64,000 nt of DNA. It comes from an uncultured bacterium. GTDB lineage: Bacteria; Verrucomicrobiota; Lentisphaeria; Victivallales; UBA1829. This document shows, piece by piece, positions 1 through 64,000 of the stretch. The stretch spans positions 3,798 to 67,797 of the forward strand of contig CACYZF010000003.1 of assembly GCA_902778895.1 (NCBI GenBank), in the 5' to 3' direction. The translations under genes and the position numbers were made by a program. Positions within the stretch are counted from its first letter, which is position 1. Each line of letters begins with the position of its first letter. A model generated the notes under the pieces. That model did not search any database. It worked only from the letters and a program-made list of their open reading frames with translations, and was not told the DNA's origin.

Positions 1-987
1 TTTCTTCGCCTGCTCGTACATTTCCTGTGTGAGGCGGAACACCTTTTCGGCAGCATCGAGAATCTTCTGCGGGTCCTCGGCGGCGCCGTCCCCCTGCGAC
101 AGATCGCGGGAGAAATGCTCCATGGAGGTCTGGTCCATGTTCTTATTGAGCGAGTCCATGGACCGGATGGCGTTCTGATAAGCGTTCAGCTCGGCGTACT
201 TCGTGTCGAGCTGTTCCTCCTTGGCCGCCATGAAATCCTTCAGCTGCTGGAGCGTGGCATCGACGGGCGGCATTTCCGGCGGGGTGTTCATGATGCCGAT
301 GTCGTACACGCCGGACATATCGCCGCTGAGGATGGAGTCGATCATGCGTTCGAGTTCGAGCGACTGCCATTCGGCTGTGGCCGGATCGACGCCGTAATCA
401 AGGAAACTGGACGGATTCGCGCGGAACCGCTCGCTGTTGGCCTTCATGGTCTCCAGCTGGGCGCGGAAGACGGGAACCTGCTCGGACGTCGGGGAATTCT
501 CCAGCTGATGGCGGATGTCTTCGGCGATACGGGCGTTCTCCACGAACGGCATGACGTAATCGAATTCGTTGGACAGGTTTTCGGCGATGTCGAACAGACG
601 TTCGTACGCCTCCTCCACCGGATCGCGCAGTTCGGAGTAGATTTCCTTCAGCTCCTCCTTGCGCTCCTCCATTTTCTCAAGAGTCTCCTCGACCTCCTCC
701 AGCTTTTTGCGGATTTCCTTCTCCTTGCGCTTCTGGACGCGGTCGCGGATCTTCTTGAGCTCGGCGGGCGGGGCTTCCTTCTTGATCTTCTCCGGGTCGT
801 TCTTGTGAGCTTCGCGCTTTGCCTCGTTTTCCTGTTTCTGCTTCAGGGCCTCCTCCAGCGAATACCGGCTGTAGCGGATGAAGTCGAGTTGCCAGGCGGC
901 AACGATCGCACCGAGGTAGACGAGGAGCGTGAGCCCCCAGATGACGGCTGTCGTGCGGCCGGACTGCATTTTCCGTTTGCTGTTCAT
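1..987 (-). CDS. hypothetical membrane-anchored coiled-coil protein (C-terminus runs off window edge)
   Basis: Absent from the ORF track because it is open at nt 1. Reading the minus strand from ATG at 987 (MNSKRKMQSGRTTAVIWGLTLLVYLGAIVAAW...) gives 329 uninterrupted codons to nt 1. One N-terminal TM helix, then a K/E-rich region (KKIRDRVQKRKEKEIRKKLEEVEETLEKMEERKEELKE). Starts 16 nt after the exbD stop. Confidence 0.6.
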   Translation of the reverse strand, partial: MNSKRKMQSGRTTAVIWGLTLLVYLGAIVAAWQLDFIRYSRYSLEEALKQKQENEAKREAHKNDPEKIKKEAPPAELKKIRDRVQKRKEKEIRKKLEEVEETLEKMEERKEELKEIYSELRDPVEEAYERLFDIAENLSNEFDYVMPFVENARIAEDIRHQLENSPTSEQVPVFRAQLETMKANSERFRANPSSFLDYGVDPATAEWQSLELERMIDSILSGDMSGVYDIGIMNTPPEMPPVDATLQQLKDFMAAKEEQLDTKYAELNAYQNAIRSMDSLNKNMDQTSMEHFSRDLSQGDGAAEDPQKILDAAEKVFRLTQEMYEQAKK

Positions 988-1002
988 GTCAGTTCCTCAT
1001 GT

Positions 1003-1482
1003 TCAATTCGAACTGCCGGGGACGTAGAACCGGGATTCGCGGTAGTCGCGCATGCGGACGTCGACCTTGTTCAAATGGTTGATCTGGAGCTTGTCGAGCA
1101 TGTCGATCACGGTCTGGAACTCCACGTCGGGGTCGGCGTACAGGCGCACGTTGATCTCCTCGCCCGCGCTCTGCGTCATGCGCCCCAGGCTCTCGACAAA
1201 CTTGTCCACGTCGCCGACGACCCGGAAATCAGGACGTCCGTCCTGAAGGCGGCGGTCCGCCGAATAGTAGCGGCCGTCCTTGCCAATCGCGAGGATCACG
1301 CGGCGCGCGTCCATGCGTTCGGAGATGGTCACGTCGGGGTCCGGGACCTCGATGGGGATCTGTTTTTCGAGCTTCTTCATCATGGTGGTGATGAGGAAGA
1401 AGATCAGGAGAAGGAAGACGCAGTCGATGAGCGGCGACATTTCAAGCGTGACGTCGTCATCGTCTTTTTTTCGGATTCTCAT
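1003..1482 (-). CDS. exbD: ExbD/TolR-family biopolymer transport protein
   Basis: 159 aa. N-terminal MSPLIDCVFLLLIFFLITT TM helix followed by a periplasmic domain, typical of ExbD/TolR. Confidence 0.9.
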   Translation of the reverse strand: MRIRKKDDDDVTLEMSPLIDCVFLLLIFFLITTMMKKLEKQIPIEVPDPDVTISERMDARRVILAIGKDGRYYSADRRLQDGRPDFRVVGDVDKFVESLGRMTQSAGEEINVRLYADPDVEFQTVIDMLDKLQINHLNKVDVRMRDYRESRFYVPGSSN

Positions 1483-1630
1483 ATACGGTCAAATCTGGAG
1501 TATTTTGGATCGGTTCGGGAAACGGGTCTATAAGAATTAGACGGGCGGAACCCCGGTTTTCTTAGCGCCTTTTCTGTTTTTTTCCGATTTTTTCAACAAA
1601 AAAATCAACATCCGGGCAGGATCGGCACGA

Positions 1631-1673
1631 AAAAGGAACGAAAAGAGCGGGAGCTTGCTGCGGCTTCCGCTCT
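1631..1673 (-). terminator. putative rho-independent terminator after the esterase gene
   Basis: Minus-strand hairpin AGAGCGG-N16-CCGCTCT (1644-1650 / 1667-1673) followed by a U-rich tail UUUCGUUCCUUUUU. Confidence 0.5.
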
Positions 1674-1738
1674 GAAAACAGACTGAAGCGACCGGGGAGT
1701 TTCATGGAATCGGTCTCCCCGGATTGCCGGCCGTCGGA

Positions 1739-2821
1739 TCATTCCCCGGCAGGGGCCTCTTCTTCAACAGGCTCGACGGATTCAAGCGCCTGCCATTCGC
1801 GCTGCTTCGCCTGCGCCTCGGCGTTCGGGAACGGAGAGATCAGGCCGTCGCCGGGCTTGGATCCTTTCGGACGGGGTCCGCCGTTGAAACCGAAGCCCTT
1901 TTCATACTGGCCGGCGGTAACGGGGCCGACGGGCTGGATGCCGGGTCTGATTTCGGACTGATGGCCGCGGCGCTGGGAGAAAAGCCATTCCCACGTCTTC
2001 GGATTGGAATACGCCTTGTCCCAGCAGTTATGGCCGACGCCGAAGAACTCGCGCAGATAGACGTTCGTATTGCCGGCCGCCCTCATGGTGATGAACATCC
2101 AGCGGGCGAGCTGGGGCGGGACGGTCGTATCGTCGCTGCCGTGGAAGATCAGGACGGGAAGGTCTTTCATCTTTTCGGCGCGGTTCGGATCGCTGCCGCC
2201 GCAGCAGGGCATGCCGGCGGCGAAGATGTCGGTGGCGTAGCGGGCCAGGAGATCCCAGCAGCCGTAGCCGCCCATGGAGAGACCGGTCACATAGACGCGG
2301 TCCTTGTCAGCATCGAACTCTTTGATCTTCTTCTCGATCAGCACGGGGACCATGCCGAGCGCCTGATAGGGTTCCTCCATGAGGTCGCCCATGGCGCCGC
2401 CGCGGTGAAGCGGAGCCCAGACCTGGTCGCTCGGGCATTCCGGAGCGAGCACGATGACTTTGCGCTTGCCTTCGCGCATCTGCTTAACGATCTCGGGCAG
2501 GGCGAGACGGAGCTGCGCGAGGTTCTCCTCGCCGCGTTCGCCAAAACCGTGCAGGAAAACCAGGATCGCGAACTTGCCGGGCTCGTCTTCATTGTACACG
2601 CCCTGGCAGTAGCGCAGTTCGCCGTTGCAGTTCGTCAGGACTTCCTGCTTCATTTCCAGCGCGTTCAGCGTACGGATCTCGTTGGCAAAACTCTGCTGGA
2701 TCTGTTCGGAGGGTTCCTCCATCGGGGAGATGACGGCGGTCTTATAAGCCGGATCGGAGGAGCAGGCGGCTCCGATGGCTGCGAGAGCGGCGCATCCGAG
2801 CACGAGCAATTGTTTTTTCAT
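1739..2821 (-). CDS. secreted/lipoprotein alpha/beta-hydrolase (phospholipase/carboxylesterase or feruloyl-esterase-like)
   Basis: 360 aa. Signal peptide with Cys (LGCAALAAIGAAC), nucleophile elbow GLSMGG, and a FLHGFGERGE ... IFHGSDDTTVP pattern typical of esterase/dienelactone-hydrolase-fold enzymes. Confidence 0.85.
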   Translation of the reverse strand: MKKQLLVLGCAALAAIGAACSSDPAYKTAVISPMEEPSEQIQQSFANEIRTLNALEMKQEVLTNCNGELRYCQGVYNEDEPGKFAILVFLHGFGERGEENLAQLRLALPEIVKQMREGKRKVIVLAPECPSDQVWAPLHRGGAMGDLMEEPYQALGMVPVLIEKKIKEFDADKDRVYVTGLSMGGYGCWDLLARYATDIFAAGMPCCGGSDPNRAEKMKDLPVLIFHGSDDTTVPPQLARWMFITMRAAGNTNVYLREFFGVGHNCWDKAYSNPKTWEWLFSQRRGHQSEIRPGIQPVGPVTAGQYEKGFGFNGGPRPKGSKPGDGLISPFPNAEAQAKQREWQALESVEPVEEEAPAGE

Positions 2822-2963
2822 GGCGGCAAGTCCTTTCAGTGTGTTTGGTATACCTTTTCAATAAAATATACAGCGTATTTTGTGAAAATCAATTCTTCAC
2901 CGTCTTTTTTCCAACTTTTTCTCATTTTTCGGCTTTGGCCCGGATTTTCCGTACATCCGGCAT

Positions 2964-2991
2964 TTGAAAAGCCGGTTTTTTATGCTATTGT
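2964..2991 (+). promoter_or_regulatory. putative sigma70-type promoter for the K+ channel gene
   Basis: TTGAAA (2964-2969), 16 nt spacer, TATTGT (2986-2991). Confidence 0.4.
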
Positions 2992-3060
2992 AGCAGTTGA
3001 AAAACTTGTTTCCTTTTGTCCCGTATTCCGTTCATCTCTCCCCGACAGGAGCTTTCCGAA

Positions 3061-3993
3061 ATGAACCTGTATCAGCGCACCAAACAAAGTATTTTCGAAA
3101 TAATCCAGCCGTCGGCCGCCGCATCCGGCAAGGAACGCCTCGCCAGCAGCATCTTCGACGGCGTGATCATGTTCCTGATCGTCCTGAGCGTCGTTTCCGT
3201 CTTCATCTGCACATTCAAAATCCCGGACTGGCTGCTGAACATCCTGTTCCGGATTGAGTTCGTCTCCATCATCATCTTCACCTGCGAATACATCCTCCGC
3301 ATCTGGACGGCGAATCTGCTTTATCCCGAACTCGGCTTCTTCCGCTCCCGCATCCGGTATGTCACTTCGCCCATGGCGATCATCGACCTCATTTCGATCC
3401 TGCCGATCTTCCTGCCGTTCCTTCACCTCTACAACCTCGTCGGAATCCGGGCGCTCCGGCTGGTCCGGCTGCTTCGCATTTTCAAGCTCAACCGCTACTC
3501 CGCCGCCCTCACATCCATCGGCGATGTCTTCCGCAAAAAATCCCAGCAGATCGTCGCCTCCCTGTTCTTCGTCTTCATCATCCTCCTCCTTTCCTCGCTG
3601 TTCATCTATTACGCCGAACACGACGCCCAGCCCGACCAGTTCAAAAACGCGTTCTCCGGGCTCTGGTGGGCCGTCGCCACGCTGACCACGGTCGGATACG
3701 GCGACCTCTACCCCGTCACGCCGCTCGGACGCTTCCTCGGCGCCATCATCGCCATCCTCGGCATCGGCATGGTGGCGGTCCCGACCAGCATCCTCAGCGC
3801 GGGCTTCCTGGAAACGATTGAGAAACAGACCTCCTCCGAACAGGAAAACGGGGAAGGATGCGCCGGAAAGAAGGATGAAACGTCCGCCGGAAATGCGTCC
3901 GTACCGGATCCGCATCCGCACACCGATACAAAGGATGATTCGTTCGAACCGCCGCAATATTGCCCCCACTGCGGCAAAAAGCTGTTCCCGTGA
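3061..3993 (+). CDS. voltage-gated-type potassium channel (6TM, Kv-like)
   Basis: K+ selectivity filter TLTTVGYGD. S4-like segment RALRLVRLLRIFKLNR. ATG at 3061 is preferred over 3016 because AGGAG lies 11 nt upstream. The C-terminus carries a single CPHC motif. Confidence 0.9.
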   Translation: MNLYQRTKQSIFEIIQPSAAASGKERLASSIFDGVIMFLIVLSVVSVFICTFKIPDWLLNILFRIEFVSIIIFTCEYILRIWTANLLYPELGFFRSRIRYVTSPMAIIDLISILPIFLPFLHLYNLVGIRALRLVRLLRIFKLNRYSAALTSIGDVFRKKSQQIVASLFFVFIILLLSSLFIYYAEHDAQPDQFKNAFSGLWWAVATLTTVGYGDLYPVTPLGRFLGAIIAILGIGMVAVPTSILSAGFLETIEKQTSSEQENGEGCAGKKDETSAGNASVPDPHPHTDTKDDSFEPPQYCPHCGKKLFP

Positions 3994-4019
3994 ACACGAA
4001 CCCGTCCCAGCCTCAAATC

Positions 4020-4310
4020 ATGCAGAACGGCGAAACAGATTTCCCGGCACGGAAAAAAGACAACGGAGGTTCCCGTCAGGCGAAAGGCTGTCTTCTTCTG
4101 TTCGCGACCGTGATACTCGTGCTTTTTGCCCTCGTCGCAGCGGCCGCGGTCTGCATCATCGTCGTGGACACCGTCAGCCTCAGAGGCGAGGATTACACCT
4201 TGGAACGGCGCATGGAACGCTACAAGGTGGCGTGCCAGTTCCTCTGGTACGATTTCAAGGACACTTTTTCCAAAAAGCAATCGAATTCGCCTCAGGAGGA
4301 CGAACCGTAA
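4020..4310 (+). CDS. small single-pass membrane protein, hypothetical
   Basis: One strong TM helix (CLLLFATVILVLFALVAAAAVCIIVV). Directly follows the channel gene. Start is ambiguous (3960 or 4020). Confidence 0.45.
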   Translation: MQNGETDFPARKKDNGGSRQAKGCLLLFATVILVLFALVAAAAVCIIVVDTVSLRGEDYTLERRMERYKVACQFLWYDFKDTFSKKQSNSPQEDEP

Positions 4311-4408
4311 ACGTGTTTCCTTCCGCCTCATCCCGCGCCCGGCGCCGATAACGGGCCGGGCGATGCGGATTCCTTTTTTCCGATCCCTTTTTTCTCAGAC
4401 CGGAAGAG

Positions 4409-5017
4409 TTACTTCGCGGAGATGCTTCCAGTCACGGCGGCGAGGAACTCCAGACGGAGCGACTCGCTCTTTTCGAACGCGCCGCGGATGGCGGTGGTCA
4501 CCATGGAGGCGTTCTGCTTGCGGATGCCGCGGCTGGTCATGCAGAAGTGCGTGGCCTCGCACATCACGTACACGCCGCGCGCGTCCAGCACGTCCATGAT
4601 GGCGTCGGCGATCTGCGCAGTCATGCGTTCCTGGATCTGCAGGCGGCGCGCGAAGCAGTCCACGAGGCGGGCGAGCTTCGAGATACCGACGATGCGGCCG
4701 TTCGGCAGATAGCCGATGGAGATGTGCCCGAAGAACGGGAACAGGTGGTGTTCGCACGTGGAGTAGAACTCACAGTTCTTGAGGATGACCATCTCCTTGC
4801 AGACGTCTTTGGTGAAGGTCTTCAGGATCTTTTTCGGGTCCTGGCTGTAGCCGGAGAAGATCTCGTCCGCGGCCTGCCGGACACGGGCGGGCGTTTCGAC
4901 GAGCCCCTCGCGGGAACCGTCCTCGCCGATGAGCTGGAATAAGCTCGACACGAGCTGTTCCATCTTCCGGTCGCGTTCGGACGCCGCCGGACGCGGGGTA
5001 ACTGCCTTTCTGGGCAT
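4409..5017 (-). CDS. folE: GTP cyclohydrolase I
   Basis: STCEHHLFPFFGHISIGYLPNGRIVGISKLARLVDCFARRLQIQERMT matches the FolE active-site region. Confidence 0.95.
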   Translation of the reverse strand: MPRKAVTPRPAASERDRKMEQLVSSLFQLIGEDGSREGLVETPARVRQAADEIFSGYSQDPKKILKTFTKDVCKEMVILKNCEFYSTCEHHLFPFFGHISIGYLPNGRIVGISKLARLVDCFARRLQIQERMTAQIADAIMDVLDARGVYVMCEATHFCMTSRGIRKQNASMVTTAIRGAFEKSESLRLEFLAAVTGSISAK

Positions 5018-5018
5018 A

Positions 5019-5597
5019 TCAACGAACTCCTATCATTTTGTGCAGCTGCACGGATAATTTGAAACGCGGATGGGCGAGCACGAAATCAAGCGTTTCGGGC
5101 AGATTGCTGGTGCCGTCCTTCCGGGCAAGAGGCTGGATGTACTTGACGCATCCGGAGTCCTGCATGGAGAGATAATACGGGATGTGTTCCGGTTCGAACA
5201 CGAATTTCAGTTCATCGGGGCGCGGGACGATCGGATCGAGTTCGTTTTTCGGGGAGACCGTGACCCAGTCGACCCAGCCGGGAACGGGCTGCGTGCCGTT
5301 CGTCTCGATGCAGATACGGTCGGCGAAGCCTTGGAAAAGAGGTTCATCCTCGTGTAGCTGGAGCGCAGGTTCGCCCCCGGTCAGAACGATGATCGCGCCG
5401 TCGCGGTCCGCAAGAAGTTTGCGCACAGCATCTTCCAGTTCGGCGCGCGTCATTTCCTCGCCGTGCGAATGGTCCGTGTCGCACCACGGGCAGCTGAGGT
5501 TGCAGCCGGAGAAGCGCACGAAGACCGCGGGGGTCCCGGCGAATTCGCCTTCGCCCTGAATGGAATAGAATATTTCGTTGACGCGGTAGCTGTACAT
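5019..5597 (-). CDS. queE: 7-carboxy-7-deazaguanine synthase (radical SAM)
   Basis: N-terminus VNEIFYSIQGEGEFAGTPAVFVRFSGCNLSCPWCDT with a Cx3Cx2C cluster motif. Lies between queC and folE. Confidence 0.9.
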   Translation of the reverse strand: MYSYRVNEIFYSIQGEGEFAGTPAVFVRFSGCNLSCPWCDTDHSHGEEMTRAELEDAVRKLLADRDGAIIVLTGGEPALQLHEDEPLFQGFADRICIETNGTQPVPGWVDWVTVSPKNELDPIVPRPDELKFVFEPEHIPYYLSMQDSGCVKYIQPLARKDGTSNLPETLDFVLAHPRFKLSVQLHKMIGVR

Positions 5598-5603
5598 GTC
5601 GCA

Positions 5604-6269
5604 TCAGTCCTCGTACACGGTCGGATCGGGGATGCCAGCCTCGAGGAACGCTTCTCTACGCTCCCGGCAGGTGCCGCATTTGCCGCAATGTTTTTCGCGT
5701 CCGTTGTAGCAGCTCCAGGTGAGGGAGAAATCCGCGCCGAGCTTTGCCCCGAGCACCGCGATCTCCCCCTTCGTCATATTGCAGAACGGCGACAGGAGCT
5801 TCACCCTGCCTTCAGTCCCCGTTTCGATCGCGCGCGCCATGCCGTCGATGAACTCCGGACGGCAGTCGGGATAGATCGCGTGGTCGCCGGTGTGGTTGCC
5901 GAGGATCACGGCGGAATACCCGGAATCCTCCGCGAGTCCGGCCGCGGCGGCCAGCATGATGCCGTTGCGGAACGGCACGACGGTCGACGCCATGTTGGTC
6001 TCGTTGTACGCGCCCTCCGGGATGCTGCCGCCCGTTTTGAGCAGGGACGAATGGAAGTATTTTCCGATGAAATCAAGCGGGATCTCGAGGCGCGGAATAT
6101 TGAGTTTGCGGCAAATGATGTTCGCCGCCGCCAGTTCGCGTGCGTTGTGCTTTGCTCCGTAGGAAAACGACACGGCGGAGACGCCGGAGAATTCGCGGCG
6201 CGCCCACAGCAATGCAGTGGTGCTGTCCATCCCGCCTGAAAAAACGACGAGCGCGTAGTGGCTGTTCAT
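5604..6269 (-). CDS. queC: 7-cyano-7-deazaguanine (preQ0) synthase
   Basis: SGGMDS PP-loop motif and C-terminal zinc cysteines CGKCGTCRERREAF. Confidence 0.95.
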   Translation of the reverse strand: MNSHYALVVFSGGMDSTTALLWARREFSGVSAVSFSYGAKHNARELAAANIICRKLNIPRLEIPLDFIGKYFHSSLLKTGGSIPEGAYNETNMASTVVPFRNGIMLAAAAGLAEDSGYSAVILGNHTGDHAIYPDCRPEFIDGMARAIETGTEGRVKLLSPFCNMTKGEIAVLGAKLGADFSLTWSCYNGREKHCGKCGTCRERREAFLEAGIPDPTVYED

Positions 6270-6284
6270 GCGGTCCGGCCTCCG

Positions 6285-8561
6285 TCAGATCTTGTCGCCG
6301 TGTTCGCGGGCGAGCTTGTTGATGGTCTGAAGGTCGAGCTTGCCGGACCCGAGCAGCGGGATACGTTCGAGCTTGATGAAATCCGGGGCTTTCGGGATCC
6401 AGAGCGGCGGCACGTTCTTCTTCTGAAGCTCTTCGATGACCTTTTCCGGATCCAGATTCGGATTCGAGTAGAACACCACGAGGCGTTCGCCGCGTTTCGC
6501 GTCGGGCGCGCCGGTTACGGCCACGTCGTGCGATTCGCTGCCGATGATCTCGCTCACGGTCATCTCGACGAGCTCGTGCGGGACCATTTCGCCCGCGATC
6601 TTGGAGAAACGCGACAGGCGACCGGTGATCGTGATATAGCCGTCCTCGGCCATGGTGGCGATGTCGCCCGTGTTGTAATATCCGTTTTTGATGACCTTCG
6701 CCGTGAGCTCGGGTTCGTTCAGATAGCCCTTCATCACGAGGCCGCCCTTCACGAGCATCAGGCCGGGCGTGTTCGGAGGCAACTCCTCGAACGTGTCGGG
6801 ATCGACGATCTTCACGTGGATGCCGGGCAGCGGCGCGCCGATGCTTCCGGGCCTGCCGCATTCGCGTCCGAGCGTGAAAATGGACGGCGCGAGGTTGATG
6901 GCCACGATGGGCGAGAGTTCGGTGCAGCCGAACCCCTCGGTCACGGTCAGCCCGGTCATCTCCTTGACCTTCTCGGAAATATCGCTGCGGAGCTTCTCCG
7001 CGCCGGTGATGATGAAACGGAGCGACTTGAACTGGCCCGGCTTCAGCTTGCGCATGTAGGTCTGCAGGAACGTCGGCGTGGCGATCAGGAGCGTGAGCTT
7101 GTCCTTCTCCACCGCGTTGCACACGCCCTGTGCGTCCAGCGGGTTCAGCAGGAACGTCACGCGCGTGCCGCACAGGCTGGGCAGGACGAATCCGATCATG
7201 AATCCGAACGCGTGGAAGAGCGGCAGGTTGCCGACGGTCGTGTCGTGCGGCGTCCAGTTCACGTTGCGCCAGAAATTGAAGAAGTCCGAGTTCAGGTTGT
7301 GGTGGGTCAGCATGATGCCCTTCGGCATGCCAGTCGACCCGCTGGAGAAGAGCAGCACGGCGTCGTTCATGCTGTCGCGCCACGTTTTCGGCGCGTACTG
7401 GCACATCAGCATGCGCGAGGGCAGCAGGATAGCGTCGAGGATCGCCGTATACTTGATGCTCTTCGTGATGTACGGACGGATATCCTCCAGCAGGAACATC
7501 TCCGGCGTCGGCTGGAGGTGCAGCTTGTCGAGGAATTTCCGGCTCGTGAGGATGAGCTTGATGCCGGCCTTCTTGATGGATGCCTGACGCACGGCCTCGC
7601 CCACGGAGTAGTTCAGGATCGCGGGGATGCGATCGGCGAACAGCACGCCGTAGAGCACGATGGCAGCGTTCACGCAGTTCGGCAGGAGCACGCCGATGTA
7701 TTTGCTGTCGTTCTTCTCGTCCAGCTGCCGGATCACGCGCGAGAAGATCAGCGCCTTGATGAGCGTATCCAGGTCCTTCGGCCCCTGTTTATCCGCGTCC
7801 TTGTACATGCAGTGGAACGGATGGCGGCGCACCTGACGTGCGAATGCATAGTGGATGGTGCGTTCGCTCGGGAATCCCTCGCTCTCCACGTCCGCGCCCA
7901 TCTCAGAGATGAGCTGACGGAGCTGGAACGGCGTGATGTCCGGGCTGATGCGTTTGCCGATCGCCACGGCCACCGGGATCGGGAACTGGCGCGGCATGAT
8001 GAAGCGGAAACGGCCCTTGTAATACGAGAACATACTGCCCCAGAGCATGCCGATGCGGACCGGAAGGACCGGCACGTCGCGGTCCGCGGGAAGGATCCGC
8101 GAAAGCCCCTTCTTGAACCGAAGGATCAGGCCGTTGCCGGACACGCCGCCCTCGGGGAACATGCAGATGAGTTCACCGTCCTGAAGCAGCTGTTTGGTCC
8201 TCTGCATGAACTCCTGCATCTTCTTCGGCCCGGGACCCGGCACCTCGATCACGCCCATCCGGCGGAAGAGCGGCCCCCAGAACTTCATACGGTAGAACTC
8301 CGTGTGCATCATGAAGTGGATCTTCCGCTTCGTGGTGGCCATCATGATGAACGAGTCGAAGATCGAAACATGGTTGGCCACGAAGACCGCCGGACCCGTT
8401 TTCGGCACATTTTCCTCACCGTCGAAGCGTTCCACGAAGCATGTATGGCGCAGGATCGTGATGATGAGCTTGAAGATTTCGTACGGGAAACAGGCCAGCA
8501 GGACGGCCCACACAATGAGGACCGCCGCAAGACAGCTCAGGACAATAAACAGAGTATTCAA
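6285..8561 (-). CDS. aas: bifunctional PlsC-type acyltransferase / AMP-dependent acyl-ACP(CoA) synthetase (Aas-like)
   Basis: 758 aa. N-terminal TM helix, then the acyltransferase motif NHVSIFD ... FPEGGVSGNG. AMP-binding motifs follow (LLFSSGSTGMPKGIMLTH, YNTGDIA, GKLD). Domain order matches E. coli Aas. Confidence 0.8.
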   Translation of the reverse strand: MNTLFIVLSCLAAVLIVWAVLLACFPYEIFKLIITILRHTCFVERFDGEENVPKTGPAVFVANHVSIFDSFIMMATTKRKIHFMMHTEFYRMKFWGPLFRRMGVIEVPGPGPKKMQEFMQRTKQLLQDGELICMFPEGGVSGNGLILRFKKGLSRILPADRDVPVLPVRIGMLWGSMFSYYKGRFRFIMPRQFPIPVAVAIGKRISPDITPFQLRQLISEMGADVESEGFPSERTIHYAFARQVRRHPFHCMYKDADKQGPKDLDTLIKALIFSRVIRQLDEKNDSKYIGVLLPNCVNAAIVLYGVLFADRIPAILNYSVGEAVRQASIKKAGIKLILTSRKFLDKLHLQPTPEMFLLEDIRPYITKSIKYTAILDAILLPSRMLMCQYAPKTWRDSMNDAVLLFSSGSTGMPKGIMLTHHNLNSDFFNFWRNVNWTPHDTTVGNLPLFHAFGFMIGFVLPSLCGTRVTFLLNPLDAQGVCNAVEKDKLTLLIATPTFLQTYMRKLKPGQFKSLRFIITGAEKLRSDISEKVKEMTGLTVTEGFGCTELSPIVAINLAPSIFTLGRECGRPGSIGAPLPGIHVKIVDPDTFEELPPNTPGLMLVKGGLVMKGYLNEPELTAKVIKNGYYNTGDIATMAEDGYITITGRLSRFSKIAGEMVPHELVEMTVSEIIGSESHDVAVTGAPDAKRGERLVVFYSNPNLDPEKVIEELQKKNVPPLWIPKAPDFIKLERIPLLGSGKLDLQTINKLAREHGDKI

Positions 8562-8699
8562 AGGAGGGGACTCCTGAAAAACGTTGGCATTGGTTGAAGT
8601 TTCCGAACCCGGGATCCGGCCGCATAAACAGCATGCGCCGGTTTGGTATATCTATATAATATATCACGTTTTCGACGGGGAATCAACCCTGATTCGCAA

Positions 8700-10187
8700 T
8701 TATTTTGCCGCCGAACTGCTTAAAAATGCCAGATTGATCGTTTTCGTGCGTTTTTTTCCGAACAGCGCGCTGTATTCGATTGGAAGCGACATGCGCGGAG
8801 TATCCGGCGTCCCGAAATGTTCCACCGCGAAATCAATGTCGTTCGGATCGTCCGAAACGGCCAGCCCGCCGCACTGCCTCAGCATGGGGCCAAGACGTTC
8901 CAGCTCGCCGCGGTTGTCCCAGATGCATCCCTGCGGATGTCCGGGCGCATAGTGACGCATCAGGCCGGACGCCCACGCGTCGCCGATCATGACCTCCAAC
9001 GGACGTCCCGTCTTCTCCTCGTACAGCCGCACGGCCTCCGCCGCGAACTGTCTCGCGGGGAAGTTCCTGCGGTTCGTGGAATGCACCATTCCGGCAATCG
9101 TGATCCCGATCAGGCACGCGATGAAAAACGCAGCCGTTTCCAGGCGGAACCGTAACGTCTGCCCCGGCGTCCATTCCGCCGGGAACAGCGCCGTCAGCAG
9201 GATGCCGAGCGGGAAGAACAGCGGGACCAGCCACATCGCGCGGATGGCGTTGCCGGAAAGACCGATCACGATCAGAACGAACAGCGGAACTCCCATCATC
9301 ACGGCGGCGAAAACCAGCGCCTCGCGCCGCCCGGATTCGGCGGGTTTGTGCGGGAACTGCAGCCGCGCCAGCAGAAACGCCGCAAGAGGGACTGCGCCGA
9401 CCCCGGCCGCGGTGCCGAGGATGACCAGCACTCCGGCGATATGCCGGTGAAACCAGGTGTCATCCGGCGAGAACGCCATGCGGCCCTCCACGTATTCCTC
9501 CATCATCGCCAGGCCGCCCGTGAACGCCCACATCAGGTGCGGCAGAATCACGAGAAACGCGCTTGCGGCGGCAATCCACGGTCCGGCGCTCAGGATGAGG
9601 CGGCGGCGTTCCTTCGTGAGCAGCAGAAACACCGCGAACGCCAGGAAAAGCAGCATGGAATAGTATTTGCAGAGGAAACACAGGCCGGAACAGACGCCCA
9701 GCAGGATCCAGTCGCGGATCAGATCGTGTCTGTACGCCCGGACGAAACACAGCGCCGCCGCGGGCCAGAGCAGCAGCATCGGCAGGTTCACGTTGAACTC
9801 CGGCGTCGTGATGCTGTAGTAGTAAATGAAGACCGGCGTCAGGGCCGCCGCCGCGGATTCTTCCCGCCCGAAATACTCGCGCGCCATGAAGTAGATGCAG
9901 ACCATCCCGCCCGTCACGCACAGCTGGCTCAGCAGATAGACCGGCCAGTCGGCGTGCCCGGTGGCGGACGCCGTCAGCCCGGCGATCCAGCCCGTGAGCG
10001 GCGGATGCTTCGCGTTGCCGAGCGAAAACCCGCTGCCCCACGCGACCGCCTCGAGCGAGTCCAGCGGCAAGATGGTGTACAGCAGGCTCGGCACGAGCGT
10101 CCACAGCACAAGCTGAAGCAGTACGACGACACCCAGGAAATGCACCATGGGCGGCATCTCGCGGACTGTCTGCAGGATCGTTTTCAT
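8700..10187 (-). CDS. GT-C fold glycosyltransferase (family 39 / ArnT-PMT_2-like)
   Basis: 495 aa polytopic membrane protein. First-loop motif LDSLEAVAWG...NAKHPPLTGWI resembles ArnT/PMT_2 family proteins. Confidence 0.75.
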   Translation of the reverse strand: MKTILQTVREMPPMVHFLGVVVLLQLVLWTLVPSLLYTILPLDSLEAVAWGSGFSLGNAKHPPLTGWIAGLTASATGHADWPVYLLSQLCVTGGMVCIYFMAREYFGREESAAAALTPVFIYYYSITTPEFNVNLPMLLLWPAAALCFVRAYRHDLIRDWILLGVCSGLCFLCKYYSMLLFLAFAVFLLLTKERRRLILSAGPWIAAASAFLVILPHLMWAFTGGLAMMEEYVEGRMAFSPDDTWFHRHIAGVLVILGTAAGVGAVPLAAFLLARLQFPHKPAESGRREALVFAAVMMGVPLFVLIVIGLSGNAIRAMWLVPLFFPLGILLTALFPAEWTPGQTLRFRLETAAFFIACLIGITIAGMVHSTNRRNFPARQFAAEAVRLYEEKTGRPLEVMIGDAWASGLMRHYAPGHPQGCIWDNRGELERLGPMLRQCGGLAVSDDPNDIDFAVEHFGTPDTPRMSLPIEYSALFGKKRTKTINLAFLSSSAAK

Positions 10188-10215
10188 GTCTGGTGAAATG
10201 GGGTTGCGGGCTTAC

Positions 10216-10247
10216 ACAAAAAGAGCAGGCCGTTTTTGACCTGCTCT
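10216..10247 (-). terminator. rho-independent terminator after hisG
   Basis: Minus-strand hairpin AGAGCAGG-N10-CCTGCTCT followed by UUUUU. Confidence 0.65.
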
Positions 10248-10264
10248 AAATTGAAGTTCGACGC

Positions 10265-11155
10265 TCAGTCGACCAGCTTGTTCAGCGGGAACTCCACGAT
10301 GCCCGTGGCGTTCAGTTCCTTCAGCTGCGGGATCAGGTCGCGCACCACCGTTTCGTCCACGATGGTGTTCAGCGCGAACCATCCCTTTTCGGAGAGCGGG
10401 GACACGGTCGGACGCTGGAGCGCGGGGAGCTTCTTCAGGATGTTGTCCAGGTCTTTTTCCTGCACGTTCAGCATGAGGCCGACCTTGCCCTCGGCGTTGA
10501 GCACGGCCTTCAGCAGCATGGCGATGCGGCGGATCTTCGCGGCCTTGAAGGGGTTGCTCATGGCCTTCTCGTTCGCGATGAAGCGCGTGGTCGTGGTGCA
10601 GAGCGTGTCGATGATCTTCAGGTGGTTCGCGCGCAGGCTGCTGCCGGTCTCCGTGATCTCCACGATGGCGTCGGCGAAATGAGGCGGCTTGACCTCGGTC
10701 GCGCCCCAGGAGAAGTCCACGCGGACGTTCTTCACGTTGTTCGCCGCCAGATAGCGCTTCGTCATGCCGACGGCCTCCGTCGCGATGCGTTTACCTTCCA
10801 GGTCGGCGGCGCACTTGATGTCCGAATTCTCCGGCACGGCCAGCACCCAGCGCAGCGGATTGCGTCCGACTTTGCCGTAGACCAGCTCGCACACCTCAAC
10901 GACGTGCGCACCCGTCTCCTGGATCCAGTCGAATCCGGTCAGACCGCAGTCGAGCATGCCTTCCTCCACGAACATCGCCATTTCCTGCGCACGCAGCAGC
11001 ATGCACTCGATCTCCGGGTCGTTGATCGTCGGGTACAGCGAACGCGAATCGATCTTGATATTGTAGCCCGCCTTCGCGAAAAGGGCGGTCGTGGCGGCTT
11101 CGAGGCTTCCTTTCGGGAGGCCGAGGATCAGTTTGTTCTCGTCGGTATTCAGCAT
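10265..11155 (-). CDS. hisG: ATP phosphoribosyltransferase, long form
   Basis: 296 aa. [23 protein letters not shown] ... [25 protein letters not shown] is typical HisG. Its length implies the C-terminal regulatory domain is present. Confidence 0.95.
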
Positions 11156-11178
11156 AGCAGGGACTCCTCTATGGTTTG

Positions 11179-11226
11179 TTTCCTGAATGATAACTGAGTA
11201 TATAATATACTACTTTTTTCAGGAAA
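11179..11226. promoter_or_regulatory. nested inverted repeat in the hisG / acyltransferase divergent intergenic region
   Basis: Perfect palindrome AGTATAT-A-ATATACT (11197-11211). It is nested inside the 9-bp inverted repeat TTTCCTGAA (11179-11187) / TTCAGGAAA (11218-11226). Confidence 0.4.
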
Positions 11227-11391
11227 TGAAAGCCGGAAACGGAAAAAACCGCCGATGCCCCCACGATGATGCGGCAAAGATTTGTTTCCATACGTCTTTC
11301 CCAAAAACTCAAAAAAGACGGAAAATGGCTTGAATATTATAGGGTTGAGGATATATTTACAAGGAAATCGGCATATCAGGAAAGGCTTTCT

Positions 11392-12504
11392 ATGACGGGC
11401 AGCACACAGATTACAAAGACCGATGGGACCAGGATCGCGGAACAGCGGGATATCTGGCCGGACATCCTCCGCATCGTCGCCGTGTTCGCCGTCGTCGTCC
11501 TGCACACGGGAGTGGAGCATTTTTACCGGATCGACACCCGGACAGCCACCTGGCAGATATGCAATCTCTGCGAATCGCTGGACCGGTTCTGCGTGCCGGT
11601 CTTCATCATGGTCTCCGGGCATTTCCTGCTGGATCCGGACAGGGAATACACGCTGAAAAAACTGTACGGCGTCAAGATACTGAGGCTGGCGACGGCATAT
11701 CTCTTCTGGTCCGTTTTCTATGTGCTGACCGATTACTGGTTCGCCTTGAAATACGGCCACGACGTCAAACTGACCTGTTCCGTTTTTTTCCGGGAGGCCG
11801 TCGCGGGGAAATATCATCTGTGGTTTCTGCCCATGATGGCCGGACTGTACATGGTCACGCCGGTCCTGCGGCACATCGTCAGGAGCGAAACCGTCACCGT
11901 TTATTTCCTCGCTCTTTCCCTCGTGTTCGTTTTTGCCGTCAATACGCTCGACCTCATCCCGGTCTTTCATGACACGGTCACGCCCGATATCAACCGTCTG
12001 GAGATCAAACTCGCGGTCGGCTTTTCCGGATATTACGTCCTCGGCTTCTGGCTGGCCCGGCACGAGCTCAAACCCGCCGCAAGAAAAGGCGTATATCTCG
12101 CGGGGATCCTCGCTGTCCTCGCGACCGCCGCCATCAACGGCGCGATCGGGTACCAGCTTCATCGCCCCGGGGAATGGATGTTCGGCACACTCATCCTGAA
12201 CACGCTTCTTGCCTCGGCCGCCGTGTTCGTCTTCTGCCGGTATCAGTTTCGGGACTGGCGGCCCGGTCCCGGCGTGCGAAAGCTGACCGGACTGCTCGGA
12301 AAATGGAGTTTCGGCATCTATCTCGTTCACCTCTTTGTTCTTGCGTACTTCAATTACATCCTGATTCGGCTCGACGTCTTTTCGTTCGTCTGTGCGCATC
12401 CCCTCGTTTCGATCCCGGTCGCGTCCGCCGCGGTCTTTTCCGTCAGCGCCCTGTTCGTTTCCGTGTTAAGCAGGATCCCCATCCTGAACAAATACATCGT
12501 CTGA
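11392..12504 (+). CDS. acyltransferase family 3 (O-acyl/acetyltransferase) membrane protein
   Basis: WPDILRIVAVFAVVVLHT N-terminal motif and about 10 TM helices typical of Acyl_transf_3. ATG at 11392 is preceded by CAGGAAAGG. Confidence 0.8.
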   Translation: MTGSTQITKTDGTRIAEQRDIWPDILRIVAVFAVVVLHTGVEHFYRIDTRTATWQICNLCESLDRFCVPVFIMVSGHFLLDPDREYTLKKLYGVKILRLATAYLFWSVFYVLTDYWFALKYGHDVKLTCSVFFREAVAGKYHLWFLPMMAGLYMVTPVLRHIVRSETVTVYFLALSLVFVFAVNTLDLIPVFHDTVTPDINRLEIKLAVGFSGYYVLGFWLARHELKPAARKGVYLAGILAVLATAAINGAIGYQLHRPGEWMFGTLILNTLLASAAVFVFCRYQFRDWRPGPGVRKLTGLLGKWSFGIYLVHLFVLAYFNYILIRLDVFSFVCAHPLVSIPVASAAVFSVSALFVSVLSRIPILNKYIV

Positions 12505-12533
12505 CGCGGAACGACACGATCAGAGGAGCAAAA

Positions 12534-13493
12534 ATGATTTGGAAACAGAAGCTCGTCCGAAACACTCTCTTCGCCGTGCTCGCCGCGACGCTCAGCGTCC
12601 TTTGCACCGGATGCACGGCGATCGTGCTGAAAGGCCAGTTCGGAGCGAAGGAGTCCCGGTTCGATCTGCCGAAATACGCCATGTCGCCCGACCGCCGCGA
12701 GATCACCGTGACGAGCGCGTGGGAAACCCGCCGTTTCCTCCAGCCGCCCTCGATTTGGAACTCGACCTGGAAAGAACGCATTCCGGTGGAGCCCGTGCCG
12801 GACTGCCTGATACGGTGCTTCCTCTTCGTGGAGCCGGATCCCGACGCGCCGCGATACTGGCACGACGCCCCCTTCGTGATAAACACGGACGTGCTCCCGC
12901 TCAACGAGGACAGAACGCTTTATCTCCGGGTCCACCCCGATGAACTGGACGACCTCTCCCAGCCGTTCAAGGTCAAACTGATCCCGCGGGGAGAAGAAGC
13001 CGGTCCTCCGGAAAAACAACCGGAAGGCGAGCTCCGCATGATGTTCCCCGTCGCCGTGAACGGAAACATGTATGTGCTCCTGACCGCCGCACCCGGGGAA
13101 CCGCGGACGAATCCCTTCCGGCAAAAGGCGAAAGAGGTATCCCTGAAGGAGACAGAAGGACGGGGCGAATTTTCTTATTTTACTATGGTTAAAATATTTC
13201 CGTCCTTAATCGGCAGTCAGCAATCCCGCGCATCGCTGACCCGGGCGGCGTACGAATGGGACGAACGCGAGGCGGACCGGTATCTTTATCCTTTCTGCGA
13301 GGGGATGGATGAAGTGCGCATGATCGAATACGAACGCAGGTTCGGGGAACGGTTCCCCACCTGGGACGCGGTCCTCTGGAAATCGCTCTGTCTGCCCCCG
13401 GCGGTCGTCGTGGATACGGTGCTCATGCCTGCCTATTTCGTGGGGAGCGTGGGATTGTACGCGATTCTTCTTCCGTTGAGCGGGATCCAATAG
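12534..13493 (+). CDS. lipoprotein, tandem paralog family member 1 (YceK/YidQ-like C-terminal motif)
   Basis: True start is ATG 12534 (RBS GAGGAG); the 12174 extension overlaps the upstream gene. Signal peptide plus xTGC lipobox. Shared family motifs: YAMSPDRREI, ERIPVEPVPDCLIRC, LRVHPDELDDLSQPF, MFPVAVNG. C-terminal LPPAVVVDTVLMPAY. Confidence 0.8.
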   Translation: MIWKQKLVRNTLFAVLAATLSVLCTGCTAIVLKGQFGAKESRFDLPKYAMSPDRREITVTSAWETRRFLQPPSIWNSTWKERIPVEPVPDCLIRCFLFVEPDPDAPRYWHDAPFVINTDVLPLNEDRTLYLRVHPDELDDLSQPFKVKLIPRGEEAGPPEKQPEGELRMMFPVAVNGNMYVLLTAAPGEPRTNPFRQKAKEVSLKETEGRGEFSYFTMVKIFPSLIGSQQSRASLTRAAYEWDEREADRYLYPFCEGMDEVRMIEYERRFGERFPTWDAVLWKSLCLPPAVVVDTVLMPAYFVGSVGLYAILLPLSGIQ

Positions 13494-13512
13494 CGCCGCC
13501 GTTTTGTGTCCT
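13494..13512. repeat. left copy of the 19-bp direct repeat flanking the TA cassette
   Basis: CGCCGCCGTTTTGTGTCCT, compared with CGCCGCCGTTTTTTGTCCT at 14609-14627 (18/19 identical). Confidence 0.8.
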
Positions 13513-13561
13513 CGAGCTATCGCTTTCAGAAAAGAAAACTCTCTTGATTTTCGAATCGGAT

Positions 13562-13590
13562 TTGACTTTTTCCTGTTTCGGACGTAAATT
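13562..13590 (+). promoter_or_regulatory. putative promoter of the MNT/HEPN cassette
   Basis: TTGACT (13562-13567), 17 nt spacer, TAAATT (13585-13590). RBS AGGAGA precedes ATG 13639. Confidence 0.45.
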
Positions 13591-13638
13591 AAAGATATTG
13601 AACCGGAAACGAGTCGTTTTTTAAGCAGGAGACAAACC

Positions 13639-13929
13639 ATGTGCCAGCTCGACAGACTGCGCAGTTTGAGAAGCGAGATCTACGAGATCGCCAGGAAGCA
13701 CAAAGCCGACAAGGTTTATGTGTTCGGTTCCTGCGCCCGCAAGGAGGAAACGCCCGACAGCGACGTCGATCTTCTGGTCGAACTGCAAAAAGGCGTTTCG
13801 TTCCGCGATTTGCTCGGACTTCAGGACGGCTTCGAAAAGCTTCTTGGATGCAGCGTCGACGTCGTTTCCAAAAACGGACTCAGTCCGTTCATCAGAAACA
13901 CCGTTCTGTCCGAGGCCGTCCTGTTATGA
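13639..13929 (+). CDS. minimal nucleotidyltransferase (MNT/MntA-type antitoxin)
   Basis: 96 aa. Pol-beta NTase motif VYVFGSCARKEETPDSDVDLLV (GS-x10-DxD). The stop overlaps the next start (ATGA at 13926-13929). Confidence 0.85.
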   Translation: MCQLDRLRSLRSEIYEIARKHKADKVYVFGSCARKEETPDSDVDLLVELQKGVSFRDLLGLQDGFEKLLGCSVDVVSKNGLSPFIRNTVLSEAVLL

Positions 13930-14589
13930 AAAAACGCTCGGACGATACGTTCCTTCTGCACATTCATGAAGCATTGAACGATATCGTTTCGTACACGGCG
14001 AACGGTCAGGCCGAGTTCTTCGCAGAGAAAGAAAATGCAGCAGGACGCCGTTGAACGAAAGTTTGAGATCATCGGCGAGGCCGTCAAAAACTTATCCCAG
14101 GGCTTTCGGGAAAAGTATCCGAACGTTGACTGGTCCTACATGGCGAAGTTCCGCGATTTGCTCTCGCATCATTATTTCGGGATCGATCTGGATGTCGTCT
14201 GGTCGATCGCGCAGGAGGATGTGCCTCAAGCACTGAAACAGATCGAAGAAATTCCTGAATTCCGGAGCGCGAAACAGCAATTCGACCAATCACAGGAACA
14301 TGCTCTTGATTTTCTGCTTCGCAATCAAGCTGAAATCCGGGAAATCGCCGGACGGTTCAATATAAAATCACTCAGGGTTTTTGGTGAAATCGCCGGTCGT
14401 TCAGAGAAATATGATTCGGACTTGGAGTTTCTTTTCGAACCGCCCCGGCCTTTTTCTCTTTTTGATCAAGCCGCATTTCTGAATGAGCTTACCGTTCTGC
14501 TCAGGCGCAGGGTTTCTCTTGTTTCCCCTGACTGCCAATTGTATCAGGAGCATCCTGAGCTGTTTGGGAATTCCGTCGAAATCCTGTAG
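13926..14589 (+). pseudogene. HEPN (DUF86/HepT-like) toxin gene interrupted by a frameshift and fused to a degenerate second MNT domain
   Basis: Frame 1 (13926-14054) encodes MKKRSDDTFLLHIHEALNDIVSYTANGQAEFFAEKE and then stops. The +1 frame (ATG 14035 to 14589) continues MQQDAVERKFEIIGEAVKNL...RDLLSHHYF (Rx4H). The shift lies in the A-run GAGAAAGAAAATG. The C-terminal ~100 aa (LRVFGEIAGRSEKYDSDLEFLFE) resemble an NTase with GS->GE and DxD->DxE. It could alternatively be expressed from 14035 as an N-truncated HEPN-MNT fusion. Confidence 0.55.
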
Positions 14590-14608
14590 GCGTGCCATAG
14601 AACTTTTA

Positions 14609-14712
14609 CGCCGCCGTTTTTTGTCCTAATCCGCTGATTTTTTTTTATTTAGGTTGTTTTTTCGGATAGTTGTGATATAGTATGACAGAAACTCGTCATA
14701 CGGAGCGATCAC
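14609..14712 (+). repeat. intergenic promoter module, copy A (also the right 19-bp direct repeat of the TA cassette)
   Basis: CGCCGCCGTTTTTTGTCCTAATCCGCTGA-T9-ATTTAGGTTGTTTTTTCGGATAGTTGTGATATAGTATGACAGAAAC...CATACGGAGCGATCAC is near-identical to 16241-16344. Contains -35 TTGTTT (14654-14659) and an extended -10 TGATATAGT (14673-14681). Confidence 0.75.
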
Positions 14713-15930
14713 ATGAACTCGAAACAGACACTGATCCGCCATCTCCTGTTCGCCGTGGTCGCCGCGGCGCTTTGCGTCTGCGGCACGGGATGCCTCTCCG
14801 CGAGTATCCTGAACAGCGAATTCGCCTCGAAGCGCTCCACGTTCACCGATTACCGGTACGACATGTCGCCCGACCGTGACGAGATCATCCTCACGTGCAA
14901 ACGGAACCGGGCATACAATTTCCTGCCGCTGTACGGGTCCATCCACAGGAACGCCGCGTGGACCTGGAGTTCGACCTGGGAGGAGCGCATCCCGCTGGAC
15001 CCCATGCCGGAGTGCCTGATACGGTGTAGCCTGATCGTGGAGACCGATCCCGAAGCAGGGCGTCTCCTGTGGGCGGACCATCTCCCGACGGCCGTGATGG
15101 AGGTCGAATCGCTCCCGATCCGGGAGGGCGAAACGTTTTATCTGAAAATCCATCCCCACGACCGGGAAAGACTGTCGAAACCGTTCCAGCTCCGCCTGGT
15201 CCCAAAGAAAGCCGATCCCGAAGAAGCCCCGACGGACGCGGACGAAAACGTTTCCGCGCCGGAAAACGCTTCAGGGGCCGCGCCGGAAAACGCGCCGGAA
15301 ACAAAGACCGCCGCGCCTTCTCCGCCGGAATACGAAAAGCGTCTCATGTTTCCGGTCTCCGTCACGCTGGACGGCAGCCGCTATGAACTCCTGACCCTCG
15401 CGCCGGAAAAGATGACGCCCGTCAATCCTTTCCGGAAGATCCGGGAAGATCGGATCAAGGCCCTGGGGGAAAAACGGAAAGAAGCCGAACAGAAGAGAGC
15501 GCAGGAGCAGGACGGAGAACAGGACGGCGCGCAGAAACAAAAGAGCGGTGGGTCACAAAGCATGCTCATGTTGCCTAAGTCGGGGGTTCTTGCGGCAGCG
15601 CTGCTGCTCAGTCGTACAGGGAAATCCGAACGGGGAAATCTTCTGGAGATCGAGGAGAAAAACTGGGACTTTCAGGAGGCAAACCGGTTTCCCGGCCTTT
15701 ATCCGTTCCGCGAAAGCCAGGAAGAGGTCTGCATGATCGAGTACGAACGCGCGGCAGGGGAACGGTTCCCCACCGTGGATGCGGTCCTCTGGGAAACGCT
15801 CTGTCTGCCGTCCGCGATCGTCGGGGACGTGATCCTTTTGCCCGGCGAAATCGTCATTTTCGGTGGAACCACCTTTCTCATTTACGCGATAGTCAAGGGG
15901 ATTCAAGAAGAGGGCAGCCCGATCCAATAG
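14713..15930 (+). CDS. lipoprotein, tandem paralog family member 2 (longest; low-complexity inserts)
   Basis: 405 aa. Lipobox CGTGC. Family motifs YDMSPDRDEI, ERIPLDPMPECLIRC, MFPVSVTLDGSRYELL. C-terminal LPSAIVGDVILLPGE. Extra APENA and E/K/Q-rich segments. Confidence 0.8.
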   Translation: MNSKQTLIRHLLFAVVAAALCVCGTGCLSASILNSEFASKRSTFTDYRYDMSPDRDEIILTCKRNRAYNFLPLYGSIHRNAAWTWSSTWEERIPLDPMPECLIRCSLIVETDPEAGRLLWADHLPTAVMEVESLPIREGETFYLKIHPHDRERLSKPFQLRLVPKKADPEEAPTDADENVSAPENASGAAPENAPETKTAAPSPPEYEKRLMFPVSVTLDGSRYELLTLAPEKMTPVNPFRKIREDRIKALGEKRKEAEQKRAQEQDGEQDGAQKQKSGGSQSMLMLPKSGVLAAALLLSRTGKSERGNLLEIEEKNWDFQEANRFPGLYPFRESQEEVCMIEYERAAGERFPTVDAVLWETLCLPSAIVGDVILLPGEIVIFGGTTFLIYAIVKGIQEEGSPIQ

Positions 15931-15965
15931 CGCCGCCCTTATTACACGTCATACGGAGCAATCAC

Positions 15966-16240
15966 ATGACCGGGAAAAAGACACTGATCCTCCGTCTCCT
16001 GTTTGCCGCGGCATGCAATCCCAGTTTTGAGCTTGCAACCGCAAAAGTCACTGGAGATTTGCGGTAAACAGTTGCAAAAGTCGCAGGAGAATCTTTGTAA
16101 ATCCAACATCCAATATCGGATTTGCAAAGATTTTACGCATGGGATACCGTATGATCCTGTCGCGCGGCTTCTGCCCGAATATGCCGTGGCGGGCGCGGAC
16201 ACTCCCATGGTCCTTATTTTGGGGGAAACGCGATCCAATC
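15966..16240 (+). pseudogene. decayed sixth copy of the lipoprotein family
   Basis: Starts with the family leader and N-terminus (CATACGGAGCAATCACATGACCGGGAAAAAGACACTGATCCTCCGTCTCCTGTTTGCC = MTGKKTLILRLLFAA), then diverges and stops at 16067. The far end keeps a mutated family 3' junction (GATCCAATCGCGCCGAC versus GATCCAATAGCGCCGCC). Confidence 0.6.
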
Positions 16241-16344
16241 GCGCCGACTTTTTTGTCCTAATCCGCTGATTTTTTTTATTTAGGTTGTTTTTTCGGATAG
16301 TTGTGATATAGTATGACAGAAACACAGTCATACGGAGCAATCAC
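16241..16344 (+). repeat. intergenic promoter module, copy B
   Basis: Near-identical to 14609-14712. T-tract is 8 rather than 9, with a few substitutions. -10 TATAGT at 16307-16312. Confidence 0.75.
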
Positions 16345-17274
16345 ATGACCTGGAAAAAGACAGTCGTCCGCAATGTTCTCTTCGCCGCGCTCGCCGCGGC
16401 GCTCGGGCTCTTCTGCACCGGGTGCTTCACCGCCATGACCCTGGACGAACTCGGCTCGACAAAGTCGTACATCGCCGGAGAGCGTTACGGGTTCTCCCCA
16501 AGCCGCGACGAGATCGTTTTTTTCTGCCGGAAGGAAAAAGAGTATTATTACATCCCGTTTCTTCATCCGTTCGGCGTGGCGCCGAAAAAGACGATCCAGT
16601 CTTATGAGAAGCAGATTCCGCTGAATCCCGTCCCGGACAACCTGATGCGCATTGAGTTGGAAGTGACCCCCGACGCATCCGCCGCGCGGGCGGATAAGTC
16701 GCCGTTCACCGGTGCGAGAGGCGGTTTCCGTGCATTGGACGGGATCATGACGTTTTCGATGCCGGCGGAACGCCTTCGCGGGGATGCCGGTTCTTCTCCC
16801 GCTCCGCCGCCGATCCTTGCCGCCGGGGACACGCTTCGCCTGCGGGTGCATCCCGATGATCTGCCTCTCCTGTCCGAGCCGTTCGTGATTTGTCTGCCCG
16901 TGCCGTTCGACCGGCTCATGAACGAGTTTTATCCCGAATACCGAACCGTTTCCGGTGAATCGGCGCAGCCGGAGCACGCTCATGACGCCCATGAACGAAA
17001 TGCCACGGTTCATCTCCTCATTTTCCCGTACGCACAGGACGGCGGCCATTATCAGGCGCTGATGGATGCGGATTTGGGGTTCCGCAATCTCCATCCGTTC
17101 TCACGCGAACTCGAAGCCGAGGTGAAACAGGATAACGAACATTCGATCGGCTTTTTCGGCTGGTGCTGGAAGATCTTCTGGGTCCCAACGGCGCTCGTCG
17201 TGGATGTCGCATTGATCCCCGTTTATCCGTTTTACCTGCTTTACCGGGTCTGTTCCGGCGAATCCGTCCTGTAG
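16345..17274 (+). CDS. lipoprotein, tandem paralog family member 3
   Basis: 309 aa. Lipobox FCTGC. Motifs YGFSPSRDEI, KQIPLNPVPDNLMRI, LRLRVHPDDLPLLSEPF. C-terminal VPTALVVDVALIPVYPF. Confidence 0.8.
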   Translation: MTWKKTVVRNVLFAALAAALGLFCTGCFTAMTLDELGSTKSYIAGERYGFSPSRDEIVFFCRKEKEYYYIPFLHPFGVAPKKTIQSYEKQIPLNPVPDNLMRIELEVTPDASAARADKSPFTGARGGFRALDGIMTFSMPAERLRGDAGSSPAPPPILAAGDTLRLRVHPDDLPLLSEPFVICLPVPFDRLMNEFYPEYRTVSGESAQPEHAHDAHERNATVHLLIFPYAQDGGHYQALMDADLGFRNLHPFSRELEAEVKQDNEHSIGFFGWCWKIFWVPTALVVDVALIPVYPFYLLYRVCSGESVL

Positions 17275-17292
17275 ATTATCCGAGGTGAACCT

Positions 17293-18249
17293 ATGCAGGA
17301 TAAGACGCTCATCCGCAATCTCCTCTTTGCCGTGCTGTGCATGGCGGTCGGTCTGTCCGCCACGGGGTGCATTTTTACGGACATCGAGAACGTCGGGACG
17401 ACCAACACGGAATTCAGCGAATACCGCTACGAAATGTCTCCCGACCGCGACGAAATCGTCCTCACGGCCACAAGGACGAAACAGTTCTTTTATCTGCCGC
17501 TTTACGATTTTCCGGCGTGGACATCCGTCAGGACCGTGGAGGAACGGATCCCGCTGGACCCCCTGCCGGAAAATCTTTCGCGATGCGGCATGATCGTGGA
17601 GGTCGACCCGGACGCGCCGCCCGCGAAGGCGGGGGAGCTCCGCCCTCTGCCGCCCGGATACTGGGATATGGACGAAGACGAGAGGAACGACCCGTCCAAG
17701 GTTCAATATGAATTCAAGGCATACGTCGACGAGCTCCCTTTGCAGGCCGGCGAAACATTCCGTCTCCGGGTCCGGCCCGATGATCTGAAACACTTGGACC
17801 AGCCGTTCCGCGTCAGCATCATTCGCAAAGGAGGGAGGCCGGATGTCCTTCCCCCGGACCTTGAGGCTTATCTCAAAAAGCGCCATCTTTCCGAAGACAA
17901 AGAATACATCGACTATCTGTATACCCGAGGGGAAGAGTACCTGATGTTTCCCTATGCCGTGAACGGCAGCCGCTACGAGCTCCTGAGCGACCTGAGGACG
18001 TTTTACGGGTGGGGGGAGCATGACACCCTGCCCTTCGGCAGGGAGTGGGACGAGGAGAGAGAAAACGAGTATTACCGTCCCCCGTGGATGGGATTCGGCG
18101 GCGGCGAACCGCGCGGGAAGCCTACAGCAGGCGCCATCTGTCTGAAAGTCGTTTGTTTTCCGCTGGCGCTTGTCGAGGACACGCTGCTTCTGCCGGTCTA
18201 TATCCCGCTCGGAGCCGTCATGCTGTTCAACTATGCTTTCGGCAACTGA
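17293..18249 (+). CDS. lipoprotein, tandem paralog family member 4
   Basis: 318 aa. RBS GAGGTG. Lipobox SATGC. Motifs YEMSPDRDEI, ERIPLDPLPENLSRC, FRLRVRPDDLKHLDQPF, MFPYAVNGSRYELL. C-terminal FPLALVEDTLLLPVYIP. Confidence 0.8.
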   Translation: MQDKTLIRNLLFAVLCMAVGLSATGCIFTDIENVGTTNTEFSEYRYEMSPDRDEIVLTATRTKQFFYLPLYDFPAWTSVRTVEERIPLDPLPENLSRCGMIVEVDPDAPPAKAGELRPLPPGYWDMDEDERNDPSKVQYEFKAYVDELPLQAGETFRLRVRPDDLKHLDQPFRVSIIRKGGRPDVLPPDLEAYLKKRHLSEDKEYIDYLYTRGEEYLMFPYAVNGSRYELLSDLRTFYGWGEHDTLPFGREWDEERENEYYRPPWMGFGGGEPRGKPTAGAICLKVVCFPLALVEDTLLLPVYIPLGAVMLFNYAFGN

Positions 18250-18276
18250 TCTATAAGCGGAAAGGGGCGAGCAGGC

Positions 18277-19242
18277 ATGTTTCCGATGATGCACAATATG
18301 CTTTTCAGGCGGTTCCTCCTGCCGTTCGCGTCCGTCTGCGTCCTGATGCTGTCTTGCACCGGGTGCGTGACCCGTTCGGTCATTGACGACCTCGGCACGA
18401 CCAATACGGAATTCACCGATTACATCTACATGATGTCCCCCGGCCGCGACGGGATCATCGTCCGGAGCAAGCGGACGATCAAGTACAACTGGCTGCCGTT
18501 CTACGGATCGTTTCATCGCACGCCCGCCTGGACTTCGGTTTCGAACTGGGAAGAGTTCATTCCGCTTTCCCCTCCGCCGGAAAACCTCTCGCGATGCAGT
18601 CTGATCGTGGAAACTGCGCCGGACGCGCCGGAGCCCGATTATCTGGCGCCCGTCTCCCGGTCGGAATTCGCCTACGCGATCCGGAAAGATTGCGAGTCCC
18701 TCTGCGCCGGCGGTCAGTACGAATTCGAGATCCAGACCGATGAACTCCCCCTTCGCGAAGGCGACACGCTCCGGCTCCGGGTGCAGCCCCGGCATCTGCC
18801 TTACCTGTCCCAGCCGTTCCGCATCCGGCTGGTCCGCCCGTTCGAGAAAGAGGACTGGTTCCCGCGGCACGCCCGGCGGGAGGTTGCGAACAACAGCGAA
18901 CAGTATTTCATGTTTCCGGTCGCCGCGGACGGCAGCCGCTACGAGCTCCTGACCGTGCTCCGGCCGTGGGACGAATGCCACAGCAGCGCCGGGTCTCGGG
19001 AGTGGATCGACAGCATTTACCCGTTCCGGGAAAGCCAGCGGGAGGAGATCATGCGGGAATACGGCGACAGACGTGACGCTTACGATGAACGTCCGCATAC
19101 CGACGGGAAACCATCTTTCGGGGCCATCTGCTGGAAAGCCCTGTGGTTCCCCTCGGCGCTCGTTGCGGATGTGGTATGTCTTCCGGTCTACGCGGGCGCA
19201 ATAGGTATGCTGGAATTAGTCCGCCTCCAACGAGGGTATTAG
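18277..19242 (+). CDS. lipoprotein, tandem paralog family member 5
   Basis: 321 aa. Lipobox SCTGC. Motifs YMMSPGRDGI, EFIPLSPPPENLSRC, LRLRVQPRHLPYLSQPF, MFPVAADGSRYELL. C-terminal FPSALVADVVCLPVYAG. Confidence 0.8.
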   Translation: MFPMMHNMLFRRFLLPFASVCVLMLSCTGCVTRSVIDDLGTTNTEFTDYIYMMSPGRDGIIVRSKRTIKYNWLPFYGSFHRTPAWTSVSNWEEFIPLSPPPENLSRCSLIVETAPDAPEPDYLAPVSRSEFAYAIRKDCESLCAGGQYEFEIQTDELPLREGDTLRLRVQPRHLPYLSQPFRIRLVRPFEKEDWFPRHARREVANNSEQYFMFPVAADGSRYELLTVLRPWDECHSSAGSREWIDSIYPFRESQREEIMREYGDRRDAYDERPHTDGKPSFGAICWKALWFPSALVADVVCLPVYAGAIGMLELVRLQRGY

Positions 19243-19263
19243 TTTAAGTAGGAGACAAATATC

Positions 19264-19677
19264 ATGAACATCCTGAACCGAATTAAGAGTTTTCATCCCG
19301 ACCCCGTCTGCAAAGCGGTGGTCCTCTTTGTCGTTCTGTTCGGCCTTGCGCTTGTGTTCGGCATTCTCCCGATCGAATACAACAGAAAAGAAGACGCCTC
19401 CATGTTCTGGGTAAACGTCTTCGACATCGCCTGGCTTTTGCTGTATCTTGCTTCCTGGATCCAGCTGATACGGGTTGAAAAAATCTTCAATCGGAACTAC
19501 CCGCACAAACCAGGGGGCCTCGGGGTGTCTTTCAGGTCGCAGCCGAAACCGGCGCATCCGGTCCGCGCGGTCCTCTCCGACATCACGCGGAGAACCCTGA
19601 TGGTGATTTTCACGACACTGGCGGTGATCCTTCTGTTTTCTTCCTGTGTCCTCTGGTGCGCCTCTGCTGTCGACTGA
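19264..19677 (+). CDS. small 3-TM membrane protein, hypothetical (last gene of the lipoprotein array transcription unit)
   Basis: 137 aa. RBS AGGAGA. Three hydrophobic helices. Visibly lower GC than flanking genes. Starts 21 nt after paralog 5. Confidence 0.55.
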   Translation: MNILNRIKSFHPDPVCKAVVLFVVLFGLALVFGILPIEYNRKEDASMFWVNVFDIAWLLLYLASWIQLIRVEKIFNRNYPHKPGGLGVSFRSQPKPAHPVRAVLSDITRRTLMVIFTTLAVILLFSSCVLWCASAVD

Positions 19678-19819
19678 GAACGAAAAGATGGGTGCTTTGC
19701 GTCAAAAACTCGGGAACCGATTTCTCCTCGGGAACACGGCGAAACAATATGATATTTCCGAATTATTTCGGTTTTAAGCAAAATTTTCTAAAAAAAAAGC
19801 GAAAAAAGAGGGAGGGGGG

Positions 19820-19848
19820 TTGACAAAAGGGAGAAAGGGCTGTATAGT
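19820..19848 (+). promoter_or_regulatory. sigma70-type promoter of the rpmJ-rpsM-rpsK-rpoA-rplQ operon
   Basis: TTGACA (19820-19825), 17 nt spacer, TATAGT (19843-19848). A ~140 nt structured leader follows, up to rpmJ. Confidence 0.6.
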
Positions 19849-19995
19849 ATTAGCTCTTGTGTGTTTCGCGGCAAATTGTGGTGATTGCCGTGCATTCCAA
19901 AAGCACAACCGCACGTATGACAGGCGAACCGGAGCATGATCCCCGGGGCGCACTGTCATGGAATCGAACGCTATACAAACTATCGGAGTACGAAA

Positions 19996-20112
19996 ATGAA
20001 AGTCACTTCGTCCATCAAGCGCAGATGTGAAAACTGCCAGATCATCAAGCGCAAAGGCGTGGTCCGCGTGGTCTGCTCCCGCAACCCCCGCCACAAACAG
20101 AAACAAGGTTAA
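19996..20112 (+). CDS. rpmJ: 50S ribosomal protein L36
   Basis: Not in the ORF track because it is short. Translates to [38 protein letters not shown] (38 aa), the canonical L36 zinc ribbon. Confidence 0.95.
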
Positions 20113-20130
20113 GCACGGAGACAACCCACC

Positions 20131-20574
20131 ATGCCCAGAATTTTAGGTGTAGACATCCCGATGAACAAGCGCGTGAAGTACGCGCTCCAGGCCATTTACG
20201 GCATCGGCCCCGCGATCGCGGAAGAGATCATCGTCAAGGCGAACATCGACCCGAACCTGAAGGCGAGCCAGCTTTCCGACGAAAACATCTCGGCCATTAC
20301 CACTCTGCTTCAGAACGACTACACGGTGGAAGGCGACCTCCGCCGTGAGATCATGATCAACGTCCGCCGCCTCCAGGCGATCGGATGCTATCGCGGCCTC
20401 CGCCACAAGAAAGGCCTGCCGACCCGCGGCCAGCGTACGCGCACCAACGCCCGTACCCGCAAAGGCAAACGCGTTACCGTCGGCGCCATCCGCGACAAAA
20501 CGCAGCGCCGCACCGCCGCCTCCGATAAGGCCGCGGCCGCCGAAGCCGCCGCAGGCAAAGCCGCCAAGAAGTGA
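20131..20574 (+). CDS. rpsM: 30S ribosomal protein S13
   Basis: MPRILGVDIPMNKRVKYALQAIYGIGP ... GLRHKKGLPTRGQRTRTNARTRKG, with an Ala/Lys-rich C-terminal extension. Confidence 0.95.
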   Translation: MPRILGVDIPMNKRVKYALQAIYGIGPAIAEEIIVKANIDPNLKASQLSDENISAITTLLQNDYTVEGDLRREIMINVRRLQAIGCYRGLRHKKGLPTRGQRTRTNARTRKGKRVTVGAIRDKTQRRTAASDKAAAAEAAAGKAAKK

Positions 20575-20622
20575 TCCGCGTGAGATCAGTAAACGAATCA
20601 ACGAAAAGGTCATCGATCTACT

Positions 20623-21081
20623 ATGTCTGACGAAATCAAAGAAACCGCAGCTGCGACTCAGGCTGCTGCCGAAGCCGAAGCTCCGGCCGCCGAGGCCGCC
20701 GCGGTCGACAACAAGCGCAAGAAAACCGGCCGTTACATCCCCAACGGCATCGCTTTCATCCATGCCACGTTCAACAACACGAAAGTGGCGTTCACGGACC
20801 TTCACGGCAACGTGATCGCGTGGTCCTCCTCCGGCAAGAACGGCTTCAAGGGCTCCCGCAAGAGTACCGCGTACGCCGCCCAGGTCGTCGCCGCCGACGC
20901 CGCCAAGAAGGCGCAGGCCTTCGGCATGAAGGACGTCGAAGTCCGCATCAAAGGACCGGGCGCCGGCCGTGAATCCGCCGTTCGAGGCATCGCCTCCACC
21001 GGTATGGAAGTCAGCTGCATCAAGGACATCACCCCGGTCCCGCACAACGGCTGCCGTCCCCCGAAGCGCCGCCGCAACTGA
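20623..21081 (+). CDS. rpsK: 30S ribosomal protein S11
   Basis: [42 protein letters not shown] ... [15 protein letters not shown], with an Ala/Glu-rich N-terminal extension. Confidence 0.95.
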
Positions 21082-21179
21082 CGGTTATTCCGTTATTCTG
21101 TCCGGGCCGGAATTCCGGCCGCCCAGTTTAACCCCGAACCGATAACCCAGTCAACATTACATACCGGAGGTACTTCAAT

Positions 21180-22208
21180 ATGGCTTCTGTACTCACATTC
21201 CCGATGCCGCATGGAATCGTCGTGGACGAAGAAACCGCTTCGAACACCTATGCCAAGTTCACCGCCGCTCCGTTCCAGAGCGGATTCGGTCACACCATCG
21301 GCAACGCCCTCCGCCGGGTGCTTCTCTCCTCCCTCGAGGGCGCGGCGATCTCCGCGGTCCGCTTCGACGGTACCACGCACGAGTTCTCCACGCTTCCGCA
21401 CGTGATCGAGGACGTCACCGAGATCATCCTCAACCTGAAGAAGGTCAAACTCAATCTGAACTCCGATCAGGTCAAGGTCCTCGAAATCCGCAAGAAGAAA
21501 GCCGGCCCGGTCACCGCCGCCGACATCATCACGGAAGGCACCGTCGAGGTCCTCAACCCCGACCAGCTCATCTGCACGCTTGACAAGGATTTCCCGTTCC
21601 ACTGCGAACTCGAGGTCTCCAAAGGCCGCGGCTGGCAGCCCGCCGAACGCAACAAACGCCCCGATCATCCGCTCGGGACCATCGCGATCGACTGCCTCTT
21701 CAGCCCGATCACCTATGTCCGTTACCAGGTCAGCGCCACGCGCGTCGGCGAAGAGACCGAAATGGACAGCCTCACCATCGAGATTCACACGGACGGCCGC
21801 GTGACCCCGAACGACGCCCTGGAAAAGGCCGCGAGGATCCTCAAGGACCATCTCCGCCCGTTCCTCGGCAGCCACGCCGCCGACTCCGACATCTACAACC
21901 CGATCTCCGAAGAGGATATGAAGCGCTTCAAGCTGCTCACCCAGGACGTCGACGTCCTCGAGCTCAGCGTCCGCGCCCAGAACTGCCTCAACAATGCGGA
22001 CATCAAGCTCCTCGGCGAACTCTGCCTCAAGACGGAATCCAAGATGCTCAAGTACCGCAACTTCGGCAAGAAATCCCTCGACGAGATCAAGGAAAAGCTT
22101 GCCACGTTGAACCTCTCCCTCGGAATGACTCTCTCCGAAGAACTCGAAACCGCCATTCTCGCCGAGGCCGAACGCGCCAAGGCCGTGAAGAACAAAGCGG
22201 GAGACTAA
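21180..22208 (+). CDS. rpoA: DNA-directed RNA polymerase alpha subunit
   Basis: 342 aa. GHTIGNALRRVLLSSLEGAAI N-terminal domain motif and a C-terminal domain with LELSVRAQNCLNNADIKLLGEL. Confidence 0.95.
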   Translation: MASVLTFPMPHGIVVDEETASNTYAKFTAAPFQSGFGHTIGNALRRVLLSSLEGAAISAVRFDGTTHEFSTLPHVIEDVTEIILNLKKVKLNLNSDQVKVLEIRKKKAGPVTAADIITEGTVEVLNPDQLICTLDKDFPFHCELEVSKGRGWQPAERNKRPDHPLGTIAIDCLFSPITYVRYQVSATRVGEETEMDSLTIEIHTDGRVTPNDALEKAARILKDHLRPFLGSHAADSDIYNPISEEDMKRFKLLTQDVDVLELSVRAQNCLNNADIKLLGELCLKTESKMLKYRNFGKKSLDEIKEKLATLNLSLGMTLSEELETAILAEAERAKAVKNKAGD

Positions 22209-22212
22209 TATC

Positions 22213-22674
22213 ATGCGTCACCTCGTACATACTGCCAAACTCAACCGCAACTGCGGCCACCGCAAGGCCATGCTTGTCAACCTCGCATGCAGCCTGATCG
22301 AACACGAATCCATCCAGACCACCACGATCCGCGCCAAGGAACTCCGCCGCTTCGTGGAACGTCTCATCACCTTGGCCAAGGCTGGCGGCGACCACAAGCG
22401 CCGTCTCGCTTACGCCAAGCTGAAAATCAACACCCCGTCCGAATTCGCCCAGACCAAGAAGCTCGTCCTCGCGAAGCTCTTCAACGAACTCGGACCGCGC
22501 TTCGCCGACCGTCAGGGCGGATACACCCGTATCATCCACATGCCGGCTCGCAGAGGCGACTCCGCTCCCATGTGCCTGATCCAGCTCCTCAACGAGCCCG
22601 TCAAGGCCAAAGCGAAGAAGGAAGAAGCCAAAGCCGAAGAGGCCCCCAAGGCCGAAGAAGCCAAGGCCGAGTGA
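22213..22674 (+). CDS. rplQ: 50S ribosomal protein L17
   Basis: MRHLVHTAKLNRNCGHRKAMLVNLACSLIEHESIQTT ... GGYTRI, with a K/A/E-rich tail. Confidence 0.95.
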   Translation: MRHLVHTAKLNRNCGHRKAMLVNLACSLIEHESIQTTTIRAKELRRFVERLITLAKAGGDHKRRLAYAKLKINTPSEFAQTKKLVLAKLFNELGPRFADRQGGYTRIIHMPARRGDSAPMCLIQLLNEPVKAKAKKEEAKAEEAPKAEEAKAE

Positions 22675-22750
22675 GTTTTCACTTGATCTGACCGGATGGG
22701 CGGTTCGCCGCCCGTCCAAATAAAGCCCTTCCTTTTAGGATTCGCACTCA

Positions 22751-22781
22751 AGCTCTCCCATTGTCGGGAGGGCTTTTTTTG
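22751..22781 (+). terminator. rho-independent terminator after rplQ
   Basis: Hairpin CTCCC-ATTGTC-GGGAG within AGCTCTCCCATTGTCGGGAGGGC, followed by TTTTTTT. Confidence 0.7.
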
Positions 22782-22815
22782 TGCCTTTACTGGAAGGGAA
22801 AATGAGAAATGAAGT

Positions 22816-23331
22816 TCAGCGGGGGGCGCGGCCGTCGAAGAGGATGATGAAGATCATCATAAGTCCCCAGGTGCCGAGGACGAGGATGTTCATGACCTTA
22901 AGCCAGATTTGTTTCTCGCTGCGGAGAAACAGGATCAGGGACACGAACGTCAGAAACATGAAGAGGGGCAGGTTCAGAAAGCCCGCCATGAGGAGGCCGA
23001 AACAGACCAGCATCCCGAACGACAAGCCGAGGACAATCCAGTTTTCGGCGAAGACGGCCTCGAAAAGGAAGTAAAGGAAGATATACTGCACCACGACGGG
23101 CATTTCCGCATGCATATCCACCACGGCGGACAGGATGAGAATCGCGAGGATGACCGCCGGGATCACGCGAAGCAGTTTCTTTCGGAGAGCGGCGCGGCGG
23201 CGCAATTCCTTCCGCTGCACCTCGTTCATGCCAGGCTCGAGTTCGCGGTCTTCCGTCAGGTCGTGCCCCGGGATGTACTCGGAAATATCCAGCTGGGACT
23301 CCGGCAGATTCTTCTCATCGCGTTCTGACAT
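22816..23331 (-). CDS. polytopic membrane protein, hypothetical (last gene of the TPP-riboswitch thi operon)
   Basis: 171 aa. Charged ~60 aa N-terminus, then about 4 TM helices. Starts 36 nt after the thiD stop on the same strand. Confidence 0.6.
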   Translation of the reverse strand: MSERDEKNLPESQLDISEYIPGHDLTEDRELEPGMNEVQRKELRRRAALRKKLLRVIPAVILAILILSAVVDMHAEMPVVVQYIFLYFLFEAVFAENWIVLGLSFGMLVCFGLLMAGFLNLPLFMFLTFVSLILFLRSEKQIWLKVMNILVLGTWGLMMIFIILFDGRAPR

Positions 23332-23367
23332 GGGCCTTTCCTTTCATTGCGGGGCGATTTCAGGGGG

Positions 23368-24141
23368 TCAACGGAAATCGACGGGGCTGTTGCCGTGTCC
23401 GAGCGAAAGCCCGCGTGCAAGCGCGTCGGAGAGGCGTTCCTTCGCGCGCCGGATGCTTTCGGGCATAGGCAGACCGGATGCCAGGCCGCACGCGATGGAA
23501 CTGGACAGCAGGCAGCCCGTGCCGTGGTTGCCGCACGGCGGCGCGATCCGCGTCGGAAGCCATACGCCCGGACCGTCCGCAGAGCGGAAGAAATCGTCGA
23601 ACGAACCGTCGGTACGGTGTCCGCCCTTCAGCAGGATCGCCGTACGGAAGCGCGCCGCAAGCTCGTCCGCGGCTGATTCGATGCCATCCCGCGTGGCGAG
23701 TTCCGCCGAGGCGCGCCCGAGGAGCTTCGCGGCTTCCGGCAGATTCGGCGTGAGGAGCGACACGCACGGTGCGAGGAGTTCGACGGCCTCGACAGTGCCG
23801 AGCGCGGCGCCGCTGGTGGACGCCAGTACGGGATCGAACACGACGTTCGTGATCTCGAACTCGCGCAGAAGTTCAGCCGTGACGCGGGCGTGGTCCGCGC
23901 CGGGCATCGCGCCGATCTTCACGGCGTCGGGGCGAATGTCCGACAGCACGGTGCGGAGCTGTTGCGCCAGAAACTCCGGTTCGAGCACAAGCACGCCGGT
24001 TACGCCCAGCGTATTCTGCACGGTGAGCGCGGTCGGCACGGCCATCCCGTAGAGACCGTGTGCAGAGATGGCGCGCAGGTCGGCCTGAATTCCGGCGCCG
24101 CCGCTCGGATCGGACGCCGCTATGGACAGCACGGTCTTCAT
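23368..24141 (-). CDS. thiD: hydroxymethylpyrimidine / phosphomethylpyrimidine kinase
   Basis: True start is MKTVLSIAASDPSGGAGIQADLRA at 24141 (ATGA overlap with the thiE stop). C-terminal GTGCLLSSSIACGLA motif. Confidence 0.9.
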   Translation of the reverse strand: MKTVLSIAASDPSGGAGIQADLRAISAHGLYGMAVPTALTVQNTLGVTGVLVLEPEFLAQQLRTVLSDIRPDAVKIGAMPGADHARVTAELLREFEITNVVFDPVLASTSGAALGTVEAVELLAPCVSLLTPNLPEAAKLLGRASAELATRDGIESAADELAARFRTAILLKGGHRTDGSFDDFFRSADGPGVWLPTRIAPPCGNHGTGCLLSSSIACGLASGLPMPESIRRAKERLSDALARGLSLGHGNSPVDFR

Positions 24142-25406
24142 GCTTTGAACCAGTCGTCGAGGCGGTTCAGCACGCGGTCGGCGCTTGTGAACTCCGCCCC
24201 GGAGAAGAACATGTCGGGCACGCCTGCCGTGTGGAGTCCGCACGCATGCGCAGTCTCAATGCAGAACGGCGCATCGTCGAAGAGCCAGGTGTCGCGCCTG
24301 CGTGTGCCGAGGCGTTCGAGCGCGATCCAGTAGAACGCCGGATCCTTCTTGTCGAGCCCGGTCTCACCGGTGGTAATGATGTCAAGGAAGAGGTCGAGCA
24401 GGCCGTGTTTTGCAAGAATGGCTTCGACGGCCTTGCGGTCGCTGGCGGTGCCGATCACGAGGCGGAAACCGCGCCGTCCGGCCTCGCGCAGGAACTGCTC
24501 CGCGCCGGGTTTGAGCTGACACGCCATGTAACGCGCGTTCAACAGGTCGAGCAGCCCCTGCAAGGTTTCCTCAGGCGTGAGCTTCAGACCGTATTCCACC
24601 TGAAGATACGCCGCGCCGGTGACCAGGTCGGCGCAGTTCGCGAGCTTGTCGTCCAGATCGGGACGCGGTTCGGCTCCGTTCGCGCGGAGGAAATCCTGCG
24701 CGAGGCCGAGCCAGACCTGCATGGAGTCGAGCACGGTCCCGTCGAAATCCAGGATCATACCGGTTTCGTCGGGGGGCGTAAAATCCGCGCGGTTCACGAG
24801 CGATATGAGCTCACGCGTGGCCGCCTTCACGTCCGGCGCGCCGAACACGGCGGACACGACCGAGATGCCCGCGACGCCGCTGTGTTCGAGCTGGAGCAGA
24901 TTGCCCGCATGGATGCCGCCGATGGCGACCACCGGGATGTCCACCGCGCCGCAGATCGCCCGGAGCGCAGTATGCGTCACGCAGGTCGCGTCGAGCTTGG
25001 TCGAGGTCGGGAAGACAGCGCCGACGCCAAGGTAGTCCGCGCCGTCCTGCTCCGCTTTGACCGCCTCCGCCACGGTGGCCGCGGAAACGCCCAGAATCGC
25101 ATCGGGACCGAGCGCGCGCCGCGCCTCGCGGGCGGCGGTGTCGCTCTGGCCCACGTGCAGGCCGTCCGCGCCGATCGCCAGCGCAAGTTCGAGCGAATCG
25201 TTCACGATGAACGGCACATTGAATTCACGGCAGAGCGACTGGATCGCGAGCGCGTCGGCTTTGGCGGCCTCGAAGGAAGCGCCTTTCGCGCGGTGCTGGA
25301 TGCAGGTCGCGCCGCCTTCGAGCGCGAGGCGGACACGTTCGAGCAGGTTCGGGCCGTCGTCGGTGATGGCGTAGAGTTTGAGATAATCAGGCCTGACGGA
25401 CTTCAT
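24138..25406 (-). CDS. thiE: thiamine-phosphate synthase fused to a HAD-IA phosphatase domain
   Basis: N-terminal ~205 aa are ThiE (LYAITDD ... GADGLHVGQSD ... GADYLGVGAVFPTSTK ... VVAIGGI). C-terminal ~210 aa carry the HAD motifs DFDGT, IGTASDR and FDDAPFCIETAHACG. Confidence 0.85.
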   Translation of the reverse strand: MKSVRPDYLKLYAITDDGPNLLERVRLALEGGATCIQHRAKGASFEAAKADALAIQSLCREFNVPFIVNDSLELALAIGADGLHVGQSDTAAREARRALGPDAILGVSAATVAEAVKAEQDGADYLGVGAVFPTSTKLDATCVTHTALRAICGAVDIPVVAIGGIHAGNLLQLEHSGVAGISVVSAVFGAPDVKAATRELISLVNRADFTPPDETGMILDFDGTVLDSMQVWLGLAQDFLRANGAEPRPDLDDKLANCADLVTGAAYLQVEYGLKLTPEETLQGLLDLLNARYMACQLKPGAEQFLREAGRRGFRLVIGTASDRKAVEAILAKHGLLDLFLDIITTGETGLDKKDPAFYWIALERLGTRRRDTWLFDDAPFCIETAHACGLHTAGVPDMFFSGAEFTSADRVLNRLDDWFKA

Positions 25407-26223
25407 AATCGAGCCTTTCGTGGAGCGCGGTCACATCCAGGTTGCCGACGGCGTCGAAGAGCCGCACCGCGAACGTGCCGCATCCTTCGCCCGGCTTCAG
25501 GGATTCGTAGGCGATCTCGCCGCAGACGCCGTAGGCCGCGAGCGCGGCGGCGGTCGCCTCGAACAGGAATTTCGGTTCGGCCCCGGCATAGGCCGCGGTC
25601 AGGGCGGACAGCATGCAGCCGGACCCGGTGACCTTCGTCATGATCTCGTGGCCGCCCCGGATGACCGCGACGCGTCCGTCCATGCCGCCAACGAGGTCGA
25701 TCGCGCCCGTCACGGCAAACACGCAGTTGTACTTGGCGGCGAGCGCACGGACGTCCGCCACGGCGCGGTCGAGCGTTTCCTCCGTGATCGCATCGTCCGC
25801 CGAGGCGTCGACGCCGCGCGTGGCACTTTTCAGGCCGAGCAGAGCATTCGCCTCGGAACGGTTGCAGCGCACGATTGAAACGCCGCGTTTCAGGATTTCG
25901 AGAGAGAGTTCCGTACGGGACGGCGCACAACCGGTGCCGACCGGGTCGAGCAGGACCGGAATGCCGCGCCGGAGCGCAACTTCCTGCGCACCGCGGATGG
26001 CGTCACGGAAGGTCGGCGTGAACGTGCCGATATTGATGGAAAGCGCATCGGCCTTTTCCGTGAACTCAACCGCACCGACCGGATCGTCGGCCATGACGGG
26101 CGAGGCACCGGCCGCGAGCAGCATATTGGCGCAGCCGTTGGTGGTGACGACGTTCGCGAAACATTCGACGAGCGGGTGTTTTTCGCGCACCCGGGAAAAA
26201 CAGCGGATCAGCATAGTCTTCAC
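25387..26223 (-). CDS. thiM: hydroxyethylthiazole kinase
   Basis: 278 aa. CFANVVTTNGCANMLLAAGASPVMADDP and GSGCMLSALTAAY are typical ThiM motifs. Confidence 0.9.
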   Translation of the reverse strand: MKTMLIRCFSRVREKHPLVECFANVVTTNGCANMLLAAGASPVMADDPVGAVEFTEKADALSINIGTFTPTFRDAIRGAQEVALRRGIPVLLDPVGTGCAPSRTELSLEILKRGVSIVRCNRSEANALLGLKSATRGVDASADDAITEETLDRAVADVRALAAKYNCVFAVTGAIDLVGGMDGRVAVIRGGHEIMTKVTGSGCMLSALTAAYAGAEPKFLFEATAAALAAYGVCGEIAYESLKPGEGCGTFAVRLFDAVGNLDVTALHERLDYEVRQA

Positions 26224-26224
26224 C

Positions 26225-27532
26225 TCATTCCTTCATACCTTTGAGCTTGTTCGAAAGGCGGACGGAGCAGAAGTCCGGGCCGCACATCGTGCAGTATTTG
26301 CCGGACGCAGCATCCTCGGCGCAGTGGCTCTCCTGAAGCGCGGCGCGGCGGTATTCGCGGGCACGGTCCGGGTCGAGCGCGAAACTGAATTGGCGTTCCC
26401 AGTCGAAGTCCGCACGGGCGTCGGAAATGGCATCGTCGCGTTCCTGCGCATGCGGCCTGCCGAGCGCGACGTCGGCGGCATGGGCGGCAATCTTGAACGC
26501 CACGACGCCGCGGCGTACATCCTCGGTATCGGGGAGCCCGAGGTGTTCCTTCGGGGTTACATAGCACAGCATGGCCGCGCCCCAGTACGCGCCGGCGAGA
26601 CCGCCCATCGCGGCGACCATGTGGTCGTAGCCGGGAGCGCAGTCTGTGACGATCGGGCCGAGGATGTAGAACGGCGCGTCGCCGCAGACCTTCTGCTCGC
26701 GCTTCATGTTCATCTCGATCTGGTTGAACGGCACGTGGCCGGGGCCTTCGACCATCGCCTGGACATTCGCCGCTCGGCAGCGCTGCACCAGCTCGCCGAT
26801 CACGTCGAGTTCGCCGAACTGCGCTTCGTCGGAAGCGTCGGCGATGCAGCCGGGCCGGAGTCCGTCGCCGAGGGAGAGCGTCACCTCGTAGTCGCGGCAG
26901 ATCTTCAGGATGTCGTCGAACGCCTCGTAGAACGGATTCTCCATCTTGTGGTCGCCGATCCAGGCGGCAATGAGCGCGCCGCCGCGGCTGACGATGCCGA
27001 GCTTGCGTTTCAGCGCCGCCGGGATATGCTTCGCGAGAAGTCCGGCGTGGATGGTCATGTAGTCGACACCCTGTTTCGCCTGGTCCTCGACAACCTGCAG
27101 GATCGTGTCGCGGTCGAACTTGCCCGCGCCCGCCCGGGCGGCGATCTCGTAAACCGGCACGGTGCCGACCGGGATCGGGGACAGTCTGATGAGCTCCTTG
27201 CGGAAGAGCGCCAGGTCGCCGCGCGTGCTGAGGTCCATGATGGTGTCCGCGCCGTATTTGAGGGAGACTTCAAGCTTCTCGAACTCGTTTTTCGGGCAGC
27301 TGGACGTCTGGGAATTACCGATATTGGAATTGATCTTGGTGCGCAGGGCGCGGCCGATGCCCATCGGCTTCAGGCTGGTGTGGTTCACGTTCGCCGGGAT
27401 CACGATCGTACCGGCCGCGACGCCGTCGCGGATGAACTCCGGCGAGAGGTATTCCGAGGCGGCCACCGCCGCCATTTCGGGTGTTACGACGCCATGTTTC
27501 GCGGCGTCCATCTGGGTCTTGTCTGCTTTCAT
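26225..27532 (-). CDS. thiC: phosphomethylpyrimidine synthase
   Basis: VNHTSLKPMGIGRALRTKINSNIGNS ... MVEGPGHVPFNQIEMNM ... C-terminal CTMCGPDFCS cluster motif. ATG 27532 is preferred (AAGGAG lies 7 nt upstream); the alternative is 27571. Confidence 0.9.
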   Translation of the reverse strand: MKADKTQMDAAKHGVVTPEMAAVAASEYLSPEFIRDGVAAGTIVIPANVNHTSLKPMGIGRALRTKINSNIGNSQTSSCPKNEFEKLEVSLKYGADTIMDLSTRGDLALFRKELIRLSPIPVGTVPVYEIAARAGAGKFDRDTILQVVEDQAKQGVDYMTIHAGLLAKHIPAALKRKLGIVSRGGALIAAWIGDHKMENPFYEAFDDILKICRDYEVTLSLGDGLRPGCIADASDEAQFGELDVIGELVQRCRAANVQAMVEGPGHVPFNQIEMNMKREQKVCGDAPFYILGPIVTDCAPGYDHMVAAMGGLAGAYWGAAMLCYVTPKEHLGLPDTEDVRRGVVAFKIAAHAADVALGRPHAQERDDAISDARADFDWERQFSFALDPDRAREYRRAALQESHCAEDAASGKYCTMCGPDFCSVRLSNKLKGMKE

Positions 27533-27574
27533 GCCTGACTCCTTGTCGTTATTGAGCAGGAAAGCATCCATAGG

Positions 27575-27685
27575 CCAATCCCTTCGCCGGCATGATCCGG
27601 ATCAGGTCTCATGCGCCGTGCACGGCGCATACGGGTCGAAGCCCTCCGGCTTCCTCTCAGCCCGCCTCGGCGGACTCCCCTGCTC
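27575..27685 (-). promoter_or_regulatory. TPP (THI-box) riboswitch
   Basis: Minus-strand RNA reads GGGGAGUCCGCCGAGGCGGGCUGAGAGGAAGCC...GACCCGU...GAGACCUGAUCCGGAUCAUGCCGGCGAAGGGAUUGG. It contains the conserved CUGAGA and ACCUGAUCNGGAUNAUGCCNGCGNAGGGA elements, immediately upstream of thiC. Confidence 0.9.
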
Positions 27686-27712
27686 AGTTATATGTTTATT
27701 GTCTGGTTAAGT

Positions 27713-29428
27713 TCAGTTCACGATCGAGTCGGTCGACTCCTTCTGACGTTTCTGGAAACCGCCCGGCTGCGGATAGAGAAGGCGTTCGTCGAGCGCAAAG
27801 ATCCAGCCTTCCTCCTCGCCCGGTTCCAGGTATGATTCGACGATCTTCCAGCCGTGGTCGTAAAGGTAGGACGCCTGGGAAATGCGCGGCCAGAGCAGCA
27901 CGCCGTATTTCGAGCCGAACGCCTTGTAGACGTCCTCCGGGTACGGGTCGCCGCCGAGTCCGGGCGTGGTCGAGGTCAGCAGCAGCGTGCGACGCGGGTC
28001 CTTCGAATATGAGAACATCGGGTCCATGCCCCACTGCCACAGGTGGTCCGTATCGTTGTAGAACAGCGCCGGGAAATCGCTCCAGTCCAGATTGACGACC
28101 GGACGTCCCGCGGGCACGTGCTCCTTCAGGAATGCGGTCATCTTCGGCAGAGGCTGGACCAGCACCTGCGGACACTCCTTGGCGAAGTAATACGAGGAAT
28201 AGATGCCAAGCGCGACCGAAAGAACGGCCAGCAGGACCGGGGTTCCCCATTTGAACTTGCACAGCGGCAGATGGAATCCTTCGCGCGTCATATGCTCCAA
28301 GAGGAGCAGAAAAGCGATCGCGACGAACGGACTGGCGTATTCCACAGTACGCACCGCCACAAAGATGCCGGCGGAAAACCCGCCCGCCAGAACCGTGACC
28401 GCGATAATGTTCGGGTCGGTCTTCCTAAGACCTTTGCGTTCGACCAGACGGACGAACATCATCAGGATGCACCAGGCCATAAGATAGAGCGGAGCGGCGG
28501 TCCTGTTGAATCCGAAGCGCGGCGCCAGCATTTCGCTGGGCTTCGACAGACGGACACCCGCCATCATCGGTGCGATCAGGGCGTCCCACGACTGGACTTT
28601 CCAGATGACGAACGAATTCGGGAACTGCGGATGGAGTGTGAGGCCGAGCAGGACGCCGCCCAGAGACAGCACCGGAAGCCAGAGCTCGCGCCAGCCGCCG
28701 CTTTTCAGCCGCGACAGAGCGAATATCAGGGGGATGATCACGATGAAGTGCGGGTTCGAATAGCTCCATGCGAAGCAGAACGAAAGCACACCGACCACCG
28801 CCAGACGGAACCGGAACGGCCCCTTCGCCAGCAGTCCGGTCGTAAACGTCAGAAACGCGATGGACAGAATATGCGGACGCAGTACGGAAAGACGGAACGT
28901 GTAGTTCGGCACGATGACGGAAAAGAGCGGCGCGCCGAGCAGCAGATAAAGCGGACGCACCCCAAGCCGCCCCGCCGCGAAAACACAGCCCAGGATCGCG
29001 AGGGCGGAATAAAACAGCGCGGCGACGTGGAACGGCGGATTCAATGCCGCGCCGAAGGCTTTTTCGACCGCAAAAATGACATTGATCCCGGCATGGTACA
29101 GCAGCTCCTTGTCGGCGAAATGGTCCTTCCATACGGACATCTGCGTCCAGGGAAACTCTTTCGCAGCATACACCTCCGGGCCGAGCTTCGCCATCATCGC
29201 GTGGTACAGCGCATCCTGCGAGTTCTCGCCGGTCTTCATCACGCAGACACGGAGCGCGCCGAGCCATACGAACGGGATCAGGAACGCGAACACGAGCATG
29301 ATCCATCCGGCACGGCCGAGTCCGGAGCGCGGACACGCGGATACTTCCGGAGTCTGAACTCCGGTCTGTGGCATCTCCGCCGTCTGTGTCTGAAGCATGT
29401 CCTGCTGCTGTTCCATGGAAAACCCCAA
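27713..29428 (-). CDS. large polytopic membrane protein with C-terminal soluble domain (GT-C-like glycosyltransferase suspected)
   Basis: 571 aa, at least 10 TM helices. First-loop QDALYHAMMAKLG resembles the GT-C (D/E)xxY loop. ~150 aa hydrophilic C-terminus. No confident family assignment from sequence alone. Confidence 0.6.
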   Translation of the reverse strand: MGFSMEQQQDMLQTQTAEMPQTGVQTPEVSACPRSGLGRAGWIMLVFAFLIPFVWLGALRVCVMKTGENSQDALYHAMMAKLGPEVYAAKEFPWTQMSVWKDHFADKELLYHAGINVIFAVEKAFGAALNPPFHVAALFYSALAILGCVFAAGRLGVRPLYLLLGAPLFSVIVPNYTFRLSVLRPHILSIAFLTFTTGLLAKGPFRFRLAVVGVLSFCFAWSYSNPHFIVIIPLIFALSRLKSGGWRELWLPVLSLGGVLLGLTLHPQFPNSFVIWKVQSWDALIAPMMAGVRLSKPSEMLAPRFGFNRTAAPLYLMAWCILMMFVRLVERKGLRKTDPNIIAVTVLAGGFSAGIFVAVRTVEYASPFVAIAFLLLLEHMTREGFHLPLCKFKWGTPVLLAVLSVALGIYSSYYFAKECPQVLVQPLPKMTAFLKEHVPAGRPVVNLDWSDFPALFYNDTDHLWQWGMDPMFSYSKDPRRTLLLTSTTPGLGGDPYPEDVYKAFGSKYGVLLWPRISQASYLYDHGWKIVESYLEPGEEEGWIFALDERLLYPQPGGFQKRQKESTDSIVN

Positions 29429-29644
29429 AGCGAATCATAATCCCGGCGTACGGGCGCGAAAACATCAAACCTAATAAGATACAGCCGGAATGCCGGAACT
29501 TCAACCGGAAAGCGGAAGATAATCGTTCTTTTTTTCGGGAAAAAGGTTGCCGCGGCCTGATGCAAAATGCACCCGGCAATGGCATTTCAAACGTACCCTG
29601 ACAGAGCATCCTCAAAAAAACAGAAAAAAACAGATAAAATCCTG

Positions 29645-29673
29645 TTGAAAAAACGGAGACAAAGATGTATATT
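29645..29673 (+). promoter_or_regulatory. putative promoter of the hybrid sensor kinase gene
   Basis: TTGAAA (29645-29650), 17 nt spacer, TATATT (29668-29673). This argues against the 29567 ORF start. Confidence 0.45.
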
Positions 29674-29719
29674 GCTTTCTGAGCAAGATAATAGGACAAC
29701 TAATTCATGTTCACCAGCC

Positions 29720-32700
29720 ATGCAAACACGTTTTCCGCATATCACAAAGTCCGTTCTCTTTGAGATACTTCCCATGTTTCGCCGGGGGTTGACTCTGTTC
29801 CTTTTCCTTGCTCTGATTCTGTCTGCGGTCCCGATGTACGCACAGGAAGAGGATGAAGAAATCGAAGAGGAAACGGAAGAGGTCGAAGAGGAAGAGGAAC
29901 TCGTAGAGGAATTCATAGAAGAAGATTCTGTTAAAGAGATATCGGACGTGCAATCCGGGGAAAAGCCGGAAGAATCCGAACCGGCAGAGGAAGAACATTC
30001 CCGCTGCGTCCTGATGCTTTTCCCGTTCACATCCTCCTACGCGGAGCATGTGTATGTCTCAAACGCAGTCTCGAAGCACGTAGCGGAGCTGGATGGTTCC
30101 TACATCGTAATGCAGAAGGAATTCGATATACTGAATGACTCACGGGAGGAAGTCCAACGCCGGTTTGAAAGCCTGAAGCCGCTGTTCGACAGCGGCGACG
30201 TGGCGGCCGTGATCGGCATCGGACAGGAACTTCTGCCTCTGCTGAACAAAAATATCGGCCTGATCCCGGAAAAAACGGCCCTGCTGCTTTTCACTGAACG
30301 GATGCCGATGGAAACCGAATTCGCGAAACGCGAGAATATCGGCGGCGTATTCCTGGACAATCCCGTGGAAAAATCGATTGACCTGATCTTCCAGGTCTTC
30401 CCCAAAACAAAACGTATCATTCCGCTCGCCGGACACACGGAAACAGGGGAACGTTTTATCGCCGGCGTCAAAGAGGCTCTGAGCGAATCGCATCCTGAAA
30501 CGGACTGCATGATCATCGACAACAGCAAAGTGGATACGCCCGAAATGATCCGGCGCGTCACCCAAAGCGGCAAGGATTCCGTGGTCCTGTTCCACTCGTG
30601 GTACGGGCTTAACGCCGTGAACCTGGCATCCCTGTCGTTCTTCCTGCAGCGTCTTTGCCTCAATCCGGACGTTCCGGTTTTCACCGTCCATGATTCGATG
30701 TTCGCATTTCACGTCGCCGGCGGTACCGTATGCCAGTCCGCGACGGCAATCGGCAAGTTGATAAATCTGCTTGACCGCTGCGTGGTGGACGATGAATCCG
30801 TGGGAGGCCAGTGGGAAACGGTCGAAGCAAAGCAGATCATCACAGCAAGCAGTTTCCAGCGGTTCGGCATCAGCCGGCACACCAATGCGGAAAACCTGAT
30901 GATCAGCATGGACAGCCAGTCCATGTTCCGCCGGGAAAACGCCCGCGCGCTGGTCGCCGTGACATTCTCGCTTGTACTGGTCATAGCGCTCCTCTGCTAC
31001 ATTGCCATATGGGATCATTACCGGCGGCGTCTGCTGAAACTCCTCCGCGCCGTGTTCAAACAGATCCCGAGCCGCATCGTCATCGGCAGCCGGAATGGCA
31101 TCGCGCATTTCATCCACGTGGGCAAGTTCGGCGAGGACAGCGGCCTCGTGCGTTTTCCCGTGAACGAGCTCCCGGAATACGCGGATGAGACATTCCGCAA
31201 TGCATGGGAAGAGGTCTTTGCCACCGGCGAAACACAGAAATTCCAAATGGCCACAGGCAGCCGGCACCGTTCTGTGGAAATGGCGCTGTTCGAGAACAAG
31301 GAGATCTTCGGGCGGGACACGGCGTTCTGGATTTCGCACGACATCGAAGACCTGCTTCAGGCACAGAATGAACTGAAGGCCGGCCTCGCCAGTCAGGAAA
31401 GACTGAATGACCTCTTCGCCGCCTCCCTGAAAAAACTCTCCGCCGACGGCACCGCCGTCGATATGACCAACGAAGTCCTGTCCTTCATCGTCCGCAGCGT
31501 GAAGGAACACATGAACGCGGATTTCTGCTGCATCATGCGGTACAACTATGAAGAAAAGGGTATGGAGCTTTTCGTCAGCGAGGCATCCGACAGCATAACG
31601 ATCGACAACGACAAGAAATTCATCCCGTTCCCGGCTCAGAAAGACGACAAGCTGATGTCCAGGCTGGAAAACCACATGCCGGTGGTAATAAACGACTTCT
31701 CCGCCTCGCTCTTCATGAAGCCGGATTCCGCCGCGCAGACAGCAGGCAAACGCCCGAAAAAAGTCAGCATGTGCTTCTCGCCGCTCTTCATCGACGGCAA
31801 ACTCTGGGGTCACATCGCATCCATTCACCAGAAGGCGAAATACGAATTCTCCGACCTGTATCTGCAATTCCTCCAAGGCACGGCCCACATCGTGGAGGCC
31901 ATGCTGGAATACCGTTTCATCCACTCCAGACTCGAACGCGGCGAGTACGAGAAGCAGCTCATCATGGAAAACCTCCCGCTGCCGCTCATCCTGCTGGACC
32001 GCAACCTGAACCTGATCCAGCGCAATTCCGCGGCGCAGAAGGATCTGCTCGGATTCCCGGACGCCCTCCGGGACAACCTCTGCCACACCGTCTTCTGCAA
32101 GGCGAAAGTCCCACCGGAAGACTGCCCGGTCCGCGGCGTCCTGAACGACTTCAAACCGCACGTGAAGGCTCTGACGTTCAACGGCAGGGACTACATGGTC
32201 AACGCCTACCCGATCATGATCGGCAACGAACTTACGAACATTCTGCTGGCATGGTTCGACGTGACCGCGGAAAACGAAAACCAGCGCAAACTGGAAGCCG
32301 CGCTCCGCGAGGCGAAGGACGCCAGCAAGGCCAAGAGCCTCTTCCTCGCGTCCATGAGCCACGAGCTCCGCACGCCGCTGAACGCCGTGATCGGGTTCTG
32401 CGAGCTTCTGCAGAACAGCGCTCTGCCGCGCGAAAGCCAGCTCGAGTACCTCAAGTCCATCTCCGTGGCCGGTCATACCCTGCTCGACCTCATCAGCAAC
32501 ATCCTCGACACCTGCAAGCTCGAAACCGAGCAGGTTGAGCTCCAGAACGAAAAGACCGATGTCCGCAGGATCGTCACCGACATGGTCGCCATGTTCAAAT
32601 CGCTCGCCGAGAAGAAACAGCTTGCGCAGCCGCTGGTGGTCCCGGACGATCTCCCGTACGTGGTGCTCGACCGCATGCGCCTGCGCCAGGTGCTGGTGAA

Positions 32701-33535
32701 CCTCCTCGGAAACGCGTTCAAGTTCACCGACCGCGGCTACGTCGGCATCAAAGTCTCCTGCACGATACTGGAACAGGGCAAGTGCCGCCTCGCCATCGCC
32801 ATCCGCGACTCCGGCATCGGCATTGATCCCGACAAGAAAGACAAGATCTTCGAACCGTTCGTCCAGCAGGACGCCGTCCGCGACACGCACGTCTACAAGG
32901 GGTCCGGACTCGGCCTTGCCATCTGCGACCGCTACATCAAGGCCATGGGCGGCCGGATCGACCTGGACAGCGACGTCGGGAAAGGCAGCGTCTTCACCAT
33001 CGTCTTCGAGAGCATCCCGTACATCACGCCGACCGAAGAGGATCGCGCCGCCGAAAAGAATGGCGACGCCTCCGCCCCGGAACAGCAGATCCCGGCGAAT
33101 GCGTTCAGCGGGTCGGCGACGCCGCAGAAACCCACTCCGAAAGTCGACCTGAACGGTTATAACGCGCTCATCGTCGACGACGTGCCGATCAACCTGAAGG
33201 TCCTCGGCGCCATGCTGAAGGGATTCCACCTCAACATCGTTCAGGCGAACTCCGGCGCCGACGCGCTGTCGAAACTGCAGGACGCCAAGCCCGACCTGGT
33301 ATTGTCCGACATGTGGATGCCCGGCATGTCCGGCGAAGAACTCGCGCGGAATATCCGAAATGCGCCGAACGGCGACAAGATCGTCATCATGGCTGTGACC
33401 GCGGACGTCGAAAACCAGAACAACTTCGACATGTCCGTATTCGACGGCATCCTCCTGAAGCCCGTCACGAAGACCTCCCTCGCGTTCGCGTTCCAGGAAA
33501 TGATCGACAAGGGCCGCATCACGCCGAAGAGCTGA
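29720..33535 (+). CDS. hybrid sensor histidine kinase / response regulator with periplasmic solute-binding-like domain, PAS/GAF region and C-terminal receiver
   Basis: Signal/TM helix, then a ~50 aa poly-acidic stretch and a ~330 aa periplasmic domain. A second TM helix (ALVAVTFSLVLVIALLCYIAIW) and sensory repeats follow. HisKA FLASMSHELRTPLNAVIGF; HATPase (GSGLGLAICDRYIKAMGG); REC (LIVDDVPINL...DLVLSDMWMPGMSG). Start is 29720 or 29774. Confidence 0.9.
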   Translation: MQTRFPHITKSVLFEILPMFRRGLTLFLFLALILSAVPMYAQEEDEEIEEETEEVEEEEELVEEFIEEDSVKEISDVQSGEKPEESEPAEEEHSRCVLMLFPFTSSYAEHVYVSNAVSKHVAELDGSYIVMQKEFDILNDSREEVQRRFESLKPLFDSGDVAAVIGIGQELLPLLNKNIGLIPEKTALLLFTERMPMETEFAKRENIGGVFLDNPVEKSIDLIFQVFPKTKRIIPLAGHTETGERFIAGVKEALSESHPETDCMIIDNSKVDTPEMIRRVTQSGKDSVVLFHSWYGLNAVNLASLSFFLQRLCLNPDVPVFTVHDSMFAFHVAGGTVCQSATAIGKLINLLDRCVVDDESVGGQWETVEAKQIITASSFQRFGISRHTNAENLMISMDSQSMFRRENARALVAVTFSLVLVIALLCYIAIWDHYRRRLLKLLRAVFKQIPSRIVIGSRNGIAHFIHVGKFGEDSGLVRFPVNELPEYADETFRNAWEEVFATGETQKFQMATGSRHRSVEMALFENKEIFGRDTAFWISHDIEDLLQAQNELKAGLASQERLNDLFAASLKKLSADGTAVDMTNEVLSFIVRSVKEHMNADFCCIMRYNYEEKGMELFVSEASDSITIDNDKKFIPFPAQKDDKLMSRLENHMPVVINDFSASLFMKPDSAAQTAGKRPKKVSMCFSPLFIDGKLWGHIASIHQKAKYEFSDLYLQFLQGTAHIVEAMLEYRFIHSRLERGEYEKQLIMENLPLPLILLDRNLNLIQRNSAAQKDLLGFPDALRDNLCHTVFCKAKVPPEDCPVRGVLNDFKPHVKALTFNGRDYMVNAYPIMIGNELTNILLAWFDVTAENENQRKLEAALREAKDASKAKSLFLASMSHELRTPLNAVIGFCELLQNSALPRESQLEYLKSISVAGHTLLDLISNILDTCKLETEQVELQNEKTDVRRIVTDMVAMFKSLAEKKQLAQPLVVPDDLPYVVLDRMRLRQVLVNLLGNAFKFTDRGYVGIKVSCTILEQGKCRLAIAIRDSGIGIDPDKKDKIFEPFVQQDAVRDTHVYKGSGLGLAICDRYIKAMGGRIDLDSDVGKGSVFTIVFESIPYITPTEEDRAAEKNGDASAPEQQIPANAFSGSATPQKPTPKVDLNGYNALIVDDVPINLKVLGAMLKGFHLNIVQANSGADALSKLQDAKPDLVLSDMWMPGMSGEELARNIRNAPNGDKIVIMAVTADVENQNNFDMSVFDGILLKPVTKTSLAFAFQEMIDKGRITPKS

Positions 33536-33680
33536 CGGGGGGGGCAGCCCTGCCCCTGTTCTGTTCCATCGGATTCAGCACCGTTTGAGCGGATCGGAGC
33601 ATTCTCTGTTTGCATTTCCTTCCGTGCGTGCTATATTATTGTTTGCTTGTTTTTCAGAACCAGAAAGGACTCCGTACGCC

Positions 33681-34922
33681 ATGTCTCAGGAAAACTTCCT
33701 CCAGCAGAATTTCGCCGCCAGGATCGGCGGTTCCAACTTCGGCAAAGACACCAAGATCTACAAATTCGAGAAGATCAAACGAGCCAAACGCGCCGCCGCC
33801 GCGGAAAACCCCGGCGTCGAGCTGATCGACATGGGCGTGGGCGAACCCGACGACATGGCGTTCCCGTCCGTAGTCGCCCGCCTCGCGGAAGAAGCCGCGA
33901 AATGGGAAAACCGCACCTACGCCGACAACGGCTGCGCCGACTTCAAGGCCGCCGCCGCCCGCTACATGAAGGCTCTGTACGGCGTCGAGCTCGATCCCGA
34001 CACGCAGATCGTCCACGCCATCGGCAGCAAGTCCGCCCTCACGCTCCTCCCGTCCTGCTTCATCAATCCCGGCGACATCGCCGTCCTGACCGTCCCCGGC
34101 TACGGCGTGCTCGGCACCTGGACGGAATACCTCGGCGGCGAGGTTGTCAAGCTCCCGCTCCTCGAGGGAAACGGGTTCCTGCCCGACCTGGAATCCCTCA
34201 CGGAAGACCAGCGCAAGCGCGCCAAATTGCTCTATCTGAACTACCCGAACAACCCGACCGGCGCGTCCGCCACCGTCGAATTCTTCACGAAGGCGGTCGA
34301 ATTCGCCCGCAAAAACCATATCCTCATCGTGAGCGACGCCGCCTATGCGCCGCTGAACTTCTCCGGCAAGCCGCTGAGCATCCTCTCCATCCCCGGCGCA
34401 TTCGAGTGCTGCGTGGAACTCCACAGCATGTCCAAGGGCTTCAACATGACCGGCTGGCGTCTCAGCTGGGTCTGCGGCAATCCGCTCGCCGTGAAGGCGT
34501 TCGCGACCGTGAAGGACAATGCCGACAGCGGCCAGTTCCTCGCGATCCAGAAGGCCGCCATCGCCGCGCTCGACGACCAGGCCGCCATCACGCCCGCGAT
34601 CTGCGAGAAATACCATCGCCGCCTCGCCAGCATGGTCGAGACGCTGAAGAAGCTCGGATTCAACGCCAAGGTCCCCGCCGGCAGCTTCTACCTCTACGTA
34701 AAGGCTCCGAAGGCCACCGCCGACGGCACGCAGTTCGAGAACGGCGAGGCGTTCAGCCAGTGGCTCATCCGCAACAAGCTCATCAGCTCCGTGCCGTGGG
34801 ACGACGCCGGACACTTTGTCCGTTTCAGCGCCACGTTCGTCGCGCGCGGCGGCATCGAGGATGAAAAACGCGTCCTCGACGAGTTTGCGCGCCGTCTGGG
34901 CGACTGCAAGTTCGTCTTCTGA
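33681..34922 (+). CDS. class I/II PLP-dependent aminotransferase (LL-diaminopimelate-aminotransferase-like / AspC family)
   Basis: 413 aa from ATG 33681. LIDMGVGEPD, NYPNNPTG and the SMSKGFNMTGWRLSW PLP-lysine region. Confidence 0.8.
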   Translation: MSQENFLQQNFAARIGGSNFGKDTKIYKFEKIKRAKRAAAAENPGVELIDMGVGEPDDMAFPSVVARLAEEAAKWENRTYADNGCADFKAAAARYMKALYGVELDPDTQIVHAIGSKSALTLLPSCFINPGDIAVLTVPGYGVLGTWTEYLGGEVVKLPLLEGNGFLPDLESLTEDQRKRAKLLYLNYPNNPTGASATVEFFTKAVEFARKNHILIVSDAAYAPLNFSGKPLSILSIPGAFECCVELHSMSKGFNMTGWRLSWVCGNPLAVKAFATVKDNADSGQFLAIQKAAIAALDDQAAITPAICEKYHRRLASMVETLKKLGFNAKVPAGSFYLYVKAPKATADGTQFENGEAFSQWLIRNKLISSVPWDDAGHFVRFSATFVARGGIEDEKRVLDEFARRLGDCKFVF

Positions 34923-34964
34923 TTCCGTATTTCCAGCTTTCACGCACAAGGAGCCGGTTTCCCG

Positions 34965-35669
34965 ATGCATGCGTTCCGTTTCGACGACCTCGCCTCGACA
35001 GAATCCGGCTTTTTTTTCCGCCTCGATTCGAGGGAGGAAGCCCACCTGTTCCGCATTCTCCGGGCGCGTCCCGGCGAAACGGTCGCGGTCCTGGACGGAC
35101 ACGGCACGCTCGGAACAGCCGTTGTCGAGGCGGACCGTCAGTTGCGCCTGGAATCGAAGCGCACCATGCCGCCGCCCGGGCGGCGTCTGCACCTCTACTT
35201 CGCCCCGCCGAAAAAACAGAAGCTCGACGCTTTGCTGAAACAGGCGGTCGAGCTGGGCGTGTATGCGCTTGTGCCAGTTCTCTGCGAACGCTCCGTCGTC
35301 CAGCCCGGCGAAAACTCCGTCTCCGGGCGCTGGATGGACCTTTTATTCGAAGCCTGCAAGCAGTCGGGCAACCCGTTCCTTCCCGAAGTCGCAAATCCCA
35401 TGCCGTTCGCGGCGGCACTCGCTCATGCCCGCGAGACCTGCGGCGTATTGATTACGGGATCCAATCGGACGGGCGTCTTCCCCGAACTCGGCGCAGCTTC
35501 CGACGTCGCGTTTTTCGTCGGGCCGGAAGGCGGTTTCACGGACGCCGAAACGGACGCGATGTTCGCCGCCGGAGCCGTTCCGCTCAGGATCGGCGGCTGG
35601 ACGCTCCGCGTGGAGACAGCCGCGATCGCCGGTTTGGGCGTGCTGAACGTCCTCATGAATCGAAGATAA
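34965..35669 (+). CDS. rsmE: 16S rRNA (uracil1498-N3)-methyltransferase
   Basis: 234 aa. HLFRILRARPGETVAVLDGHG N-terminal PUA-like region and a C-terminal FFVGPEGGFTDAE ... LRVETAAIAG SPOUT knot motif. Confidence 0.85.
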   Translation: MHAFRFDDLASTESGFFFRLDSREEAHLFRILRARPGETVAVLDGHGTLGTAVVEADRQLRLESKRTMPPPGRRLHLYFAPPKKQKLDALLKQAVELGVYALVPVLCERSVVQPGENSVSGRWMDLLFEACKQSGNPFLPEVANPMPFAAALAHARETCGVLITGSNRTGVFPELGAASDVAFFVGPEGGFTDAETDAMFAAGAVPLRIGGWTLRVETAAIAGLGVLNVLMNRR

Positions 35670-35709
35670 CAGCCGTCATGCCTCGTCCGTGTCCGAGCGA
35701 AGCCGGACA

Positions 35710-36843
35710 CTACCGCAGTGGAGGCTCAGCCTCCTCAGGCTTCCGCAGAATGATTTCCGTGATCTCGGGGGGGACGTCAAGCCGGAACATGAATCCGTTC
35801 CAGAGGCCCGCGCCGTTGCTCACGTACAGCGTCATATCGTCCACCTGATATTTGCCGGAGACGAACCCCTTGTTGGCAATTTTTACCAATAAGGCGGGCA
35901 GTCCGGCGATCATGCCGCCGTGCGTATGCCCGGAAAGCTGAAGGGAAACCGGATATTTCGCGTAGTCATGCGCGAATCGCGGCTGATGTGACAGCAGAAT
36001 GACCGGAGCGCCCTCGGGAGCCCCGGCAAGCGTCTTGTCCAGATCCGGTTCCTCGCGTCCGGCATACCATTTATTGCCGCGCATTTTATCCGGCAGTCCG
36101 GCGATCACGAGCTGCGCGCCGTCCTTTTCGATCACGATGTGCTGATTGAACAGCGTTTCGATGCCGACCGAGTCGAGGAACGCGATCCACTCGTCGAGCC
36201 CGCGGTAATACTCATGATTGCCGGGGGACGAGTAGACGCCGTATTTCGCGTGCAGATCGCCGAGCTGGTGCATGTTCGGCCTGATCTCGTCCGGCTTCAG
36301 GTCGCCCAGGTCGCCGCCCAGCAGGATCAGGTCGGGATGCACGGCGTTGGCGCGGCAGACGACGGTCCAGAGGTAATTCGGCAGGCTGGCCTTGCTGATA
36401 TGGGTGTCGGTGATGTATACGATGCGGAACCCGTCGAACGCGTCCGGCAAGCCGGGGATCGTAATCGCAACGGGCTTGACCTTCGGCGGCGTAACGGCGC
36501 TGTATTCGCCCCACGCCGCCAGGAAACCGGAGAGGATCAGAATGAACGAAACGCTGTATTTCTGGTTCGGGATACGTCGTTTTTTGAGGTGCATGACGAA
36601 CAGGATCATATCCCGCAGGAAGAAGAACGGCGTGGAAAAAACAAGTGTGCCGGAACACCATGCGACGATCAGAAGCGCAATGCGCGGCAGGATCCCCGTA
36701 AAAATCACGAACTGGACCGCAATTGCGAAAAAGAACAGCCCCAGCGCGATGAGCGGACGGTACTTTTTGTTGACGGGCAGCGACAATCCGATGCTGCACG
36801 GGGCGTATGCGATTGCAAGAAGTAGGAGAGTGACCCAGAACAT
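35710..36843 (-). CDS. membrane-anchored metallophosphoesterase (YaeI-like)
   Basis: Four N-terminal TM helices, then the calcineurin-like motifs YITDTHIS, LGGDLGD, GNHEYY and GHTHGG. Confidence 0.85.
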   Translation of the reverse strand: MFWVTLLLLAIAYAPCSIGLSLPVNKKYRPLIALGLFFFAIAVQFVIFTGILPRIALLIVAWCSGTLVFSTPFFFLRDMILFVMHLKKRRIPNQKYSVSFILILSGFLAAWGEYSAVTPPKVKPVAITIPGLPDAFDGFRIVYITDTHISKASLPNYLWTVVCRANAVHPDLILLGGDLGDLKPDEIRPNMHQLGDLHAKYGVYSSPGNHEYYRGLDEWIAFLDSVGIETLFNQHIVIEKDGAQLVIAGLPDKMRGNKWYAGREEPDLDKTLAGAPEGAPVILLSHQPRFAHDYAKYPVSLQLSGHTHGGMIAGLPALLVKIANKGFVSGKYQVDDMTLYVSNGAGLWNGFMFRLDVPPEITEIILRKPEEAEPPLR

Positions 36844-37026
36844 GAAAAGGCTCCGAAAACTTGAAAACGGGAAAAACGGTTCGAAAATGAACCGGAAAAC
36901 GGAAATTTCTTTAATTTAGATGTGTTTTCTTTTTTTTCAAGGTTTGATTTTTCGATTTTTTATAGTATATTGTTGGAAAAAATGTTTTTCCGATTCTTAC
37001 GCATGACAGGAACCACGAGGTGCGAT

Positions 37027-37887
37027 ATGAAATTGTTTACCGCAGTCGCCGCCATATTTTTCGCCGGAGCCGCGGCATTCGCGGCAGACTCCGCCGACGT
37101 GAAGGAGTTCACATTCGCCAACGACGTGAAGGTGTACGCCATCCGCGACAAGGCCACGACGATGAAGGGCACGCTCTTCAGCGACTATACCAAGACGTCC
37201 TCCCTCAAGAAGGACAAACTGGAAAAGGAGTACCCTGCATCCGTCAACTGCTTCGTGATGCGCTACAACTTCAAGACCTACCTCATCGACGCGGGCAATT
37301 TCGACCCGAATGGCTCGCTCGTCAAAAAGCTCGCAAGCATCAACATCCGTCCGACCGGGGTCGACTACATCCTGCTCACCCATCTGCATCCGGACCACGT
37401 CGGCGGCCTCGTTGACAAGGACGGCAAGGCGGTCTTCCCGAATGCGAAGGTCTACATGTCCTACGAGGAATGGAAACACTGGAGCCCAATCATCGCAAAG
37501 CAGAAACCGACCGAACTCCTGCATCAGTTCCGCGACGCCTACAACGGACGAATCCAGACACTGAACTTCGGCGAACCCATCGTGCCCGGACTGTACGCGG
37601 TGAAGGCCGTCGGACACACCCCCGGCCACTGCTACTACCGCCAGGGCAAGCTCCGCTTCGTCGGTGACGTGATGCACGCGGTCGACCTGCAAGTCGCCCA
37701 TCCCGAATACTGCGCTTCGTTCGACGCCGACCAGAAGCAGGCCTACCAGACCCGCGTGGCCTTTCTGGAGACCATGAGCAAGGAAGGCAACATCGTGCTG
37801 GGCGCTCATATCCCGTTCCCCGGCATCGGCTACATCATGAAGGAGGAGAAAGGTTACAAGTTCGATCCGTATACGGCGAAAAAATAA
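37027..37887 (+). CDS. secreted MBL-fold metallo-hydrolase
   Basis: Signal peptide MKLFTAVAAIFFAGAAAFAADS. HxHxDH motif LLTHLHPDHVGG. Later GHTPGH. Confidence 0.85.
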   Translation: MKLFTAVAAIFFAGAAAFAADSADVKEFTFANDVKVYAIRDKATTMKGTLFSDYTKTSSLKKDKLEKEYPASVNCFVMRYNFKTYLIDAGNFDPNGSLVKKLASINIRPTGVDYILLTHLHPDHVGGLVDKDGKAVFPNAKVYMSYEEWKHWSPIIAKQKPTELLHQFRDAYNGRIQTLNFGEPIVPGLYAVKAVGHTPGHCYYRQGKLRFVGDVMHAVDLQVAHPEYCASFDADQKQAYQTRVAFLETMSKEGNIVLGAHIPFPGIGYIMKEEKGYKFDPYTAKK

Positions 37888-37982
37888 TGTCCGGCCATCG
37901 GATTTTTTCTTTAAAACCTATTGCAACCGCGTTTTTTTCCGAAAAACCACGAATTTTTTCCGCTTTTTTGACGATTTGCTAT

Positions 37983-38010
37983 TTGCATTTCTCAGGAAAT
38001 CCGGTATAAT
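37983..38010 (+). promoter_or_regulatory. putative promoter of the prepilin-like gene
   Basis: TTGCAT (37983-37988), 16 nt spacer, TATAAT (38005-38010). A 5' hairpin and a CA-rich leader follow. Confidence 0.5.
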
Positions 38011-38110
38011 ATATAATGCGCGTTGTTTCCCGGCGGGGAAACACGCCTGAATCCCGAAACATACAAACATAACATACACAAAACAAAACCAATTGAAAGG
38101 TAAGCTCAAA

Positions 38111-38965
38111 ATGAAACATTGCAAACAGGCGTTTACCCTCATTGAGCTGCTGGTCGTCATCTGCATCATCGCGATCCTGGCGTCCATGCTGCTGCCCGCT
38201 CTGCAGAGTGCGCGTGAAAGTGCAAGTACCGCGACCTGCATCAGCAACCTCGGCCAGTTCTCCAAGGCGTACCAGATGTATGCAACCAGTTACAACGACT
38301 ACATGCCCGCCCTCACCGACGGACAGACCGGCTCCAGTTGCAGCTGGGAAAGAGCTCTGATCTCGGCCCTCGGACAGGATCCGGACAAGAATTCCCCGTT
38401 CAAGAACTCCTTCTTCTGCGATGCCGACGCCTCCAGCGAAAGCGCGGCGGCCGGCGGAAACAAGAAGTCCTACAGCCTCAACAACCTGCAGGATGCCGTT
38501 CATCCGCGTATCCCCAACATGCTCGGCCCCAACGGCAAACTCGCCACGAAAGACGGCAGCAAAGGCTACATCAGCGGCAACAAGACCACGTCCGTCTTCA
38601 CCGCTTCCGACCTGATCATCATCGGCGAAAACGCCTCCTCGAGCAATAACATCGGTACCGCGAAGTTCTCCAAGACCGACGTCAACAGCCCCGGCTCCGC
38701 CAGCCCCATCCAGCAGTACATCGCCATCCTCAAGCGTCTCTCCTCCCACACCACCGCCGGCGAGCTCTATCTGGACGGCCATGCCAGACACATCAAGCCG
38801 CAGCAGACTCTCCCGGGCACCAGCACGTTCAACCTCGTCACCAAGACGACCTACAGCGACTCCCCGAAAACCGCGGCTTCCACCGGCTGGGGCAGCTGGA
38901 CGGACTGCAACTACCGCAAGGCCGGCAACGATTGCCCGGACGACACTTCCTGCCGCAAGAAATAA
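38111..38965 (+). CDS. prepilin-type N-terminal cleavage/methylation domain protein (DUF1559-like pseudopilin)
   Basis: [36 protein letters not shown] is a class III signal. C-terminal [12 protein letters not shown] resembles the H-X9-DG motif but has 8 intervening residues. Confidence 0.9.
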
Positions 38966-39036
38966 TCAGGGAGAATGGACCTGACGCGGTTCCGCCGATC
39001 GCGGCATCGCCAGTGTTCTCCTGACACAGTTCATGC

Positions 39037-39070
39037 AGACGGCTTCGATTCCCCATCGAAGCCGTCTTTT
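39037..39070 (+). terminator. rho-independent terminator after the prepilin-like gene
   Basis: Perfect 12-bp stem GACGGCTTCGAT-TCCCC-ATCGAAGCCGTC followed by TTTTT. Confidence 0.85.
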
Positions 39071-39165
39071 TATGTGTCCGGAGCAAGGCTTTATCGGCCT
39101 CATGTCACTCACGCCGTGCTGTTTTCTTTCCCCTAAGATAATAAAGAAAAAGTGAAAACAGCGGC

Positions 39166-39193
39166 TTGATTTTTATATTACGCGTGATATAGT
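39166..39193 (+). promoter_or_regulatory. putative extended -10 promoter upstream of the 39.3 kb membrane protein / AKR genes
   Basis: TTGATT (39166-39171), 16 nt spacer, TG-A-TATAGT (39185-39193). Confidence 0.5.
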
Positions 39194-39312
39194 ATAGCAA
39201 ATAAGAGAACCCGCGGCCGCACGAAGCAACTGCAGGGGATGCAGAAGCATCCTGTCACGGATTCTACACACAATATCTGAACTAAGTTGCCTTATGATGA
39301 GGCAGCGTTTCC

Positions 39313-39684
39313 ATGAAAGGAACAGAAAATGGCTTGTTTCACCGCTCCCCTCGCCGCCGCAGTCGCCGCCGGACTCGTGTCCGCCGCACCGTGAAAGACA
39401 CCGGCAACACCGACACCATCAGCTGGGCCACGAAACTCGGCTGGCTCGAAAAGCTCTCCTTCGGCGGATGCGCCCTGCTCGCGTTCGAGCACATCTGGCA
39501 CGGCGAGATCATCTTCCAGTTCCCGTTCCTGACCGGAGTCCGCGACGGCAACGCGGCTGAAGTCATGCGCGAGATCGCGACCGTCGGCGGCGCCATGACC
39601 GCGCTCATCCTCGCCGTGTGGATCGGCATGCTGATCGTGAGTTCGGCCATCGTGAAGCACAAACCCGCTGCGATCCAGGGATAA
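39313..39684 (+). CDS. small membrane protein, hypothetical; N-terminus probably affected by a frameshift
   Basis: The C-terminal two-thirds has two TM helices (FGGCALLAFEHIWHGEIIF, VGGAMTALILAVWIGMLIVSSAIV). The annotated N-terminus (SPRRRSRRRTRVRR) is the off-frame reading of a hydrophobic ORF in the +1 frame (39329-39394, MACFTAPLAAAVAAGLVSAAP). Confidence 0.5.
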   Translation: MKGTENGLFHRSPRRRSRRRTRVRRTVKDTGNTDTISWATKLGWLEKLSFGGCALLAFEHIWHGEIIFQFPFLTGVRDGNAAEVMREIATVGGAMTALILAVWIGMLIVSSAIVKHKPAAIQG

Positions 39685-39737
39685 CGCGTCATTCGTCGAG
39701 CCACGATTATCAACCGAACACCAGTTGAGGTTTTTAT

Positions 39738-41258
39738 ATGAATCGAAGAGAGTTTATCAAAGAGACCGCCACGCTCACTGCGCTCGCCGCGATGTCCCGC
39801 CTCGCCGCGCAGACCGGCGTCGCTCCGGCCGACGCGAAATCGTCAGAGCCCTCGAAAGACGCTTCGAAGAAAGTTTCGCGCCGCAAGTATAAGAAGACCG
39901 ACCTCACAGTCCCGCTCCTCGGATACGGCATGATGCGCCTTCCGCAGAAGAACGGCAAGATCGACCGCGAAGAAGCGCAGAAGCTCGTCGACACGGCCAT
40001 GGCCGCCGGTCTGAACTACTTCGACACCGCCCAGCCGTACCACAACGGCGAAAGCCAGCAGTTCCTCGGCGAGGCGATGAAGAAGTACGACCGCAAATCC
40101 TACATGATCGCGACCAAGCTCCCGCTCTGGTCGCTCCGCTCCGCCGCCGAGGCGGAAACCACGTTCAAAGGCCAGCTCGAAGCCTGCAAGACGGATTACT
40201 TCGACTTCTACCTGATGCACGCGTTCAACGCGAACAGCTTCCGCACCTTCGAGAATCTCAAGCTCTACGATTATTTCAAGAAGCAGAAAGAAGCCGGAAA
40301 GATCAAACTCCTCGGCTTCTCCTTCCACGATTCCCCGGAAGCGCTTGAGACCATCGTGAACGCGCACGAATGGGATTTCTGCCAGATCCAGCTCAATTTC
40401 GTCGACTGGGACGCGCAGAACGCCAAGCGCATGTACGAGTTCCTGACCTCGAAGGACATCCCCGTCATCATCATGGAACCGCTTCAGGGCGGCCGTCTCG
40501 CCAACCTCACTCCGGCAGCCGTCGAGGTTCTCAAGAAGGCCAATCCGAAGGCTTCCGCGGCGTCCTGGGCGTTCCGCTATGCGGCTTCGCTCCCGAACGT
40601 GCTCACGGTCCTCAGCGGCATGACCACGATGGAAGTGCTGAAGGAAAACATCGAGACCTTCACCGACTTCAAGCCGCTGACCGACGCCGAACGCAAAGTC
40701 CTGGACGAGGCCCGCGACGTGTATCTGGGCGTCTCCAAGAGCCGCGTCCCCTGCACGACCTGCAGATACTGTGTCAATGAATGCCCGGTCAAGATCGAGA
40801 TTCCCGCGGTATTCACCGCATGGAACGACTTCTGTGAAAAGAAGGACGAGGCCGCCTTCAAGGAAGCCTACAACAAGCTTGCAGTGAAGGCCAGCGCCTG
40901 CATCGGCTGCCGCCGTTGCGTCAGAAGATGCCCGCAGCAGATCGATATCCCGACCGAACTTGGCAAGATCGCGCAGGCCGCGGGCGACAGTGCCGGCGGC
41001 GGTCGCGGCGGCCGTGGCGGCCGTGGCGGCGGCATGGGTGGCGGCTTTGGCGGAGGCCAGGGTGGCTTCGGCGGCGGCCAGGGTGGCTTCGGCGGCGGCC
41101 AGGGTGGCTTCGGCGGCGGCCAGCGTCCCGGAGGCGGCTTTGGCGGAGGCCAGGGCGGCTTCGGCGGCGGCTTTGGCGGAGGCCAGGGCGGCTTCGGCGG
41201 CGGCTTTGGCGGAGGCCAGGGTGGCTTCGGTGGAGGCCAGCGCCCCGGCGGTCGCTGA
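39738..41258 (+). CDS. Tat-signal aldo/keto reductase with C-terminal 2x[4Fe-4S] ferredoxin domain and glycine-rich tail
   Basis: Twin-arginine motif MNRREFIKETATLTALAAMSRLAAQ. AKR core (LLGYGMMRLP..., FDTAQPYHNGESQQFLGEAM). Cys clusters CTTCRYCVNECP and CIGCRRCVRRCP. Final ~87 aa are GGGRGGRGGRGGG(M)GGGFGGGQGGFGGGQ... repeats. Confidence 0.85.
   Translation: MNRREFIKETATLTALAAMSRLAAQTGVAPADAKSSEPSKDASKKVSRRKYKKTDLTVPLLGYGMMRLPQKNGKIDREEAQKLVDTAMAAGLNYFDTAQPYHNGESQQFLGEAMKKYDRKSYMIATKLPLWSLRSAAEAETTFKGQLEACKTDYFDFYLMHAFNANSFRTFENLKLYDYFKKQKEAGKIKLLGFSFHDSPEALETIVNAHEWDFCQIQLNFVDWDAQNAKRMYEFLTSKDIPVIIMEPLQGGRLANLTPAAVEVLKKANPKASAASWAFRYAASLPNVLTVLSGMTTMEVLKENIETFTDFKPLTDAERKVLDEARDVYLGVSKSRVPCTTCRYCVNECPVKIEIPAVFTAWNDFCEKKDEAAFKEAYNKLAVKASACIGCRRCVRRCPQQIDIPTELGKIAQAAGDSAGGGRGGRGGRGGGMGGGFGGGQGGFGGGQGGFGGGQGGFGGGQRPGGGFGGGQGGFGGGFGGGQGGFGGGFGGGQGGFGGGQRPGGR
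40995..41255 (+). repeat. in-frame tandem glycine-rich coding repeat (unit about 21-24 nt, GGFGGGQ)
   Basis: Repeated GGCGGAGGCCAGGGTGGCTTCGGCGGC units visible in the DNA. Encodes (GGFGGGQ)n punctuated by QRPGG. Confidence 0.85.
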
Positions 41259-41321
41259 ACACAAACCGCGTTCAGTGTGCTTTGAGCTTTCCAGGCAGAC
41301 TGAACTGCATCAAGACAATCG

Positions 41322-41358
41322 AACGGGCTCGGGCTTTTCAACCCGGGCCCGTTTTTTT
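41322..41358 (+). terminator. rho-independent terminator after the AKR gene
   Basis: AACGGGCTCGGG-CTTTTCAA-CCCGGGCCCGTT stem (one mismatch) followed by TTTTTTT. Confidence 0.75.
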
Positions 41359-41475
41359 GGAGGCAGCGCCTCCACTGCGGCAGTGCACGGCTTGCGCTCG
41401 CGCACGAAAACGGGCTGACCTCGCACCAGAAAAGAACTTTTCCGATTTTTCGATGAAAGAAAGCCGGAAAACGGC

Positions 41476-41504
41476 TTGATTTTGTGCCGGACCGACTGTA
41501 TATT
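41476..41504 (+). promoter_or_regulatory. putative thyX promoter
   Basis: TTGATT (41476-41481), 17 nt spacer, TATATT (41499-41504). Confidence 0.5.
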
Positions 41505-41555
41505 GATGCGAACACTATTTAATCAAAACATATCTCAAGCGGAAGGAAGACTGAA

Positions 41556-42257
41556 ATGGCTCTGACACACGTGAACGTGCCACCGGAAAATCATGTGAAA
41601 GTACTCGACGGACAAGGCTGGGTCGGCCTCATCGACACGCTCGGAACCGAGACCACGATCGTGAATGCCGCACGCGTTTCGTTCGGCAAGATCCGGCAGG
41701 AAATGGACGAGCGCGACGTGGCGCTGCTGCACTACCTGATCGAAAACCGTCACACGAGCCCGCTGGAGCACATCGTCTTCACGTTCAGCGTGCATTGTCC
41801 GCTCTTCGTGCGCGGCCAGTGGCACCGTCACCGTACCTGGTCGTACAACGAGATCTCGCGCCGCTACACCGAGATCGACATGGAATTCTACGTGCCGCCG
41901 AAACTCCGCAAGCAGGCCGAGAACAACCGTCAGGCGTCCGTCGCCTGCGAAGACTTCGACGACGCCGCGCTCCGCGAGGTCATCCGCGCCCAGAACGAGC
42001 AGTCGCTGAAGACATACGAATCCCTGCTCGCCGCGGGCGTCTGCCGCGAACAGGCCCGCGGAGTGCTCTCCCAGAACATGATGGTCACCTTCTGGGGCAC
42101 GGTCGACCTGAGCAACCTGATCCATTTCCTGGAACTGCGCGACAGCGAACACGCCCAGTGGGAAATCCGCGAATACGCGAAGGCGATCAAGAAGCTCATC
42201 AAGCCCGTGGTCCCGCACGTGGCCGAATACTACGAATCCAAGGGTGAAGTCTGGTGA
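41556..42257 (+). CDS. thyX: flavin-dependent thymidylate synthase
   Basis: ThyX signature RHTSPLEH ... GQWHRHRTWSYNEISRRYT (RHRxxSxxxxSxR). Confidence 0.95.
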   Translation: MALTHVNVPPENHVKVLDGQGWVGLIDTLGTETTIVNAARVSFGKIRQEMDERDVALLHYLIENRHTSPLEHIVFTFSVHCPLFVRGQWHRHRTWSYNEISRRYTEIDMEFYVPPKLRKQAENNRQASVACEDFDDAALREVIRAQNEQSLKTYESLLAAGVCREQARGVLSQNMMVTFWGTVDLSNLIHFLELRDSEHAQWEIREYAKAIKKLIKPVVPHVAEYYESKGEVW

Positions 42258-42282
42258 CGCCCGTGATCCGCGGGGCGGCTGA

Positions 42283-44169
42283 ATGACCGAATACCTGGCG
42301 CATCTGTGCGGCGGGATCCTTCCCGCCGTCCTCGTGGCGCTCGTCTTCGCGGCGGGATTCGCGGGCACCGGATACGGATTCCTGCGCGTCTGCGGCCTCG
42401 GACGCGGCCTGATGCGCGGCCTGACGCTCTGGATGGTCTCCCTCGCCGCCGGATTCGCCGTCTGCGCGTTTTTCTGCGCGGCCGTCCTGATGAGCCTCGG
42501 TACGGGCAGGCTCCCGTGCGCGATCTGCCCCTTTCCGGTCCTCGCCGGGATCGGATGCCTGATCCGATTCAGAAAAGAAGTCTTCCCCTCGTTTTCAGTT
42601 CGGGACCGGATGCCGTTCGCAGTCCTGATCGTCCTCATTCCCCTGCTCTTCCTCTCGATCGGCGCATTCCAGTATCCCGCGAGCTGGGACGAATGCGTGT
42701 ACCAGCTCGCCGTGCCGCAGCGCTGGCTCGCGGACGGACGCGTCCTGCTGTACCGCGATCTGCCGTACTCCGGATTCCCGATGCTCCCCCAGTTCCTGTA
42801 CGTGCCGATGATGAAGTTCGGCGGGCTGGCGGCGGTCAAATTCCTACTGTACGGCGGAGCGGCGTGTTTCTTCGCCTCGCTGACGCTTCTGGCATACGGC
42901 GGCGTCCAGCGCAACCTGATCGGCGCGTGCGTCTTCGCCGGTTCGTTCCTGATCGCGCCGCTGACGGTGCATGTCCTGATCTCCGGCTATGCCGAACCGC
43001 TGATGGGGTCGCTCCTCGCCGCGGGGCTCCTGCTCGCAGACGCCGCGCTGAAAGCGCCCGGAAAACGCTCCGATTCGCCCGGATTCGCGGCCGCATGCGG
43101 CATTCTGGCCGGAGCGATGGCCGCGGTCAAGCTGACCGGAGGATTCGCCGGAGCCGCGCTCCTGCTGTATGTCCTGCTTCGGAAACGTTCCGGACATGTC
43201 CGGTTCACCCTGTTCTTCGCGCTTGCGGGCGCTCTTTTTGCCCTGCTTTTCTATCAGCGCCCATGGATCGCGACGGGAAATCCATGCTATCCGTACCTCG
43301 CCGGTATCTTCGGTGCGCCGGAGGCGATGACGTCGGAATACCATCATCTGCTCGGAACGGAGAAGTTTGCCGGTCGTTCCGTCGTGACGCTGATCCTGCT
43401 TCTGCCGGGGCTGACCTTTCCCGCGCTTTCCAGGATGTTTGACGGGGTGTACGGCCTCCAGACGCTCCTCTGGGCGTTCCTGGTCCTGATCGCGCTCTGG
43501 CGCCGCCCGAAACGCATTTATCCGGCACTCCTGCCGCTGGCGTTCCTCTTCGTGACATGGATGCTGTCTTCGCCGCAGGCGCGGTTCCTGATCCCCGCGC
43601 TGGCATTCCTCGCCCTCATCATGCGTAACACCTTCCCGATCTTCCGCGGACGCGCCGGACGTGTCGTCCTGTGGACCGCCGTCGCGTTCTCCGTGTTCTC
43701 CTTCCCGCCGCCCGTGATCTCCAGCTATGGCGCGAATCTTCGCGCGACGGCCTCGGGCGGGGATGGACGGCGCGACGTCCTGTACGGACGCACCGGGGAC
43801 AGCATGCTTCCCGCCGTGGATATCCTGCGCAACCGCCTCGCAAAAGGAGAAAAGTGCCTGCTGATCCTTGAGGAACGCACGCTGTACTTCCCGCGCGGAT
43901 GCGAGATCGGCACGCCGTTCTTCCAGGACAAGTATTTCCCCGGCGGCAGGATCCCGGACGCGGACGGCCTGCTGAAGCTGCTGGACGACGGCGGATTCAC
44001 CTGTCTGTACGCGCGGCCGCCGGAGCGAAACCCCGATTATCTGCCGCAGGCCGTGTCTCTTTGGGGGAACAGTCTGCAGGCATCTCTGGATGCTCTGGTA
44101 AAACGCGGCTCGCTCGGGCGCGAACCGATGCCCGGCGGCGCGGAATTATATACCCGGATCCGCCGCTGA
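42283..44169 (+). CDS. large polytopic membrane protein with C-terminal soluble domain (GT-C/ArnT-like glycosyltransferase suspected)
   Basis: 628 aa, at least 12 TM helices. First periplasmic loop PASWDECVYQLAVPQRW has a DExxY-like motif as in GT-C enzymes. ~170 aa hydrophilic C-terminus. Confidence 0.6.
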   Translation: MTEYLAHLCGGILPAVLVALVFAAGFAGTGYGFLRVCGLGRGLMRGLTLWMVSLAAGFAVCAFFCAAVLMSLGTGRLPCAICPFPVLAGIGCLIRFRKEVFPSFSVRDRMPFAVLIVLIPLLFLSIGAFQYPASWDECVYQLAVPQRWLADGRVLLYRDLPYSGFPMLPQFLYVPMMKFGGLAAVKFLLYGGAACFFASLTLLAYGGVQRNLIGACVFAGSFLIAPLTVHVLISGYAEPLMGSLLAAGLLLADAALKAPGKRSDSPGFAAACGILAGAMAAVKLTGGFAGAALLLYVLLRKRSGHVRFTLFFALAGALFALLFYQRPWIATGNPCYPYLAGIFGAPEAMTSEYHHLLGTEKFAGRSVVTLILLLPGLTFPALSRMFDGVYGLQTLLWAFLVLIALWRRPKRIYPALLPLAFLFVTWMLSSPQARFLIPALAFLALIMRNTFPIFRGRAGRVVLWTAVAFSVFSFPPPVISSYGANLRATASGGDGRRDVLYGRTGDSMLPAVDILRNRLAKGEKCLLILEERTLYFPRGCEIGTPFFQDKYFPGGRIPDADGLLKLLDDGGFTCLYARPPERNPDYLPQAVSLWGNSLQASLDALVKRGSLGREPMPGGAELYTRIRR

Positions 44170-44200
44170 CCCTCTCGTTTTTTCCTTGATTCGCCGTTCG

Positions 44201-45616
44201 TTACGTCGGACGAGAGCTCTTCGCGCACTTGCAGGAACGCCCCAGTCCGACGGGATGCTTCGCGCCGACATCGGTGCGCTTGCCCTTCAGACGGGCGCGG
44301 ATTTCGTACACGTAGTAGACCAGCAGCATCACGCCGGTGATCGTCCAGGTGATGCCGGATGCGAAACACGCGCCGGTGTAGCCGAACCATTTTGCAAGGA
44401 AAAGCGCAGTAAAAATACGGCTGACCGTCTCCATGGCGCCGCCGAGCAGCGGCACCAGCGAACACCCCATGCCCTGAAGCGTGTTGCGGAAGATCAGGAT
44501 CATGCCGAGCGAGATGTACGCGGGCGCGACCGTGAAGATGTACTGGCGGCCCGCCTTCAGGATTTCCGGCGACGCCTCGATGTCCAGGAACATCTGGAGC
44601 AGCTGCGCGCTGAACACCATCATCAGGATCGCTCCGACCACGGAAATGACCGCAGTGATCAGCCAGCCGCTGCGCACGCCGACCAGGATGCGCCGGTAGT
44701 TGTTCGCGCCGCTGTTCTGCGCCGTATACGCCGCCAGCGTCGTGCCGATCGCGAAGAACGGGATGCAGATCAGGCCCTCGAGGCGTCCCGCGGCGGTCGT
44801 CGCCGCCACCGTGCCCGATCCGAACTGGTTGAACGCGCTTTGAAGGATCACGCAGCCGAGCCCGGTCACGGAGAACTGGAGCGCCATCGGAACCGCAACG
44901 CGAAGATGTTCCCAGTAGAACCGCCAGTCGATGCGCCAGTCGGAACGGCCCGCGGGCAGGAGCTCCGGGAATCTCTTCAGGATGATCCCGAGGCATATCA
45001 CGCCGGAGATGAACTGTGAGAAGACGGTTGCGTACGCCGCGCCCGCCACGTCCAGGTTGAACTTGCAGACCAGCAGCAGGTCCAGGGCGGCATTCAGGAA
45101 CGACGAGAACACGATCACGTACAGCGGGCGCTTGCTGTCGCCCAGCGAGCGCATCAGGAACGACATCAGCAGATAGAACGTCATGGACGGCGTGCCCGCC
45201 ACGATGATCCGCAGGTACTTCAACGAATCCTCCAGAATATTGTCCGGCGTCTTCATCGCGACCAGGATCGGCCGCAGGAACGCCAGAAACACCAGCGTGA
45301 CCGCCGCCACCAGCGCGGAACACAGCACGATCGACGCGCAGAACGAACGCCGCACGCCGGGCGCGTCCTTCGCGCCGAACCTCTGTCCCGTGATGATCGT
45401 GAACCCGGCGGGAAGTCCCCAGAAGAACCCGAGCAGCATGAAGATGACCGATCCGGCATTGCCGACCGCGGCGAGCTTGTCCGGTCCGCACCAGCGCCCC
45501 ACGATCATCAGGTCGACCATGGTGTACAGCTGGTTGCAGGCGTTTCCGATCGCCAGCGGGATCGAAAAGAGCAGAATGATTTTCAGGGGATTTCCCCTCG
45601 TCAGATCTTTGGCCAC
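44201..45616 (-). CDS. MATE family efflux transporter
   Basis: 471 aa. MAKDLTRGNPLKIILLFSIPLAIGNACNQLYTMVDLMIVGR is a typical MATE N-terminus. 12 TM helices. The overlapping 44037-45734 ORF is in another frame and is Arg-rich junk. Confidence 0.9.
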   Translation of the reverse strand: MAKDLTRGNPLKIILLFSIPLAIGNACNQLYTMVDLMIVGRWCGPDKLAAVGNAGSVIFMLLGFFWGLPAGFTIITGQRFGAKDAPGVRRSFCASIVLCSALVAAVTLVFLAFLRPILVAMKTPDNILEDSLKYLRIIVAGTPSMTFYLLMSFLMRSLGDSKRPLYVIVFSSFLNAALDLLLVCKFNLDVAGAAYATVFSQFISGVICLGIILKRFPELLPAGRSDWRIDWRFYWEHLRVAVPMALQFSVTGLGCVILQSAFNQFGSGTVAATTAAGRLEGLICIPFFAIGTTLAAYTAQNSGANNYRRILVGVRSGWLITAVISVVGAILMMVFSAQLLQMFLDIEASPEILKAGRQYIFTVAPAYISLGMILIFRNTLQGMGCSLVPLLGGAMETVSRIFTALFLAKWFGYTGACFASGITWTITGVMLLVYYVYEIRARLKGKRTDVGAKHPVGLGRSCKCAKSSRPT

Positions 45617-45790
45617 AAAAAAGCCCCCTCGTCTTGCTTTTATAAAGGGTAAATATTAATATACAGGCGGTTTCAACGTTTTTCAACTGCAAAATGCAAA
45701 CAAGTCCGCAAAAGTCCCGGCCCCGGGCCGACATCCCGCCGCCCCATGATTTTTGCTATTATCCTTTCGCACTCAAAAAGTTTCGCATAT

Positions 45791-45818
45791 TTGAAAATGC
45801 CGGAATCCGCGGTATATT
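45791..45818 (+). promoter_or_regulatory. putative promoter of the secretin pair
   Basis: TTGAAA (45791-45796), 16 nt spacer, TATATT (45813-45818). The inverted repeat CTCTAT-TGCATTG-ATAGAG and RBS AAGGAGG lie downstream. Confidence 0.45.
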
Positions 45819-45925
45819 ATCGGCATGCGGTTTTTCATCAAAATCCATCCGCACAACCATCAAAAAAGCAAAAAGGGACTTCTCTATTGCATTGATAGAG
45901 TTGACCGAACCAAAAGGAGGGTACT

Positions 45926-47404
45926 ATGCTCAAACTCGCCCGGTGCATCCCGCTGTTCGCGTTCGCCGTTCTGCCTCCGGCTCTGTCCGGACAGACCGCG
46001 TCCGGCGGCGCGGACGACGCCTCGACCCAGACTCTGCGTTTCGTGCAGGACGACGCCCAGGACTACATGGTGTCGAAGATCTACCGCCTGAAATACATCC
46101 AGGCTAACGACATCACGCCGTTCGTGATGGGGATCGTGATGCGCTACAACATGAACTCCACCGTGAACTGCGTGGAGTACGGCGCGGACAACGCCCAGAT
46201 GCTCACCGTGACGTGTCCCGTCGAAATGATGCCGTACGTGGACGACTTCATCGCGAAAGCCGACCGGAACGTCCTCATCGACGGCAAGGTCCCCGGCGAC
46301 ATCGTGAAGGGGACGGGCATCACGCGTGCCGTCTACCGTCCGAAATACCGGTCCGGGCAGGCGCTGCTGAACGTGCTGGTCGATTCGCAGATCGGCGAAG
46401 GCGTGTACAGCAGCGTGTACGCCTGGGACCGCAACTCCAACCAGATCTACTGGAAGGACAACAGTTCGAACACGCAGTACGTATACCAGTTCCTCGGCTA
46501 CCTGGACCGTCCTGCGCCGCAGATCACGCTCACGTTCCAGCTCTACGAGGTCCGCGAAAGTACGTTCCGCGACCTCGGGATCGAGTATCTGGCGTGGAAA
46601 AACGGCCCCGGCATGAACATCTTTCAGGTCGGATTCGACGTCATCAACGTGACGTCCGCCGGAACCGCCGCGCTCAACACCATCACCGGACCGGTCGGCG
46701 GATTCCTCGCCGCGCCGCAGTTCGACGCGAGCTTCATCCGTCTCCTCGCCCAGCGCGGCGACGCGAAGGTCACGGACACCGCCTCGCTGACCGTGGCGAA
46801 CTCCGACACGGAGAGCTATTCGCTCCAGTTCAATCCGCAACTCCAGAACATCGTGAAAAGCGACAACGACGCCATGAGCGTGGTCGGCGACCAGCTTAAT
46901 CTGCCGCCCGGATTCTCGCAGGTCTTCCTGCAGGTGAACAGCCCCCTCGTCAACCTCCATTACGGCGAATCCCAGGCGGGATACCCGGCGAGCGAGGCGT
47001 TCTCCGTGAACAACTATGAACCGGGGACGTATACGGACATGAACGGTACGCTGTTCTTCGGCTACACCGTGCAGGCCGCGAACACGGTCGAACGCGCGGG
47101 CGACGGCACGGAACTGATCGAAACGAGCGAGGTCTCCAGCGACGCCCTGATCCCGCTCAACGAGGAGGTCGTGCTCGGCCAGTGGGACAAGGAGCAGGAC
47201 GTGGAGCAGACGATCGGCATCCCGTGGCTGTGCCGCATCCCGTACCTCAAATACATCTTCAGCACCGTCACGACCAACCGCGAGACGACCCGCGTGTACC
47301 TCACCGTGACCGCGCGGATGCTGGACAGCGCGAGCCCGCAGACGCTCGATTTCGAAACCGGCGAACTGAAGAAAGTCGAAAAAGCGGAAGGAACCGTACA
47401 ATGA
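45926..47404 (+). CDS. secretin-family outer-membrane channel protein, paralog A
   Basis: 492 aa. Signal peptide. N-domain-like KIYRLKYIQANDITPFV. Secretin core begins at QITLTFQLYEVRESTFRDLGIEY. C-terminal signature GIPWLCRIPYLKYIFSTVTTNRETTRVYLTVTARM. Confidence 0.8.
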   Translation: MLKLARCIPLFAFAVLPPALSGQTASGGADDASTQTLRFVQDDAQDYMVSKIYRLKYIQANDITPFVMGIVMRYNMNSTVNCVEYGADNAQMLTVTCPVEMMPYVDDFIAKADRNVLIDGKVPGDIVKGTGITRAVYRPKYRSGQALLNVLVDSQIGEGVYSSVYAWDRNSNQIYWKDNSSNTQYVYQFLGYLDRPAPQITLTFQLYEVRESTFRDLGIEYLAWKNGPGMNIFQVGFDVINVTSAGTAALNTITGPVGGFLAAPQFDASFIRLLAQRGDAKVTDTASLTVANSDTESYSLQFNPQLQNIVKSDNDAMSVVGDQLNLPPGFSQVFLQVNSPLVNLHYGESQAGYPASEAFSVNNYEPGTYTDMNGTLFFGYTVQAANTVERAGDGTELIETSEVSSDALIPLNEEVVLGQWDKEQDVEQTIGIPWLCRIPYLKYIFSTVTTNRETTRVYLTVTARMLDSASPQTLDFETGELKKVEKAEGTVQ

Positions 47405-49179
47405 AGCAAATCAACCTCATTTCCATCGTTGCGGCGGGTATTGTGAGCCTGCTGAATCCGAACATGCGCGCCGCCGACCTGCCCGGCGTCCCGCGCGACT
47501 CCAATTTCAACAACACCGGCGGCTACGACGCCACGCGGATCGTCGCCCGCCTGAACGTGAACGTGGACCCGGGGACGAAGGTCGTGCATTTCATCCGGGA
47601 CAACAACGACCCGCGCGTGGTCACGAAGACCTATCTGCTCCGGCACGTCGACCCGTACGAGTTCCGCGACTATCTGCGCCAGATGGTCCAGACGAAGCGC
47701 GTCGGCAACACCATGCTCCAGCAGCAGTACCCGTCGAACACCGCCGCGCCGCCGTTCCTCGCCACGGAAAGCTCCGTCGAGCTCGGCTCCGCCAACGCCC
47801 AGCCCGGCTACACGCCGCCCGTCCAGCTCGGCAGCAACACCGCCGTCGAGTGCCTGAAGTATGCCGACGGAACCGGGCTGCTCATCGTCAGCGCCGAAGA
47901 GTACCGGTTCAGCGACAACGAGAACGGCATCGGCATCGACACGCTGGTTGCCACGCTCGACGACCCGGCACTCGGCGCGCTGAACTACGGCTATCAGATG
48001 TACATCTACATGCCGAAATTCGTGCCCGCGCGCAACCTGATGCCGCTCATCGAAAACGTCGGCATGAACATCAACGACGCGTCGGAGGTGTGGCAGGGCA
48101 TGGACCTGGTCGCGTACGACCCGGATCTGAACTGGCTCATCTTCGACGTCTGCAACTACTCCTGCGACAACATCGCGCACATGCTCGCCAAGTTCGACGT
48201 CCCGGTCCCGCAGGTCCGCCTGAAGATCAAGGTCTACGAGCTCGACACCGAGAACGACGACCGCATCGGCATCGACTTCCAGGGCTGGAAGAACAACGAG
48301 GGCGCGGACTTCTTCTCCGTCGGCGGACGCTACCGCAACAACTGGTCGTCCGTGTACAGCGGCGGCGTCGGCCCGGTCTCCGCCTACGGCTCCGAGCGCA
48401 CCAGCTACTTCAACTTCAACCCGAAGTGGAACACACGCTACATCGACTTCCTGGAATCGCGCGGCAAGGCGAAGGTCCTGCACACCGGCGAACTCTGCAT
48501 CCGCAACGCCGCCGAGGGTGCCACGTTCGCGCGTACCACGCAGCTGCTCTACTCCGACGACTCCGCGGCCGTCTCGAAGGCGCAGGCCACGCCCGACATG
48601 GGCGTCGGCCCGTATCAGCTGCTTTCGCAGATCATCAACAAGGTATTCGACAAGGGCGATCCGCTCCCCGTCGGCAAGGGCGAGGCGCAGGAGATCAAGG
48701 CGTTCACGGGATTCGGGTTCACCATGACCGTGAACAACGTCTCCGTCAACCTCGAGGAAACGCGTTTCGACGTCACGCTCTCCAACACCAGCCTGCTTGG
48801 GTTCCAGTCCAACGGCGCGCCGCGCGTTTCGAACGGCGGCGTGGTGAAGCAGGTCGTCAGCCTGCCGCACGGCAAGGACACGTTCGTGATCGGCGGCCTC
48901 ACGAAACAGGAAGAGGTCGAATCGCGCACGGGCGTGCCGTGGCTTATGGACATCCCCGTGCTCGGCTATCTCTTCAGCTCGGTCTCGAATTCGGTCAAGC
49001 ACACCGAGCTGGTCGTGATGGCGCAGTGCGAATGGGATTCGCCTGCCGACAAGCCCGACCTCAAGAACACCTCGAAGGCGGAGACGCGCGGCGCGCCCGT
49101 CGCGGCGAAGAAAACCGCCTCGGGGCCCGTCATGCCCGCGCAGAACATCCCGGCGGACGTCCCGCAGCCTCAGATTTGA
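47401..49179 (+). CDS. secretin-family outer-membrane channel protein, paralog B
   Basis: 592 aa from ATG 47401, which overlaps the paralog A stop (ATGA). Signal peptide. KTYLLRHVDPYEFRDYL N-domain. Core VPQVRLKIKVYELDTENDDRIGIDF. C-terminal FVIGGLTKQEEVESRTGVPWLMDIPVLGYLFSSVSNSVKHTELVVM. Confidence 0.85.
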   Translation: MKQINLISIVAAGIVSLLNPNMRAADLPGVPRDSNFNNTGGYDATRIVARLNVNVDPGTKVVHFIRDNNDPRVVTKTYLLRHVDPYEFRDYLRQMVQTKRVGNTMLQQQYPSNTAAPPFLATESSVELGSANAQPGYTPPVQLGSNTAVECLKYADGTGLLIVSAEEYRFSDNENGIGIDTLVATLDDPALGALNYGYQMYIYMPKFVPARNLMPLIENVGMNINDASEVWQGMDLVAYDPDLNWLIFDVCNYSCDNIAHMLAKFDVPVPQVRLKIKVYELDTENDDRIGIDFQGWKNNEGADFFSVGGRYRNNWSSVYSGGVGPVSAYGSERTSYFNFNPKWNTRYIDFLESRGKAKVLHTGELCIRNAAEGATFARTTQLLYSDDSAAVSKAQATPDMGVGPYQLLSQIINKVFDKGDPLPVGKGEAQEIKAFTGFGFTMTVNNVSVNLEETRFDVTLSNTSLLGFQSNGAPRVSNGGVVKQVVSLPHGKDTFVIGGLTKQEEVESRTGVPWLMDIPVLGYLFSSVSNSVKHTELVVMAQCEWDSPADKPDLKNTSKAETRGAPVAAKKTASGPVMPAQNIPADVPQPQI

Positions 49180-49199
49180 ACTCGGAAAGGAGTTGAACG

Positions 49200-49649
49200 A
49201 TGAAACAGCTCATCTATGCAATCCTCTGTTTTCTCTGCCTGTTTTCCCTCGCCGCGTGCGTAGTGGTCGAGAAGGACGATTTCGAGGACGTCGACGCGGA
49301 CGACGCGATGCTTGTGGAGTCCGTGAACCTCGGAAACAACATCCTGGCGTCGTTCCGCGACGAGGATTTTGCAAAGTTGAGGAAGAACATCCCCGGTCCG
49401 CTTCAGACGAAGATGACCGAAAAGGACTTCAAGACCTCGTGCACGAACTGGCGCGACACGCTCGGCAGGATCAAGGATTACGATTATGTCCTTGAGCTGG
49501 ACACGCCCGCGGTGCGGAACCTGATCTGGCGCGTGGAGTTCGAACGTGACACAACCGACGGGGACAAGGTCGAACAGGACATGCTGTTCCGCCTCGTGAC
49601 CGGGAACGTCGACGATGAAACGTGCGTGCTGTCCTGCGGATTTTTGTAA
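49200..49649 (+). CDS. small lipoprotein, hypothetical (candidate secretin accessory/pilotin)
   Basis: 149 aa. Lipobox LFSLAAC. Acidic N-terminal linker, then a compact ~120 aa domain. Starts 20 nt after secretin B with RBS AAGGAG. Confidence 0.7.
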   Translation: MKQLIYAILCFLCLFSLAACVVVEKDDFEDVDADDAMLVESVNLGNNILASFRDEDFAKLRKNIPGPLQTKMTEKDFKTSCTNWRDTLGRIKDYDYVLELDTPAVRNLIWRVEFERDTTDGDKVEQDMLFRLVTGNVDDETCVLSCGFL

Positions 49650-49710
49650 GCTCAAAACGAACAGAAAGGGCGCGTCGCCCGTGAAAAGGAGACGCGCCCG
49701 GATTTGAGCT
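49649..49710. terminator. nested hairpin between convergent genes (possible bidirectional terminator)
   Basis: Outer stem AGCTCAAA / TTTGAGCT and inner 9-bp stem GGGCGCGTC / GACGCGCCC. The U-tracts are weak. Confidence 0.45.
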
Positions 49711-49725
49711 TGATTTGAATTTGGA

Positions 49726-52700
49726 TCAATTCACCGATGTCAGGTTGATGCGGCTCACGTTGAGACCGTCGGATTTCCAGCGGAGTTCGAGCGTGTGGAA
49801 GCCCTGCTTGAACTCGACCGGATAGGACTTCGTGTCGATCCAGTTCTGATCGCCGCCGGTGGAAGTCGCGTTGAACGTCGCCGCGATCTCGCCGTCGAGG
49901 TACAGCTCGATTGCGAGCTGCGCCAGCGTGTTCGCCTGGCCGCTCGCCACGCGCAGGGAAACCGCGTACTTGCCGTCCTTAGTGCAATGAACCGCATAAC
50001 GCGCCACACTGCCGACCGTGGCATTGAAAATGGCATGGTCCGAGTCCTTTATCGGCACACCGTTTTGACTGCCGCTAAGATCTTTTTGCGAGTCTTTCGT
50101 GCGGAGTCCCTGCGAGAGGAATATTGTGCTTTCGGCCGCCATGATCGACATGAACCCCATAGTCGGGATCTCGATCTTGTCGAGTTCGATGACGCCGACG
50201 GGGCGTCCGTTGCTGACAGCATTGAAGTCGATCGTGTATTCGCGGGCATCCGCGCCGGAGCCGGTGCGGATCATCACGGTCTTAGCGGCGTCGTTCCGCG
50301 TGATCTTCTTTTCGACTCCGGCGGGCGTCGCGACCTCGATCTTCGCGGCTACGAAATCGATGCCGGGGAGATAGTAGTTCGTCACGGCGGGATTGAACCC
50401 GATCTTCTCGCCGTTGACCGTGATGTCGGTCGGGGCGTTCTTGATTTCAACGCCGGACTTGCCTGCGGTCGCGGAAGCGCTTGCGGCGCTCGGAACGTCG
50501 GATTTGGCGTCCGAGCTCACTGCAAACCAGTCTTCGCCGGGCTGGTAGGTGTTTGGGAGATTGTGCGCCTTGCGGAACGTGCGGGAGTTCATCACGTAGT
50601 TCAGCACGTTCTTCGCGCCGCGCTGCATTTCGCCGAGCGTGATGCCCGCCTCGATGCCGTCCGGACGGCCCGCCGCCACCCACTGGTTGTAGGATTCGAG
50701 CAGGGAGTTGTCTTTGCCGCGGGCGGGGCCGTCGCCGGGCATGAGCACGTCCATCTGGGAGCGGACGCGCCACGCGTTGTTTTTGACGTGGAGCGCGTCG
50801 GACGCGCCTTCACGCGCCCACCAGTCGGTCATGAGGGAGCCGGTCCAGCCCCACTGGCCGCGCAGGATGGTGGTGTCGAGGTCGTAGTTGTAGTAGTTCC
50901 AGAAGCTGTTGATCTTGTTGTAGCTGCCCATGATGTTGTAGGGCTTGCCGGCCTTCACGCAGATTTCGAACGCCCGCAGGTAGATTTCGCGGAGGGCGCG
51001 TTCGGAGCAGCGCGAATCGTTGGCGTTGCGGTTGGTCTCCTGGTTGTTCAGCGCGAAGTGCTTCGGCACGGTGGACGCGCCCGCTTTCTGGATGCCGCGT
51101 GTCATGGACGCCGCCATGAGCCCGGTGAGGAGCGGGTCTTCGGAGTAGTACTCGAAGTTGCGTCCGCAGAGCGGGTTGCGGTGGATGTTCATGCCGGGGC
51201 CGAGGATGCAGTCGACGCCATTCATTTCCATCTCCAGGCCGACCTGGTAGTACATCGCCTCGATCAGGTCATTGTTCCAGGTGCAGGCGAGCAGGGAGCC
51301 GATGGGCAGGAGCGAGGCGTTCGCGGAGAGGCGCAGGCCGGAGGGGCCGTCGCAGGTCGCGATGGGCGGGACGCCCTTGTCGCGGACGCTCTGGAGCGTG
51401 CCGCCGAAGACGGAGGCGTTGCCGGCGGGTCCGAGCGGGCTGCCCATGCCGCCGTCGCCGCGGAGGAGCGTTTCGATCTCGGCGGGCGTGAGCTGTGCCA
51501 CGAATTCGTCAAGCGTGTTCTTGCCGTTCTTCACATCGATGAGCTTGATGCCCTTGTCGCCGGTCTCCGGCACGGCCTTCGGGAGGCGTTCCTTCACGCG
51601 GGCGGGGAGGTCGACGTTCGAAACCGGGACGCGTTCCGTGCCGGCGACGAGCTTGCCGCCCTGTTCGACGGCCTTCATGCGGTCGAACGCAACGCTTTCC
51701 GAGGCGATCGCGAGGGCGGGCTCGAGCTGTTCGATCACGGCGAGTTCGCCGAGCTCAACACTGCCGGAATCTTTTGCCGCGCGGCTGCTGTTCCCGACGT
51801 AGAACATGTACTTGCCGGGTTCGAGGACCCATGCGGCCTGATGTCCGGTCGCGCCGCTGTCGTCGAACGAGGCGAAATCTTTCGTCGGGATCGTGAAGGT
51901 GAAACTCTGGGCTTCACCGGGGGCGAGCGCTTTCGTCTTCGCGTATGCCACCAGGACTTTCGCGGGCTTGCCGAGCTTGCCCTGCGGCGCGCCACAGTAA
52001 ACCTGCACGACTTCACGGCCGGAGAACTTCGGGCCCGTGTTCTTCACGGTGGCCTTGACGGTCACTTCTCTCTTCGCGAGGTCGGGGCAGTTCACGGTCA
52101 CGCCGAAGATGTCGAACGTGGTGTAGCTGAGGCCGAATCCGAAGGGATACAGGACCTTTTCCGGGGCGAACGTCTCGAAGTAGCGGTAGCCGACGTAGAT
52201 GTCCTCAGTATAGTTGTTGAAATCGCGGTTGCCGAAGCTCGAGGATGACGGATAGTCCTGATAGGTGTTCGCAATGGCGGACGCGAGCTTGCCGGACGGC
52301 GTTTCCTTTCCGGTCAGCACGTCCACGATCGCGTTGCCGGTCTCCATGCCGCCCTGCCAGACGTACATCAGGGCGTCGATCTTGTAGTCCTTCACCCACG
52401 CCATGTCGATCACGTTGCCGACGTTCAGCAGGACGACGGTCTTCTTGAACGAGCCGGTGATCTCCTTGAGGAGGAACTTTTCCGCGTCGGTGAGGTAGTA
52501 GCTGCCGGGTTCGAGCCTGCATTCGCGGTCTTCGCCCGCGGCGCGCCCGATCACGAGCACGGCGGTGTCGGCGCGCTTGGACGCGGCCTGGATCTGCTCG
52601 GCGGTGATGGGCATTTCGGGGGCGTAGAACGGCCAGTTGCCCCAGCCGCCCGCGCGGAGCGGATTCGCCTGCGCCCACTTCGTGTAGGTGTCGAGGAGTT

Positions 52701-53037
52701 CTTTGTCCGGCACGATCTTGTCGGTTTTGGCGAGGGCGTCGTTGAGCGTGACGCGGTACGGCGGCTTCACGTCGCCGCCGGAGCCGTAGCCGACCAGGAA
52801 GGTCTGGATCTGCGTGATACCGAAGAACGCGACGGGCTGCGCGCCATCCTGTCCGAGCGGGAGCGCATTGTTGTCGTTCTTGAGCAGCACGATGCCTTCG
52901 GCGGCGGCGCGGCGGGCGTACTCCTGCACGGCCGGGTTCACGGCGGCGAACGCCTGGACGGAGAGCAGGGCGGCCGCGGCGGCGCACGAGGCTCCGGCGG
53001 CTGCCTTGAAATTGAGGAACGGGATGTGGAATTTCAT
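49726..53037 (-). CDS. secreted GH3 beta-glycosidase with permuted domain order, cadherin-like and CBM6/35-like C-terminal modules
   Basis: Signal peptide from MKFHIPFLNF... (start 53037). The GH3 C-terminal-type alpha/beta sandwich and FnIII-like region come first. The GH3 catalytic barrel follows (GPSGLRL, NIHRNPLCGRNFEYYSEDP, SYNKIN, LMTDWWA). The tail ends in a CBM-like beta-sandwich (...LELRWKSDGLNVSRINLTSVN). Confidence 0.85.
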   Translation of the reverse strand: MKFHIPFLNFKAAAGASCAAAAALLSVQAFAAVNPAVQEYARRAAAEGIVLLKNDNNALPLGQDGAQPVAFFGITQIQTFLVGYGSGGDVKPPYRVTLNDALAKTDKIVPDKELLDTYTKWAQANPLRAGGWGNWPFYAPEMPITAEQIQAASKRADTAVLVIGRAAGEDRECRLEPGSYYLTDAEKFLLKEITGSFKKTVVLLNVGNVIDMAWVKDYKIDALMYVWQGGMETGNAIVDVLTGKETPSGKLASAIANTYQDYPSSSSFGNRDFNNYTEDIYVGYRYFETFAPEKVLYPFGFGLSYTTFDIFGVTVNCPDLAKREVTVKATVKNTGPKFSGREVVQVYCGAPQGKLGKPAKVLVAYAKTKALAPGEAQSFTFTIPTKDFASFDDSGATGHQAAWVLEPGKYMFYVGNSSRAAKDSGSVELGELAVIEQLEPALAIASESVAFDRMKAVEQGGKLVAGTERVPVSNVDLPARVKERLPKAVPETGDKGIKLIDVKNGKNTLDEFVAQLTPAEIETLLRGDGGMGSPLGPAGNASVFGGTLQSVRDKGVPPIATCDGPSGLRLSANASLLPIGSLLACTWNNDLIEAMYYQVGLEMEMNGVDCILGPGMNIHRNPLCGRNFEYYSEDPLLTGLMAASMTRGIQKAGASTVPKHFALNNQETNRNANDSRCSERALREIYLRAFEICVKAGKPYNIMGSYNKINSFWNYYNYDLDTTILRGQWGWTGSLMTDWWAREGASDALHVKNNAWRVRSQMDVLMPGDGPARGKDNSLLESYNQWVAAGRPDGIEAGITLGEMQRGAKNVLNYVMNSRTFRKAHNLPNTYQPGEDWFAVSSDAKSDVPSAASASATAGKSGVEIKNAPTDITVNGEKIGFNPAVTNYYLPGIDFVAAKIEVATPAGVEKKITRNDAAKTVMIRTGSGADAREYTIDFNAVSNGRPVGVIELDKIEIPTMGFMSIMAAESTIFLSQGLRTKDSQKDLSGSQNGVPIKDSDHAIFNATVGSVARYAVHCTKDGKYAVSLRVASGQANTLAQLAIELYLDGEIAATFNATSTGGDQNWIDTKSYPVEFKQGFHTLELRWKSDGLNVSRINLTSVN

Positions 53038-53134
53038 ATTGGTTCCTTCCATTGAGAATGGGGGTTGATCATGGAGGAGCAAGGATGGATGAAAAACGGC
53101 TGCCTCTTTGCGGGAGACAGCCGTAACGCCGTGC

Positions 53135-56100
53135 TTATTTGAAGTCGGCGGCGGTCAATTCGACCGAGCCCTTCTTTCCGGTGAGGTCGACGGTCTTGCC
53201 GTTGTAGCGGGCGACGATCGGGATGCCGGTGAGGTCGGAGATCACGGCCTTGCCGAGGGTGCCGTTGTCCCACTGGATGGCGACCGTGGCGTTGCCGCGC
53301 GCCTTCAGTCCGGAGACGTTGCCTTTCGGGAGCGCCTTCGGGAGGCAGGGCAGAACGTCGATGATGGTCTTGCCGTCGGCGGTCGTCTCCTGCGACTGGA
53401 GCAGGATCTCGATCATGCCGGCCGCGCCGCCGAAGTTGCCGTCGATCTGGAACGGCGGATGCGCGTCGAAGAGGTTGTTGTAGGTCTTGTTCGGGTGGAT
53501 GAGATTGCTGACGAGCCGCCATGCGCGGTCGCCGTCGAGGAGGCGTGCCCACAGGTTGATCTTCCAGCCCATGCTCCAGCCGGTGGCGTCGTCGCCGCGG
53601 GCGTTCAGGGAGACCTTCGCGGCGTTGAAGAGGGCGGTGTCACTGGCGCGGATCACGTTGCCGGGGAACACGGTAAAGAGGTGGGAGACATGGCGGTGCT
53701 TGTTGTTCGGGTTGTCGTCCGGATGGTCGTCCATCCACTCGCGGAGCTGTCCCCAGGTGCCGATGGTGAACGGCGGGAACTTCTTCATCGCGGCTTCCAT
53801 CTTCGCGCGGAATTCGGGGTCGTCGTTGAGGAGCTTGGAGCTCTCGATGGTGGCCTTGAAGAGCGCGGTCAGGATGCCGGTGTCCATGGTCGGGGAGGCG
53901 CAGAGGCCGCCCTGTTCGGGCGAGTAGGACGGGATGGTGACGAGGACGCCGCCGTGCTTGGGATCGGGCTGGAGGAAGTCGAGGTAGAACGCCACGGATT
54001 CCTTCATGACCGGGTAGTGCTTGCGGAGGTCGTCGAGGTTGCGCGTGAACTGGTAGTGATCCCAGAAATGGAGGCACAGCCAGGCGCCGCCCATGGGCCA
54101 CATGCCGGTGGGCGAGAAGTCGATCGGGCCGCACTGGCGCCAGAGGTCGGTGTTGTGGTGCGCCACCCAGCCGTTGTCGACATTGTAGAGCTTCTTCGCG
54201 GCCTTCTTGCCGTTCGGGACCATCTCGTGGATCATGTCGAAGAGCGGCTCATGGCACTCGGAGAGGTTCGCGGTCTCGGCGGGCCAATAGTTCATTTCCG
54301 CGTTGATGTTGATCGTGTACTTGCTCTGCCACGGCACGTTCACCTCTTCGCTCCAGATGCCCTGAAGGTTGGCGGGCTGGCTGCCGGGACGGGAGCTGGC
54401 GATCAGGAGGTAGCGGCCGAACTGGAAGTAGAGGGACGCCAGGTCGGGGTCGAGCTGGTTGCCGGGCTGGCGGCGGGCGTTGAGGCGCTCGTCGGTCGGA
54501 AGTTTGGACGGGGTGCCGCCGAGGTCGAAGGTCACGCGGTCGAAGAGCTTGCGGTAGTCTGCGATGTGCGCCTTCTTCAGGGCGTCGTAATCAACGGAGC
54601 TGAACTTCTTGAAGACGTCGGCGATGCGCTTCGCGGGATCGCCGGAGACGTCGTTGTACGCCTTGAACGAGGATTCGGCGTCGAGCAGGATGACAACGGA
54701 GTCGGCCTTTTCCACGCTGATGCCGCGTTCGCCGGAGACGAGCTTGCCGCCCTTGTTGAACACGCGGCCAGTGATCTGGATGTTCGTCGCGCCCTTGATG
54801 CCGTTGTAGTCGATGGTGCGGCCGGTGAGGGTCATGGTGTTGCCTTCGACCTTGACGGCCTGGAGGTCCTGCGCGGTGCCGATGAAGGCTCCGACGGTGA
54901 TGCTGGCGGGCTTGTCGGCGGTCAGGCGCATGGCGACCACGCGGTCCGGATAGCTGGCGAAGTATTCGCGGGTGTAGGTCACGCCGTTGCGCGTGAATTT
55001 GGTCTGCGCGACGGCTTCGCGGATATTCAGGCTGTGGATGTAGCCGGAGATGTCGCCGTCGCCGGTGTCCTGTTCAAGCCCGAGCGCGCCCGCCACGGAG
55101 AACGCCATTTCGGCGCTCGGACGGGAAATGAAGCTGCTGTTCGCGATGTTTCCGGCCTGGTCCGCTCTGCCGTCGAAGATGAGCTGGCGCATCTGCGCGA
55201 GCTTCTCAGGGGTGGCGTCCGGATTCAGGTGGTCGTACGGACCGCCCGCCCAGATCGTGTCCTCGTTGAGGATGAGGTATTCACGCTCGGGACGGCCGGC
55301 GATCATCGCGCCCATGTGGCCGTTGCCGATGGGAATCATGTCAGTCCAGGTGCCGGGCATGCGGCGGAACCAGACCGTGAGCGGATCTTCGGGAGCCGGG
55401 GCGGGATTGGGATCGGCGTCGCCGCGGAGGATGTTCACGTTGCGGACGGGGAACAGGGGCACGCCTCCGGTGATGGGCTTCGCGGCCTTGATGTCCCAGG
55501 AGTAATTCGCCTTGGCATCGGCGAATCCCGCGGCCTCATCGGAACTGGAGTAGAGCTTGTTGATCTCGTCGGCGGAGAGGGCGCGGTCCCACAGCGCCAC
55601 ATAGTCGATCCGACCGTTGAACCGGCTGTTGCCGTTGGCGTCCGAACCGATGGTCATGGCGCGCCAGGTGGGCTCGCCGATCACATTGTTCGCGCGGCCC
55701 TGGGCGAGGCGTTCACCGTTCGCGTACACCTCGAAACGGTGTTCCTTCTGGCTCGCCACGATGACGAGTTTCACGGGTTTGCCTTTCGGGAAGCTGTCCG
55801 AGCTGACCTGCGCAGCTCCCTGGACGCCGTTCACACGGAGACCGGTCTGAGCCGCGGGCTGCTGTCCCCAGCCGCCGCCGGGGCCGCCGGGACCGCCGCC
55901 GAAGCCGCCGCCTCCGAATCCTCCGCCGGGGCCGCCGCCTCTGCCGCCACGGCCGCCGCCACCGCCGCCGGTGAAGCTGACGGAGAAGCCGCAGTTTCCG
56001 CCCTGCTGGTTCAGAAGAGTTCCGTTCCAGTTGTCGCTTTCAGCGGTGATGGCGATGGTCATTTCGTGCGGAGTCGAGAGCAGACGTCCGACGGGCGTGG

Positions 56101-56182
56101 AAAGAGGCTGCGAGGGTTCCGCCGCAACGGACGAGAGCGCGGCGAGGGCCATCAGAGCCGAACAGAGCAGGAAGCGTTTCAT
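53135..56182 (-). CDS. secreted GH95 alpha-L-fucosidase-family enzyme with N-terminal LamG-like domain
   Basis: 1015 aa. Signal peptide. LamG-like module (RFNGRIDYVALWDRALSADEINKLY). GH95 hallmarks IPIGNGHMGAMIAG...LILNEDTIWAGGP and YTININAEMNYWPAE. Confidence 0.85.
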   Translation of the reverse strand: MKRFLLCSALMALAALSSVAAEPSQPLSTPVGRLLSTPHEMTIAITAESDNWNGTLLNQQGGNCGFSVSFTGGGGGGRGGRGGGPGGGFGGGGFGGGPGGPGGGWGQQPAAQTGLRVNGVQGAAQVSSDSFPKGKPVKLVIVASQKEHRFEVYANGERLAQGRANNVIGEPTWRAMTIGSDANGNSRFNGRIDYVALWDRALSADEINKLYSSSDEAAGFADAKANYSWDIKAAKPITGGVPLFPVRNVNILRGDADPNPAPAPEDPLTVWFRRMPGTWTDMIPIGNGHMGAMIAGRPEREYLILNEDTIWAGGPYDHLNPDATPEKLAQMRQLIFDGRADQAGNIANSSFISRPSAEMAFSVAGALGLEQDTGDGDISGYIHSLNIREAVAQTKFTRNGVTYTREYFASYPDRVVAMRLTADKPASITVGAFIGTAQDLQAVKVEGNTMTLTGRTIDYNGIKGATNIQITGRVFNKGGKLVSGERGISVEKADSVVILLDAESSFKAYNDVSGDPAKRIADVFKKFSSVDYDALKKAHIADYRKLFDRVTFDLGGTPSKLPTDERLNARRQPGNQLDPDLASLYFQFGRYLLIASSRPGSQPANLQGIWSEEVNVPWQSKYTININAEMNYWPAETANLSECHEPLFDMIHEMVPNGKKAAKKLYNVDNGWVAHHNTDLWRQCGPIDFSPTGMWPMGGAWLCLHFWDHYQFTRNLDDLRKHYPVMKESVAFYLDFLQPDPKHGGVLVTIPSYSPEQGGLCASPTMDTGILTALFKATIESSKLLNDDPEFRAKMEAAMKKFPPFTIGTWGQLREWMDDHPDDNPNNKHRHVSHLFTVFPGNVIRASDTALFNAAKVSLNARGDDATGWSMGWKINLWARLLDGDRAWRLVSNLIHPNKTYNNLFDAHPPFQIDGNFGGAAGMIEILLQSQETTADGKTIIDVLPCLPKALPKGNVSGLKARGNATVAIQWDNGTLGKAVISDLTGIPIVARYNGKTVDLTGKKGSVELTAADFK
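55868..55969 (-). repeat. glycine-rich RGG/FGG low-complexity insertion inside the GH95 N-terminal domain
   Basis: Encodes GGGGGGRGGRGGGPGGGFGGGGFGGGPGGPGGGW (aa 72-105). The first 39 nt differ at only 3 positions from the start of the AKR tail repeat (40995-41033). Confidence 0.8.
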
Positions 56183-56358
56183 GATGATTCTCCTTGAAGC
56201 TTGAGGTTAGATTTGGGTTTCAAGGGGAATATAGCATGGAATCAAGCCGTTTTCAAGATGCTTTCCGCCCTTTTAAATAAAAATGAAGTTTTTTTTCGGA
56301 AAAGAAACGTTAGTAACGTTCCTTTTTCGCATATTGGCCTGAACGGAAAAGCGCGACG

Positions 56359-57027
56359 TCACTGCATCATTTCCTCGCCGGTTTCCTTCGTCAAAGCGTT
56401 AATGCGTTTCGCAAACTCGGGCGTAGTTGCGAAACACGGGAAGTAATTCCCCTTCCACCAGATGGTCCGGATCGTGGGATAGACGTTCCCGAACCAGGTC
56501 GTCCCCTGGAGCAGCATCACGCCGTAAACGTAAATGCGGCCGAACCGCTGCGGCTGCGCCACGACACCCCCGTCCCACGAGGCCGCCCATCCAAGCGTAC
56601 CATTGGTCAGCTCCGTGATGGACGTAAGGGAGATCCGTCCGGGAGAGCCGGGCAGCACGATCGGGGAATCAGGCGGGACCAGGATGCCGCCGCCGGAACT
56701 GCTTGCGGGCGGGAGGTGGTCTCCTGCGACCGCAGGCCCTGAAAAGAACCAGCCGGGTTTCGCGTCGAGCATCAGACGGTCGCGCATCTGCCACATCAGG
56801 GCGTCGCGCGATTCCGGCGTGAGGTCGGCGAAGCTGACGGTCTTCGTGGTGGTGCTGCCGTCCGGCAGGCGTCCGGTCACGATGAATCGGGACCCGGACA
56901 TGCTGTCGACGGTAGCGTTTTCGAGCGTAACGCCGTTAAGCAGCCGGACCACGAAGTCGGACGGCGGCGCGGCGGTCAGGACGGTGCAGACGAGCGTCAG
57001 CACGACGGACAAAAAGACGTGTTTCAT
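56359..57027 (-). CDS. secreted hypothetical protein (last gene of the Bat-like unit)
   Basis: True start is MKHVFLSVVLTLVCTVLTAAPP at 57027 with RBS AAGGAGGG. 222 aa. Central P/G/S-rich linker. Trp/Tyr/Gly-rich C-terminal domain. Confidence 0.65.
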   Translation of the reverse strand: MKHVFLSVVLTLVCTVLTAAPPSDFVVRLLNGVTLENATVDSMSGSRFIVTGRLPDGSTTTKTVSFADLTPESRDALMWQMRDRLMLDAKPGWFFSGPAVAGDHLPPASSSGGGILVPPDSPIVLPGSPGRISLTSITELTNGTLGWAASWDGGVVAQPQRFGRIYVYGVMLLQGTTWFGNVYPTIRTIWWKGNYFPCFATTPEFAKRINALTKETGEEMMQ

Positions 57028-57061
57028 GTTATCCCTCCTTTTTTTTGATGTCCGGGCGGTC

Positions 57062-59659
57062 TTACTGCGCGGCGTCGGTGTGCGCCGCCAGGTCGCCGGG
57101 CGAATTGCTCCAGAGAAGCGCCAGGTTCGCGCCGCGCACCCAGCCCTCGTCGTTGTTTTCCAGCCGCACGCGCACCCAATCCATGCGGTTCTCCTCGATG
57201 GAGACCTCCGCACCGGGTTTCAGGTATTGTTCCACACGCCCGGATTCGGCGGACGGCAGACTGTACAGCGGCGTATTGCGGACGATCACGACGGCTTCGC
57301 GCGCCGGATCGTCGGCGGACGCCTTCGCGATGAGCGCGGCAGCGCAGATCACGACGACCACGATCCCGGCATAGAACGGCCATTGCCACAGATTCGAATG
57401 GCGCTGGAAGAACATCCCGAGCGCGATCAGCACGAGCGCGAGGCCGCACGCGCAGGATACGAGCCATTCATCCACGCGAAGGAAATCGCGGGCCGCAAGC
57501 ATGAAGTCCGCGGGCGACTCCACACGGTATTTCGGCGGCAGAAGCAGTTTGCGGCGCGTCAACTCCAGGTTGCCGGAGATGTCCGAATCGCGCGGCTGAA
57601 GATAGCGGGCGCGTTCATAGCAGACCAGGGCACGCGGATAGTCGCCAAGCTGGTAGAAGCAGTTGCCCATGTTGTAGAGCAGAGCAGGCGAGACGTTGCG
57701 CGGGTCGATCTTCGAAGCGTAGTAATCCAGCGCCTGCCGGAACTGCCCGGCGTCGTAAGCGGTTTTCGCCTCGTCCGAGTTCTTCGGGAGCACGGTTTCT
57801 GCGGAAACGGACTTGTCCGCCGGTGCGGATTCCTCTTCCGCGGCGTCCGCAGGCAATGCGAAACAGAGCGCGCCGAGGAGGAACGCGATCGCGCCGAACT
57901 TGCGGACAGCGGACGCGAGCTGTTTGCGGAATTTTACGTTGAGCTGACCGCGGAGCGACGGCATCCACGCGGTGTTCGCGAGGTCTTCGAGCTGGCGGCC
58001 GAGCTCCGGTTCGGAATCCTTCACACGGGACGCCGTTTCGCTCAGGGAGGTCCCCGGCGGTAGGTCGAGCATGTCGTTGAAGAACGCGGCCAGGTCCGCG
58101 CCGACTTTGTCCGGCAGGTCCTGAGGCGGCGTCTTTTCGATGGCGGAGGCGAGTCTGCCTCTGCGGGCGCGGGCGCCGATGCGCCTGCGTGCGGAAGGAT
58201 CGGATTCGAGGGAACGTTTCCGGGCGGCGGCCAATGCGCTTCCGCCCGCGAAGACGGAACCGGCGAGAATCAATCCAAGCGATATCCACAGGGCATTCAT
58301 CGCCAGCGGCATCGCCACGCGTCCGCCGTCGTCCTCGTCGTGCAGATACAGGATGCTTTCCGGCGCGGGCGCCGAGGCGGCGCCCGAGGTCAGGTCGGGA
58401 TCGGCGTTCACGACCGCCGCGCCAGCGGGGATCGCGGCCATGCCGCCGGACACGGCCTTGTCCACCTTGACCGTCTCACTGAACTTGAACGGGACATACT
58501 GGCCGGTCGACGGATCGAACGTGGAACAGTTGAAGGAAACGGTCTGTTCGCCCCCCGCAAGCGGAATGAGGATGCAGCTCACGGAGACGCCGGACGCCGT
58601 TTCCTTGGTCTCGGGCGGATACGCGCGGAAATGCTCCGGTTCGATCTTCGGCATGTTCAGCATCTCGGTCTGGTCCTCGCCCGTGAAGTTGATCTTGAGG
58701 CTAAGAGGTTCCCCGATGCGGTACGGACCGGGTGAAAGCGAGGCTTCCGGCGCCCATTTTCCGATGAGTCCGACGAACGGCGCGTCCGCGGGCGCGGCGG
58801 GCAACGGCTTGATCGTAATCTCCGGAGAAGCACCGCGGATGGTCTGCCGGGTCGTGGTGAACGCTGAGAAAAAGTCGCGTTCATCGAGCAGGATGGCGGC
58901 GGTATCGGCGACGAGCTGAAGCTGACCGGGCGCGAGCGCGCGGAATTTCGTGTCGAAATCGTACACGGTATACGGGATGTTTCCGAGGCGCTGGTTATGG
59001 CTGGTAATGGACTCGAAGTTCGGCGCTTCCGGATTGACCTTGCGGAAATCGTGGAACCGGATCGACATCTTTCCGTCGGCCGACTTGATCTCCGGGTAGT
59101 TCGCGAGGCGGAGTTCATACGGCGTGCGCACGAAAATCGAGAGCTGGAGCGGAATCTCCTCGCCGACCCAGAACACCGGCGTCTTGTCCTCCGCGACACC
59201 GGGGAACGTCATACGGGAGTAGACCGGCTCGTTGGAGTTCACCTGCGACGGGTCGAGCTTCGGCATGGCGGAGATCCGGATCCGGACTGGACCGGCCGAT
59301 TCCGGCTGGCGCGTGTTGCCGTTCACGATGACCTCGAATGACGGAATTGTGAAGTCGCCTTCCTCGCGGGCAGTGAACGGGATGCGGAGCGTGTATTTCG
59401 AGGAGGTCACGCCGTTGATGACGGACATGCTGGAGCCGCTGGAGATGCCGCTGTTCCACTCGATCCCGGAGACGCGTCCCGGCATCCGGTTGACCTGGAG
59501 ACGGCTCACGTTTTCGGCGGAGATCTCGATGTATCCGCGCATGCCCACGGTAAGGTTGCGCGGCTGGACGGAAACGTTCAGGTCGACGGCCGAGGCGGCA
59601 AACGCGAAAAGAAAGAGCAGGAAAGCAATGAGTCGGGGAAGAATCGTTCTGTTCGGCAT
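57062..59659 (-). CDS. BatD-like protein fused to BatE-like TPR + SH3 modules
   Basis: Signal peptide. BatD-type repeated beta domains (LNVSVQPRNLTVGMRGYIEISAENVS ... GDFTIPSFEVIVNG). TM helices. TPR (YNMGNCFYQLGDYPRALVCYERARYLQP). More TM helices. C-terminal SH3-like REAVVIVRNTPLYSLPSAESGRVEQYLKPGAEVSIEENRMDWVRV. The start may be 59683. Confidence 0.8.
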   Translation of the reverse strand: MPNRTILPRLIAFLLFLFAFAASAVDLNVSVQPRNLTVGMRGYIEISAENVSRLQVNRMPGRVSGIEWNSGISSGSSMSVINGVTSSKYTLRIPFTAREEGDFTIPSFEVIVNGNTRQPESAGPVRIRISAMPKLDPSQVNSNEPVYSRMTFPGVAEDKTPVFWVGEEIPLQLSIFVRTPYELRLANYPEIKSADGKMSIRFHDFRKVNPEAPNFESITSHNQRLGNIPYTVYDFDTKFRALAPGQLQLVADTAAILLDERDFFSAFTTTRQTIRGASPEITIKPLPAAPADAPFVGLIGKWAPEASLSPGPYRIGEPLSLKINFTGEDQTEMLNMPKIEPEHFRAYPPETKETASGVSVSCILIPLAGGEQTVSFNCSTFDPSTGQYVPFKFSETVKVDKAVSGGMAAIPAGAAVVNADPDLTSGAASAPAPESILYLHDEDDGGRVAMPLAMNALWISLGLILAGSVFAGGSALAAARKRSLESDPSARRRIGARARRGRLASAIEKTPPQDLPDKVGADLAAFFNDMLDLPPGTSLSETASRVKDSEPELGRQLEDLANTAWMPSLRGQLNVKFRKQLASAVRKFGAIAFLLGALCFALPADAAEEESAPADKSVSAETVLPKNSDEAKTAYDAGQFRQALDYYASKIDPRNVSPALLYNMGNCFYQLGDYPRALVCYERARYLQPRDSDISGNLELTRRKLLLPPKYRVESPADFMLAARDFLRVDEWLVSCACGLALVLIALGMFFQRHSNLWQWPFYAGIVVVVICAAALIAKASADDPAREAVVIVRNTPLYSLPSAESGRVEQYLKPGAEVSIEENRMDWVRVRLENNDEGWVRGANLALLWSNSPGDLAAHTDAAQ

Positions 59660-59663
59660 GATG

Positions 59664-61946
59664 TTACCAGTCCTTTTCCACACGGTTGTTCAGGCGGGCC
59701 GGACGCTGCAGGCGGTTGGCGTCCTTGTAGTCAAGTTCGTCTTTCGACATCATATCGAGAATGGCTTCCGCCTGCTGTTTTTCCATGTCGCCCATGTCCT
59801 GCGGCGCGTTCTGCATGTCGGACTGGTTCGGCTTTGCGTCGGGATGTTCCTGCTGGTCCTGTTCGCCCTGCGGCTGGTCCTGCTGGTTTTGTTCGCCCTG
59901 ATCGCCGCTTTTCTCGTCCTGTTCCTCCTGTTCGCCCTGTTGGTCCTGCTGACTCTGATTCAGCGTATCGAGCGCGTTTTTCAGGTGTTCCTCAGCCTTT
60001 TCGCCGTTGCCCTGTTCCTGTTCCTCGCGGGCCTTCTGAAGCTCTTCGCGCGCTTCCTGAGCGGCCTGTTTCTGGCGTTCCTGATTCATCTCGGACGCTT
60101 TCTGTTCCAGCTCGGAAACGGTATCTTCCGCCTGTTTCGTCTTGTCCTGCGCGGACTGCTGGTCCTGCTGTTGGTTCTGATCGCCGGATTGCTGCTGATC
60201 CTGAGAAGACTGCTGGTCCTGCTGTTGGTTCTGATCGTCGGACTGCTGCTGATCCTGAGAAGACTGCTGGTCCTGCTGTTGGTTCTGATCGTCGGACTGC
60301 TGCTGATCCTGTTGCTGATCCTGCTGATTCTCCTGCTGTTGCTGATCGTGCGCGTCCTGCGTCTGCTGACGCGCCTGTTCCATAAGCTTCTTCAGGTCTT
60401 CGATCTGCTTCTTCAACTCCTCGGCCTGTTTGCGGTCGGCGAGAAGGATCTGCTGATTGCGGATGACGGACGCGTCGCCGGCGGCGGAACGCATGCTTTC
60501 GCGATAAAGCTCCTCTGTCTGATTCAGCTTGGTCAACGCCTCTCCGACGGCTTTTTCGGCGGAGTTGAGGTCCTGCGCGTGAAGCTTTTCCACAGCGCCC
60601 TGCATGCTGGAACGCGCATCGAGGTGGGAGATCACGCCGATGTTCTGGTACGAGGAGGCGCGCACAAGCGGTTCCTTTTCGGAGGCGGCGATGGCGCGTT
60701 CATAGAACGAACGGGCCTTCTCGTTGTCCTGTTCGACCTGCTGCTGTTCCAGCCCGCTGTTGTAAAGCTCTGACGCCGATTTGACGGGTTCCGGCGCAGT
60801 TTGTTCCTCCCCGGGTTCCTCCGTCGCGGGCGCGGCGGCCTGTGACTGCTGAATTTGAACCGGAGCGGCGGCCTGCGCCCGGGATTCGTCCGGCACGGCA
60901 AAAAGCAGAAGTGCGGCAAGTGCGAGCACGGTCTGAACGGAACGCGGGCGCGTTTCGGAGACGCAGAAGAACAGCGCGAACAGAATGATCGCGGCTGTGA
61001 GCGGATAGGCGGGACGTTCGATGGGCCGAAACGAGGAAACAGCGTTTTCGCTCTCCTTACGGTCGAGCTGACGGATGCGGTTTTCGAGTTCGTCGATTCC
61101 GCTGTACGCGGCGGTGGAACGGATATAGATGCCGCCCGTACGGCGGGCAAGTTCGGTCAGCTGAGGTTCGTTCAGCGGGCTTTTGACCGGATTTCCCTCG
61201 CGGTCCGTGAGAATGCGGAGCGTGCCGTCCTCGTCCGGGACGCGGATGACCGCCGGATTCGACGGATCGCCGACGCCGACCGCGAAGATCGGGATCTGCG
61301 CTTTGGAAAGGTCATTGACAACCGATGCGCCGCGTCCGGTCAGTTCATCGCCGTCCGTCACGAGGACGACGGCCTTGTGCATGCCCTGCGCCCCCTGGAA
61401 CGCCCTGACGGCCTCTTCCAGTGCGAGCTGGACGTTCGTGCCGCCGACCGGGATCGTGTCGACGTCGAGATCGTCGACGAGCTGGATGAAGCTCGCCCGG
61501 TCCACGGTCAGCGGACAGACCAGGAAAGATTCGCCCGCGAACGCGATGAGGCCGAACCGGTCGCCCGGATTCTTCTTCACGATTTCGCGCACGAGCCACT
61601 TCGCATGGTCCATGCGGCTCGGCTTCACGTCGTCGGAGAGCATGCTTTTCGAAACGTCGAACACTACGAGCAGATCGCGTCCGGTGGAAGTATTGTGCAT
61701 GACCTGTTTGCCCCAGGACGGACGGGCGGCGGCAACGGCCAGGAGCAGCACGACGAGCATGAGCAGGATGATGCGGAAGACGCGTTTGCCGGGCGAAGCG
61801 TTGGAGAACCGGGCGGCGCGTTCGTCCGTACCGAACATTTTGAGCAGAAGTTTATTCCGGCGGACGGCGCCCGCGATGGCCAGAACGAGGATCAACGGGA
61901 TGATCCACAGTAAATTCCATAATATGCTGCCGTTGAGAAATGACAT
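59664..61946 (-). CDS. BatB-like VWA protein fused to BatC-like TPR and a Q/D-rich coiled/low-complexity C-terminus
   Basis: N-terminal TM pair plus VWA domain (LLVVFDVSKSMLSDD ... GGTNVQLALEEA ... VVLVTDGDE). TM helix. TPR-like (ARSFYERAIAASEKEPLVRASSYQNIG). Long QQ(D/S)Q repeats. Confidence 0.8.
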   Translation of the reverse strand: MSFLNGSILWNLLWIIPLILVLAIAGAVRRNKLLLKMFGTDERAARFSNASPGKRVFRIILLMLVVLLLAVAAARPSWGKQVMHNTSTGRDLLVVFDVSKSMLSDDVKPSRMDHAKWLVREIVKKNPGDRFGLIAFAGESFLVCPLTVDRASFIQLVDDLDVDTIPVGGTNVQLALEEAVRAFQGAQGMHKAVVLVTDGDELTGRGASVVNDLSKAQIPIFAVGVGDPSNPAVIRVPDEDGTLRILTDREGNPVKSPLNEPQLTELARRTGGIYIRSTAAYSGIDELENRIRQLDRKESENAVSSFRPIERPAYPLTAAIILFALFFCVSETRPRSVQTVLALAALLLFAVPDESRAQAAAPVQIQQSQAAAPATEEPGEEQTAPEPVKSASELYNSGLEQQQVEQDNEKARSFYERAIAASEKEPLVRASSYQNIGVISHLDARSSMQGAVEKLHAQDLNSAEKAVGEALTKLNQTEELYRESMRSAAGDASVIRNQQILLADRKQAEELKKQIEDLKKLMEQARQQTQDAHDQQQQENQQDQQQDQQQSDDQNQQQDQQSSQDQQQSDDQNQQQDQQSSQDQQQSGDQNQQQDQQSAQDKTKQAEDTVSELEQKASEMNQERQKQAAQEAREELQKAREEQEQGNGEKAEEHLKNALDTLNQSQQDQQGEQEEQDEKSGDQGEQNQQDQPQGEQDQQEHPDAKPNQSDMQNAPQDMGDMEKQQAEAILDMMSKDELDYKDANRLQRPARLNNRVEKDW
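60154..60311 (-). repeat. 54-nt in-frame tandem repeat (about 2.9 copies) encoding the QDQQQSDDQNQQQDQQSS unit
   Basis: Units 60154-60207, 60208-60261 and 60262-~60311 are nearly identical on the plus strand (GACTGCTGGTCCTGCTGTTGGTTCTGATCGTCGGACTGCTGCTGATCCTGAGAA). Confidence 0.85.
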
Positions 61947-62070
61947 GATGCAGTGCTTCCTTCGGGCGGTCGTTTCCGCCGTTGCATTGATGTTTCAGAT
62001 GTTTGGCGCCCGGCGTCCCATCGATATCTCCGAATCAAAGCGGTCGGGAATGCCCGCGGCGTCAAAACCT

Positions 62071-63465
62071 TTAGACACGCGGTTTCGCGGTTTGTTCCAT
62101 GCGGATCATCTTCTGGTCTGTAAATTTCCGGCACAATGCCTTGAACTGGTCGCCGCGGTCCTTATAATCGCGGAACATGTCCATGCTGGCTGTGGCGGGC
62201 GAGAGCAGCACGACGTCGCCGGACGACGCGGCGGCAGCGGCCTTTTCGACGGCCTCCGGGAACGTTCCGCACATGCAGAACGGGATGGCGTTCTTTTCGA
62301 GGTATGCGGCGATCTTCTGTCCGCAGGAACCGAAGACGACGGCGTGTTTGAGATATTTCATGCTCGGCGCAAGCTCCTCGAAATCCATCGCCTTGTCCAG
62401 TCCTCCGAGCAGGATGACCACGTTGTGATCTCCTCCGACCACGGCGAGCGCGGCATTCACAGCGTGCGGATTGGTTGCTTTGGAATCGTTGATGTACTGT
62501 ACGCCGTCCGCGGTCAGGAAACGCTCCAGCCTGTGCGGACCGGACTCGAATTGCTCAAGAGCGCCGATCACGGCCGGATCGAACACCGCGTCCTCACCCT
62601 GAACCGACGCGAGAAGCGCAAGCGCGGCAAGCGCGTTCTCCAGATTGTGGATGCCTTTCAGTCCGAGTTTTTCAATAGGAATAATGGAGCGTCCGCGAAA
62701 ACTCAGAAAACCATTCTGCACCGTGAAATCGGCAGGCAGATTCGCTGAGAAAGAGTAGAATTTTTGTTCAGAAGCGGCGGGCCGGAAACGGTCGAGGATA
62801 AGCGAATTCACCACGCAGACGGCGGCGGGATCGCCGAGCAGTTTGAATTTCGCGGCGGTGTACGCCTCCATGCTGCCGTGACGGTCGATGTGATCGGACG
62901 CGAGGTTCAGGACGGCAGCGGCCGCCGGATGCGGCACGGGCATGATCTCGAGCTGGAACGAGCTGATCTCGACGACCGGGAGGTCGAGCTTGCCGTCGAG
63001 ACAGTCGATCGCCGCGTCGCTCATTGCGTAGCCGTTGTTGCCGCAGGCGCACGCCCGGACTCCGGCGGCGCGGAAAAGCCCGGCGGTCAGCTCAGTCGTA
63101 GTCGTCTTGCCGTTGGTCCCCGTGATGCCGACGAAGGGTTTTCCACAGGCTCCGAGCGCAAATTCGAGCTCGCCGACAAGACGGCCGGAGACCTCGGCGA
63201 GTTTCGCCCGGACGGGGTTTCCGGCACGGAATCCGGGGCTTAATACAGTACATTCAAAATGGGGGAGTTCGTCTTGCGCGCGGAATCCGAAATAAACGGC
63301 TTCGGGTTGTTTCGGGAGGGATGCGGCAAACGCCCGCAGGGAATCGTTGTCCTGTTCGTCAAGCAAAGCGAACGGAATACCGAGGCAGGCGGCGAGGCGG
63401 GCGGCGGCGCGTCCGCTGACCCCGCATCCGGCAATGAGCGTCATGCCGCTGAATTCACTTGTCAT
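62071..63465 (-). CDS. murD: UDP-N-acetylmuramoylalanine--D-glutamate ligase
   Basis: 464 aa. GCGVSGRAAARL N-terminal Rossmann motif and GITGTNGKTTTTEL P-loop. C-terminal domain typical of Mur ligases. Confidence 0.9.
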   Translation of the reverse strand: MTSEFSGMTLIAGCGVSGRAAARLAACLGIPFALLDEQDNDSLRAFAASLPKQPEAVYFGFRAQDELPHFECTVLSPGFRAGNPVRAKLAEVSGRLVGELEFALGACGKPFVGITGTNGKTTTTELTAGLFRAAGVRACACGNNGYAMSDAAIDCLDGKLDLPVVEISSFQLEIMPVPHPAAAAVLNLASDHIDRHGSMEAYTAAKFKLLGDPAAVCVVNSLILDRFRPAASEQKFYSFSANLPADFTVQNGFLSFRGRSIIPIEKLGLKGIHNLENALAALALLASVQGEDAVFDPAVIGALEQFESGPHRLERFLTADGVQYINDSKATNPHAVNAALAVVGGDHNVVILLGGLDKAMDFEELAPSMKYLKHAVVFGSCGQKIAAYLEKNAIPFCMCGTFPEAVEKAAAAASSGDVVLLSPATASMDMFRDYKDRGDQFKALCRKFTDQKMIRMEQTAKPRV

Positions 63466-64000
63466 AAGTCATTTTCCTTCATGAGGACCGGATCACGCCT
63501 GAACCAAGTATGCAGATCGAGGTCCTGATTCTTGTAGATGGTTTCGAGGTCTTCCGGCCCGAGATGCCGGTACTCCATAAGCTGGTCAAGACGTTCCCGC
63601 ACGGCGTCGGCCGCACCGCGGCTGCCGAGACGTTCGTAGACGTCCGCGAGCATGAGAAGCGGCAGTACGGACCGCGGACGCAGATTCATGACGCGTTTGA
63701 GAAACGGCACGGCGTCCGCGGGGTGTCCGCCGATCACGCAGGCCCTGGCGAAATAGTCGTTGACGTAACCGAAGTCGGGCGTGCTGCTCGCGGCGAACAT
63801 GACGTAATAGCGCGAGGCATGCGCCGTGTCGTAAAGCGAAGCATGGTTGAGCGCGCGGGATTTGAGCGGCAGGCCGGAGCCGGGCATGGACGCCGCCATG
63901 AGGTAAAGCCGGGCCGCTTCGTCATGCCTGCCCTCCAGCGCGACGTTGTCCGCATGCCAGGCGATGGATTCCGCCGCAAGATTGCTGAATGCGGAAACGA
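63462..64000 (-). CDS. helical-repeat (TPR-like) hypothetical protein, N-terminus beyond window edge
   Basis: The frame stays open upstream of the listed Met to nt 64000 (...SAFSNLAAESIAWHADNVALEGRHDEAARLYLMAASMPG...). The stop overlaps the murD start (ATGA). Confidence 0.55.
   Translation of the reverse strand, partial: VSAFSNLAAESIAWHADNVALEGRHDEAARLYLMAASMPGSGLPLKSRALNHASLYDTAHASRYYVMFAASSTPDFGYVNDYFARACVIGGHPADAVPFLKRVMNLRPRSVLPLLMLADVYERLGSRGAADAVRERLDQLMEYRHLGPEDLETIYKNQDLDLHTWFRRDPVLMKENDL

Follow-up and report, generated by a model that had tools for sequence, protein, structure and literature searches.

How did a toxin-antitoxin cassette of low GC content come to lie within an array of surface-protein genes, framed by two near-identical copies of a 19-bp sequence? 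The site belongs to a 64-kb window (the whole stretch of DNA analysed) from a rumen Lentisphaeria bacterium. On its upstream side is paralog 1 (12534..13493, + strand), a 319-aa ORF whose signal peptide ends in a Cys motif and whose C-terminal segment is hydrophobic. It had no Pfam or NCBIfam match; its homologs are named Lentisphaeria MAG proteins, and it is 30-39% identical to paralogs 2-5. The left repeat copy, CGCCGCCGTTTTGTGTCCT (13494..13512, no strand assigned), starts directly 3′ of the paralog 1 TAG stop codon. The only other match to this 19-mer in the 64 kb, allowing three or fewer mismatches, is the right copy, CGCCGCCGTTTTTTGTCCT (14609..14627, no strand assigned), which differs at one position and continues into AATCCGCTGATTTTT. 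By chance, a mean of 0.02 matches is expected (100 shuffles), and none of the 100 shuffled sequences gave two or more. The window scan and the shuffles thus confirm the 19-bp direct repeats with one mismatch that the initial annotation had placed at the bounds of the cassette. We also considered the 19-mer as an intrinsic terminator and ruled this out, as its stems reach at most 4 bp and a terminator scan called none.

Downstream of the right copy is a conserved module (14628..14712, + strand), in which positions 14639-14692 are identical to 16270-16323. It appears to hold the promoter and leader of paralog 2; the sigma-70 scan left this stretch unscored, so we infer its promoter function. Paralog 2 (14713..15930, + strand, a 405-aa ORF) follows the cassette in every locus of the window type and of the L002 type. 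The paralog on the upstream side differs, being par1 in the window and par0 in L002. A second rearrangement scar (15931..16258, + strand) contains, in order, a short junction, ~17 codons from the start of a paralog, a remnant of the upstream region of an AAA_14/DUF4143 gene and an 18-nt junction variant, CGCCGACTTTTTTGTCCT, at 16241-16258. The same junction had been reported after other array units. This holds at 16241, in the form of the 18-nt variant, but not at 15931, where only CGCCGCC is present (a “short” junction) and no promoter module follows. No convincing flanking repeats were found around the other modules of the island (RelB/YafQ, AAA_14 and HigBA-like); an imperfect pair of 14 nt that flanks AAA_14 probably arose by chance. 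That other inserted cassettes of the island have no comparable flanking repeats speaks against a duplication by single insertion.

The interval between the repeats (13513..14608, + strand, 1096 bp) has a GC content of 48.8%, compared with 60.2% for the window (standard deviation of same-length windows, 3.8%), which places it in the lowest 0.04% and makes it the lowest-GC stretch of the window. GC at third codon positions is 0.70 in MNT1 (z -2.0) and 0.56 in hepT (z -4.9), against 0.80±0.05 in 40 window genes. The codon-usage distance is 0.76, against 0.20±0.10, and only 1 of 37 size-matched chunks is equally extreme. The low GC content noted from the sequence alone is therefore a significant difference from the flanks, in codon usage as well, and the composition of the cassette is foreign. 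Similarity to cassette copies at other loci extends from ~13528 to ~14603, nearly the whole of the inter-repeat interval. A consensus scan recovered the promoter that had been proposed for the cassette, TTGACT-17 nt-TAAATT (13562..13590, + strand). It is kept in cassette copies from other loci, and its spacer holds a palindrome of the CCG-N3-CGG type. Based on this, we infer that 13562-13590 serves as the promoter.

Comparison with related genomes showed that the site exists in two states. In at least 10 assemblies of related rumen Victivallales/Lentisphaeria contigs the cassette lies between both copies of the 19-mer. Both copies are present in 10 of the 11 loci compared, and L002 has them as 18-nt variants. 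Empty sites, for which a search had been suggested when the locus was first described, were found in L012/L013 (NCBI MAG GCA_017963105.1 and an independent ENA assembly) and in L035 (JGI). These have the same flanking genes and a single 19-mer that runs straight into the downstream promoter module, in the order paralog stop codon, one 19-mer, AATCCGCTG module, paralog 2. The single copy in L012 (L012:3968-3986) is identical to the left copy in the window, and that in L035 is an 18-20-nt variant. The flanks of the empty L012 and the occupied L002 are 96-99% identical. A strict empty-site pattern had no match in JGI metagenomes, and a looser promoter-module pattern matched five loci there, three of them informative. 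Metagenome assemblies can contain chimeric joins at repeated modules such as these junctions, and the structure could in principle be an assembly artefact or a chance repeat match. We regard this as extremely improbable, given that more than 10 independent assemblies, produced in several studies with several assemblers, show the same structure, that the empty alleles come from ENA, NCBI and JGI assemblies, and that the chance expectation for the repeat is so low. Judged from these sequences, the site is a real insertion/deletion. A given empty allele may reflect either loss of the cassette or its never having been gained.

We consider it reasonably probable that a type VII cassette inserted once, long ago, into a long-form junction of the array and duplicated 19 bp of it. 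Alternatively, the two 19-mers could be pre-existing unit boundaries, with the cassette having replaced a unit, or with deletions having trimmed that unit's promoter module and coding sequence; the “empty” alleles would then derive from unequal crossing-over between junction modules of the array. Indeed, the array contains the junction and promoter module more than once (14609-14712 and 16241-16344), and the array has been reshuffled between strains, as the exchange of par1 and par0 upstream of the cassette shows. L033 is without both the cassette and paralog 2, exactly from junction to junction, so “clean” deletions also arise by recombination of array units between junction modules. In L039/L040, moreover, the left edge of the cassette adjoins the start of a paralog, as if the paralog body had been replaced. 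Against this reading, the inter-repeat interval holds no paralog remnant, and nothing paralog-like occurs between the repeats in the window, L002 or L003-L010. What precedes the right copy is cassette sequence that is shared with copies outside the array, plus ~5-7 nt, rather than the 3′ end of a paralog. Both copies are exactly co-extensive over 19 bp, as a duplication predicts, and L012 and L035 differ from the occupied alleles by exactly the cassette and one repeat copy. Replacement of a unit is therefore possible but, in our assessment, doubtful.

Copies of the cassette at other loci bear on what the 19-mer is. The search for the cassette alone that had been proposed did reveal other contexts, namely a GH43/beta-lactamase locus, an Imm-NTF2 locus and prophage-like loci, but similar flanking repeats were not present there. 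The neighbors at these loci were tested as members of the same paralog family and are not members. The 19-mer (three or fewer mismatches) is absent from L022-L030 and L041-L046, and no direct or inverted repeats flank the cassette in L022, L026 and L030. Thus, the repeat is part of the target, not of the element, and a target duplication, 19 bp at this site, does not accompany every insertion.

This distribution also bears on the idea that the 19-mer is an att or recombination site, at which a recombinase encoded elsewhere (a tyrosine or serine integrase, or an Xer-like or integron-like enzyme) inserts and excises the cassette. The clean occupied and empty alleles, with two and one 19-bp copies, respectively, would fit such a site, and the repeat length is typical of att cores. 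Both repeat copies in L002 have a variant that the empty site in the sister L012 does not have, which a separate insertion would produce. Toxin-antitoxin cassettes are also common cargo of integrons. However, with no 19-mer or similar repeat at the other loci, the element carries no att partner. The junction region also differs from lineage to lineage (CGCCGGCCTTTTTGTCCT, CGCTGCCCCTTTTTTGTCCT), which would not be expected of a conserved recombinase site. The ends of the cassette have no attC-like inverted repeat, the called or tested genes include no integrase, and the window has no tRNA or tmRNA, so the features of an element with an att core are not those of this locus. In an Rfam scan of 11-20.5 kb the sole match was a sub-threshold glutamine riboswitch on the wrong strand. 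Taken together, these observations make recombinase-mediated movement quite improbable. The cassette does resemble the toxin-antitoxin cassettes of chromosomal integrons and dif/att-flanked modules in being a small, promoter-bearing module that encodes no recombinase and is present or absent at precise points of an array. It differs from them in having no attC-like or dif-like structure and no intI, and in that the repeat is duplicated target sequence. A putative circular form of the cassette would have the junction …CATAGAACTTTTA-19-mer-CGAGCTATCG….

As with the target-site duplications of transposable elements, the direct duplication of target sequence adjoins the insert and the empty site has one copy. 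Unlike transposable elements, the cassette has no terminal inverted repeats (13513-13560 compared with 14560-14608) and contains no transposase, and its other copies lack a duplication. Nor was an integrase or transposase found among the genes of the parent contig (window ~3.6-23.9 kb) or 20 further ORFs tested. The statement in the initial annotation that the window has neither enzyme thus holds for these called and tested genes. A trans-acting transposase may be encoded elsewhere in the genome. Target-site duplications are usually 2-14 bp in length, so that 19 bp falls outside this range, although long duplications are made by the IS1634/IS1549 group. We know of no enzyme or mechanism that would duplicate 19 bp of target and leave no element ends behind.

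We thus favor the single old insertion. Acquisition by insertion at, or recombination within, the repeated inter-unit sequence, as had been proposed, is supported by the empty sites, by the restriction of the repeat to the target and by the composition of the cassette. In this scenario, a single, ancient event in a rumen Victivallales/Lentisphaeria lineage would have placed a self-contained cassette, comprising a promoter, mntA and a translationally coupled hepT, in the “long-form” junction that separates two paralogous envelope-protein genes. The insertion would have duplicated the 19 bp that separate the stop codon of the upstream gene from the promoter module of the downstream one. As the cassette has no recombinase, terminal inverted repeats or att-like sequence, the duplication step was presumably repair or fill-in of a staggered break, or a short-homology (Campbell-type) join at the target. 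A smaller possibility is that the 19-bp duplication records an undescribed insertion route for promoter-bearing cassettes without element-encoded ends. Since then, the cassette would have been inherited with the array. Homologous recombination between the repeated junction modules, and possibly also between the two 19-mers, would have moved or removed it, yielding the presence/absence polymorphism seen today.

The age of the cassette at this locus can be gauged from its distribution. It occurs in the same hisG–rpmJ island in at least four species-level lineages: L039, L040 (array context; hisG is not in the locus), L044 and the window/L002 group. Nucleotide identity of the cassette among lineages is 78-96%, at or below that of the flanks. 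It has therefore probably resided in this island for a long time rather than arrived recently. In L039/L040 the left 19-mer is absent, and the cassette adjoins a short junction and the first ~6 codons of a paralog. The duplication could accordingly be specific to the window/L002 clade rather than part of the original event. Both repeat copies in L002 share derived changes (a G is lost in each), which requires gene conversion or a separate insertion. The bases GAGCT directly after the left repeat are common to the window and L039/L040 and could mark where the cassette truly begins on the left; a match of five bases is too short to be relied on for this.

What did the insertion bring? The first gene, mntA (MNT1; 13639..13929, + strand), is intact and encodes 96 amino acids with matches to PF01909 (2.7e-14), PF18765 (2.7e-13) and PADLOC PDC-S09 (3e-32). 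The exact MNT1 protein is present on at least 23 contigs. The GSX10DXD motif of MntA and the RX4HXY motif of HepT have been defined previously (PMC7641770). In MNT1, residues 30-44 read GS-CARKEETPDS-DVD, with GS encoded at 13726-13731 and DVD at 13762-13770. The hepT start codon overlaps the mntA stop codon in an ATGA at 13926-13929, and the single upstream promoter-like site at 13562-13590 precedes both genes in the order mntA, hepT. The RX4HXY motif of HepT is RDLLSHHY, encoded at 14152-14175, and R75, H80 and Y82 are invariant in 23 homologs. With its reading frame repaired, HepT matches PF01934 over profile positions 1-120 of 120 (7.5e-26).

By its sequence, the cassette is a type VII toxin-antitoxin system (Class I HEPN/MNT; Yao et al., 2020) of variant architecture. 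As in the HepT/MntA systems of Shewanella oneidensis (SO_3165/SO_3166; PMC7641770) and the HEPN-MNT system of Legionella (PMC11586414), a small MNT gene lies 5′ of, and overlaps, a DUF86/HepT gene; the GSX10DXD and RX4HXY motifs and the PF01909 and PF01934 matches are shared. Fold matches are to the MntA and HepT chains of 7BXO, 6M6U and 5YEP, and the module is likewise mobile, low in GC and equipped with its own promoter. It differs in that HepT is ~100 residues longer, with a degenerate C-terminal MNT-like domain, and that hepT is frameshifted in the window strain. The NCBIfam equivalog scores are below the cut-offs (MntA_antitoxin, about 52 bits (52.4) with a cut-off of 60; HepT_toxin, 44.1 bits with a cut-off of 60), so the two proteins are family-level relatives, not equivalogs. 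By analogy with the published HepT/MntA mechanism, in an intact system MntA would AMPylate the tyrosine of RX4HXY, silencing the RNase.

The C-terminal extension of HepT (14308..14586, + strand) is 33% identical to MNT1 (E 3e-8). The order of domains in HepT is HEPN at residues 1 to ~110, followed by the MNT-like domain at ~127-219. Pfam gave no match to this pseudo-MNT domain, Foldseek matched it to MntA chains, and PADLOC PDC-S09 matched HepT residues 127-200 (2e-13). In an alignment to 1WOT it has GE-X10-DLE and VSLV in place of the canonical GS-X10-DXD and VDxV. Among the top 150 matches in a library of 1.84 billion representatives, ~25 have the order of FhepTA and ~5 clusters have HEPN followed by MNT; the fusion of HEPN with a degenerate C-terminal MNT domain is a rare gene architecture. 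Apparent fusions in Dehalococcoidia (L049-L050) were ruled out, as they are separate, ordinary MNT and HepT genes. The combination of MntA with HepT-pseudoMNT has so far been found only in Victivallales/Lentisphaeria, prophage-like loci included.

A close comparison is with FhepTA, a fused, single-gene MNT-HEPN toxin-antitoxin system of Shewanella prophages (Yao et al., 2026; PMC13000451), which likewise has both domains on one polypeptide and is encoded on mobile DNA. The domain order here is the opposite (HEPN N-terminal, MNT C-terminal), and a separate, intact mntA is kept upstream, whereas FhepTA has no separate antitoxin gene. Without GS and DXD (GE-X10-DLE, and VD changed to VS), the fused domain is predicted not to self-AMPylate, unlike FhepTA. 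The MNT domain of FhepTA can regulate HEPN by blocking its dimerization (PMC13000451), and a similar block by the C-terminal domain is plausible here by analogy. Kanamycin nucleotidyltransferase and GlnE-type proteins (Anantharaman et al., 2013; PMC3710099) also join MNT and HEPN covalently, with one partner non-catalytic. In those proteins HEPN lacks the RNase residues and MNT is active; the arrangement here is the reciprocal, with RX4HXY kept and MNT degenerate. The pseudo-MNT domain is probably, if speculatively, a non-catalytic docking or regulatory domain. It might act, for example, as a cis-inhibitor of HEPN dimerization, a docking platform for free MntA or a sensor of the trigger. That MntA with HepT-pseudoMNT forms a distinct three-domain type VII subtype, with the dead MNT as a built-in regulator of the RNase, is a tentative suggestion.

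In the window strain, hepT is split. The 5′ fragment is a 42-aa ORF (13926..14054, + strand) that ends at a premature, frameshift-caused stop codon, and the 3′ part is a 184-aa ORF (14035..14589, + strand) with the remaining HEPN domain, the linker and the degenerate MNT domain. The “MNT + HEPN gene pair” of the initial annotation thus overlooked both the split in the HEPN ORF and the additional degenerate MNT domain (~95 residues). Alignment identified the lesion as a 4-nt tandem duplication (AGAA/AGAA, 14026..14033, + strand), of which all other alleles have one unit, and excluded a 1-nt insertion; the tract reads AGAAAGAA. The duplication breaks hepT after codon 35. It was detected only in L001/L011, which is the window's own contig, and in L004; the assemblies concerned (the STEW19 scaffold, its NCBI MAG and Logan ERR3224598) possibly derive from one sample, SAMEA5383919. 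An intact 219-aa ORF is present in L002, L003, L005-L010 and L022. The 184-aa proteins P0023/P0024 do not have the frameshift of the window, as they result from a TT insertion in the pseudo-MNT domain.

Could the split gene still function? Translation might start at the internal ATG at 14035, or ribosomes might shift frame at AGAAAGAAAA, giving an attenuated or regulated toxin. There is a purine-rich tract 5′ of this ATG, the 184-aa product retains RX4HXY and the pseudo-MNT domain, and mntA is intact and identical to copies in many strains. The 36 residues lost, however, account for the first helix of the modelled HEPN bundle (H6-23, H28-33) and correspond to Pfam profile positions 1-24; PF01934 matches the 184-aa ORF (3.3e-21) over positions 25-120. 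The duplication is absent from every other allele, where the 219-aa ORF is intact, and L026-L028 have an independent frameshift elsewhere in hepT, which suggests recurrent decay of the gene. Retained function is therefore improbable. With hepT split by the duplication, the module is probably defunct in the window strain. Its toxin is most likely inactive, which would make the locus a decaying module with an orphan antitoxin.

The cassette is mostly ordinary apart from its unusual toxin, which is broken in the window strain. Occupied and empty alleles in near-identical backgrounds make the locus a clean natural example of a toxin-antitoxin cassette that enters and leaves a chromosomal array of repeated genes without a mobility gene of its own. 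For such modules, the hisG–rpmJ island is a hot spot in these rumen bacteria. The frameshifted allele in the window and the independently truncated alleles elsewhere point to ongoing decay of such modules. For toxin-antitoxin biology, the HepT-pseudoMNT architecture is the more useful lead. It combines a free MntA that is predicted to be active, an RNase with an acceptor tyrosine and an attached, dead copy of the antitoxin fold, the reciprocal of known MNT-HEPN fusions, in which MNT is active or HEPN is dead. If the pseudo-MNT domain is regulatory, this would be a third layout beside separate genes and the FhepTA fusion.

The cassette, a low-GC insert of 1.1 kb carrying mntA and hepT, lies between paralogs 1 and 2 of an array of related surface-protein genes and is bounded by two copies of a 19-mer. 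The left copy reads TAG, then CGCCGCCGTTTTGTGTCCT, then CGAGC (13491-13517), and the right copy TTTTA, then CGCCGCCGTTTTTTGTCCT, then AATCCGCTG (14604-14636). A search allowing up to three mismatches found these two copies only in the 64-kb window. Chance matches averaged 0.02 per shuffle, and two matches occurred in 0 of 100 shuffles, which bears out the direct repeats described in the initial annotation. The low GC reported there was confirmed, at 48.8% for the 1096 bp between the copies versus 60.2% for the whole window, and the interval is the minimum-GC region among all windows of the same length (lowest 0.04%). GC3 is 0.70 in the first cassette gene (z = -2.0) and 0.56 in the second (z = -4.9), compared to 0.80±0.05 in the 40 other genes. 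Codon usage deviates too, with a synonymous-codon distance of 0.76 versus 0.20±0.10 in size-matched chunks (1 of 37 equally extreme). The base composition of the cassette is foreign. A consensus scan also recovered its proposed promoter, TTGACT-17-TAAATT, at 13562-13590. Given the repeat, composition and promoter results, the observation is real and not due to chance. The second-lowest-GC stretch of the window (~29300-30550, about 49% GC) comprises an intergenic region and the 5′ part of a gene for a 1322-aa GAF/HisKA/HATPase/REC hybrid sensor kinase (29567-33535).

The same cassette occurs at other loci in related assemblies, with 80-92% nucleotide identity. It lies between GH43/DUF1016 and a beta-lactamase-like gene (L022-L028, L041-L043), at an Imm-NTF2 locus (L030-L032; 50% amino-acid identity), adjoining phage-like genes (L038, L045) and directly beside hisG (L044). 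Neither the 19-mer nor any other flanking direct or inverted repeat was found at any of these loci. Homology to these copies covers about 13528-14603, nearly the whole inter-repeat interval. Because the copies elsewhere lack the repeat and the homology nearly fills the interval, sequence comparison indicates that the 19-mer is target sequence. It joins CGCCGCC, the tail seen after paralog stops, to the T-rich 5′ border of the conserved promoter module upstream of paralog 2.

At least 23 contigs, drawn from several studies of the rumen, encode the exact MntA protein (MNT1), and names on homologs and loci identify the host as a rumen Lentisphaeria/Victivallales bacterium. Both 19-mers flank the cassette in L001 and L003-L011, with one or two mismatches in the right copy; in L002 the flanks are the 18-nt variants CGCCGCCTTTTTTGTTCT and CACCGCCTTTTTTGTCCT. 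Searching with the upstream paralog retrieved L012 (ENA) and L013 (NCBI GCA_017963105.1), which have the L002 gene order except that just one CGCCGCCGTTTTGTGTCCT stands between the 315-aa paralog and AATCCGCTGATTTTT…, with paralog 2 next. L012 shares 96-99% identity with L002 across the flanks. L035 (JGI) is empty in the same manner and comes from a lineage with only 88% identity in the hisG region. They represent the empty-site alleles sought in the initial annotation. Deletion takes other forms as well: L033 joins paralog 1 to paralog 3 via one junction, without the cassette and paralog 2, and in L034 the junction linking par0 to par2 is short. The single 19-mer of L012 matches the window's left copy and is no chimera of the two L002 variants. 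L012 and L035 may be empty through precise loss, by recombination between 19-mers or junction modules, or may never have been occupied.

Four species-level lineages carry the cassette in the hisG–rpmJ island or its paralog array: the group of the window, L002 and L003; L039 (RUG12541); L040 (Tb.RUG.336), identified by array context only, as hisG lies outside the locus; and L044 (RGIG6930). Identity to the window is 78-96% for the cassette, no higher than the 87-96% of the flanks. On these two grounds we think that the cassette has probably resided there for long and did not arrive recently. The window group, L002, L039 and L040 have the right junction (cassette-CTTTT-CGCC-T run-AATCC) in common; it is not present in L044. 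On the left, the cassette of L039 and L040 abuts a short junction and about six paralog codons, and the left 19-mer is absent. A single deletion could produce this arrangement from the window type, though the change may have run in the reverse direction.

The locus thus shows a discrete indel of 1.1 kb, at whose edges 19 bp of target sequence are duplicated co-extensively. Insertion at the inter-unit sequence with duplication of the 19-mer, as the initial annotation proposed, is supported by the empty sites with one copy and by the absence of the repeat at other loci. The insertion was probably single and old, made at a staggered break or by a short-homology join. That the cassette instead replaced an array unit lying between two junction copies already in place is possible but rather doubtful; junctions do recur in the array, and the empty sites hold one. 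The cassette has neither terminal inverted repeats nor a recombinase gene, the window has no tRNA, and, as first noted, there is no integrase or transposase among the genes called on the parent contig and 20 further ORFs tested. A site-specific recombinase acting in trans is very unlikely.

Junctions take two forms, long (with the promoter module) and short (without it). The claim that the same junction follows other array units held in part: 16241 has an 18-nt variant, but 15931 shares just CGCCGCC and is of the short form. The interval 15931-16258 is the scar of another insertion. It starts with the short junction and the first ~17 paralog codons, fused at GCGGCATGCAATCC to a homolog of the region upstream of an AAA_14/DUF4143 ATPase gene, after which come the 18-nt variant and the promoter module. 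The ATPase gene is present in L002, L012 and L014, and its ORF is deleted in the window. A 14-nt imperfect direct repeat around it (CGTGCTATATTGTT / CGTTCCATATTGTT; L012:6489-6502, 7883-7896) is probably due to chance.

The upstream module (AATCCGCTGATTTTTTTT…GGATAGTTGTGATATAGTATGACAG…CATACGGAGCAATCAC-ATG, ~85 nt) occurs at 14628-14712 and 16259-16344 and at L016:3484-3545, L020:7918-7975 and L036:1670-1760. Within the window 54 nt are identical (14639-14692 and 16270-16323), and the module is almost invariant even where the paralog protein is 58-60% identical, at a different locus in other species. Such conservation is unusually strong for a promoter or leader. The module was not scored by the sigma-70 scan and had no Rfam match.

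The hisG–rpmJ island (window 11156-19990; L002, L003, L005, L012) is hypervariable between strains. It gathers toxin-antitoxin and defence-like genes (Gp49/HTH_31, HigBA-like; DUF3791; RelB/YafQ; DUF6364; AAA_14-DUF4143), and the window has an acyltransferase. Paralog order is reshuffled, the gene before the cassette being par1 in the window and par0 in L002. The five paralogs (12534-19242) belong to a family of about 300-400 aa that has a signal sequence at the N-terminus, with …CTGC at its end, and a hydrophobic helix at the C-terminus. Neither Pfam nor NCBIfam matches the family, which was found only in Victivallales/Lentisphaeria; more distant species (L016-L021) have a single paralog gene beside a chagasin-like Inhibitor_I42 gene and panD, and no array.

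The cassette is a type VII HepT/MntA system, a known kind. mntA (13639-13929) encodes a 96-aa minimal nucleotidyltransferase (PF01909, 2.7e-14; PF18765, 2.7e-13) with the motif GS-X10-DVD. It scores 52 bits against NCBIfam MntA_antitoxin, under the cut-off of 60, and matches PADLOC PDC-S09 at 3e-32. Its stop overlaps the start of the HepT/DUF86 gene (ATGA). Both domains of the annotated MNT and HEPN pair were found (PF01909, PF01934), but hepT is split into ORFs of 42 aa (13926-14054) and 184 aa (14035-14589, +1 frame) and carries an extra MNT-like domain. The 184-aa ORF covers PF01934 positions 25-120 only; the frameshift-repaired gene matches in full (1-120/120, E 7.5e-26). Alignment with seven alleles identifies the lesion as a 4-nt tandem duplication, AGAA|AGAA (14026-14033). 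The ORF is intact (219 aa) in all other strains, and the frameshift is common only to the window's contig (STEW19 scaffold_10, also at NCBI) and the Logan assembly of ERR3224598, which may all derive from one sample. We infer that the window allele is non-functional; this copy of the cassette is decaying. At the GH43/beta-lactamase locus (L026:6545-6560, L027, L028), an independent TT insertion in the MNT-like domain brings in an early stop and shortens the product to 184 aa, suggesting that this toxin gene decays repeatedly.

HepT retains RDLLSHHY, an RX4HXY motif whose R75, H80 and Y82 do not vary among 23 homologs. In Shewanella HepT the Tyr of this motif accepts AMP (PMC7641770), and MntA would AMPylate Tyr82 of HepT here.

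The MNT-like domain forms the final ~95 residues of HepT. It is 33% identical to MNT1 (E 3e-8), can be aligned to the minimal nucleotidyltransferase 1WOT and has no Pfam match; the PADLOC family of MNT1 also matches HepT residues 127-200 (2e-13). Foldseek searches with the AlphaFold model of HepT (pLDDT 88, pTM 0.62) recovered MntA chains (7BXO_E, 6M6U_A, 1WOT, 1NO5, 8XEO) over ~90 columns and HepT chains (5YEP_C, 6M6U_G) over ~123 columns. The catalytic signature is degraded, with GE for GS, DLE for DXD and VSLV for VDxV. Because of this, and because G27/S28 and D39E/D41E substitutions abolish adenylylation by S. oneidensis MntA (PMC7641770), we predict that the domain is catalytically dead. 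Such a pseudo-MNT would act as a non-catalytic regulatory or docking domain.

Degeneration is general across the HepT-pseudoMNT family. One relative only, P0039, keeps GS…DID…VD and a Pfam match; it adjoins a phage-tail-like gene and also has a separate MNT upstream. A profile search of 1.84 billion representatives found the HepT(N)-MNT(C) order in about five clusters (P0035, P0135, P0136, P0160, P0274) and the opposite order, with MNT N-terminal, in about 25 of the top 150 matches. P0160 (226 aa, from the representative library), with the HepT(N)-MNT(C) order, shows the reciprocal pattern: its MNT is canonical (GS…DID…VD), and its HEPN motif, RNFLAQYY, has Gln replacing the catalytic His. The MNT-HEPN order is the only one described; FhepTA, which has it, is one gene that encodes an active N-terminal MNT and lacks a separate antitoxin (PMC13000451). 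The cassette HepT has the reverse order. A 2013 HEPN census noted occasional DUF86-MNT fusions and found that HEPN is usually the inactive partner in multidomain proteins (PMC3710099); in the cassette HepT the decay is reversed, with MNT degraded instead of HEPN. This rare HepT-pseudoMNT architecture sets the cassette apart from described systems, and its three-domain toxin-antitoxin layout, not the insertion itself, is the best lead.

Follow-up and report, generated by a model that had tools for sequence, protein, structure and literature searches.

The window, a 64,000-nt stretch of metagenome-assembled DNA from an uncultured member of the Victivallales, carries on its forward strand a gene for a minimal nucleotidyltransferase (MNT) directly 5' of a gene for a HEPN (DUF86/PF01934) protein, which is the layout of type VII toxin-antitoxin systems. 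The first gene, mntA (13639..13929), is intact and encodes a 96-aa minimal nucleotidyltransferase antitoxin. It was identified with Pfam (NTP_transf_2, E=2.7e-14; Polbeta, E=2.7e-13) and NCBIfam, where the product matched the MntA_antitoxin equivalog at E=3.9e-14 and 52.4 bits, under the 60-bit cut-off. The antitoxin motif GSX10DXD was defined previously (PMC7641770), and in the MntA of the window the catalytic motif is complete, with G30-S31-X10-D42-V-D44 and a third Asp, D74. The gene has a Shine-Dalgarno-like AGGAG on its 5' side and a dN/dS of 0.062 among homologues. The second open reading frame overlaps mntA by the ATGA at 13926-13929, a translational coupling noted in the initial annotation and borne out by the ORF coordinates. 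The arrangement of an MNT gene followed by a HEPN gene is kept in all related loci, and a 96-aa MNT gene precedes the second gene with a 4-nt overlap in every locus examined.

A consensus scan revealed a promoter-like site, TTGACT-17-TAAATT, on the same strand upstream of mntA (13562..13590). This block is kept in 12 loci that otherwise have unrelated upstream flanks. Homology of the cassette across genomes extends from the TTGACT box to ~20 nt past the stop of the second gene, and the flanks differ among genomes. The ancestral operon reads promoter, mntA (96 aa) and a 219-aa fusion gene joined to mntA by the ATGA overlap. A 19-nt direct repeat (repeat family D12) brackets the cassette in the window, with the left copy, CGCCGCCGTTTTGTGTCCT, at 13494..13512 and the right copy, CGCCGCCGTTTTTTGTCCT, at 14609..14627. 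The two copies are 95% identical to each other, and an uninterrupted version of the repeat-bearing intergenic sequence lies at about 16236-16260. On either side of the cassette lie paralogous lipoprotein-like genes that form a tandem array.

The frame-repaired product of the second gene matches the Pfam HepT-like family (PF01934) over the whole profile (1-120/120, E=7.5e-26). It contains the type VII toxin motif RX4HXY as R75-DLLS-H80-H81-Y82 (14152-14175), which confirms the Rx4H seen in the first reading of the sequence and is invariant in 31 family members. When the family profile was compared with PDB sequences, no solved HepT chain was matched at E<=1. The HEPN assignment is based on Pfam and on a Foldseek search, in which the N-terminal half of an AF2 model of an intact homologue (P0001) matched the HepT chains of 7BXO and 6M6U. 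By analogy with the Shewanella HepT/MntA pair, MntA would AMPylate Tyr82, beside the RNase motif, in intact alleles of this toxin.

The split toxin gene and the cause of the frameshift

The window holds 42 + 184 codons in place of an intact, translatable toxin ORF, with the boundaries, frames and domain content proposed in the initial annotation. Translation and tblastn placed the 5' fragment at 13926..14054 (+ strand, 42 codons). Its codons 1-35 (13926-14030) are homologous to the family, with 94% identity to residues 1-35 of intact P0001 (tblastn, E=8e-17), and are followed by seven out-of-frame codons and a TGA (14052-14054). The remainder continues in the +1 frame as a 184-codon ORF from the conserved Met36 (14035..14589, + strand). 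It encodes HEPN residues 36-106 (14035-14247), a linker of residues 107-124 (14248-14301) and the C-terminal MNT-fold domain. This piece alone still matches the Pfam HepT-like family (E=3.3e-21, profile positions 25-120), and its product is present as protein P0018 in NCBI, Logan and ENA assemblies. Translation from the mntA-coupled start would stop after 42 codons. A product restarted at Met36 would have the HEPN four-helix core without helix alpha1 and most likely no RNase activity.

To define the lesion, we aligned the DNA of the window with that of eight related loci (L003, L004, L009, L010, L015, L016, L068 and L069). The lesion is a tandem duplication, AGAA|AGAA (14026..14033, + strand), which adds 4 nt and changes the frame by +1. 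Every intact homologue reads GCAG-AGAA-AATGC, and the window reads GCAG-AGAA-AGAA-AATGC. At the junction, the intact relatives have GCAGAGAAAATGC, the duplicated allele (within 14020-14040) has AGAAAGAA, and the ancestral protein reads ...AEK-M(R/Q)QD.... Two points of the initial annotation need correction. It had stated that one extra A would restore a continuous HEPN domain, which is the wrong direction, since an added base moves translation into the third frame and removing 1 or 4 nt restores the reading frame. It had also named slippage in an A-run as the cause, and the lesion, a 4-nt tandem duplication set against a single AGAA in the intact homologues, is not homopolymer slippage. The toxin inactivation that it listed as a first option stands, without the slippage mechanism.

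At least six independent disruptions of the toxin gene, the window allele among them, occur in related populations, and five of the six described here strike the HEPN domain. The AGAA duplication at codon 35/36 is found in the window and in loci L001 and L002, that is, in one sample and at least two assemblies. A second 4-nt duplication, of GGTC, lies ~35 nt upstream of the AGAA site in L012-14 (three samples) and likewise leaves a restart at Met36. A 1-nt deletion (-1 T) in CATTATTTC, at codon 83, is present in L068 and L069 (two samples), a 2-nt insertion near codon 181 in L015-17 lies in the tail, and codon K73 is changed to a stop (AAA to TAA) in L070 and L071 (two samples), which belong to an L012-like lineage without the L012 duplication. 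In L072, mntA and codons 1 to ~54 have been replaced by unrelated AT-rich DNA. The closest of the other alleles to the window is L069, from sample SAMEA5383891, which shares its genomic context and is 99.24% identical over 4.2 kb; this sister contig has a single-copy AGAA and is broken instead by the -1 T. The mntA gene, replaced in one allele, remains a full-length open frame in the other five; in L069, its stop codon reads TGC instead of TGA. The pattern of alleles fits recurrent, irreversible toxin loss; neither phase variation of a tract nor recoding at a conserved site fits it. Such repeated loss of the toxin, with mntA kept, would be how a chromosomal toxin-antitoxin module usually decays. 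That a single narrow clade has lost the toxin six times independently offers a natural experiment, on a small scale, in what it costs to carry one. The frameshift in the window is thus ordinary gene decay, in which the toxin gene decays and the antitoxin gene survives. Collectively, these results make it probable that a rumen Victivallales bacterium carries at this locus a type VII (HepT/MntA-like) toxin-antitoxin cassette whose toxin gene lost its function recently and is now a pseudogene.

We considered whether the 184-aa product, re-initiated at Met36, might have been kept for a new, non-toxic role, for example as a decoy that titrates MntA, or as a trigger. Two independent +4 duplications, those of the window and L012-14, keep the identical ORF open from the invariant Met36, and because the stop of the 42-codon ORF is just 17 nt 3' of the ATG at 14035, termination-reinitiation is conceivable. 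Changes in the L012 lineage are also still mostly synonymous. In a comparison aimed at relaxed selection after the frameshift, substitutions on the window branch are ~7 non-synonymous to 4 synonymous and include G7D at an otherwise invariant Gly, and those on the intact L009 branch are similar, at 4 to 2; both sets of counts are tiny. Against a retained role, no Shine-Dalgarno-like sequence lies ahead of the ATG at 14035, whereas mntA has one, and the product would be missing helix alpha1 (residues 6-23 in the AF2 model). The -1 T at codon 83 and the K73 stop destroy the ORF in the same sub-lineages, and a recent lesion explains the open ORF equally well, given that L069 differs from the window by <1%. 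We therefore regard a retained 184-aa protein as improbable, and gene decay remains the preferred explanation.

Regulatory interruption of the gene, in which programmed +1 ribosomal frameshifting or the reversible gain and loss of AGAA tunes toxin dosage, is very unlikely. A +1 slip at AAA-G, for example of the Lys-tRNA from AAA to AAG at 14028-14031, would give ...AEKKMQQD..., almost the wild-type protein, and a two-copy tetranucleotide could in principle revert via slipped-strand deletion. In addition, 4-nt tandem duplication gave rise to two independent alleles. However, translation stays in frame across the site in each of the 13 distinct intact coding sequences and in 21 intact protein clusters, and all intact homologues have one AGAA where the window has two, which is neither a phase-variable tract nor a programmed frameshift site. 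No stimulatory stop or rare codon accompanies the site, and the tract never exceeds two units. The closest relative, L069, is single-copy and broken by a different lesion, and the nonsense codon, the 1-nt deletion and the 5' replacement among the other disruptions are not reversible switches. The second option of the initial annotation, +1 frameshifting or homopolymer phase variation, therefore fails on the in-frame homologues, the lack of a long repeat tract and L069.

A sequencing or assembly artefact hiding an intact 219-aa gene in the organism is just as improbable: the window is a metagenome assembly and the lesion is known from assemblies alone, yet the identical lesion is present in an ENA scaffold (L001; 298,781 bp, SAMEA5383919) and a Logan contig (L002; ERR3224598), both 100% identical to the window and assembled by different pipelines, which argues against an assembler artefact. 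These two assemblies may share reads, perhaps from one sequencing run, in which case their agreement counts against an assembler artefact and not as two biological observations. The sampled population may also be heterogeneous at this site. To our knowledge, short-read errors do not typically take the form of a clean 4-nt tandem duplication. Comparable disruptive alleles recur across samples (L012-14 in three, L068/69 in two and L070/71 in two), and the exact repaired protein of the window had no match in a collection of 15 billion proteins.

The intact fusion family and its MNT-fold tail

A search with the repaired protein recovered 21 clusters (at 90% identity) of intact 219-aa proteins with 77-95% identity and 100% coverage. 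More distant full-length relatives have 218-222 aa (~51% identity) or 213 aa (~43% identity). The named genomes that carry the operon of the 96-aa MNT and the fusion are rumen MAGs of the Victivallales/Lentisphaeria, and one of them, Tb.RUG.336, holds both the 219-aa and the 213-aa systems. The close family amounts to only three clusters (P0061, P0062 and P0063) among 1.84 billion representatives at 50% identity. One distant protein among these representatives, P0203, has an Rx4H HEPN domain and a tail without GS or DxD, and the 3' end of an upstream MNT-like ORF overlaps its gene. The nearest non-fused relatives are HepT proteins of Lentisphaeria of 121-126 aa, which end where the first helix of the fused MNT begins. 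On IMG/VR contigs, the 213-aa paralogue was observed inside a phage structural module, adjoining a major tail protein and with head decoration and protease genes close by.

Two sets of candidate relatives were rejected. Apparent relatives in Dehalococcoidia and Acidobacteriaceae proved to be ordinary two-gene MNT + HEPN pairs; tblastn had linked their upstream MNT with the tail. Most representatives with two-stretch matches were taken for MNT-HEPN fusions, and both of those inspected (P0066 and P0083) are HEPN-HEPN dyads.

The tail of the window protein (residues 125-219; 14302..14586, + strand), termed psiMNT, is assigned by homology, fold and motif loss, and is separated from the HEPN domain by a linker of ~18 residues. 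BLASTP aligned it with the upstream MNT at 33% identity over 76 aa (E=3e-8). The family profile matched PDB 1WOT, a putative minimal nucleotidyltransferase, at E=5.4e-9 over 90 of 98 residues, and the PADLOC MNT profile PDC-S09 matched the tail at E=2.4e-13. The AF2 model of intact P0001 has a mean pLDDT of 88.5 and a pTM of 0.62, so that the arrangement of the domains is not confidently predicted. In a Foldseek search, the tail of this model matched the MntA chains of 7BXO and 6M6U, and 1WOT at a TM of 0.78. AadA was among the weaker fold matches of the model. The initial annotation had described the C-terminal ~100 aa as MNT-like, and these four lines of evidence agree for the last ~95 residues. 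Pfam NTP_transf_2 (PF01909) did not match the window tail at E<=1 and matched 0/31 family members at E<=0.01, and a single-sequence NCBIfam scan of the tail gave no usable nucleotidyltransferase match. Thus, of the two profile families by which the domains were to be delimited, HepT-like covers the HEPN domain in full and NTP_transf_2 does not detect the tail, whose assignment rests on the family profile, PADLOC, BLASTP and the fold search. Since the tail is invisible to Pfam, databases label the fusion proteins simply as HepT-like.

All three catalytic signatures of the active enzyme are altered in the tail. The G-S of active MntA is G152-E153 in the window (14383-14388), and the other family members have GC, GD, GG, SK, TQ, GA or GS at this site. 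The D-x-D is D164-L-E166 (14419-14427), so that both changes reported from the first reading, GS to GE and DxD to DLE, are seen; other members have ELE, VFE, DFD, DIE, PVE or a deletion leaving DLN. At the site of the third Mg-binding Asp the window has S196 (14515-14517; VDVV to VSLV), and the residue is never acidic in other members. In the S. oneidensis MntA, D39, D41 and D71 bind two Mg ions, G27/S28 bind phosphates, and the conservative substitution D39E/D41E abolishes AMPylation and leaves HepT binding intact (Yao et al. 2020, PMC7641770). The motif losses, read against the D39E/D41E result, mean that the tail is very probably catalytically dead.

To determine if the tail is constrained, we calculated pairwise Nei-Gojobori dN/dS for 14 distinct coding sequences of the 219-aa group. 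The values were 0.055 for the HEPN domain, 0.053 for the linker, 0.115 for the tail and 0.062 for the upstream MntA. Identity between deep groups is 66-75% for MntA, 56-69% for the HEPN domain and 23-45% for the tail. The tail is the fastest-evolving region, yet it is clearly constrained. [quoted passage not shown] The third option of the initial annotation, an N-truncated HEPN tethered to a pseudo-antitoxin domain, is thereby upheld for the domain, which is real, ancestral and under purifying selection, and set aside for the frameshift as its creator. The frameshift is routine; its repair exposes a conserved, selected HepT toxin that bears a seemingly dead copy of its own antitoxin.

A word-indexed search that used only the tail as query gave just fragments of the same family and nothing on its origin. 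A further protein, P0090 (loci L065-67), shows the mirror-image layout: its degenerate HEPN domain is joined to an active MNT, and a separate HepT comes next. This layout and the P0203 lineage suggest that tandem MNT-HEPN-MNT-HEPN arrays may have given rise to both forms, more than once, when HEPN1 became fused with MNT2.

A possible role for the tail

The MNT-fold tail would be a non-catalytic structural or regulatory module, and our favoured reading is that of a tethered MntA paralogue that may have retained a protein-binding surface. It may restrain HEPN dimerisation, a model borrowed from the MNT domain of the FhepTA fusion, or it may dock the live MntA. The proposed roles of the tail and of Tyr82 draw on characterised systems (PMC7641770, PMC13000451 and PMC11586414). 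If the tail does regulate the RNase or recruit MntA, a pseudoenzyme layer of control would be present in the most abundant predicted toxin-antitoxin family, and this layer would complement the recently described FhepTA.

More tentatively, the pairing of HepT-psiMntA with a separate live MntA might form a three-domain class of its own among type VII toxin-antitoxin or defence systems, with the tethered dead nucleotidyltransferase as a pseudo-antitoxin or sensor; we hold this to be possible and rather doubtful. In such a class, the tail would hold the HEPN RNase off by a steric effect or through dimerisation, or would recruit MntA, as a second lock besides AMPylation. The module would, on this view, carry a real fitness cost in rumen populations, visible in the many independent toxin knock-outs. 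The mirror-image layout of P0090, and the occurrence of the window's layout in at least one distant lineage (P0203), are observations that fit a three-domain class.

Comparison with known systems

The locus shares with characterised type VII HepT/MntA systems an MNT gene translationally coupled to a downstream DUF86/HepT gene, GSX10DXD and a third Asp in the upstream MNT, RX4HXY in the toxin with the Tyr that characterised systems AMPylate, and predicted folds that match both chains of 7BXO, 6M6U and 7AE9. Like the Legionella MNT, the MntA is a short protein (96 aa) without the long alpha4 helix. In sequence terms, the locus has the features of a type VII system except for an intact toxin ORF, which is broken in the window. 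The toxin also differs from those of type VII systems in its extra C-terminal MNT-fold domain with degenerate catalytic signatures, a domain described in none of the characterised systems. The view that an MNT gene followed by a HEPN-MNT fusion is a non-canonical layout is therefore supported.

FhepTA, a fused MNT-HEPN protein of the Shewanella prophage CP4So (SO_1440; Yao et al. 2026, PMC13000451), likewise has both domains in one polypeptide. Its MNT domain is active, self-AMPylates and also sterically blocks HEPN dimerisation (PMC13000451). In contrast, the domain order is reversed in the family described here, with the HEPN domain (1-106) N-terminal and the MNT fold (125-219) C-terminal. 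FhepTA is also a single gene, whereas here the fused MNT has lost its signatures (GE, DLE and S196) and is accompanied by a separate mntA.

A survey by Anantharaman et al. (2013, PMC3710099) reported that DUF86 is occasionally fused to MNT and that, in fusions of HEPN domains with MNTs, it is typically the HEPN domain that is inactive. Kanamycin nucleotidyltransferase, AadA, GlnE and GlnD share with our family the covalent pairing of a nucleotidyltransferase fold with a HEPN fold (PMC3710099). In those proteins the HEPN domain is dead and the nucleotidyltransferase live, whereas here the HEPN domain looks live (Rx4H) and the nucleotidyltransferase dead. P0090 has the known polarity, a dead HEPN and a live MNT, which is the opposite of that in the window family. 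The literature searched held no description of a live MntA next to a HepT fused to a dead MNT. Judged from these comparisons and from the literature searched, a live MntA with a HepT fused to a dead MntA is an undescribed variant among type VII toxin-antitoxin systems, represented by a small family.

Boundaries of the cassette and the surrounding array

The toxin-antitoxin cassette, which consists of mntA (13639-13929) and the broken HEPN-deadMNT gene (13926-14589), has a 19-nt direct repeat on both sides (13494-13512 and 14609-14627). The same repeat is normal intergenic sequence of the surrounding gene array, with a comparison copy at 16236-16260. Similarity of the cassette to other genomes runs from the TTGACT box, a promoter-like site upstream of mntA (13562-13590), to ~20 nt past the stop codon. 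The bracketing repeat resembles an insertion target that was duplicated, or else a footprint left by recombination.

The array (12540-19242) comprises ~5 paralogous genes in tandem with lipoprotein-like signal peptides, including those at 14713-15930, 16345-17274, 17293-18249 and 18277-19242. These paralogues have repeated coding blocks in common, and the 54-nt promoter and leader segments at 14639-14692 and 16270-16323 are 100% identical. No Pfam family was recorded for the products of homologous genes in related loci. At 15966-16226, a 33-codon remnant similar to the N-terminal signal peptides of the array proteins (MTGKKTLILRLLFAAAC...) is followed by ~160 nt of unrelated sequence and then by the next intergenic repeat. 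This remnant is probably a decayed member of the lipoprotein-like array.

Altered and possibly rearranged copies

The sister contig L069 is 99.2% identical to the window over 12154-16384. Its toxin gene lacks the AGAA duplication, the frameshift lesion of the window gene (14026-14033), and has instead lost 1 nt at codon 83. The mntA stop codon is also changed in L069 (1486-1824), from TGA to TGC, lengthening MntA to 112 aa. A further related protein, P0046 (334 aa), runs from an EF-G-like GTPase N-terminus through a fragment comprising parts of the linker and of the dead minimal nucleotidyltransferase (MNT) tail, this fragment being 83% identical, into low-complexity sequence. P0046 is a chimeric prediction that stems from a misassembly or else is the remnant of a rearrangement. 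In the non-fused relative L043 (1010-2147), an additional orphan gene for an active 96-aa MNT lies 190 nt upstream of a pair encoding MNT and HepT (122 aa), indicating that MNT genes duplicate in tandem in this clade.

Related cassettes and domain layouts

A 213-aa paralogue of the cassette was found in the IMG/VR contig L059 (2992-3920) and likewise in L058 and L060-L063. It is located within a phage structural gene block but on the opposite strand, next to genes for a major tail protein (phrog_1407), a head decoration protein (phrog_122) and a head protease, and it looks like a phage moron. L065 (2501-3516), and likewise L066 and L067, encodes a 226-aa protein in which a degenerate HEPN (RNFLAQ, without the His) is joined to an active MNT (GSX10DXD). 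A separate 112-aa HepT-like gene overlaps this fusion gene downstream, and an rve-family transposase gene lies near the L065-type locus. This layout is the mirror image of the HEPN-deadMNT arrangement. The distant protein P0203 (225 aa; L064, 3-813) consists of an Rx4H HEPN and a tail without GS and DxD, and upstream of its gene lies the 3' end of an MNT-like ORF. The three-part layout of the window family recurs in P0203, which represents a second lineage.

Follow-up and report, generated by a model that had tools for sequence, protein, structure and literature searches.

The locus described here raises the question of why an apparently exported oxidoreductase ends in a long glycine-rich tail, and what such an extension might do for the enzyme that carries it. 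Low-complexity stretches are usually masked and ignored, and for that reason protein searches that contained the stretch yielded nothing useful. Throughout, the window is the whole 64-kb piece of DNA that was analysed; its relevant features are collected in Table 1.

Table 1. Features of the two genes with glycine-rich stretches (AKR, aldo/keto reductase)
Feature	Position	Strand	Remarks
AKR + 4Fe-4S dicluster gene	39738..41258	+	ORF encodes 506 aa
Tat-type signal region of AKR (MNRREFIKETATLTALAAMSRLAAQ)	39738..39812	+	RR motif read from sequence
Gly-rich low-complexity tail of AKR, 87 aa	40995..41255	+	tri-RGG head, GGFGGGQ / GGFGGGFGGGQ units, QRPGG punctuation, ...RPGGR end
Conserved cationic head of AKR tail, GGGRGGRGGRGGG	40995..41033	+	start of tail
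Tandem DNA arrays, variable middle of AKR tail	41043..41240	+	Tandem Repeats Finder and codon listing; 21/33-nt units
Terminator-like hairpin and T-run	41330..41358	+	consensus scan, pattern match only; ~72 nt past AKR stop codon
GH95 alpha-L-fucosidase-type enzyme gene, N-terminal LamG	53135..56182	-	1015 aa; predicted export by Sec-like signal
Gly-rich insert of GH95, 34 aa (aa 72-105)	55868..55969	-	encodes GGGGGGRGGRGGGPGGGFGGGGFGGGPGGPGGGW; putative loop of LamG domain

A predicted Tat substrate with a disordered glycine-rich tail

The AKR protein matches the Pfam models Aldo_ket_red at aa 61-325 (E 4.6e-45) and Fer4 families (4Fe-4S dicluster domains) at aa 336-403, has two Cys4 clusters, and its core is modelled by AF2 with pLDDT above 90. 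Tat substrates are cofactor-containing proteins with an S/T-R-R-x-F-L-K motif and a moderately hydrophobic h-region. The AKR begins MNRREFIK..., which contains a twin-arginine motif (NRREFIK), and an RR(E/D)F(L/I)K start is common to AKR homologs across the family. An N-terminus of the ortholog type scores 28.5 bits against PF10518 TAT_signal (cut-off 22.7); the window's own N-terminus, with KETAT in place of KSAAA, had no HMM match to this model. The second protein considered here, a GH95 enzyme, starts with MKRFLLCSALMALAALSSVAA, which is Sec-like by inspection only. Both hosts thus have putative export signals of the kinds that an earlier note on this DNA had ascribed to them. The window also holds two secretin genes and one prepilin-type N_methyl gene.

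The AKR tail reads GGGRGGRGGRGGGMGGGFGGGQ(GGFGGGQ)3RPGGGFGGGQGGFGGGFGGGQGGFGGGFGGGQGGFGGGQRPGGR and is followed by a stop codon at 41256-41258. It is 69% Gly and of an F/Q type with a single Met. ORF translation and Tandem Repeats Finder agree with the earlier note that it forms the last 87 aa of the protein and is encoded by tandem repeats. The program reports a 21-nt unit present 3.9 times with 96% identity at 41043-41123, and 21/42-nt arrays continue to 41240. The codons are strongly biased toward GGC within GGC-rich tandem units of 21/33 nt, and at the protein level the unit length is 7, 8 or 11 residues, with a mixture of GG and GGG spacers. AF2 gives aa 424-506 a pLDDT of 34-42 and models them as coil with no secondary structure. 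The tail had no match to any Pfam or NCBIfam model, sorting-signal models included, and has no hydrophobic segment. These results show, on the strength of the structure prediction, an exported-type enzyme extended by a glycine-rich segment of low complexity that appears to be intrinsically disordered. The tail is no assembly artefact, because the exact 506-aa product is present on at least three contig records and 37 other sequences from independent assemblies carry a tail.

The tail is kept in close orthologs under a strict compositional pattern

The closest AKR set comprises 38 sequences including that of the window, to which the others are about 63-95% identical. All 38 have the tail in frame, and AKR homologs at 54% identity or less are without it, which answers the call of the earlier note for a comparison with orthologs. 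The upstream gene order is common to the three AKR orthologs that were checked, marking them as positional orthologs. Tail length ranges from 18 to 87 aa, also among close relatives. What stays constant is the Arg-Gly head with the ...RPGG(G)R end, the spacing of the Gly runs, the near absence of acidic residues along with a lack of lysine, and a net charge of about +6. The head is exactly GGGRGGRGGR in 19 of the 38 tails and a close variant in the others; 25 of the 38 end in GGGR. Arg occurs only at the ends, and net charge stays between +3 and +7 (mean 5.7 +/- 0.9) with a slope of only 0.03 per residue of length.

Across the 1,949 residues of these 38 tails, the composition is 64% G, 11% R, 5.8% P, 5.7% F, 5.3% M and 5.0% Q; there is a single D and no C, E, H, K, T, W or Y. 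One nucleotide change turns GGC into a codon for D, S, C or V, yet these four residues are almost absent, and F, M, Q and P are common though they lie two or more changes from GGC. Gly runs are split by single F, M, Q, P or R residues, 474 of the 501 runs are two or three long, and none is longer than four. The orthologous tails are rich in M and F, with near-exact GGFGGGMGG units. These comparisons show that selection probably keeps the tail in every sequenced AKR ortholog and that it would act on composition and pattern rather than on the exact sequence. With its tandem nucleotide units, rapid length polymorphism in close relatives and homogeneous codons, the tail has the features of slippage-type low-complexity regions (LCRs), and GGC slippage is a general driver of bacterial LCRs (PMC6821194). 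Length apparently changes by slippage or unequal recombination of the GGC-rich 21/33-nt units. The quick change in length and the GGC homogeneity also fit a nearly neutral process.

A second stretch lies inside the LamG domain of a GH95 enzyme

The GH95 protein matches Glyco_hydro_95_cat (E 7e-167), Glyco_hyd_65N_2, GH95_C and Laminin_G_3 in Pfam. The related module that the earlier note had placed in this gene is there, as a 34-aa insert in the LamG domain: the Laminin_G_3 match resumes at aa 113 (profile position 54), so the stretch is internal and no tail. In every full-length member of the 90% cluster that was read, and in the Victivallales ortholog L041, it is 20-41 aa long and has conserved flanks. 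In the AF2 model it is coil flanked by strands 68-70 and 114-118, which weakly supports a position in a surface loop of LamG, since mean pLDDT is 43 and only seven near-identical sequences went into the model. In a library of representatives, GH95 aa 22-262 recovered one true ortholog cluster (84% identity) and generic LamG repeats of giant proteins, which added nothing on the insert. A protein search with the N-terminus including the insert gave no match, as Gly-rich words swamped its list of 8000 candidates.

A six-frame scan of the 64 kb found only these two strong Gly-rich segments. A third, weak match at 20506-20571(-) was set aside because its ORF appears spurious and lies in an antisense frame. 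The adjoining 10 kb beyond the right edge held no further host, which makes two hosts in about 74 kb.

In the register GGGRGGRGGRGGG / GGGGGGRGGRGGG the two modules are identical at 36 of 39 nt, with GGT at codon 3 and CGT at codon 7 in both. The earlier note had reported this agreement and offered it as weak evidence of common descent. The agreement itself stands; the evidence for descent does not, since in a control of 39-nt identity unrelated genes from different genomes reach 34-38/39 (for example, 38/39 between the L049 AKR and the L050 esterase), and the window's GH95 and its true ortholog in L041 share only 31/39. We therefore rejected common descent of the two modules, as 36/39 is not above this background.

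Similar stretches recur on many exported proteins

We scanned metagenomes with one 11-residue motif (MGGFGGGMGGF), which returned at least 120 loci. Because it rests on one seed motif and a listing of that size, this sample is no proteome. Among the matches listed, a signal-peptide-like N-terminus was found in 30 of 34 assessable host families, compared with 16 of 35 neighbouring genes judged by the same heuristic, which is self-made and permissive, with a background rate of 46%, and which overlooks the Tat signal of the AKR. This bears out the enrichment in signal-peptide proteins for which the earlier note had asked. Hosts among the matches listed include CE1-like and Abhydrolase_2 esterases, CE15, GH43, GH9, CotH and lipoproteins. 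In one Lentisphaeria MAG, a neighbour gene encodes (MGGFGGG)n immediately behind a signal peptide. The cytoplasmic exceptions among the listed hosts are SRP54/Ffh, with MGGFGGG repeats in the tail of the Lentisphaeria Ffh, and an Hsp70 of eukaryotic type; the tally excludes a DnaJ-like fragment because of its short length.

Their position differs from host to host: some stretches directly follow the signal peptide or lipoprotein cysteine, and others lie in surface loops, separate two domains or form the C-terminus. Some hosts have several copies per protein, some copies are 200-300 aa long, and one GH43 has about 290 aa inserted inside its propeller. With Sec-type or lipoprotein signal peptides the stretches reach about 300 aa; AKR tails are at most 87 aa. 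These data show that the AKR tail is, as far as sequence can tell, one case of Gly/Phe/Met stretches that gut and rumen Lentisphaeria appear to attach to many exported proteins, an attribution that follows the NCBI names of named members and is inferred for the lineage of most metagenomic hosts. A literature search for glycine-rich features in Lentisphaerae or Victivallales found nothing relevant.

A stricter motif, R-GG-R-GGG-x-GGG-F-GGG, gave 47 species-level matches, about two-thirds of them envelope or exported proteins such as TPM-domain proteins, outer-membrane barrels and secreted planctomycete proteins. It also occurs in bacterial RRM proteins, SSB and pseudouridine synthases. With such hosts and the Lentisphaeria CAZymes in view, the idea in the earlier note that the module is eukaryote-like and uncommon in bacterial exported proteins finds no support.

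What the stretches might do

Our preferred reading, with a probability of roughly 0.55, is that the stretch gives extracytoplasmic proteins a disordered tether or sticky appendage that works regardless of position, a function that we infer; the flexible tether or adhesion tail put forward in the earlier note thus remains the best reading. The stretch would be a highly mobile, abductin-like random-coil chain that serves as a flexible tether or spacer. Sparse aromatic and Met "stickers" together with the Arg head could bind weakly and multivalently to envelope polymers, substrate surfaces or like stretches on other enzymes, and this weak binding may hold exported enzymes close to the cell or gather them there. 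Because it would work from any position, the stretch is most likely physical in its action and no address label. A hydrophilic disordered tail of less than about 100 aa also seems compatible with Tat export of a folded Fe-S enzyme, by analogy with hydrophilic unstructured FG repeats, which Tat tolerates up to about 100-120 aa (PMC6708511); the same article cites one study in which Tat failed to export an scFv that had an unstructured tail. An extension of this reading, which we regard as improbable, is that "stickers and spacers" would make many exported enzymes co-assemble as a gel or condensate of multiple enzymes, on the cell surface or within the periplasm, possibly also sticking to plant-wall surfaces. 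It is no less speculative that esterases, GH43, GH9, GH95 and AKR would be the members of such a gel, as a Lentisphaeria counterpart of the cellulosome free of cohesins and dockerins.

The stretches could instead be nearly neutral by-products of replication slippage in a GC-rich genome, functionless in themselves and retained at sites where they are largely harmless. Near-identical 21-nt units, a spread of 18-87 aa among close AKR orthologs, the GGC bias, the general part of GGC slippage in bacterial LCRs (PMC6821194) and the restriction of the stretches to termini and loops all speak for this. Such a process does not readily account for a tail that is present in frame, with head and end conserved, in all AKR orthologs down to about 63% identity, nor for the near absence of D, S, C and V, one mutation from GGC, beside common F, M, Q and P, for Gly runs that never exceed four, or for a constant net charge; we consider it unlikely. 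Less likely again is an intramolecular, chaperone-like or solubilising "entropic bristle" comparable to the tails of GroEL, DnaJ, Hsp70 and Ffh, and equally so the corollary that it keeps exported enzymes soluble or able to fold beyond the cytoplasm, in compartments that lack ATP-dependent chaperones. G/M/F-rich LCRs are a chaperone signature in prokaryotes (PMC6821194), the Lentisphaeria Ffh has an MGGFGGG tail and orthologous AKR tails are M/F-rich, but the stretch is found on ordinary enzymes with many unrelated folds, and a solubility tag would need neither several copies in one protein nor copies of 200-300 aa.

The earlier note had also suggested a tag recognised by a dedicated export or retention route; retention at the surface or secretion would come under this reading, with the lineage's abundant type II secretion-like machinery as one candidate. 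The strong association with signal-peptide proteins and the secretin and prepilin-type genes of the window point this way. We nevertheless find it more doubtful still, as the site varies from behind the signal peptide to internal loops, domain junctions and the C-terminus, length and sequence are highly variable, the stretch has neither a hydrophobic helix nor a basic anchor and matched no NCBIfam sorting-signal model, and it occurs on a Tat-signal protein as well as on Sec-type proteins. It is very improbable that one mobile module, exchanged between genes by recombination or gene conversion, gave rise to both the AKR tail and the GH95 insert. The earlier note had proposed a transferable module, and the 36/39 identity with common GGT and CGT choices speaks for it, but similar identity between unrelated genes and lower identity between true GH95 orthologs count against it, and AKR and GH95 orthologs each have their own conserved flanks and flavour. 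The least probable reading is a true RGG-box that binds RNA or extracellular DNA: the tri-RGG head fits RGG(X0-4)RGG(X0-4)RGG, the strict motif is shared with the nucleic-acid proteins named above and the GGFGGQ repeats of Hfq are functional (PMC11617691), but the AKR has a twin-arginine signal and no nucleic-acid-binding domain, most hosts of such stretches are exported hydrolases, and Arg is restricted to the ends of the tail.

A strict compositional grammar, conserved in orthologs, recurs on many exported enzymes that degrade plant walls in an uncultured lineage of rumen and gut, in some cases as stretches hundreds of residues long inside catalytic domains. If the stretches tether, retain or cluster enzymes, this would be a previously unrecognised way in which diderm bacteria organise extracellular digestion and abductin-like elastomeric sequences would, if tethering is true, have a natural source in them. 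Should they be no more than tolerated slippage products, they would still be a clean case of selection on composition rather than sequence, and would also caution against taking RGG/FG motifs in bacteria as eukaryote-like.

Comparison with known systems

Several known classes do not fit. PEP-CTERM, LPXTG, GlyGly-CTERM and Tat C-tail anchor signals consist of a motif, a hydrophobic helix and a basic end, the T9SS CTD is a folded domain of ~80 aa, and all are always C-terminal. We rejected a C-terminal sorting signal on the lack of a Pfam or NCBIfam match and of a hydrophobic stretch, and on the internal position in GH95 and N-terminal position in other hosts. Polyglycine-II bundles, as in snow-flea antifreeze protein and the phage gp38 adhesin, are folded with a strict three-residue Gly periodicity; this was discarded given the irregular units and spacing of the AKR tail and the absence of AF2 structure. 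FG-nucleoporins have FG, GLFG or FxFG motifs with about 10-20 polar (S/T/N/Q) spacer residues between them, and the spacers in AKR tails are two or three glycines.

RGG boxes are clustered repeats, the tri-RGG form being RGG-X0-4-RGG-X0-4-RGG. The AKR has RGGRGGRGG at aa 423-431, and the GH95 insert has only a di-RGG. The tri-RGG head and the Gly-rich disordered context with aromatics are thus common to the AKR tail and to eukaryotic RGG/RG boxes and GAR domains. Unlike the hosts of those, which bind nucleic acid in the cytoplasm or nucleus, the AKR is an exported-type enzyme with Fer4 domains and a twin-arginine N-terminus, free of an RNA-binding domain and with Arg only at the tail ends, and GH95 is Sec-like.

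The GGFGGGQ unit is nearly identical to the GGFGGQ repeat of Acinetobacter Hfq, which is also C-terminal, variable in copy number and functional (PMC11617691). By contrast, Hfq is a cytoplasmic RNA chaperone with an Sm fold and no export signal, whereas the AKR has a twin-arginine motif. A search with the tail only gave a single weak match, to an Hfq-domain protein (E=7); HMMER bias correction removes Gly-rich scores, which explains this near-empty result. The tails of GroEL (GGM), DnaJ (G/F), Hsp70 (GGMP) and SRP54/Ffh (C-terminus) belong to the same composition class as the stretch (PMC6821194) but sit on cytoplasmic chaperone and targeting machines, where our hosts are exported enzymes.

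Among exported proteins, the linkers of secreted bacterial CAZymes are likewise disordered, of low complexity, variable in length and often between domains. They are made of S/T/P, in line with the S/T enrichment reported for LCRs of the class of secreted glycan-degrading enzymes (PMC6821194), whereas the stretch uses G/F/M/Q/R/A and is also found at termini and inside folded domains. The tails of TPM-domain proteins and of Bacteroidota OMP_b-brl_3 barrels are envelope-protein tails with the same strict G-R-GG-R-GGG-x-GGG-F-GGG motif, on other host families in other phyla, and are likewise uncharacterised.

The closest sequence analogue is abductin, a secreted random-coil elastomer of the bivalve hinge ligament with a signal peptide and [GGFGGMGGGX]n repeats in which di- and tri-Gly blocks are split by single residues, at 58% Gly (PMC9999432). 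The AKR tails, at 64% Gly, have the same di/tri-Gly blocks, F and M at 5-6% each, a coil predicted by AF2 and export signals on their hosts, and near-exact GGFGGGMGG units occur both in the orthologous AKR tails and in the stretches of Lentisphaeria CAZymes. In the window tail itself the likeness is weaker, because that tail is of the F/Q type with its one Met. Unlike abductin, the AKR stretch has an Arg-Gly head and Q/P punctuation, and abductin is an animal structural material cross-linked into bulk rubber, whereas the AKR and GH95 stretches are appendages of bacterial enzymes. The resemblance is convergent and implies no homology.

The Gly-rich tail of the AKR protein

The AKR protein consists of an aldo/keto-reductase domain (aa 61–325) and a 4Fe-4S dicluster domain (aa 336–403), and both Cys4 clusters are invariant in the 68 homologs compared. 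Translation and Tandem Repeats Finder bore out the observation in the earlier note of a Gly-rich tail encoded by tandem DNA repeats. The tail reads GGGRGGRGGRGGGMGGGFGGGQ(GGFGGGQ)3RPGGGFGGGQGGFGGGFGGGQGGFGGGFGGGQGGFGGGQRPGGR and its DNA contains a 21-nt unit repeated 3.9 times at 96% identity, together with more 21- and 42-nt arrays. At least three contig records, up to 298,781 bp long, encode the exact 506-aa product, and a terminator-like hairpin lies 3' of the gene. In the AlphaFold2 model (68 sequences) the core has a pLDDT above 90, and residues 424–506 are at 34–42 without secondary structure. The signal region of the window copy (RREFIKETAT) carries an acidic residue directly after the Tat motif and fails the TAT_signal HMM; ortholog RREFLKSAAA versions pass.

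Features of the window considered in this analysis
Feature	Position	Strand	Basis
Prepilin-type N_methyl gene	38093-38965	+	
Small conserved ORF, ~120 aa	39313-39684	+	
AKR ORF, 506 aa	39738..41258	+	ORF translation
AKR signal region	39738-39812		
Gly-rich tail, last 87 residues of AKR	40995-41255	+	translation
Secretin-domain gene	45926-47404	+	
Secretin-domain gene	47401-49179	+	
Second Gly-rich module, aa 72–105 of 1015-aa GH95	55868-55969	-	translation
BatD/TPR/SH3 gene	57062-59683		
BatB-like gene	59664-61946	-	
Acidic 54-bp tandem repeat	60154-60311		

The tail was present in 38/38 sequences of the closest AKR set (including the window copy, ~63–95% identity), whose named members are Lentisphaeria MAGs. 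Homologs at or below 54% identity stop directly after the ferredoxin domain or bear another extension. Three orthologs compared at the DNA level are positional orthologs because they share an upstream gene order (GAF-histidine kinase, aminotransferase, RsmE, metallophosphatase, lactamase_B, a prepilin-like gene, then AKR); the neighbourhood is different in a fourth genome examined.

Several homologs at ~50% identity were without a Gly tail (P0040, P0044, P0045, P0047, P0050, P0054–P0061). Many at this level have another conserved C-terminal extension ending ...(F/L)(F/W)(T/S)PDxE(x)(x)(V/C), such as SLFWTPDSETLV, which suggests that short lineage-specific motifs are placed at the C-terminus in this Tat-signal family. 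The ortholog P0039 (449 aa) has a sigma-70 region-4-like sequence (PF04545) after the second Cys cluster, a switch that is probably due to a chimeric contig or frameshifted assembly. In the window, the prepilin-type gene is just upstream of AKR and the two adjacent secretin-domain genes are less than 10 kb away. The small ORF, which contains …TISWATKLGWLEKLS… and recurs in a second locus (L050:830-1189), had no Pfam match and lies directly upstream of AKR in some genomes, not all.

Across the 38 tails (1,949 residues), composition was G 64%, R 11%, P 5.8%, F 5.7%, M 5.3%, Q 5.0%, and A 1.8%, with a single D and no C, E, H, K, T, W, or Y. One nucleotide change turns GGC into a codon for S, R, C, D, A, or V, yet of these residues D, S, C, and V hardly occur; F, M, Q, and P, each at least two changes away, form the regular punctuation. 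Gly runs were 2 or 3 long in 474/501 cases, with a maximum of 4. The tails share a head (AAGD[NS]A-GGGRGGRGGR), and 25/38 end in GGGR. Length varied from 18 to 87 aa, the window copy being the longest, while net charge was 5.7 ± 0.9 and rose by 0.03 per added residue. This near constancy indicates that the arginines sit at fixed ends and that a neutral G/F/M/Q middle grows and shrinks.

The GH95 insert

The second Gly-rich module lies within the Laminin_G_3 domain of GH95, an alpha-L-fucosidase-type enzyme, and is thus an internal loop insert, not a tail. It occurs in all full-length members read of the 90% cluster and in one Victivallales genome, at 20–41 aa between conserved flanks (CGFSVS...GGWGQQPA). 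With a mean pLDDT of 43, the model of the N-terminal part is of poor quality; in it the insert is coil flanked by two strands. The Pfam alignment agrees, picking up again past the insert at profile position 54. A six-frame scan of the 64 kb gave no further strong Gly-rich segments. The window also holds an acidic low-complexity region of a second kind, a repeat (2.9 copies, 98% identical) encoding a Gln/Asp-rich block (QQDQQSSQDQQQSDDQNQ x3) in the C-terminal part of a VWA-domain BatB-like membrane protein, whose gene adjoins the BatD/TPR/SH3 gene.

Distribution of the stretch

A scan with each GTDB species represented by one genome found the pattern G-R-GG-R-GGG-x-GGG-F-GGG in 47 species. The hosts include eight TPM-domain proteins, seven outer-membrane barrels, secreted planctomycete proteins in which the stretch directly follows the signal peptide, DPP-IV and M14 peptidases, a PQQ dehydrogenase, a GH95 ortholog, and eight cytoplasmic nucleic-acid binders (four RRM, SSB, two pseudouridine synthases, and ribosomal protein S3). 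The motif, described in the earlier note as eukaryote-like, is therefore not eukaryote-specific, and its bacterial hosts are mostly envelope proteins. A third host type is a gene adjoining AKR in a Lentisphaeria MAG, which encodes a signal peptide followed directly by (MGGFGGG)n.

A metagenome scan for MGGFGGGMGGF gave at least 120 loci. Hosts among the matches listed include CE1-like and Abhydrolase_2 esterases, CE15 glucuronoyl esterases, GH43, GH9, CotH proteins, lipoproteins, N-terminally anchored small proteins, Bacteroidota outer-membrane barrels, and a family of small secreted soil proteins. After the stretches were masked and these hosts clustered, signal-peptide-like N-termini were called by a crude heuristic in 30/34 assessable families vs 16/35 neighbouring called genes (binomial p ~3e-7), the enrichment in exported proteins for which the earlier note had proposed a search. 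Among the matches listed, SRP54/Ffh and a eukaryote-type Hsp70 were the clear cytoplasmic exceptions, and G/M/F-rich tails are already known in both classes (PMC6821194); a DnaJ-like fragment was too short for the tally. Two other families lacked a call, one a probable membrane protein (L069) and one with a likely missed signal peptide (L156). Members of the Ffh cluster appear in NCBI under Lentisphaeria names.

Several hosts have features of their own. Lentisphaeria Ffh (L066, L100, L127) ends in (MGGFGGG)n then RMRGSNYTPPKKKRRKK, with length varying (475–489 aa) inside one 90% cluster. A GH43 (L054:3354-5276(-)) has a G/A/P/M/F insert of ~290 aa inside its beta-propeller and a GH9 (L101:6396-9908(-)) one of ~200 aa past residue ~630; in each, both halves of the catalytic domain are still recognisable. 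Bacteroidota OMP_b-brl_3/CarboxypepD_reg barrels of ~1000–1080 aa (L065, L068, L080, L089, L103, L109, L113, L138, L140, L152, L157; also L001, L021, L027, L044) end in a Gly-rich RGG/FGG or MGGF tail and have a second Gly-rich segment near residue 290–330. Extension past a barrel's last strand is unusual. The small secreted proteins (~130 aa, MRGRVMMILASAVLAGSLLATGAQA-RGGGGGGGGHGGGGGFGGGHMGGG...; L058, L062, L073, L079, L081, L088, L091, L106, L115, L129, L135, L144) are nearly all Gly/His/Phe/Met stretch and come from contigs with soil-type identifiers.

Origin and role of the stretch

The earlier note had compared the two window modules as possible relatives, and its figure of 36/39 identical nucleotides, the best in-frame value, was correct on recount. 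Common descent did not survive the control: unrelated genes in different genomes reach 34/39 (window AKR and the L050 esterase) and 38/39 (L049 AKR and the L050 esterase), but the orthologous window and L041 GH95 genes only 31/39. The similarity is attributable to GGC codon bias and a common residue grammar, not ancestry, leaving only a slender chance that tail and insert are copies of one mobile module. Neutral slippage as the origin of the stretches accounts for size changes but not for grammar, frame conservation, or constant charge, and is unlikely. Judged from these patterns, the AKR tail appears to be under selection on pattern and composition, with size change driven by slippage.

Stretches follow signal peptides or lipoprotein cysteines, lie in loops or between domains, or stand at the C-terminus. 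Such varied placement makes a positional address tag unlikely, and none of the sorting-signal models matches them. A tag for export, or for a dedicated route as the earlier note had proposed, is thus very improbable. A chaperone-like or solubilising element, suggested by composition, is rather improbable. The chance of a nucleic-acid-binding element is close to negligible given the AKR domain content and signal-region test.

Abductin, the elastomer of the bivalve hinge ligament, is secreted, has the repeat [GGFGGMGGGX]n with 58% Gly, and is a random-coil elastomer (PMC9999432). Like it, the stretch has di/tri-Gly blocks split by single Phe/Met and ~60% Gly. Because of this matching grammar and the varied positions, we read the stretch as a putative tether or spacer, a random-coil chain of high mobility. 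Its cationic head, together with the sparse hydrophobic/aromatic stickers, may give weak multivalent binding to envelope polymers, substrates, or like stretches. The description of the stretch is solid, and this proposed role is argued from analogy. In published work, Tat coped with unstructured hydrophilic FG repeats as long as ~100–120 aa, at falling efficiency (PMC6708511). AKR tails, in a Tat-signal host, are at most 87 aa, and stretches in Sec-type/lipoprotein-signal hosts reach ~300 aa; the AKR lengths fit Tat tolerance, as a correlation in a small sample.

The stretch belongs to none of the curated families tested, and the searchable literature gave no account of a Gly/Phe/Met/Arg grammar conserved on many exported proteins. 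Here that grammar is tied to Lentisphaeria by named members. As a comparison, low-complexity regions of prokaryotic CAZymes are reported as Ser/Thr-rich (PMC6821194), in contrast to the Gly/Phe/Met/Arg grammar of the stretch. In its manner of working, the stretch would resemble abductin and also the disordered linkers and tails already known from secreted enzymes.
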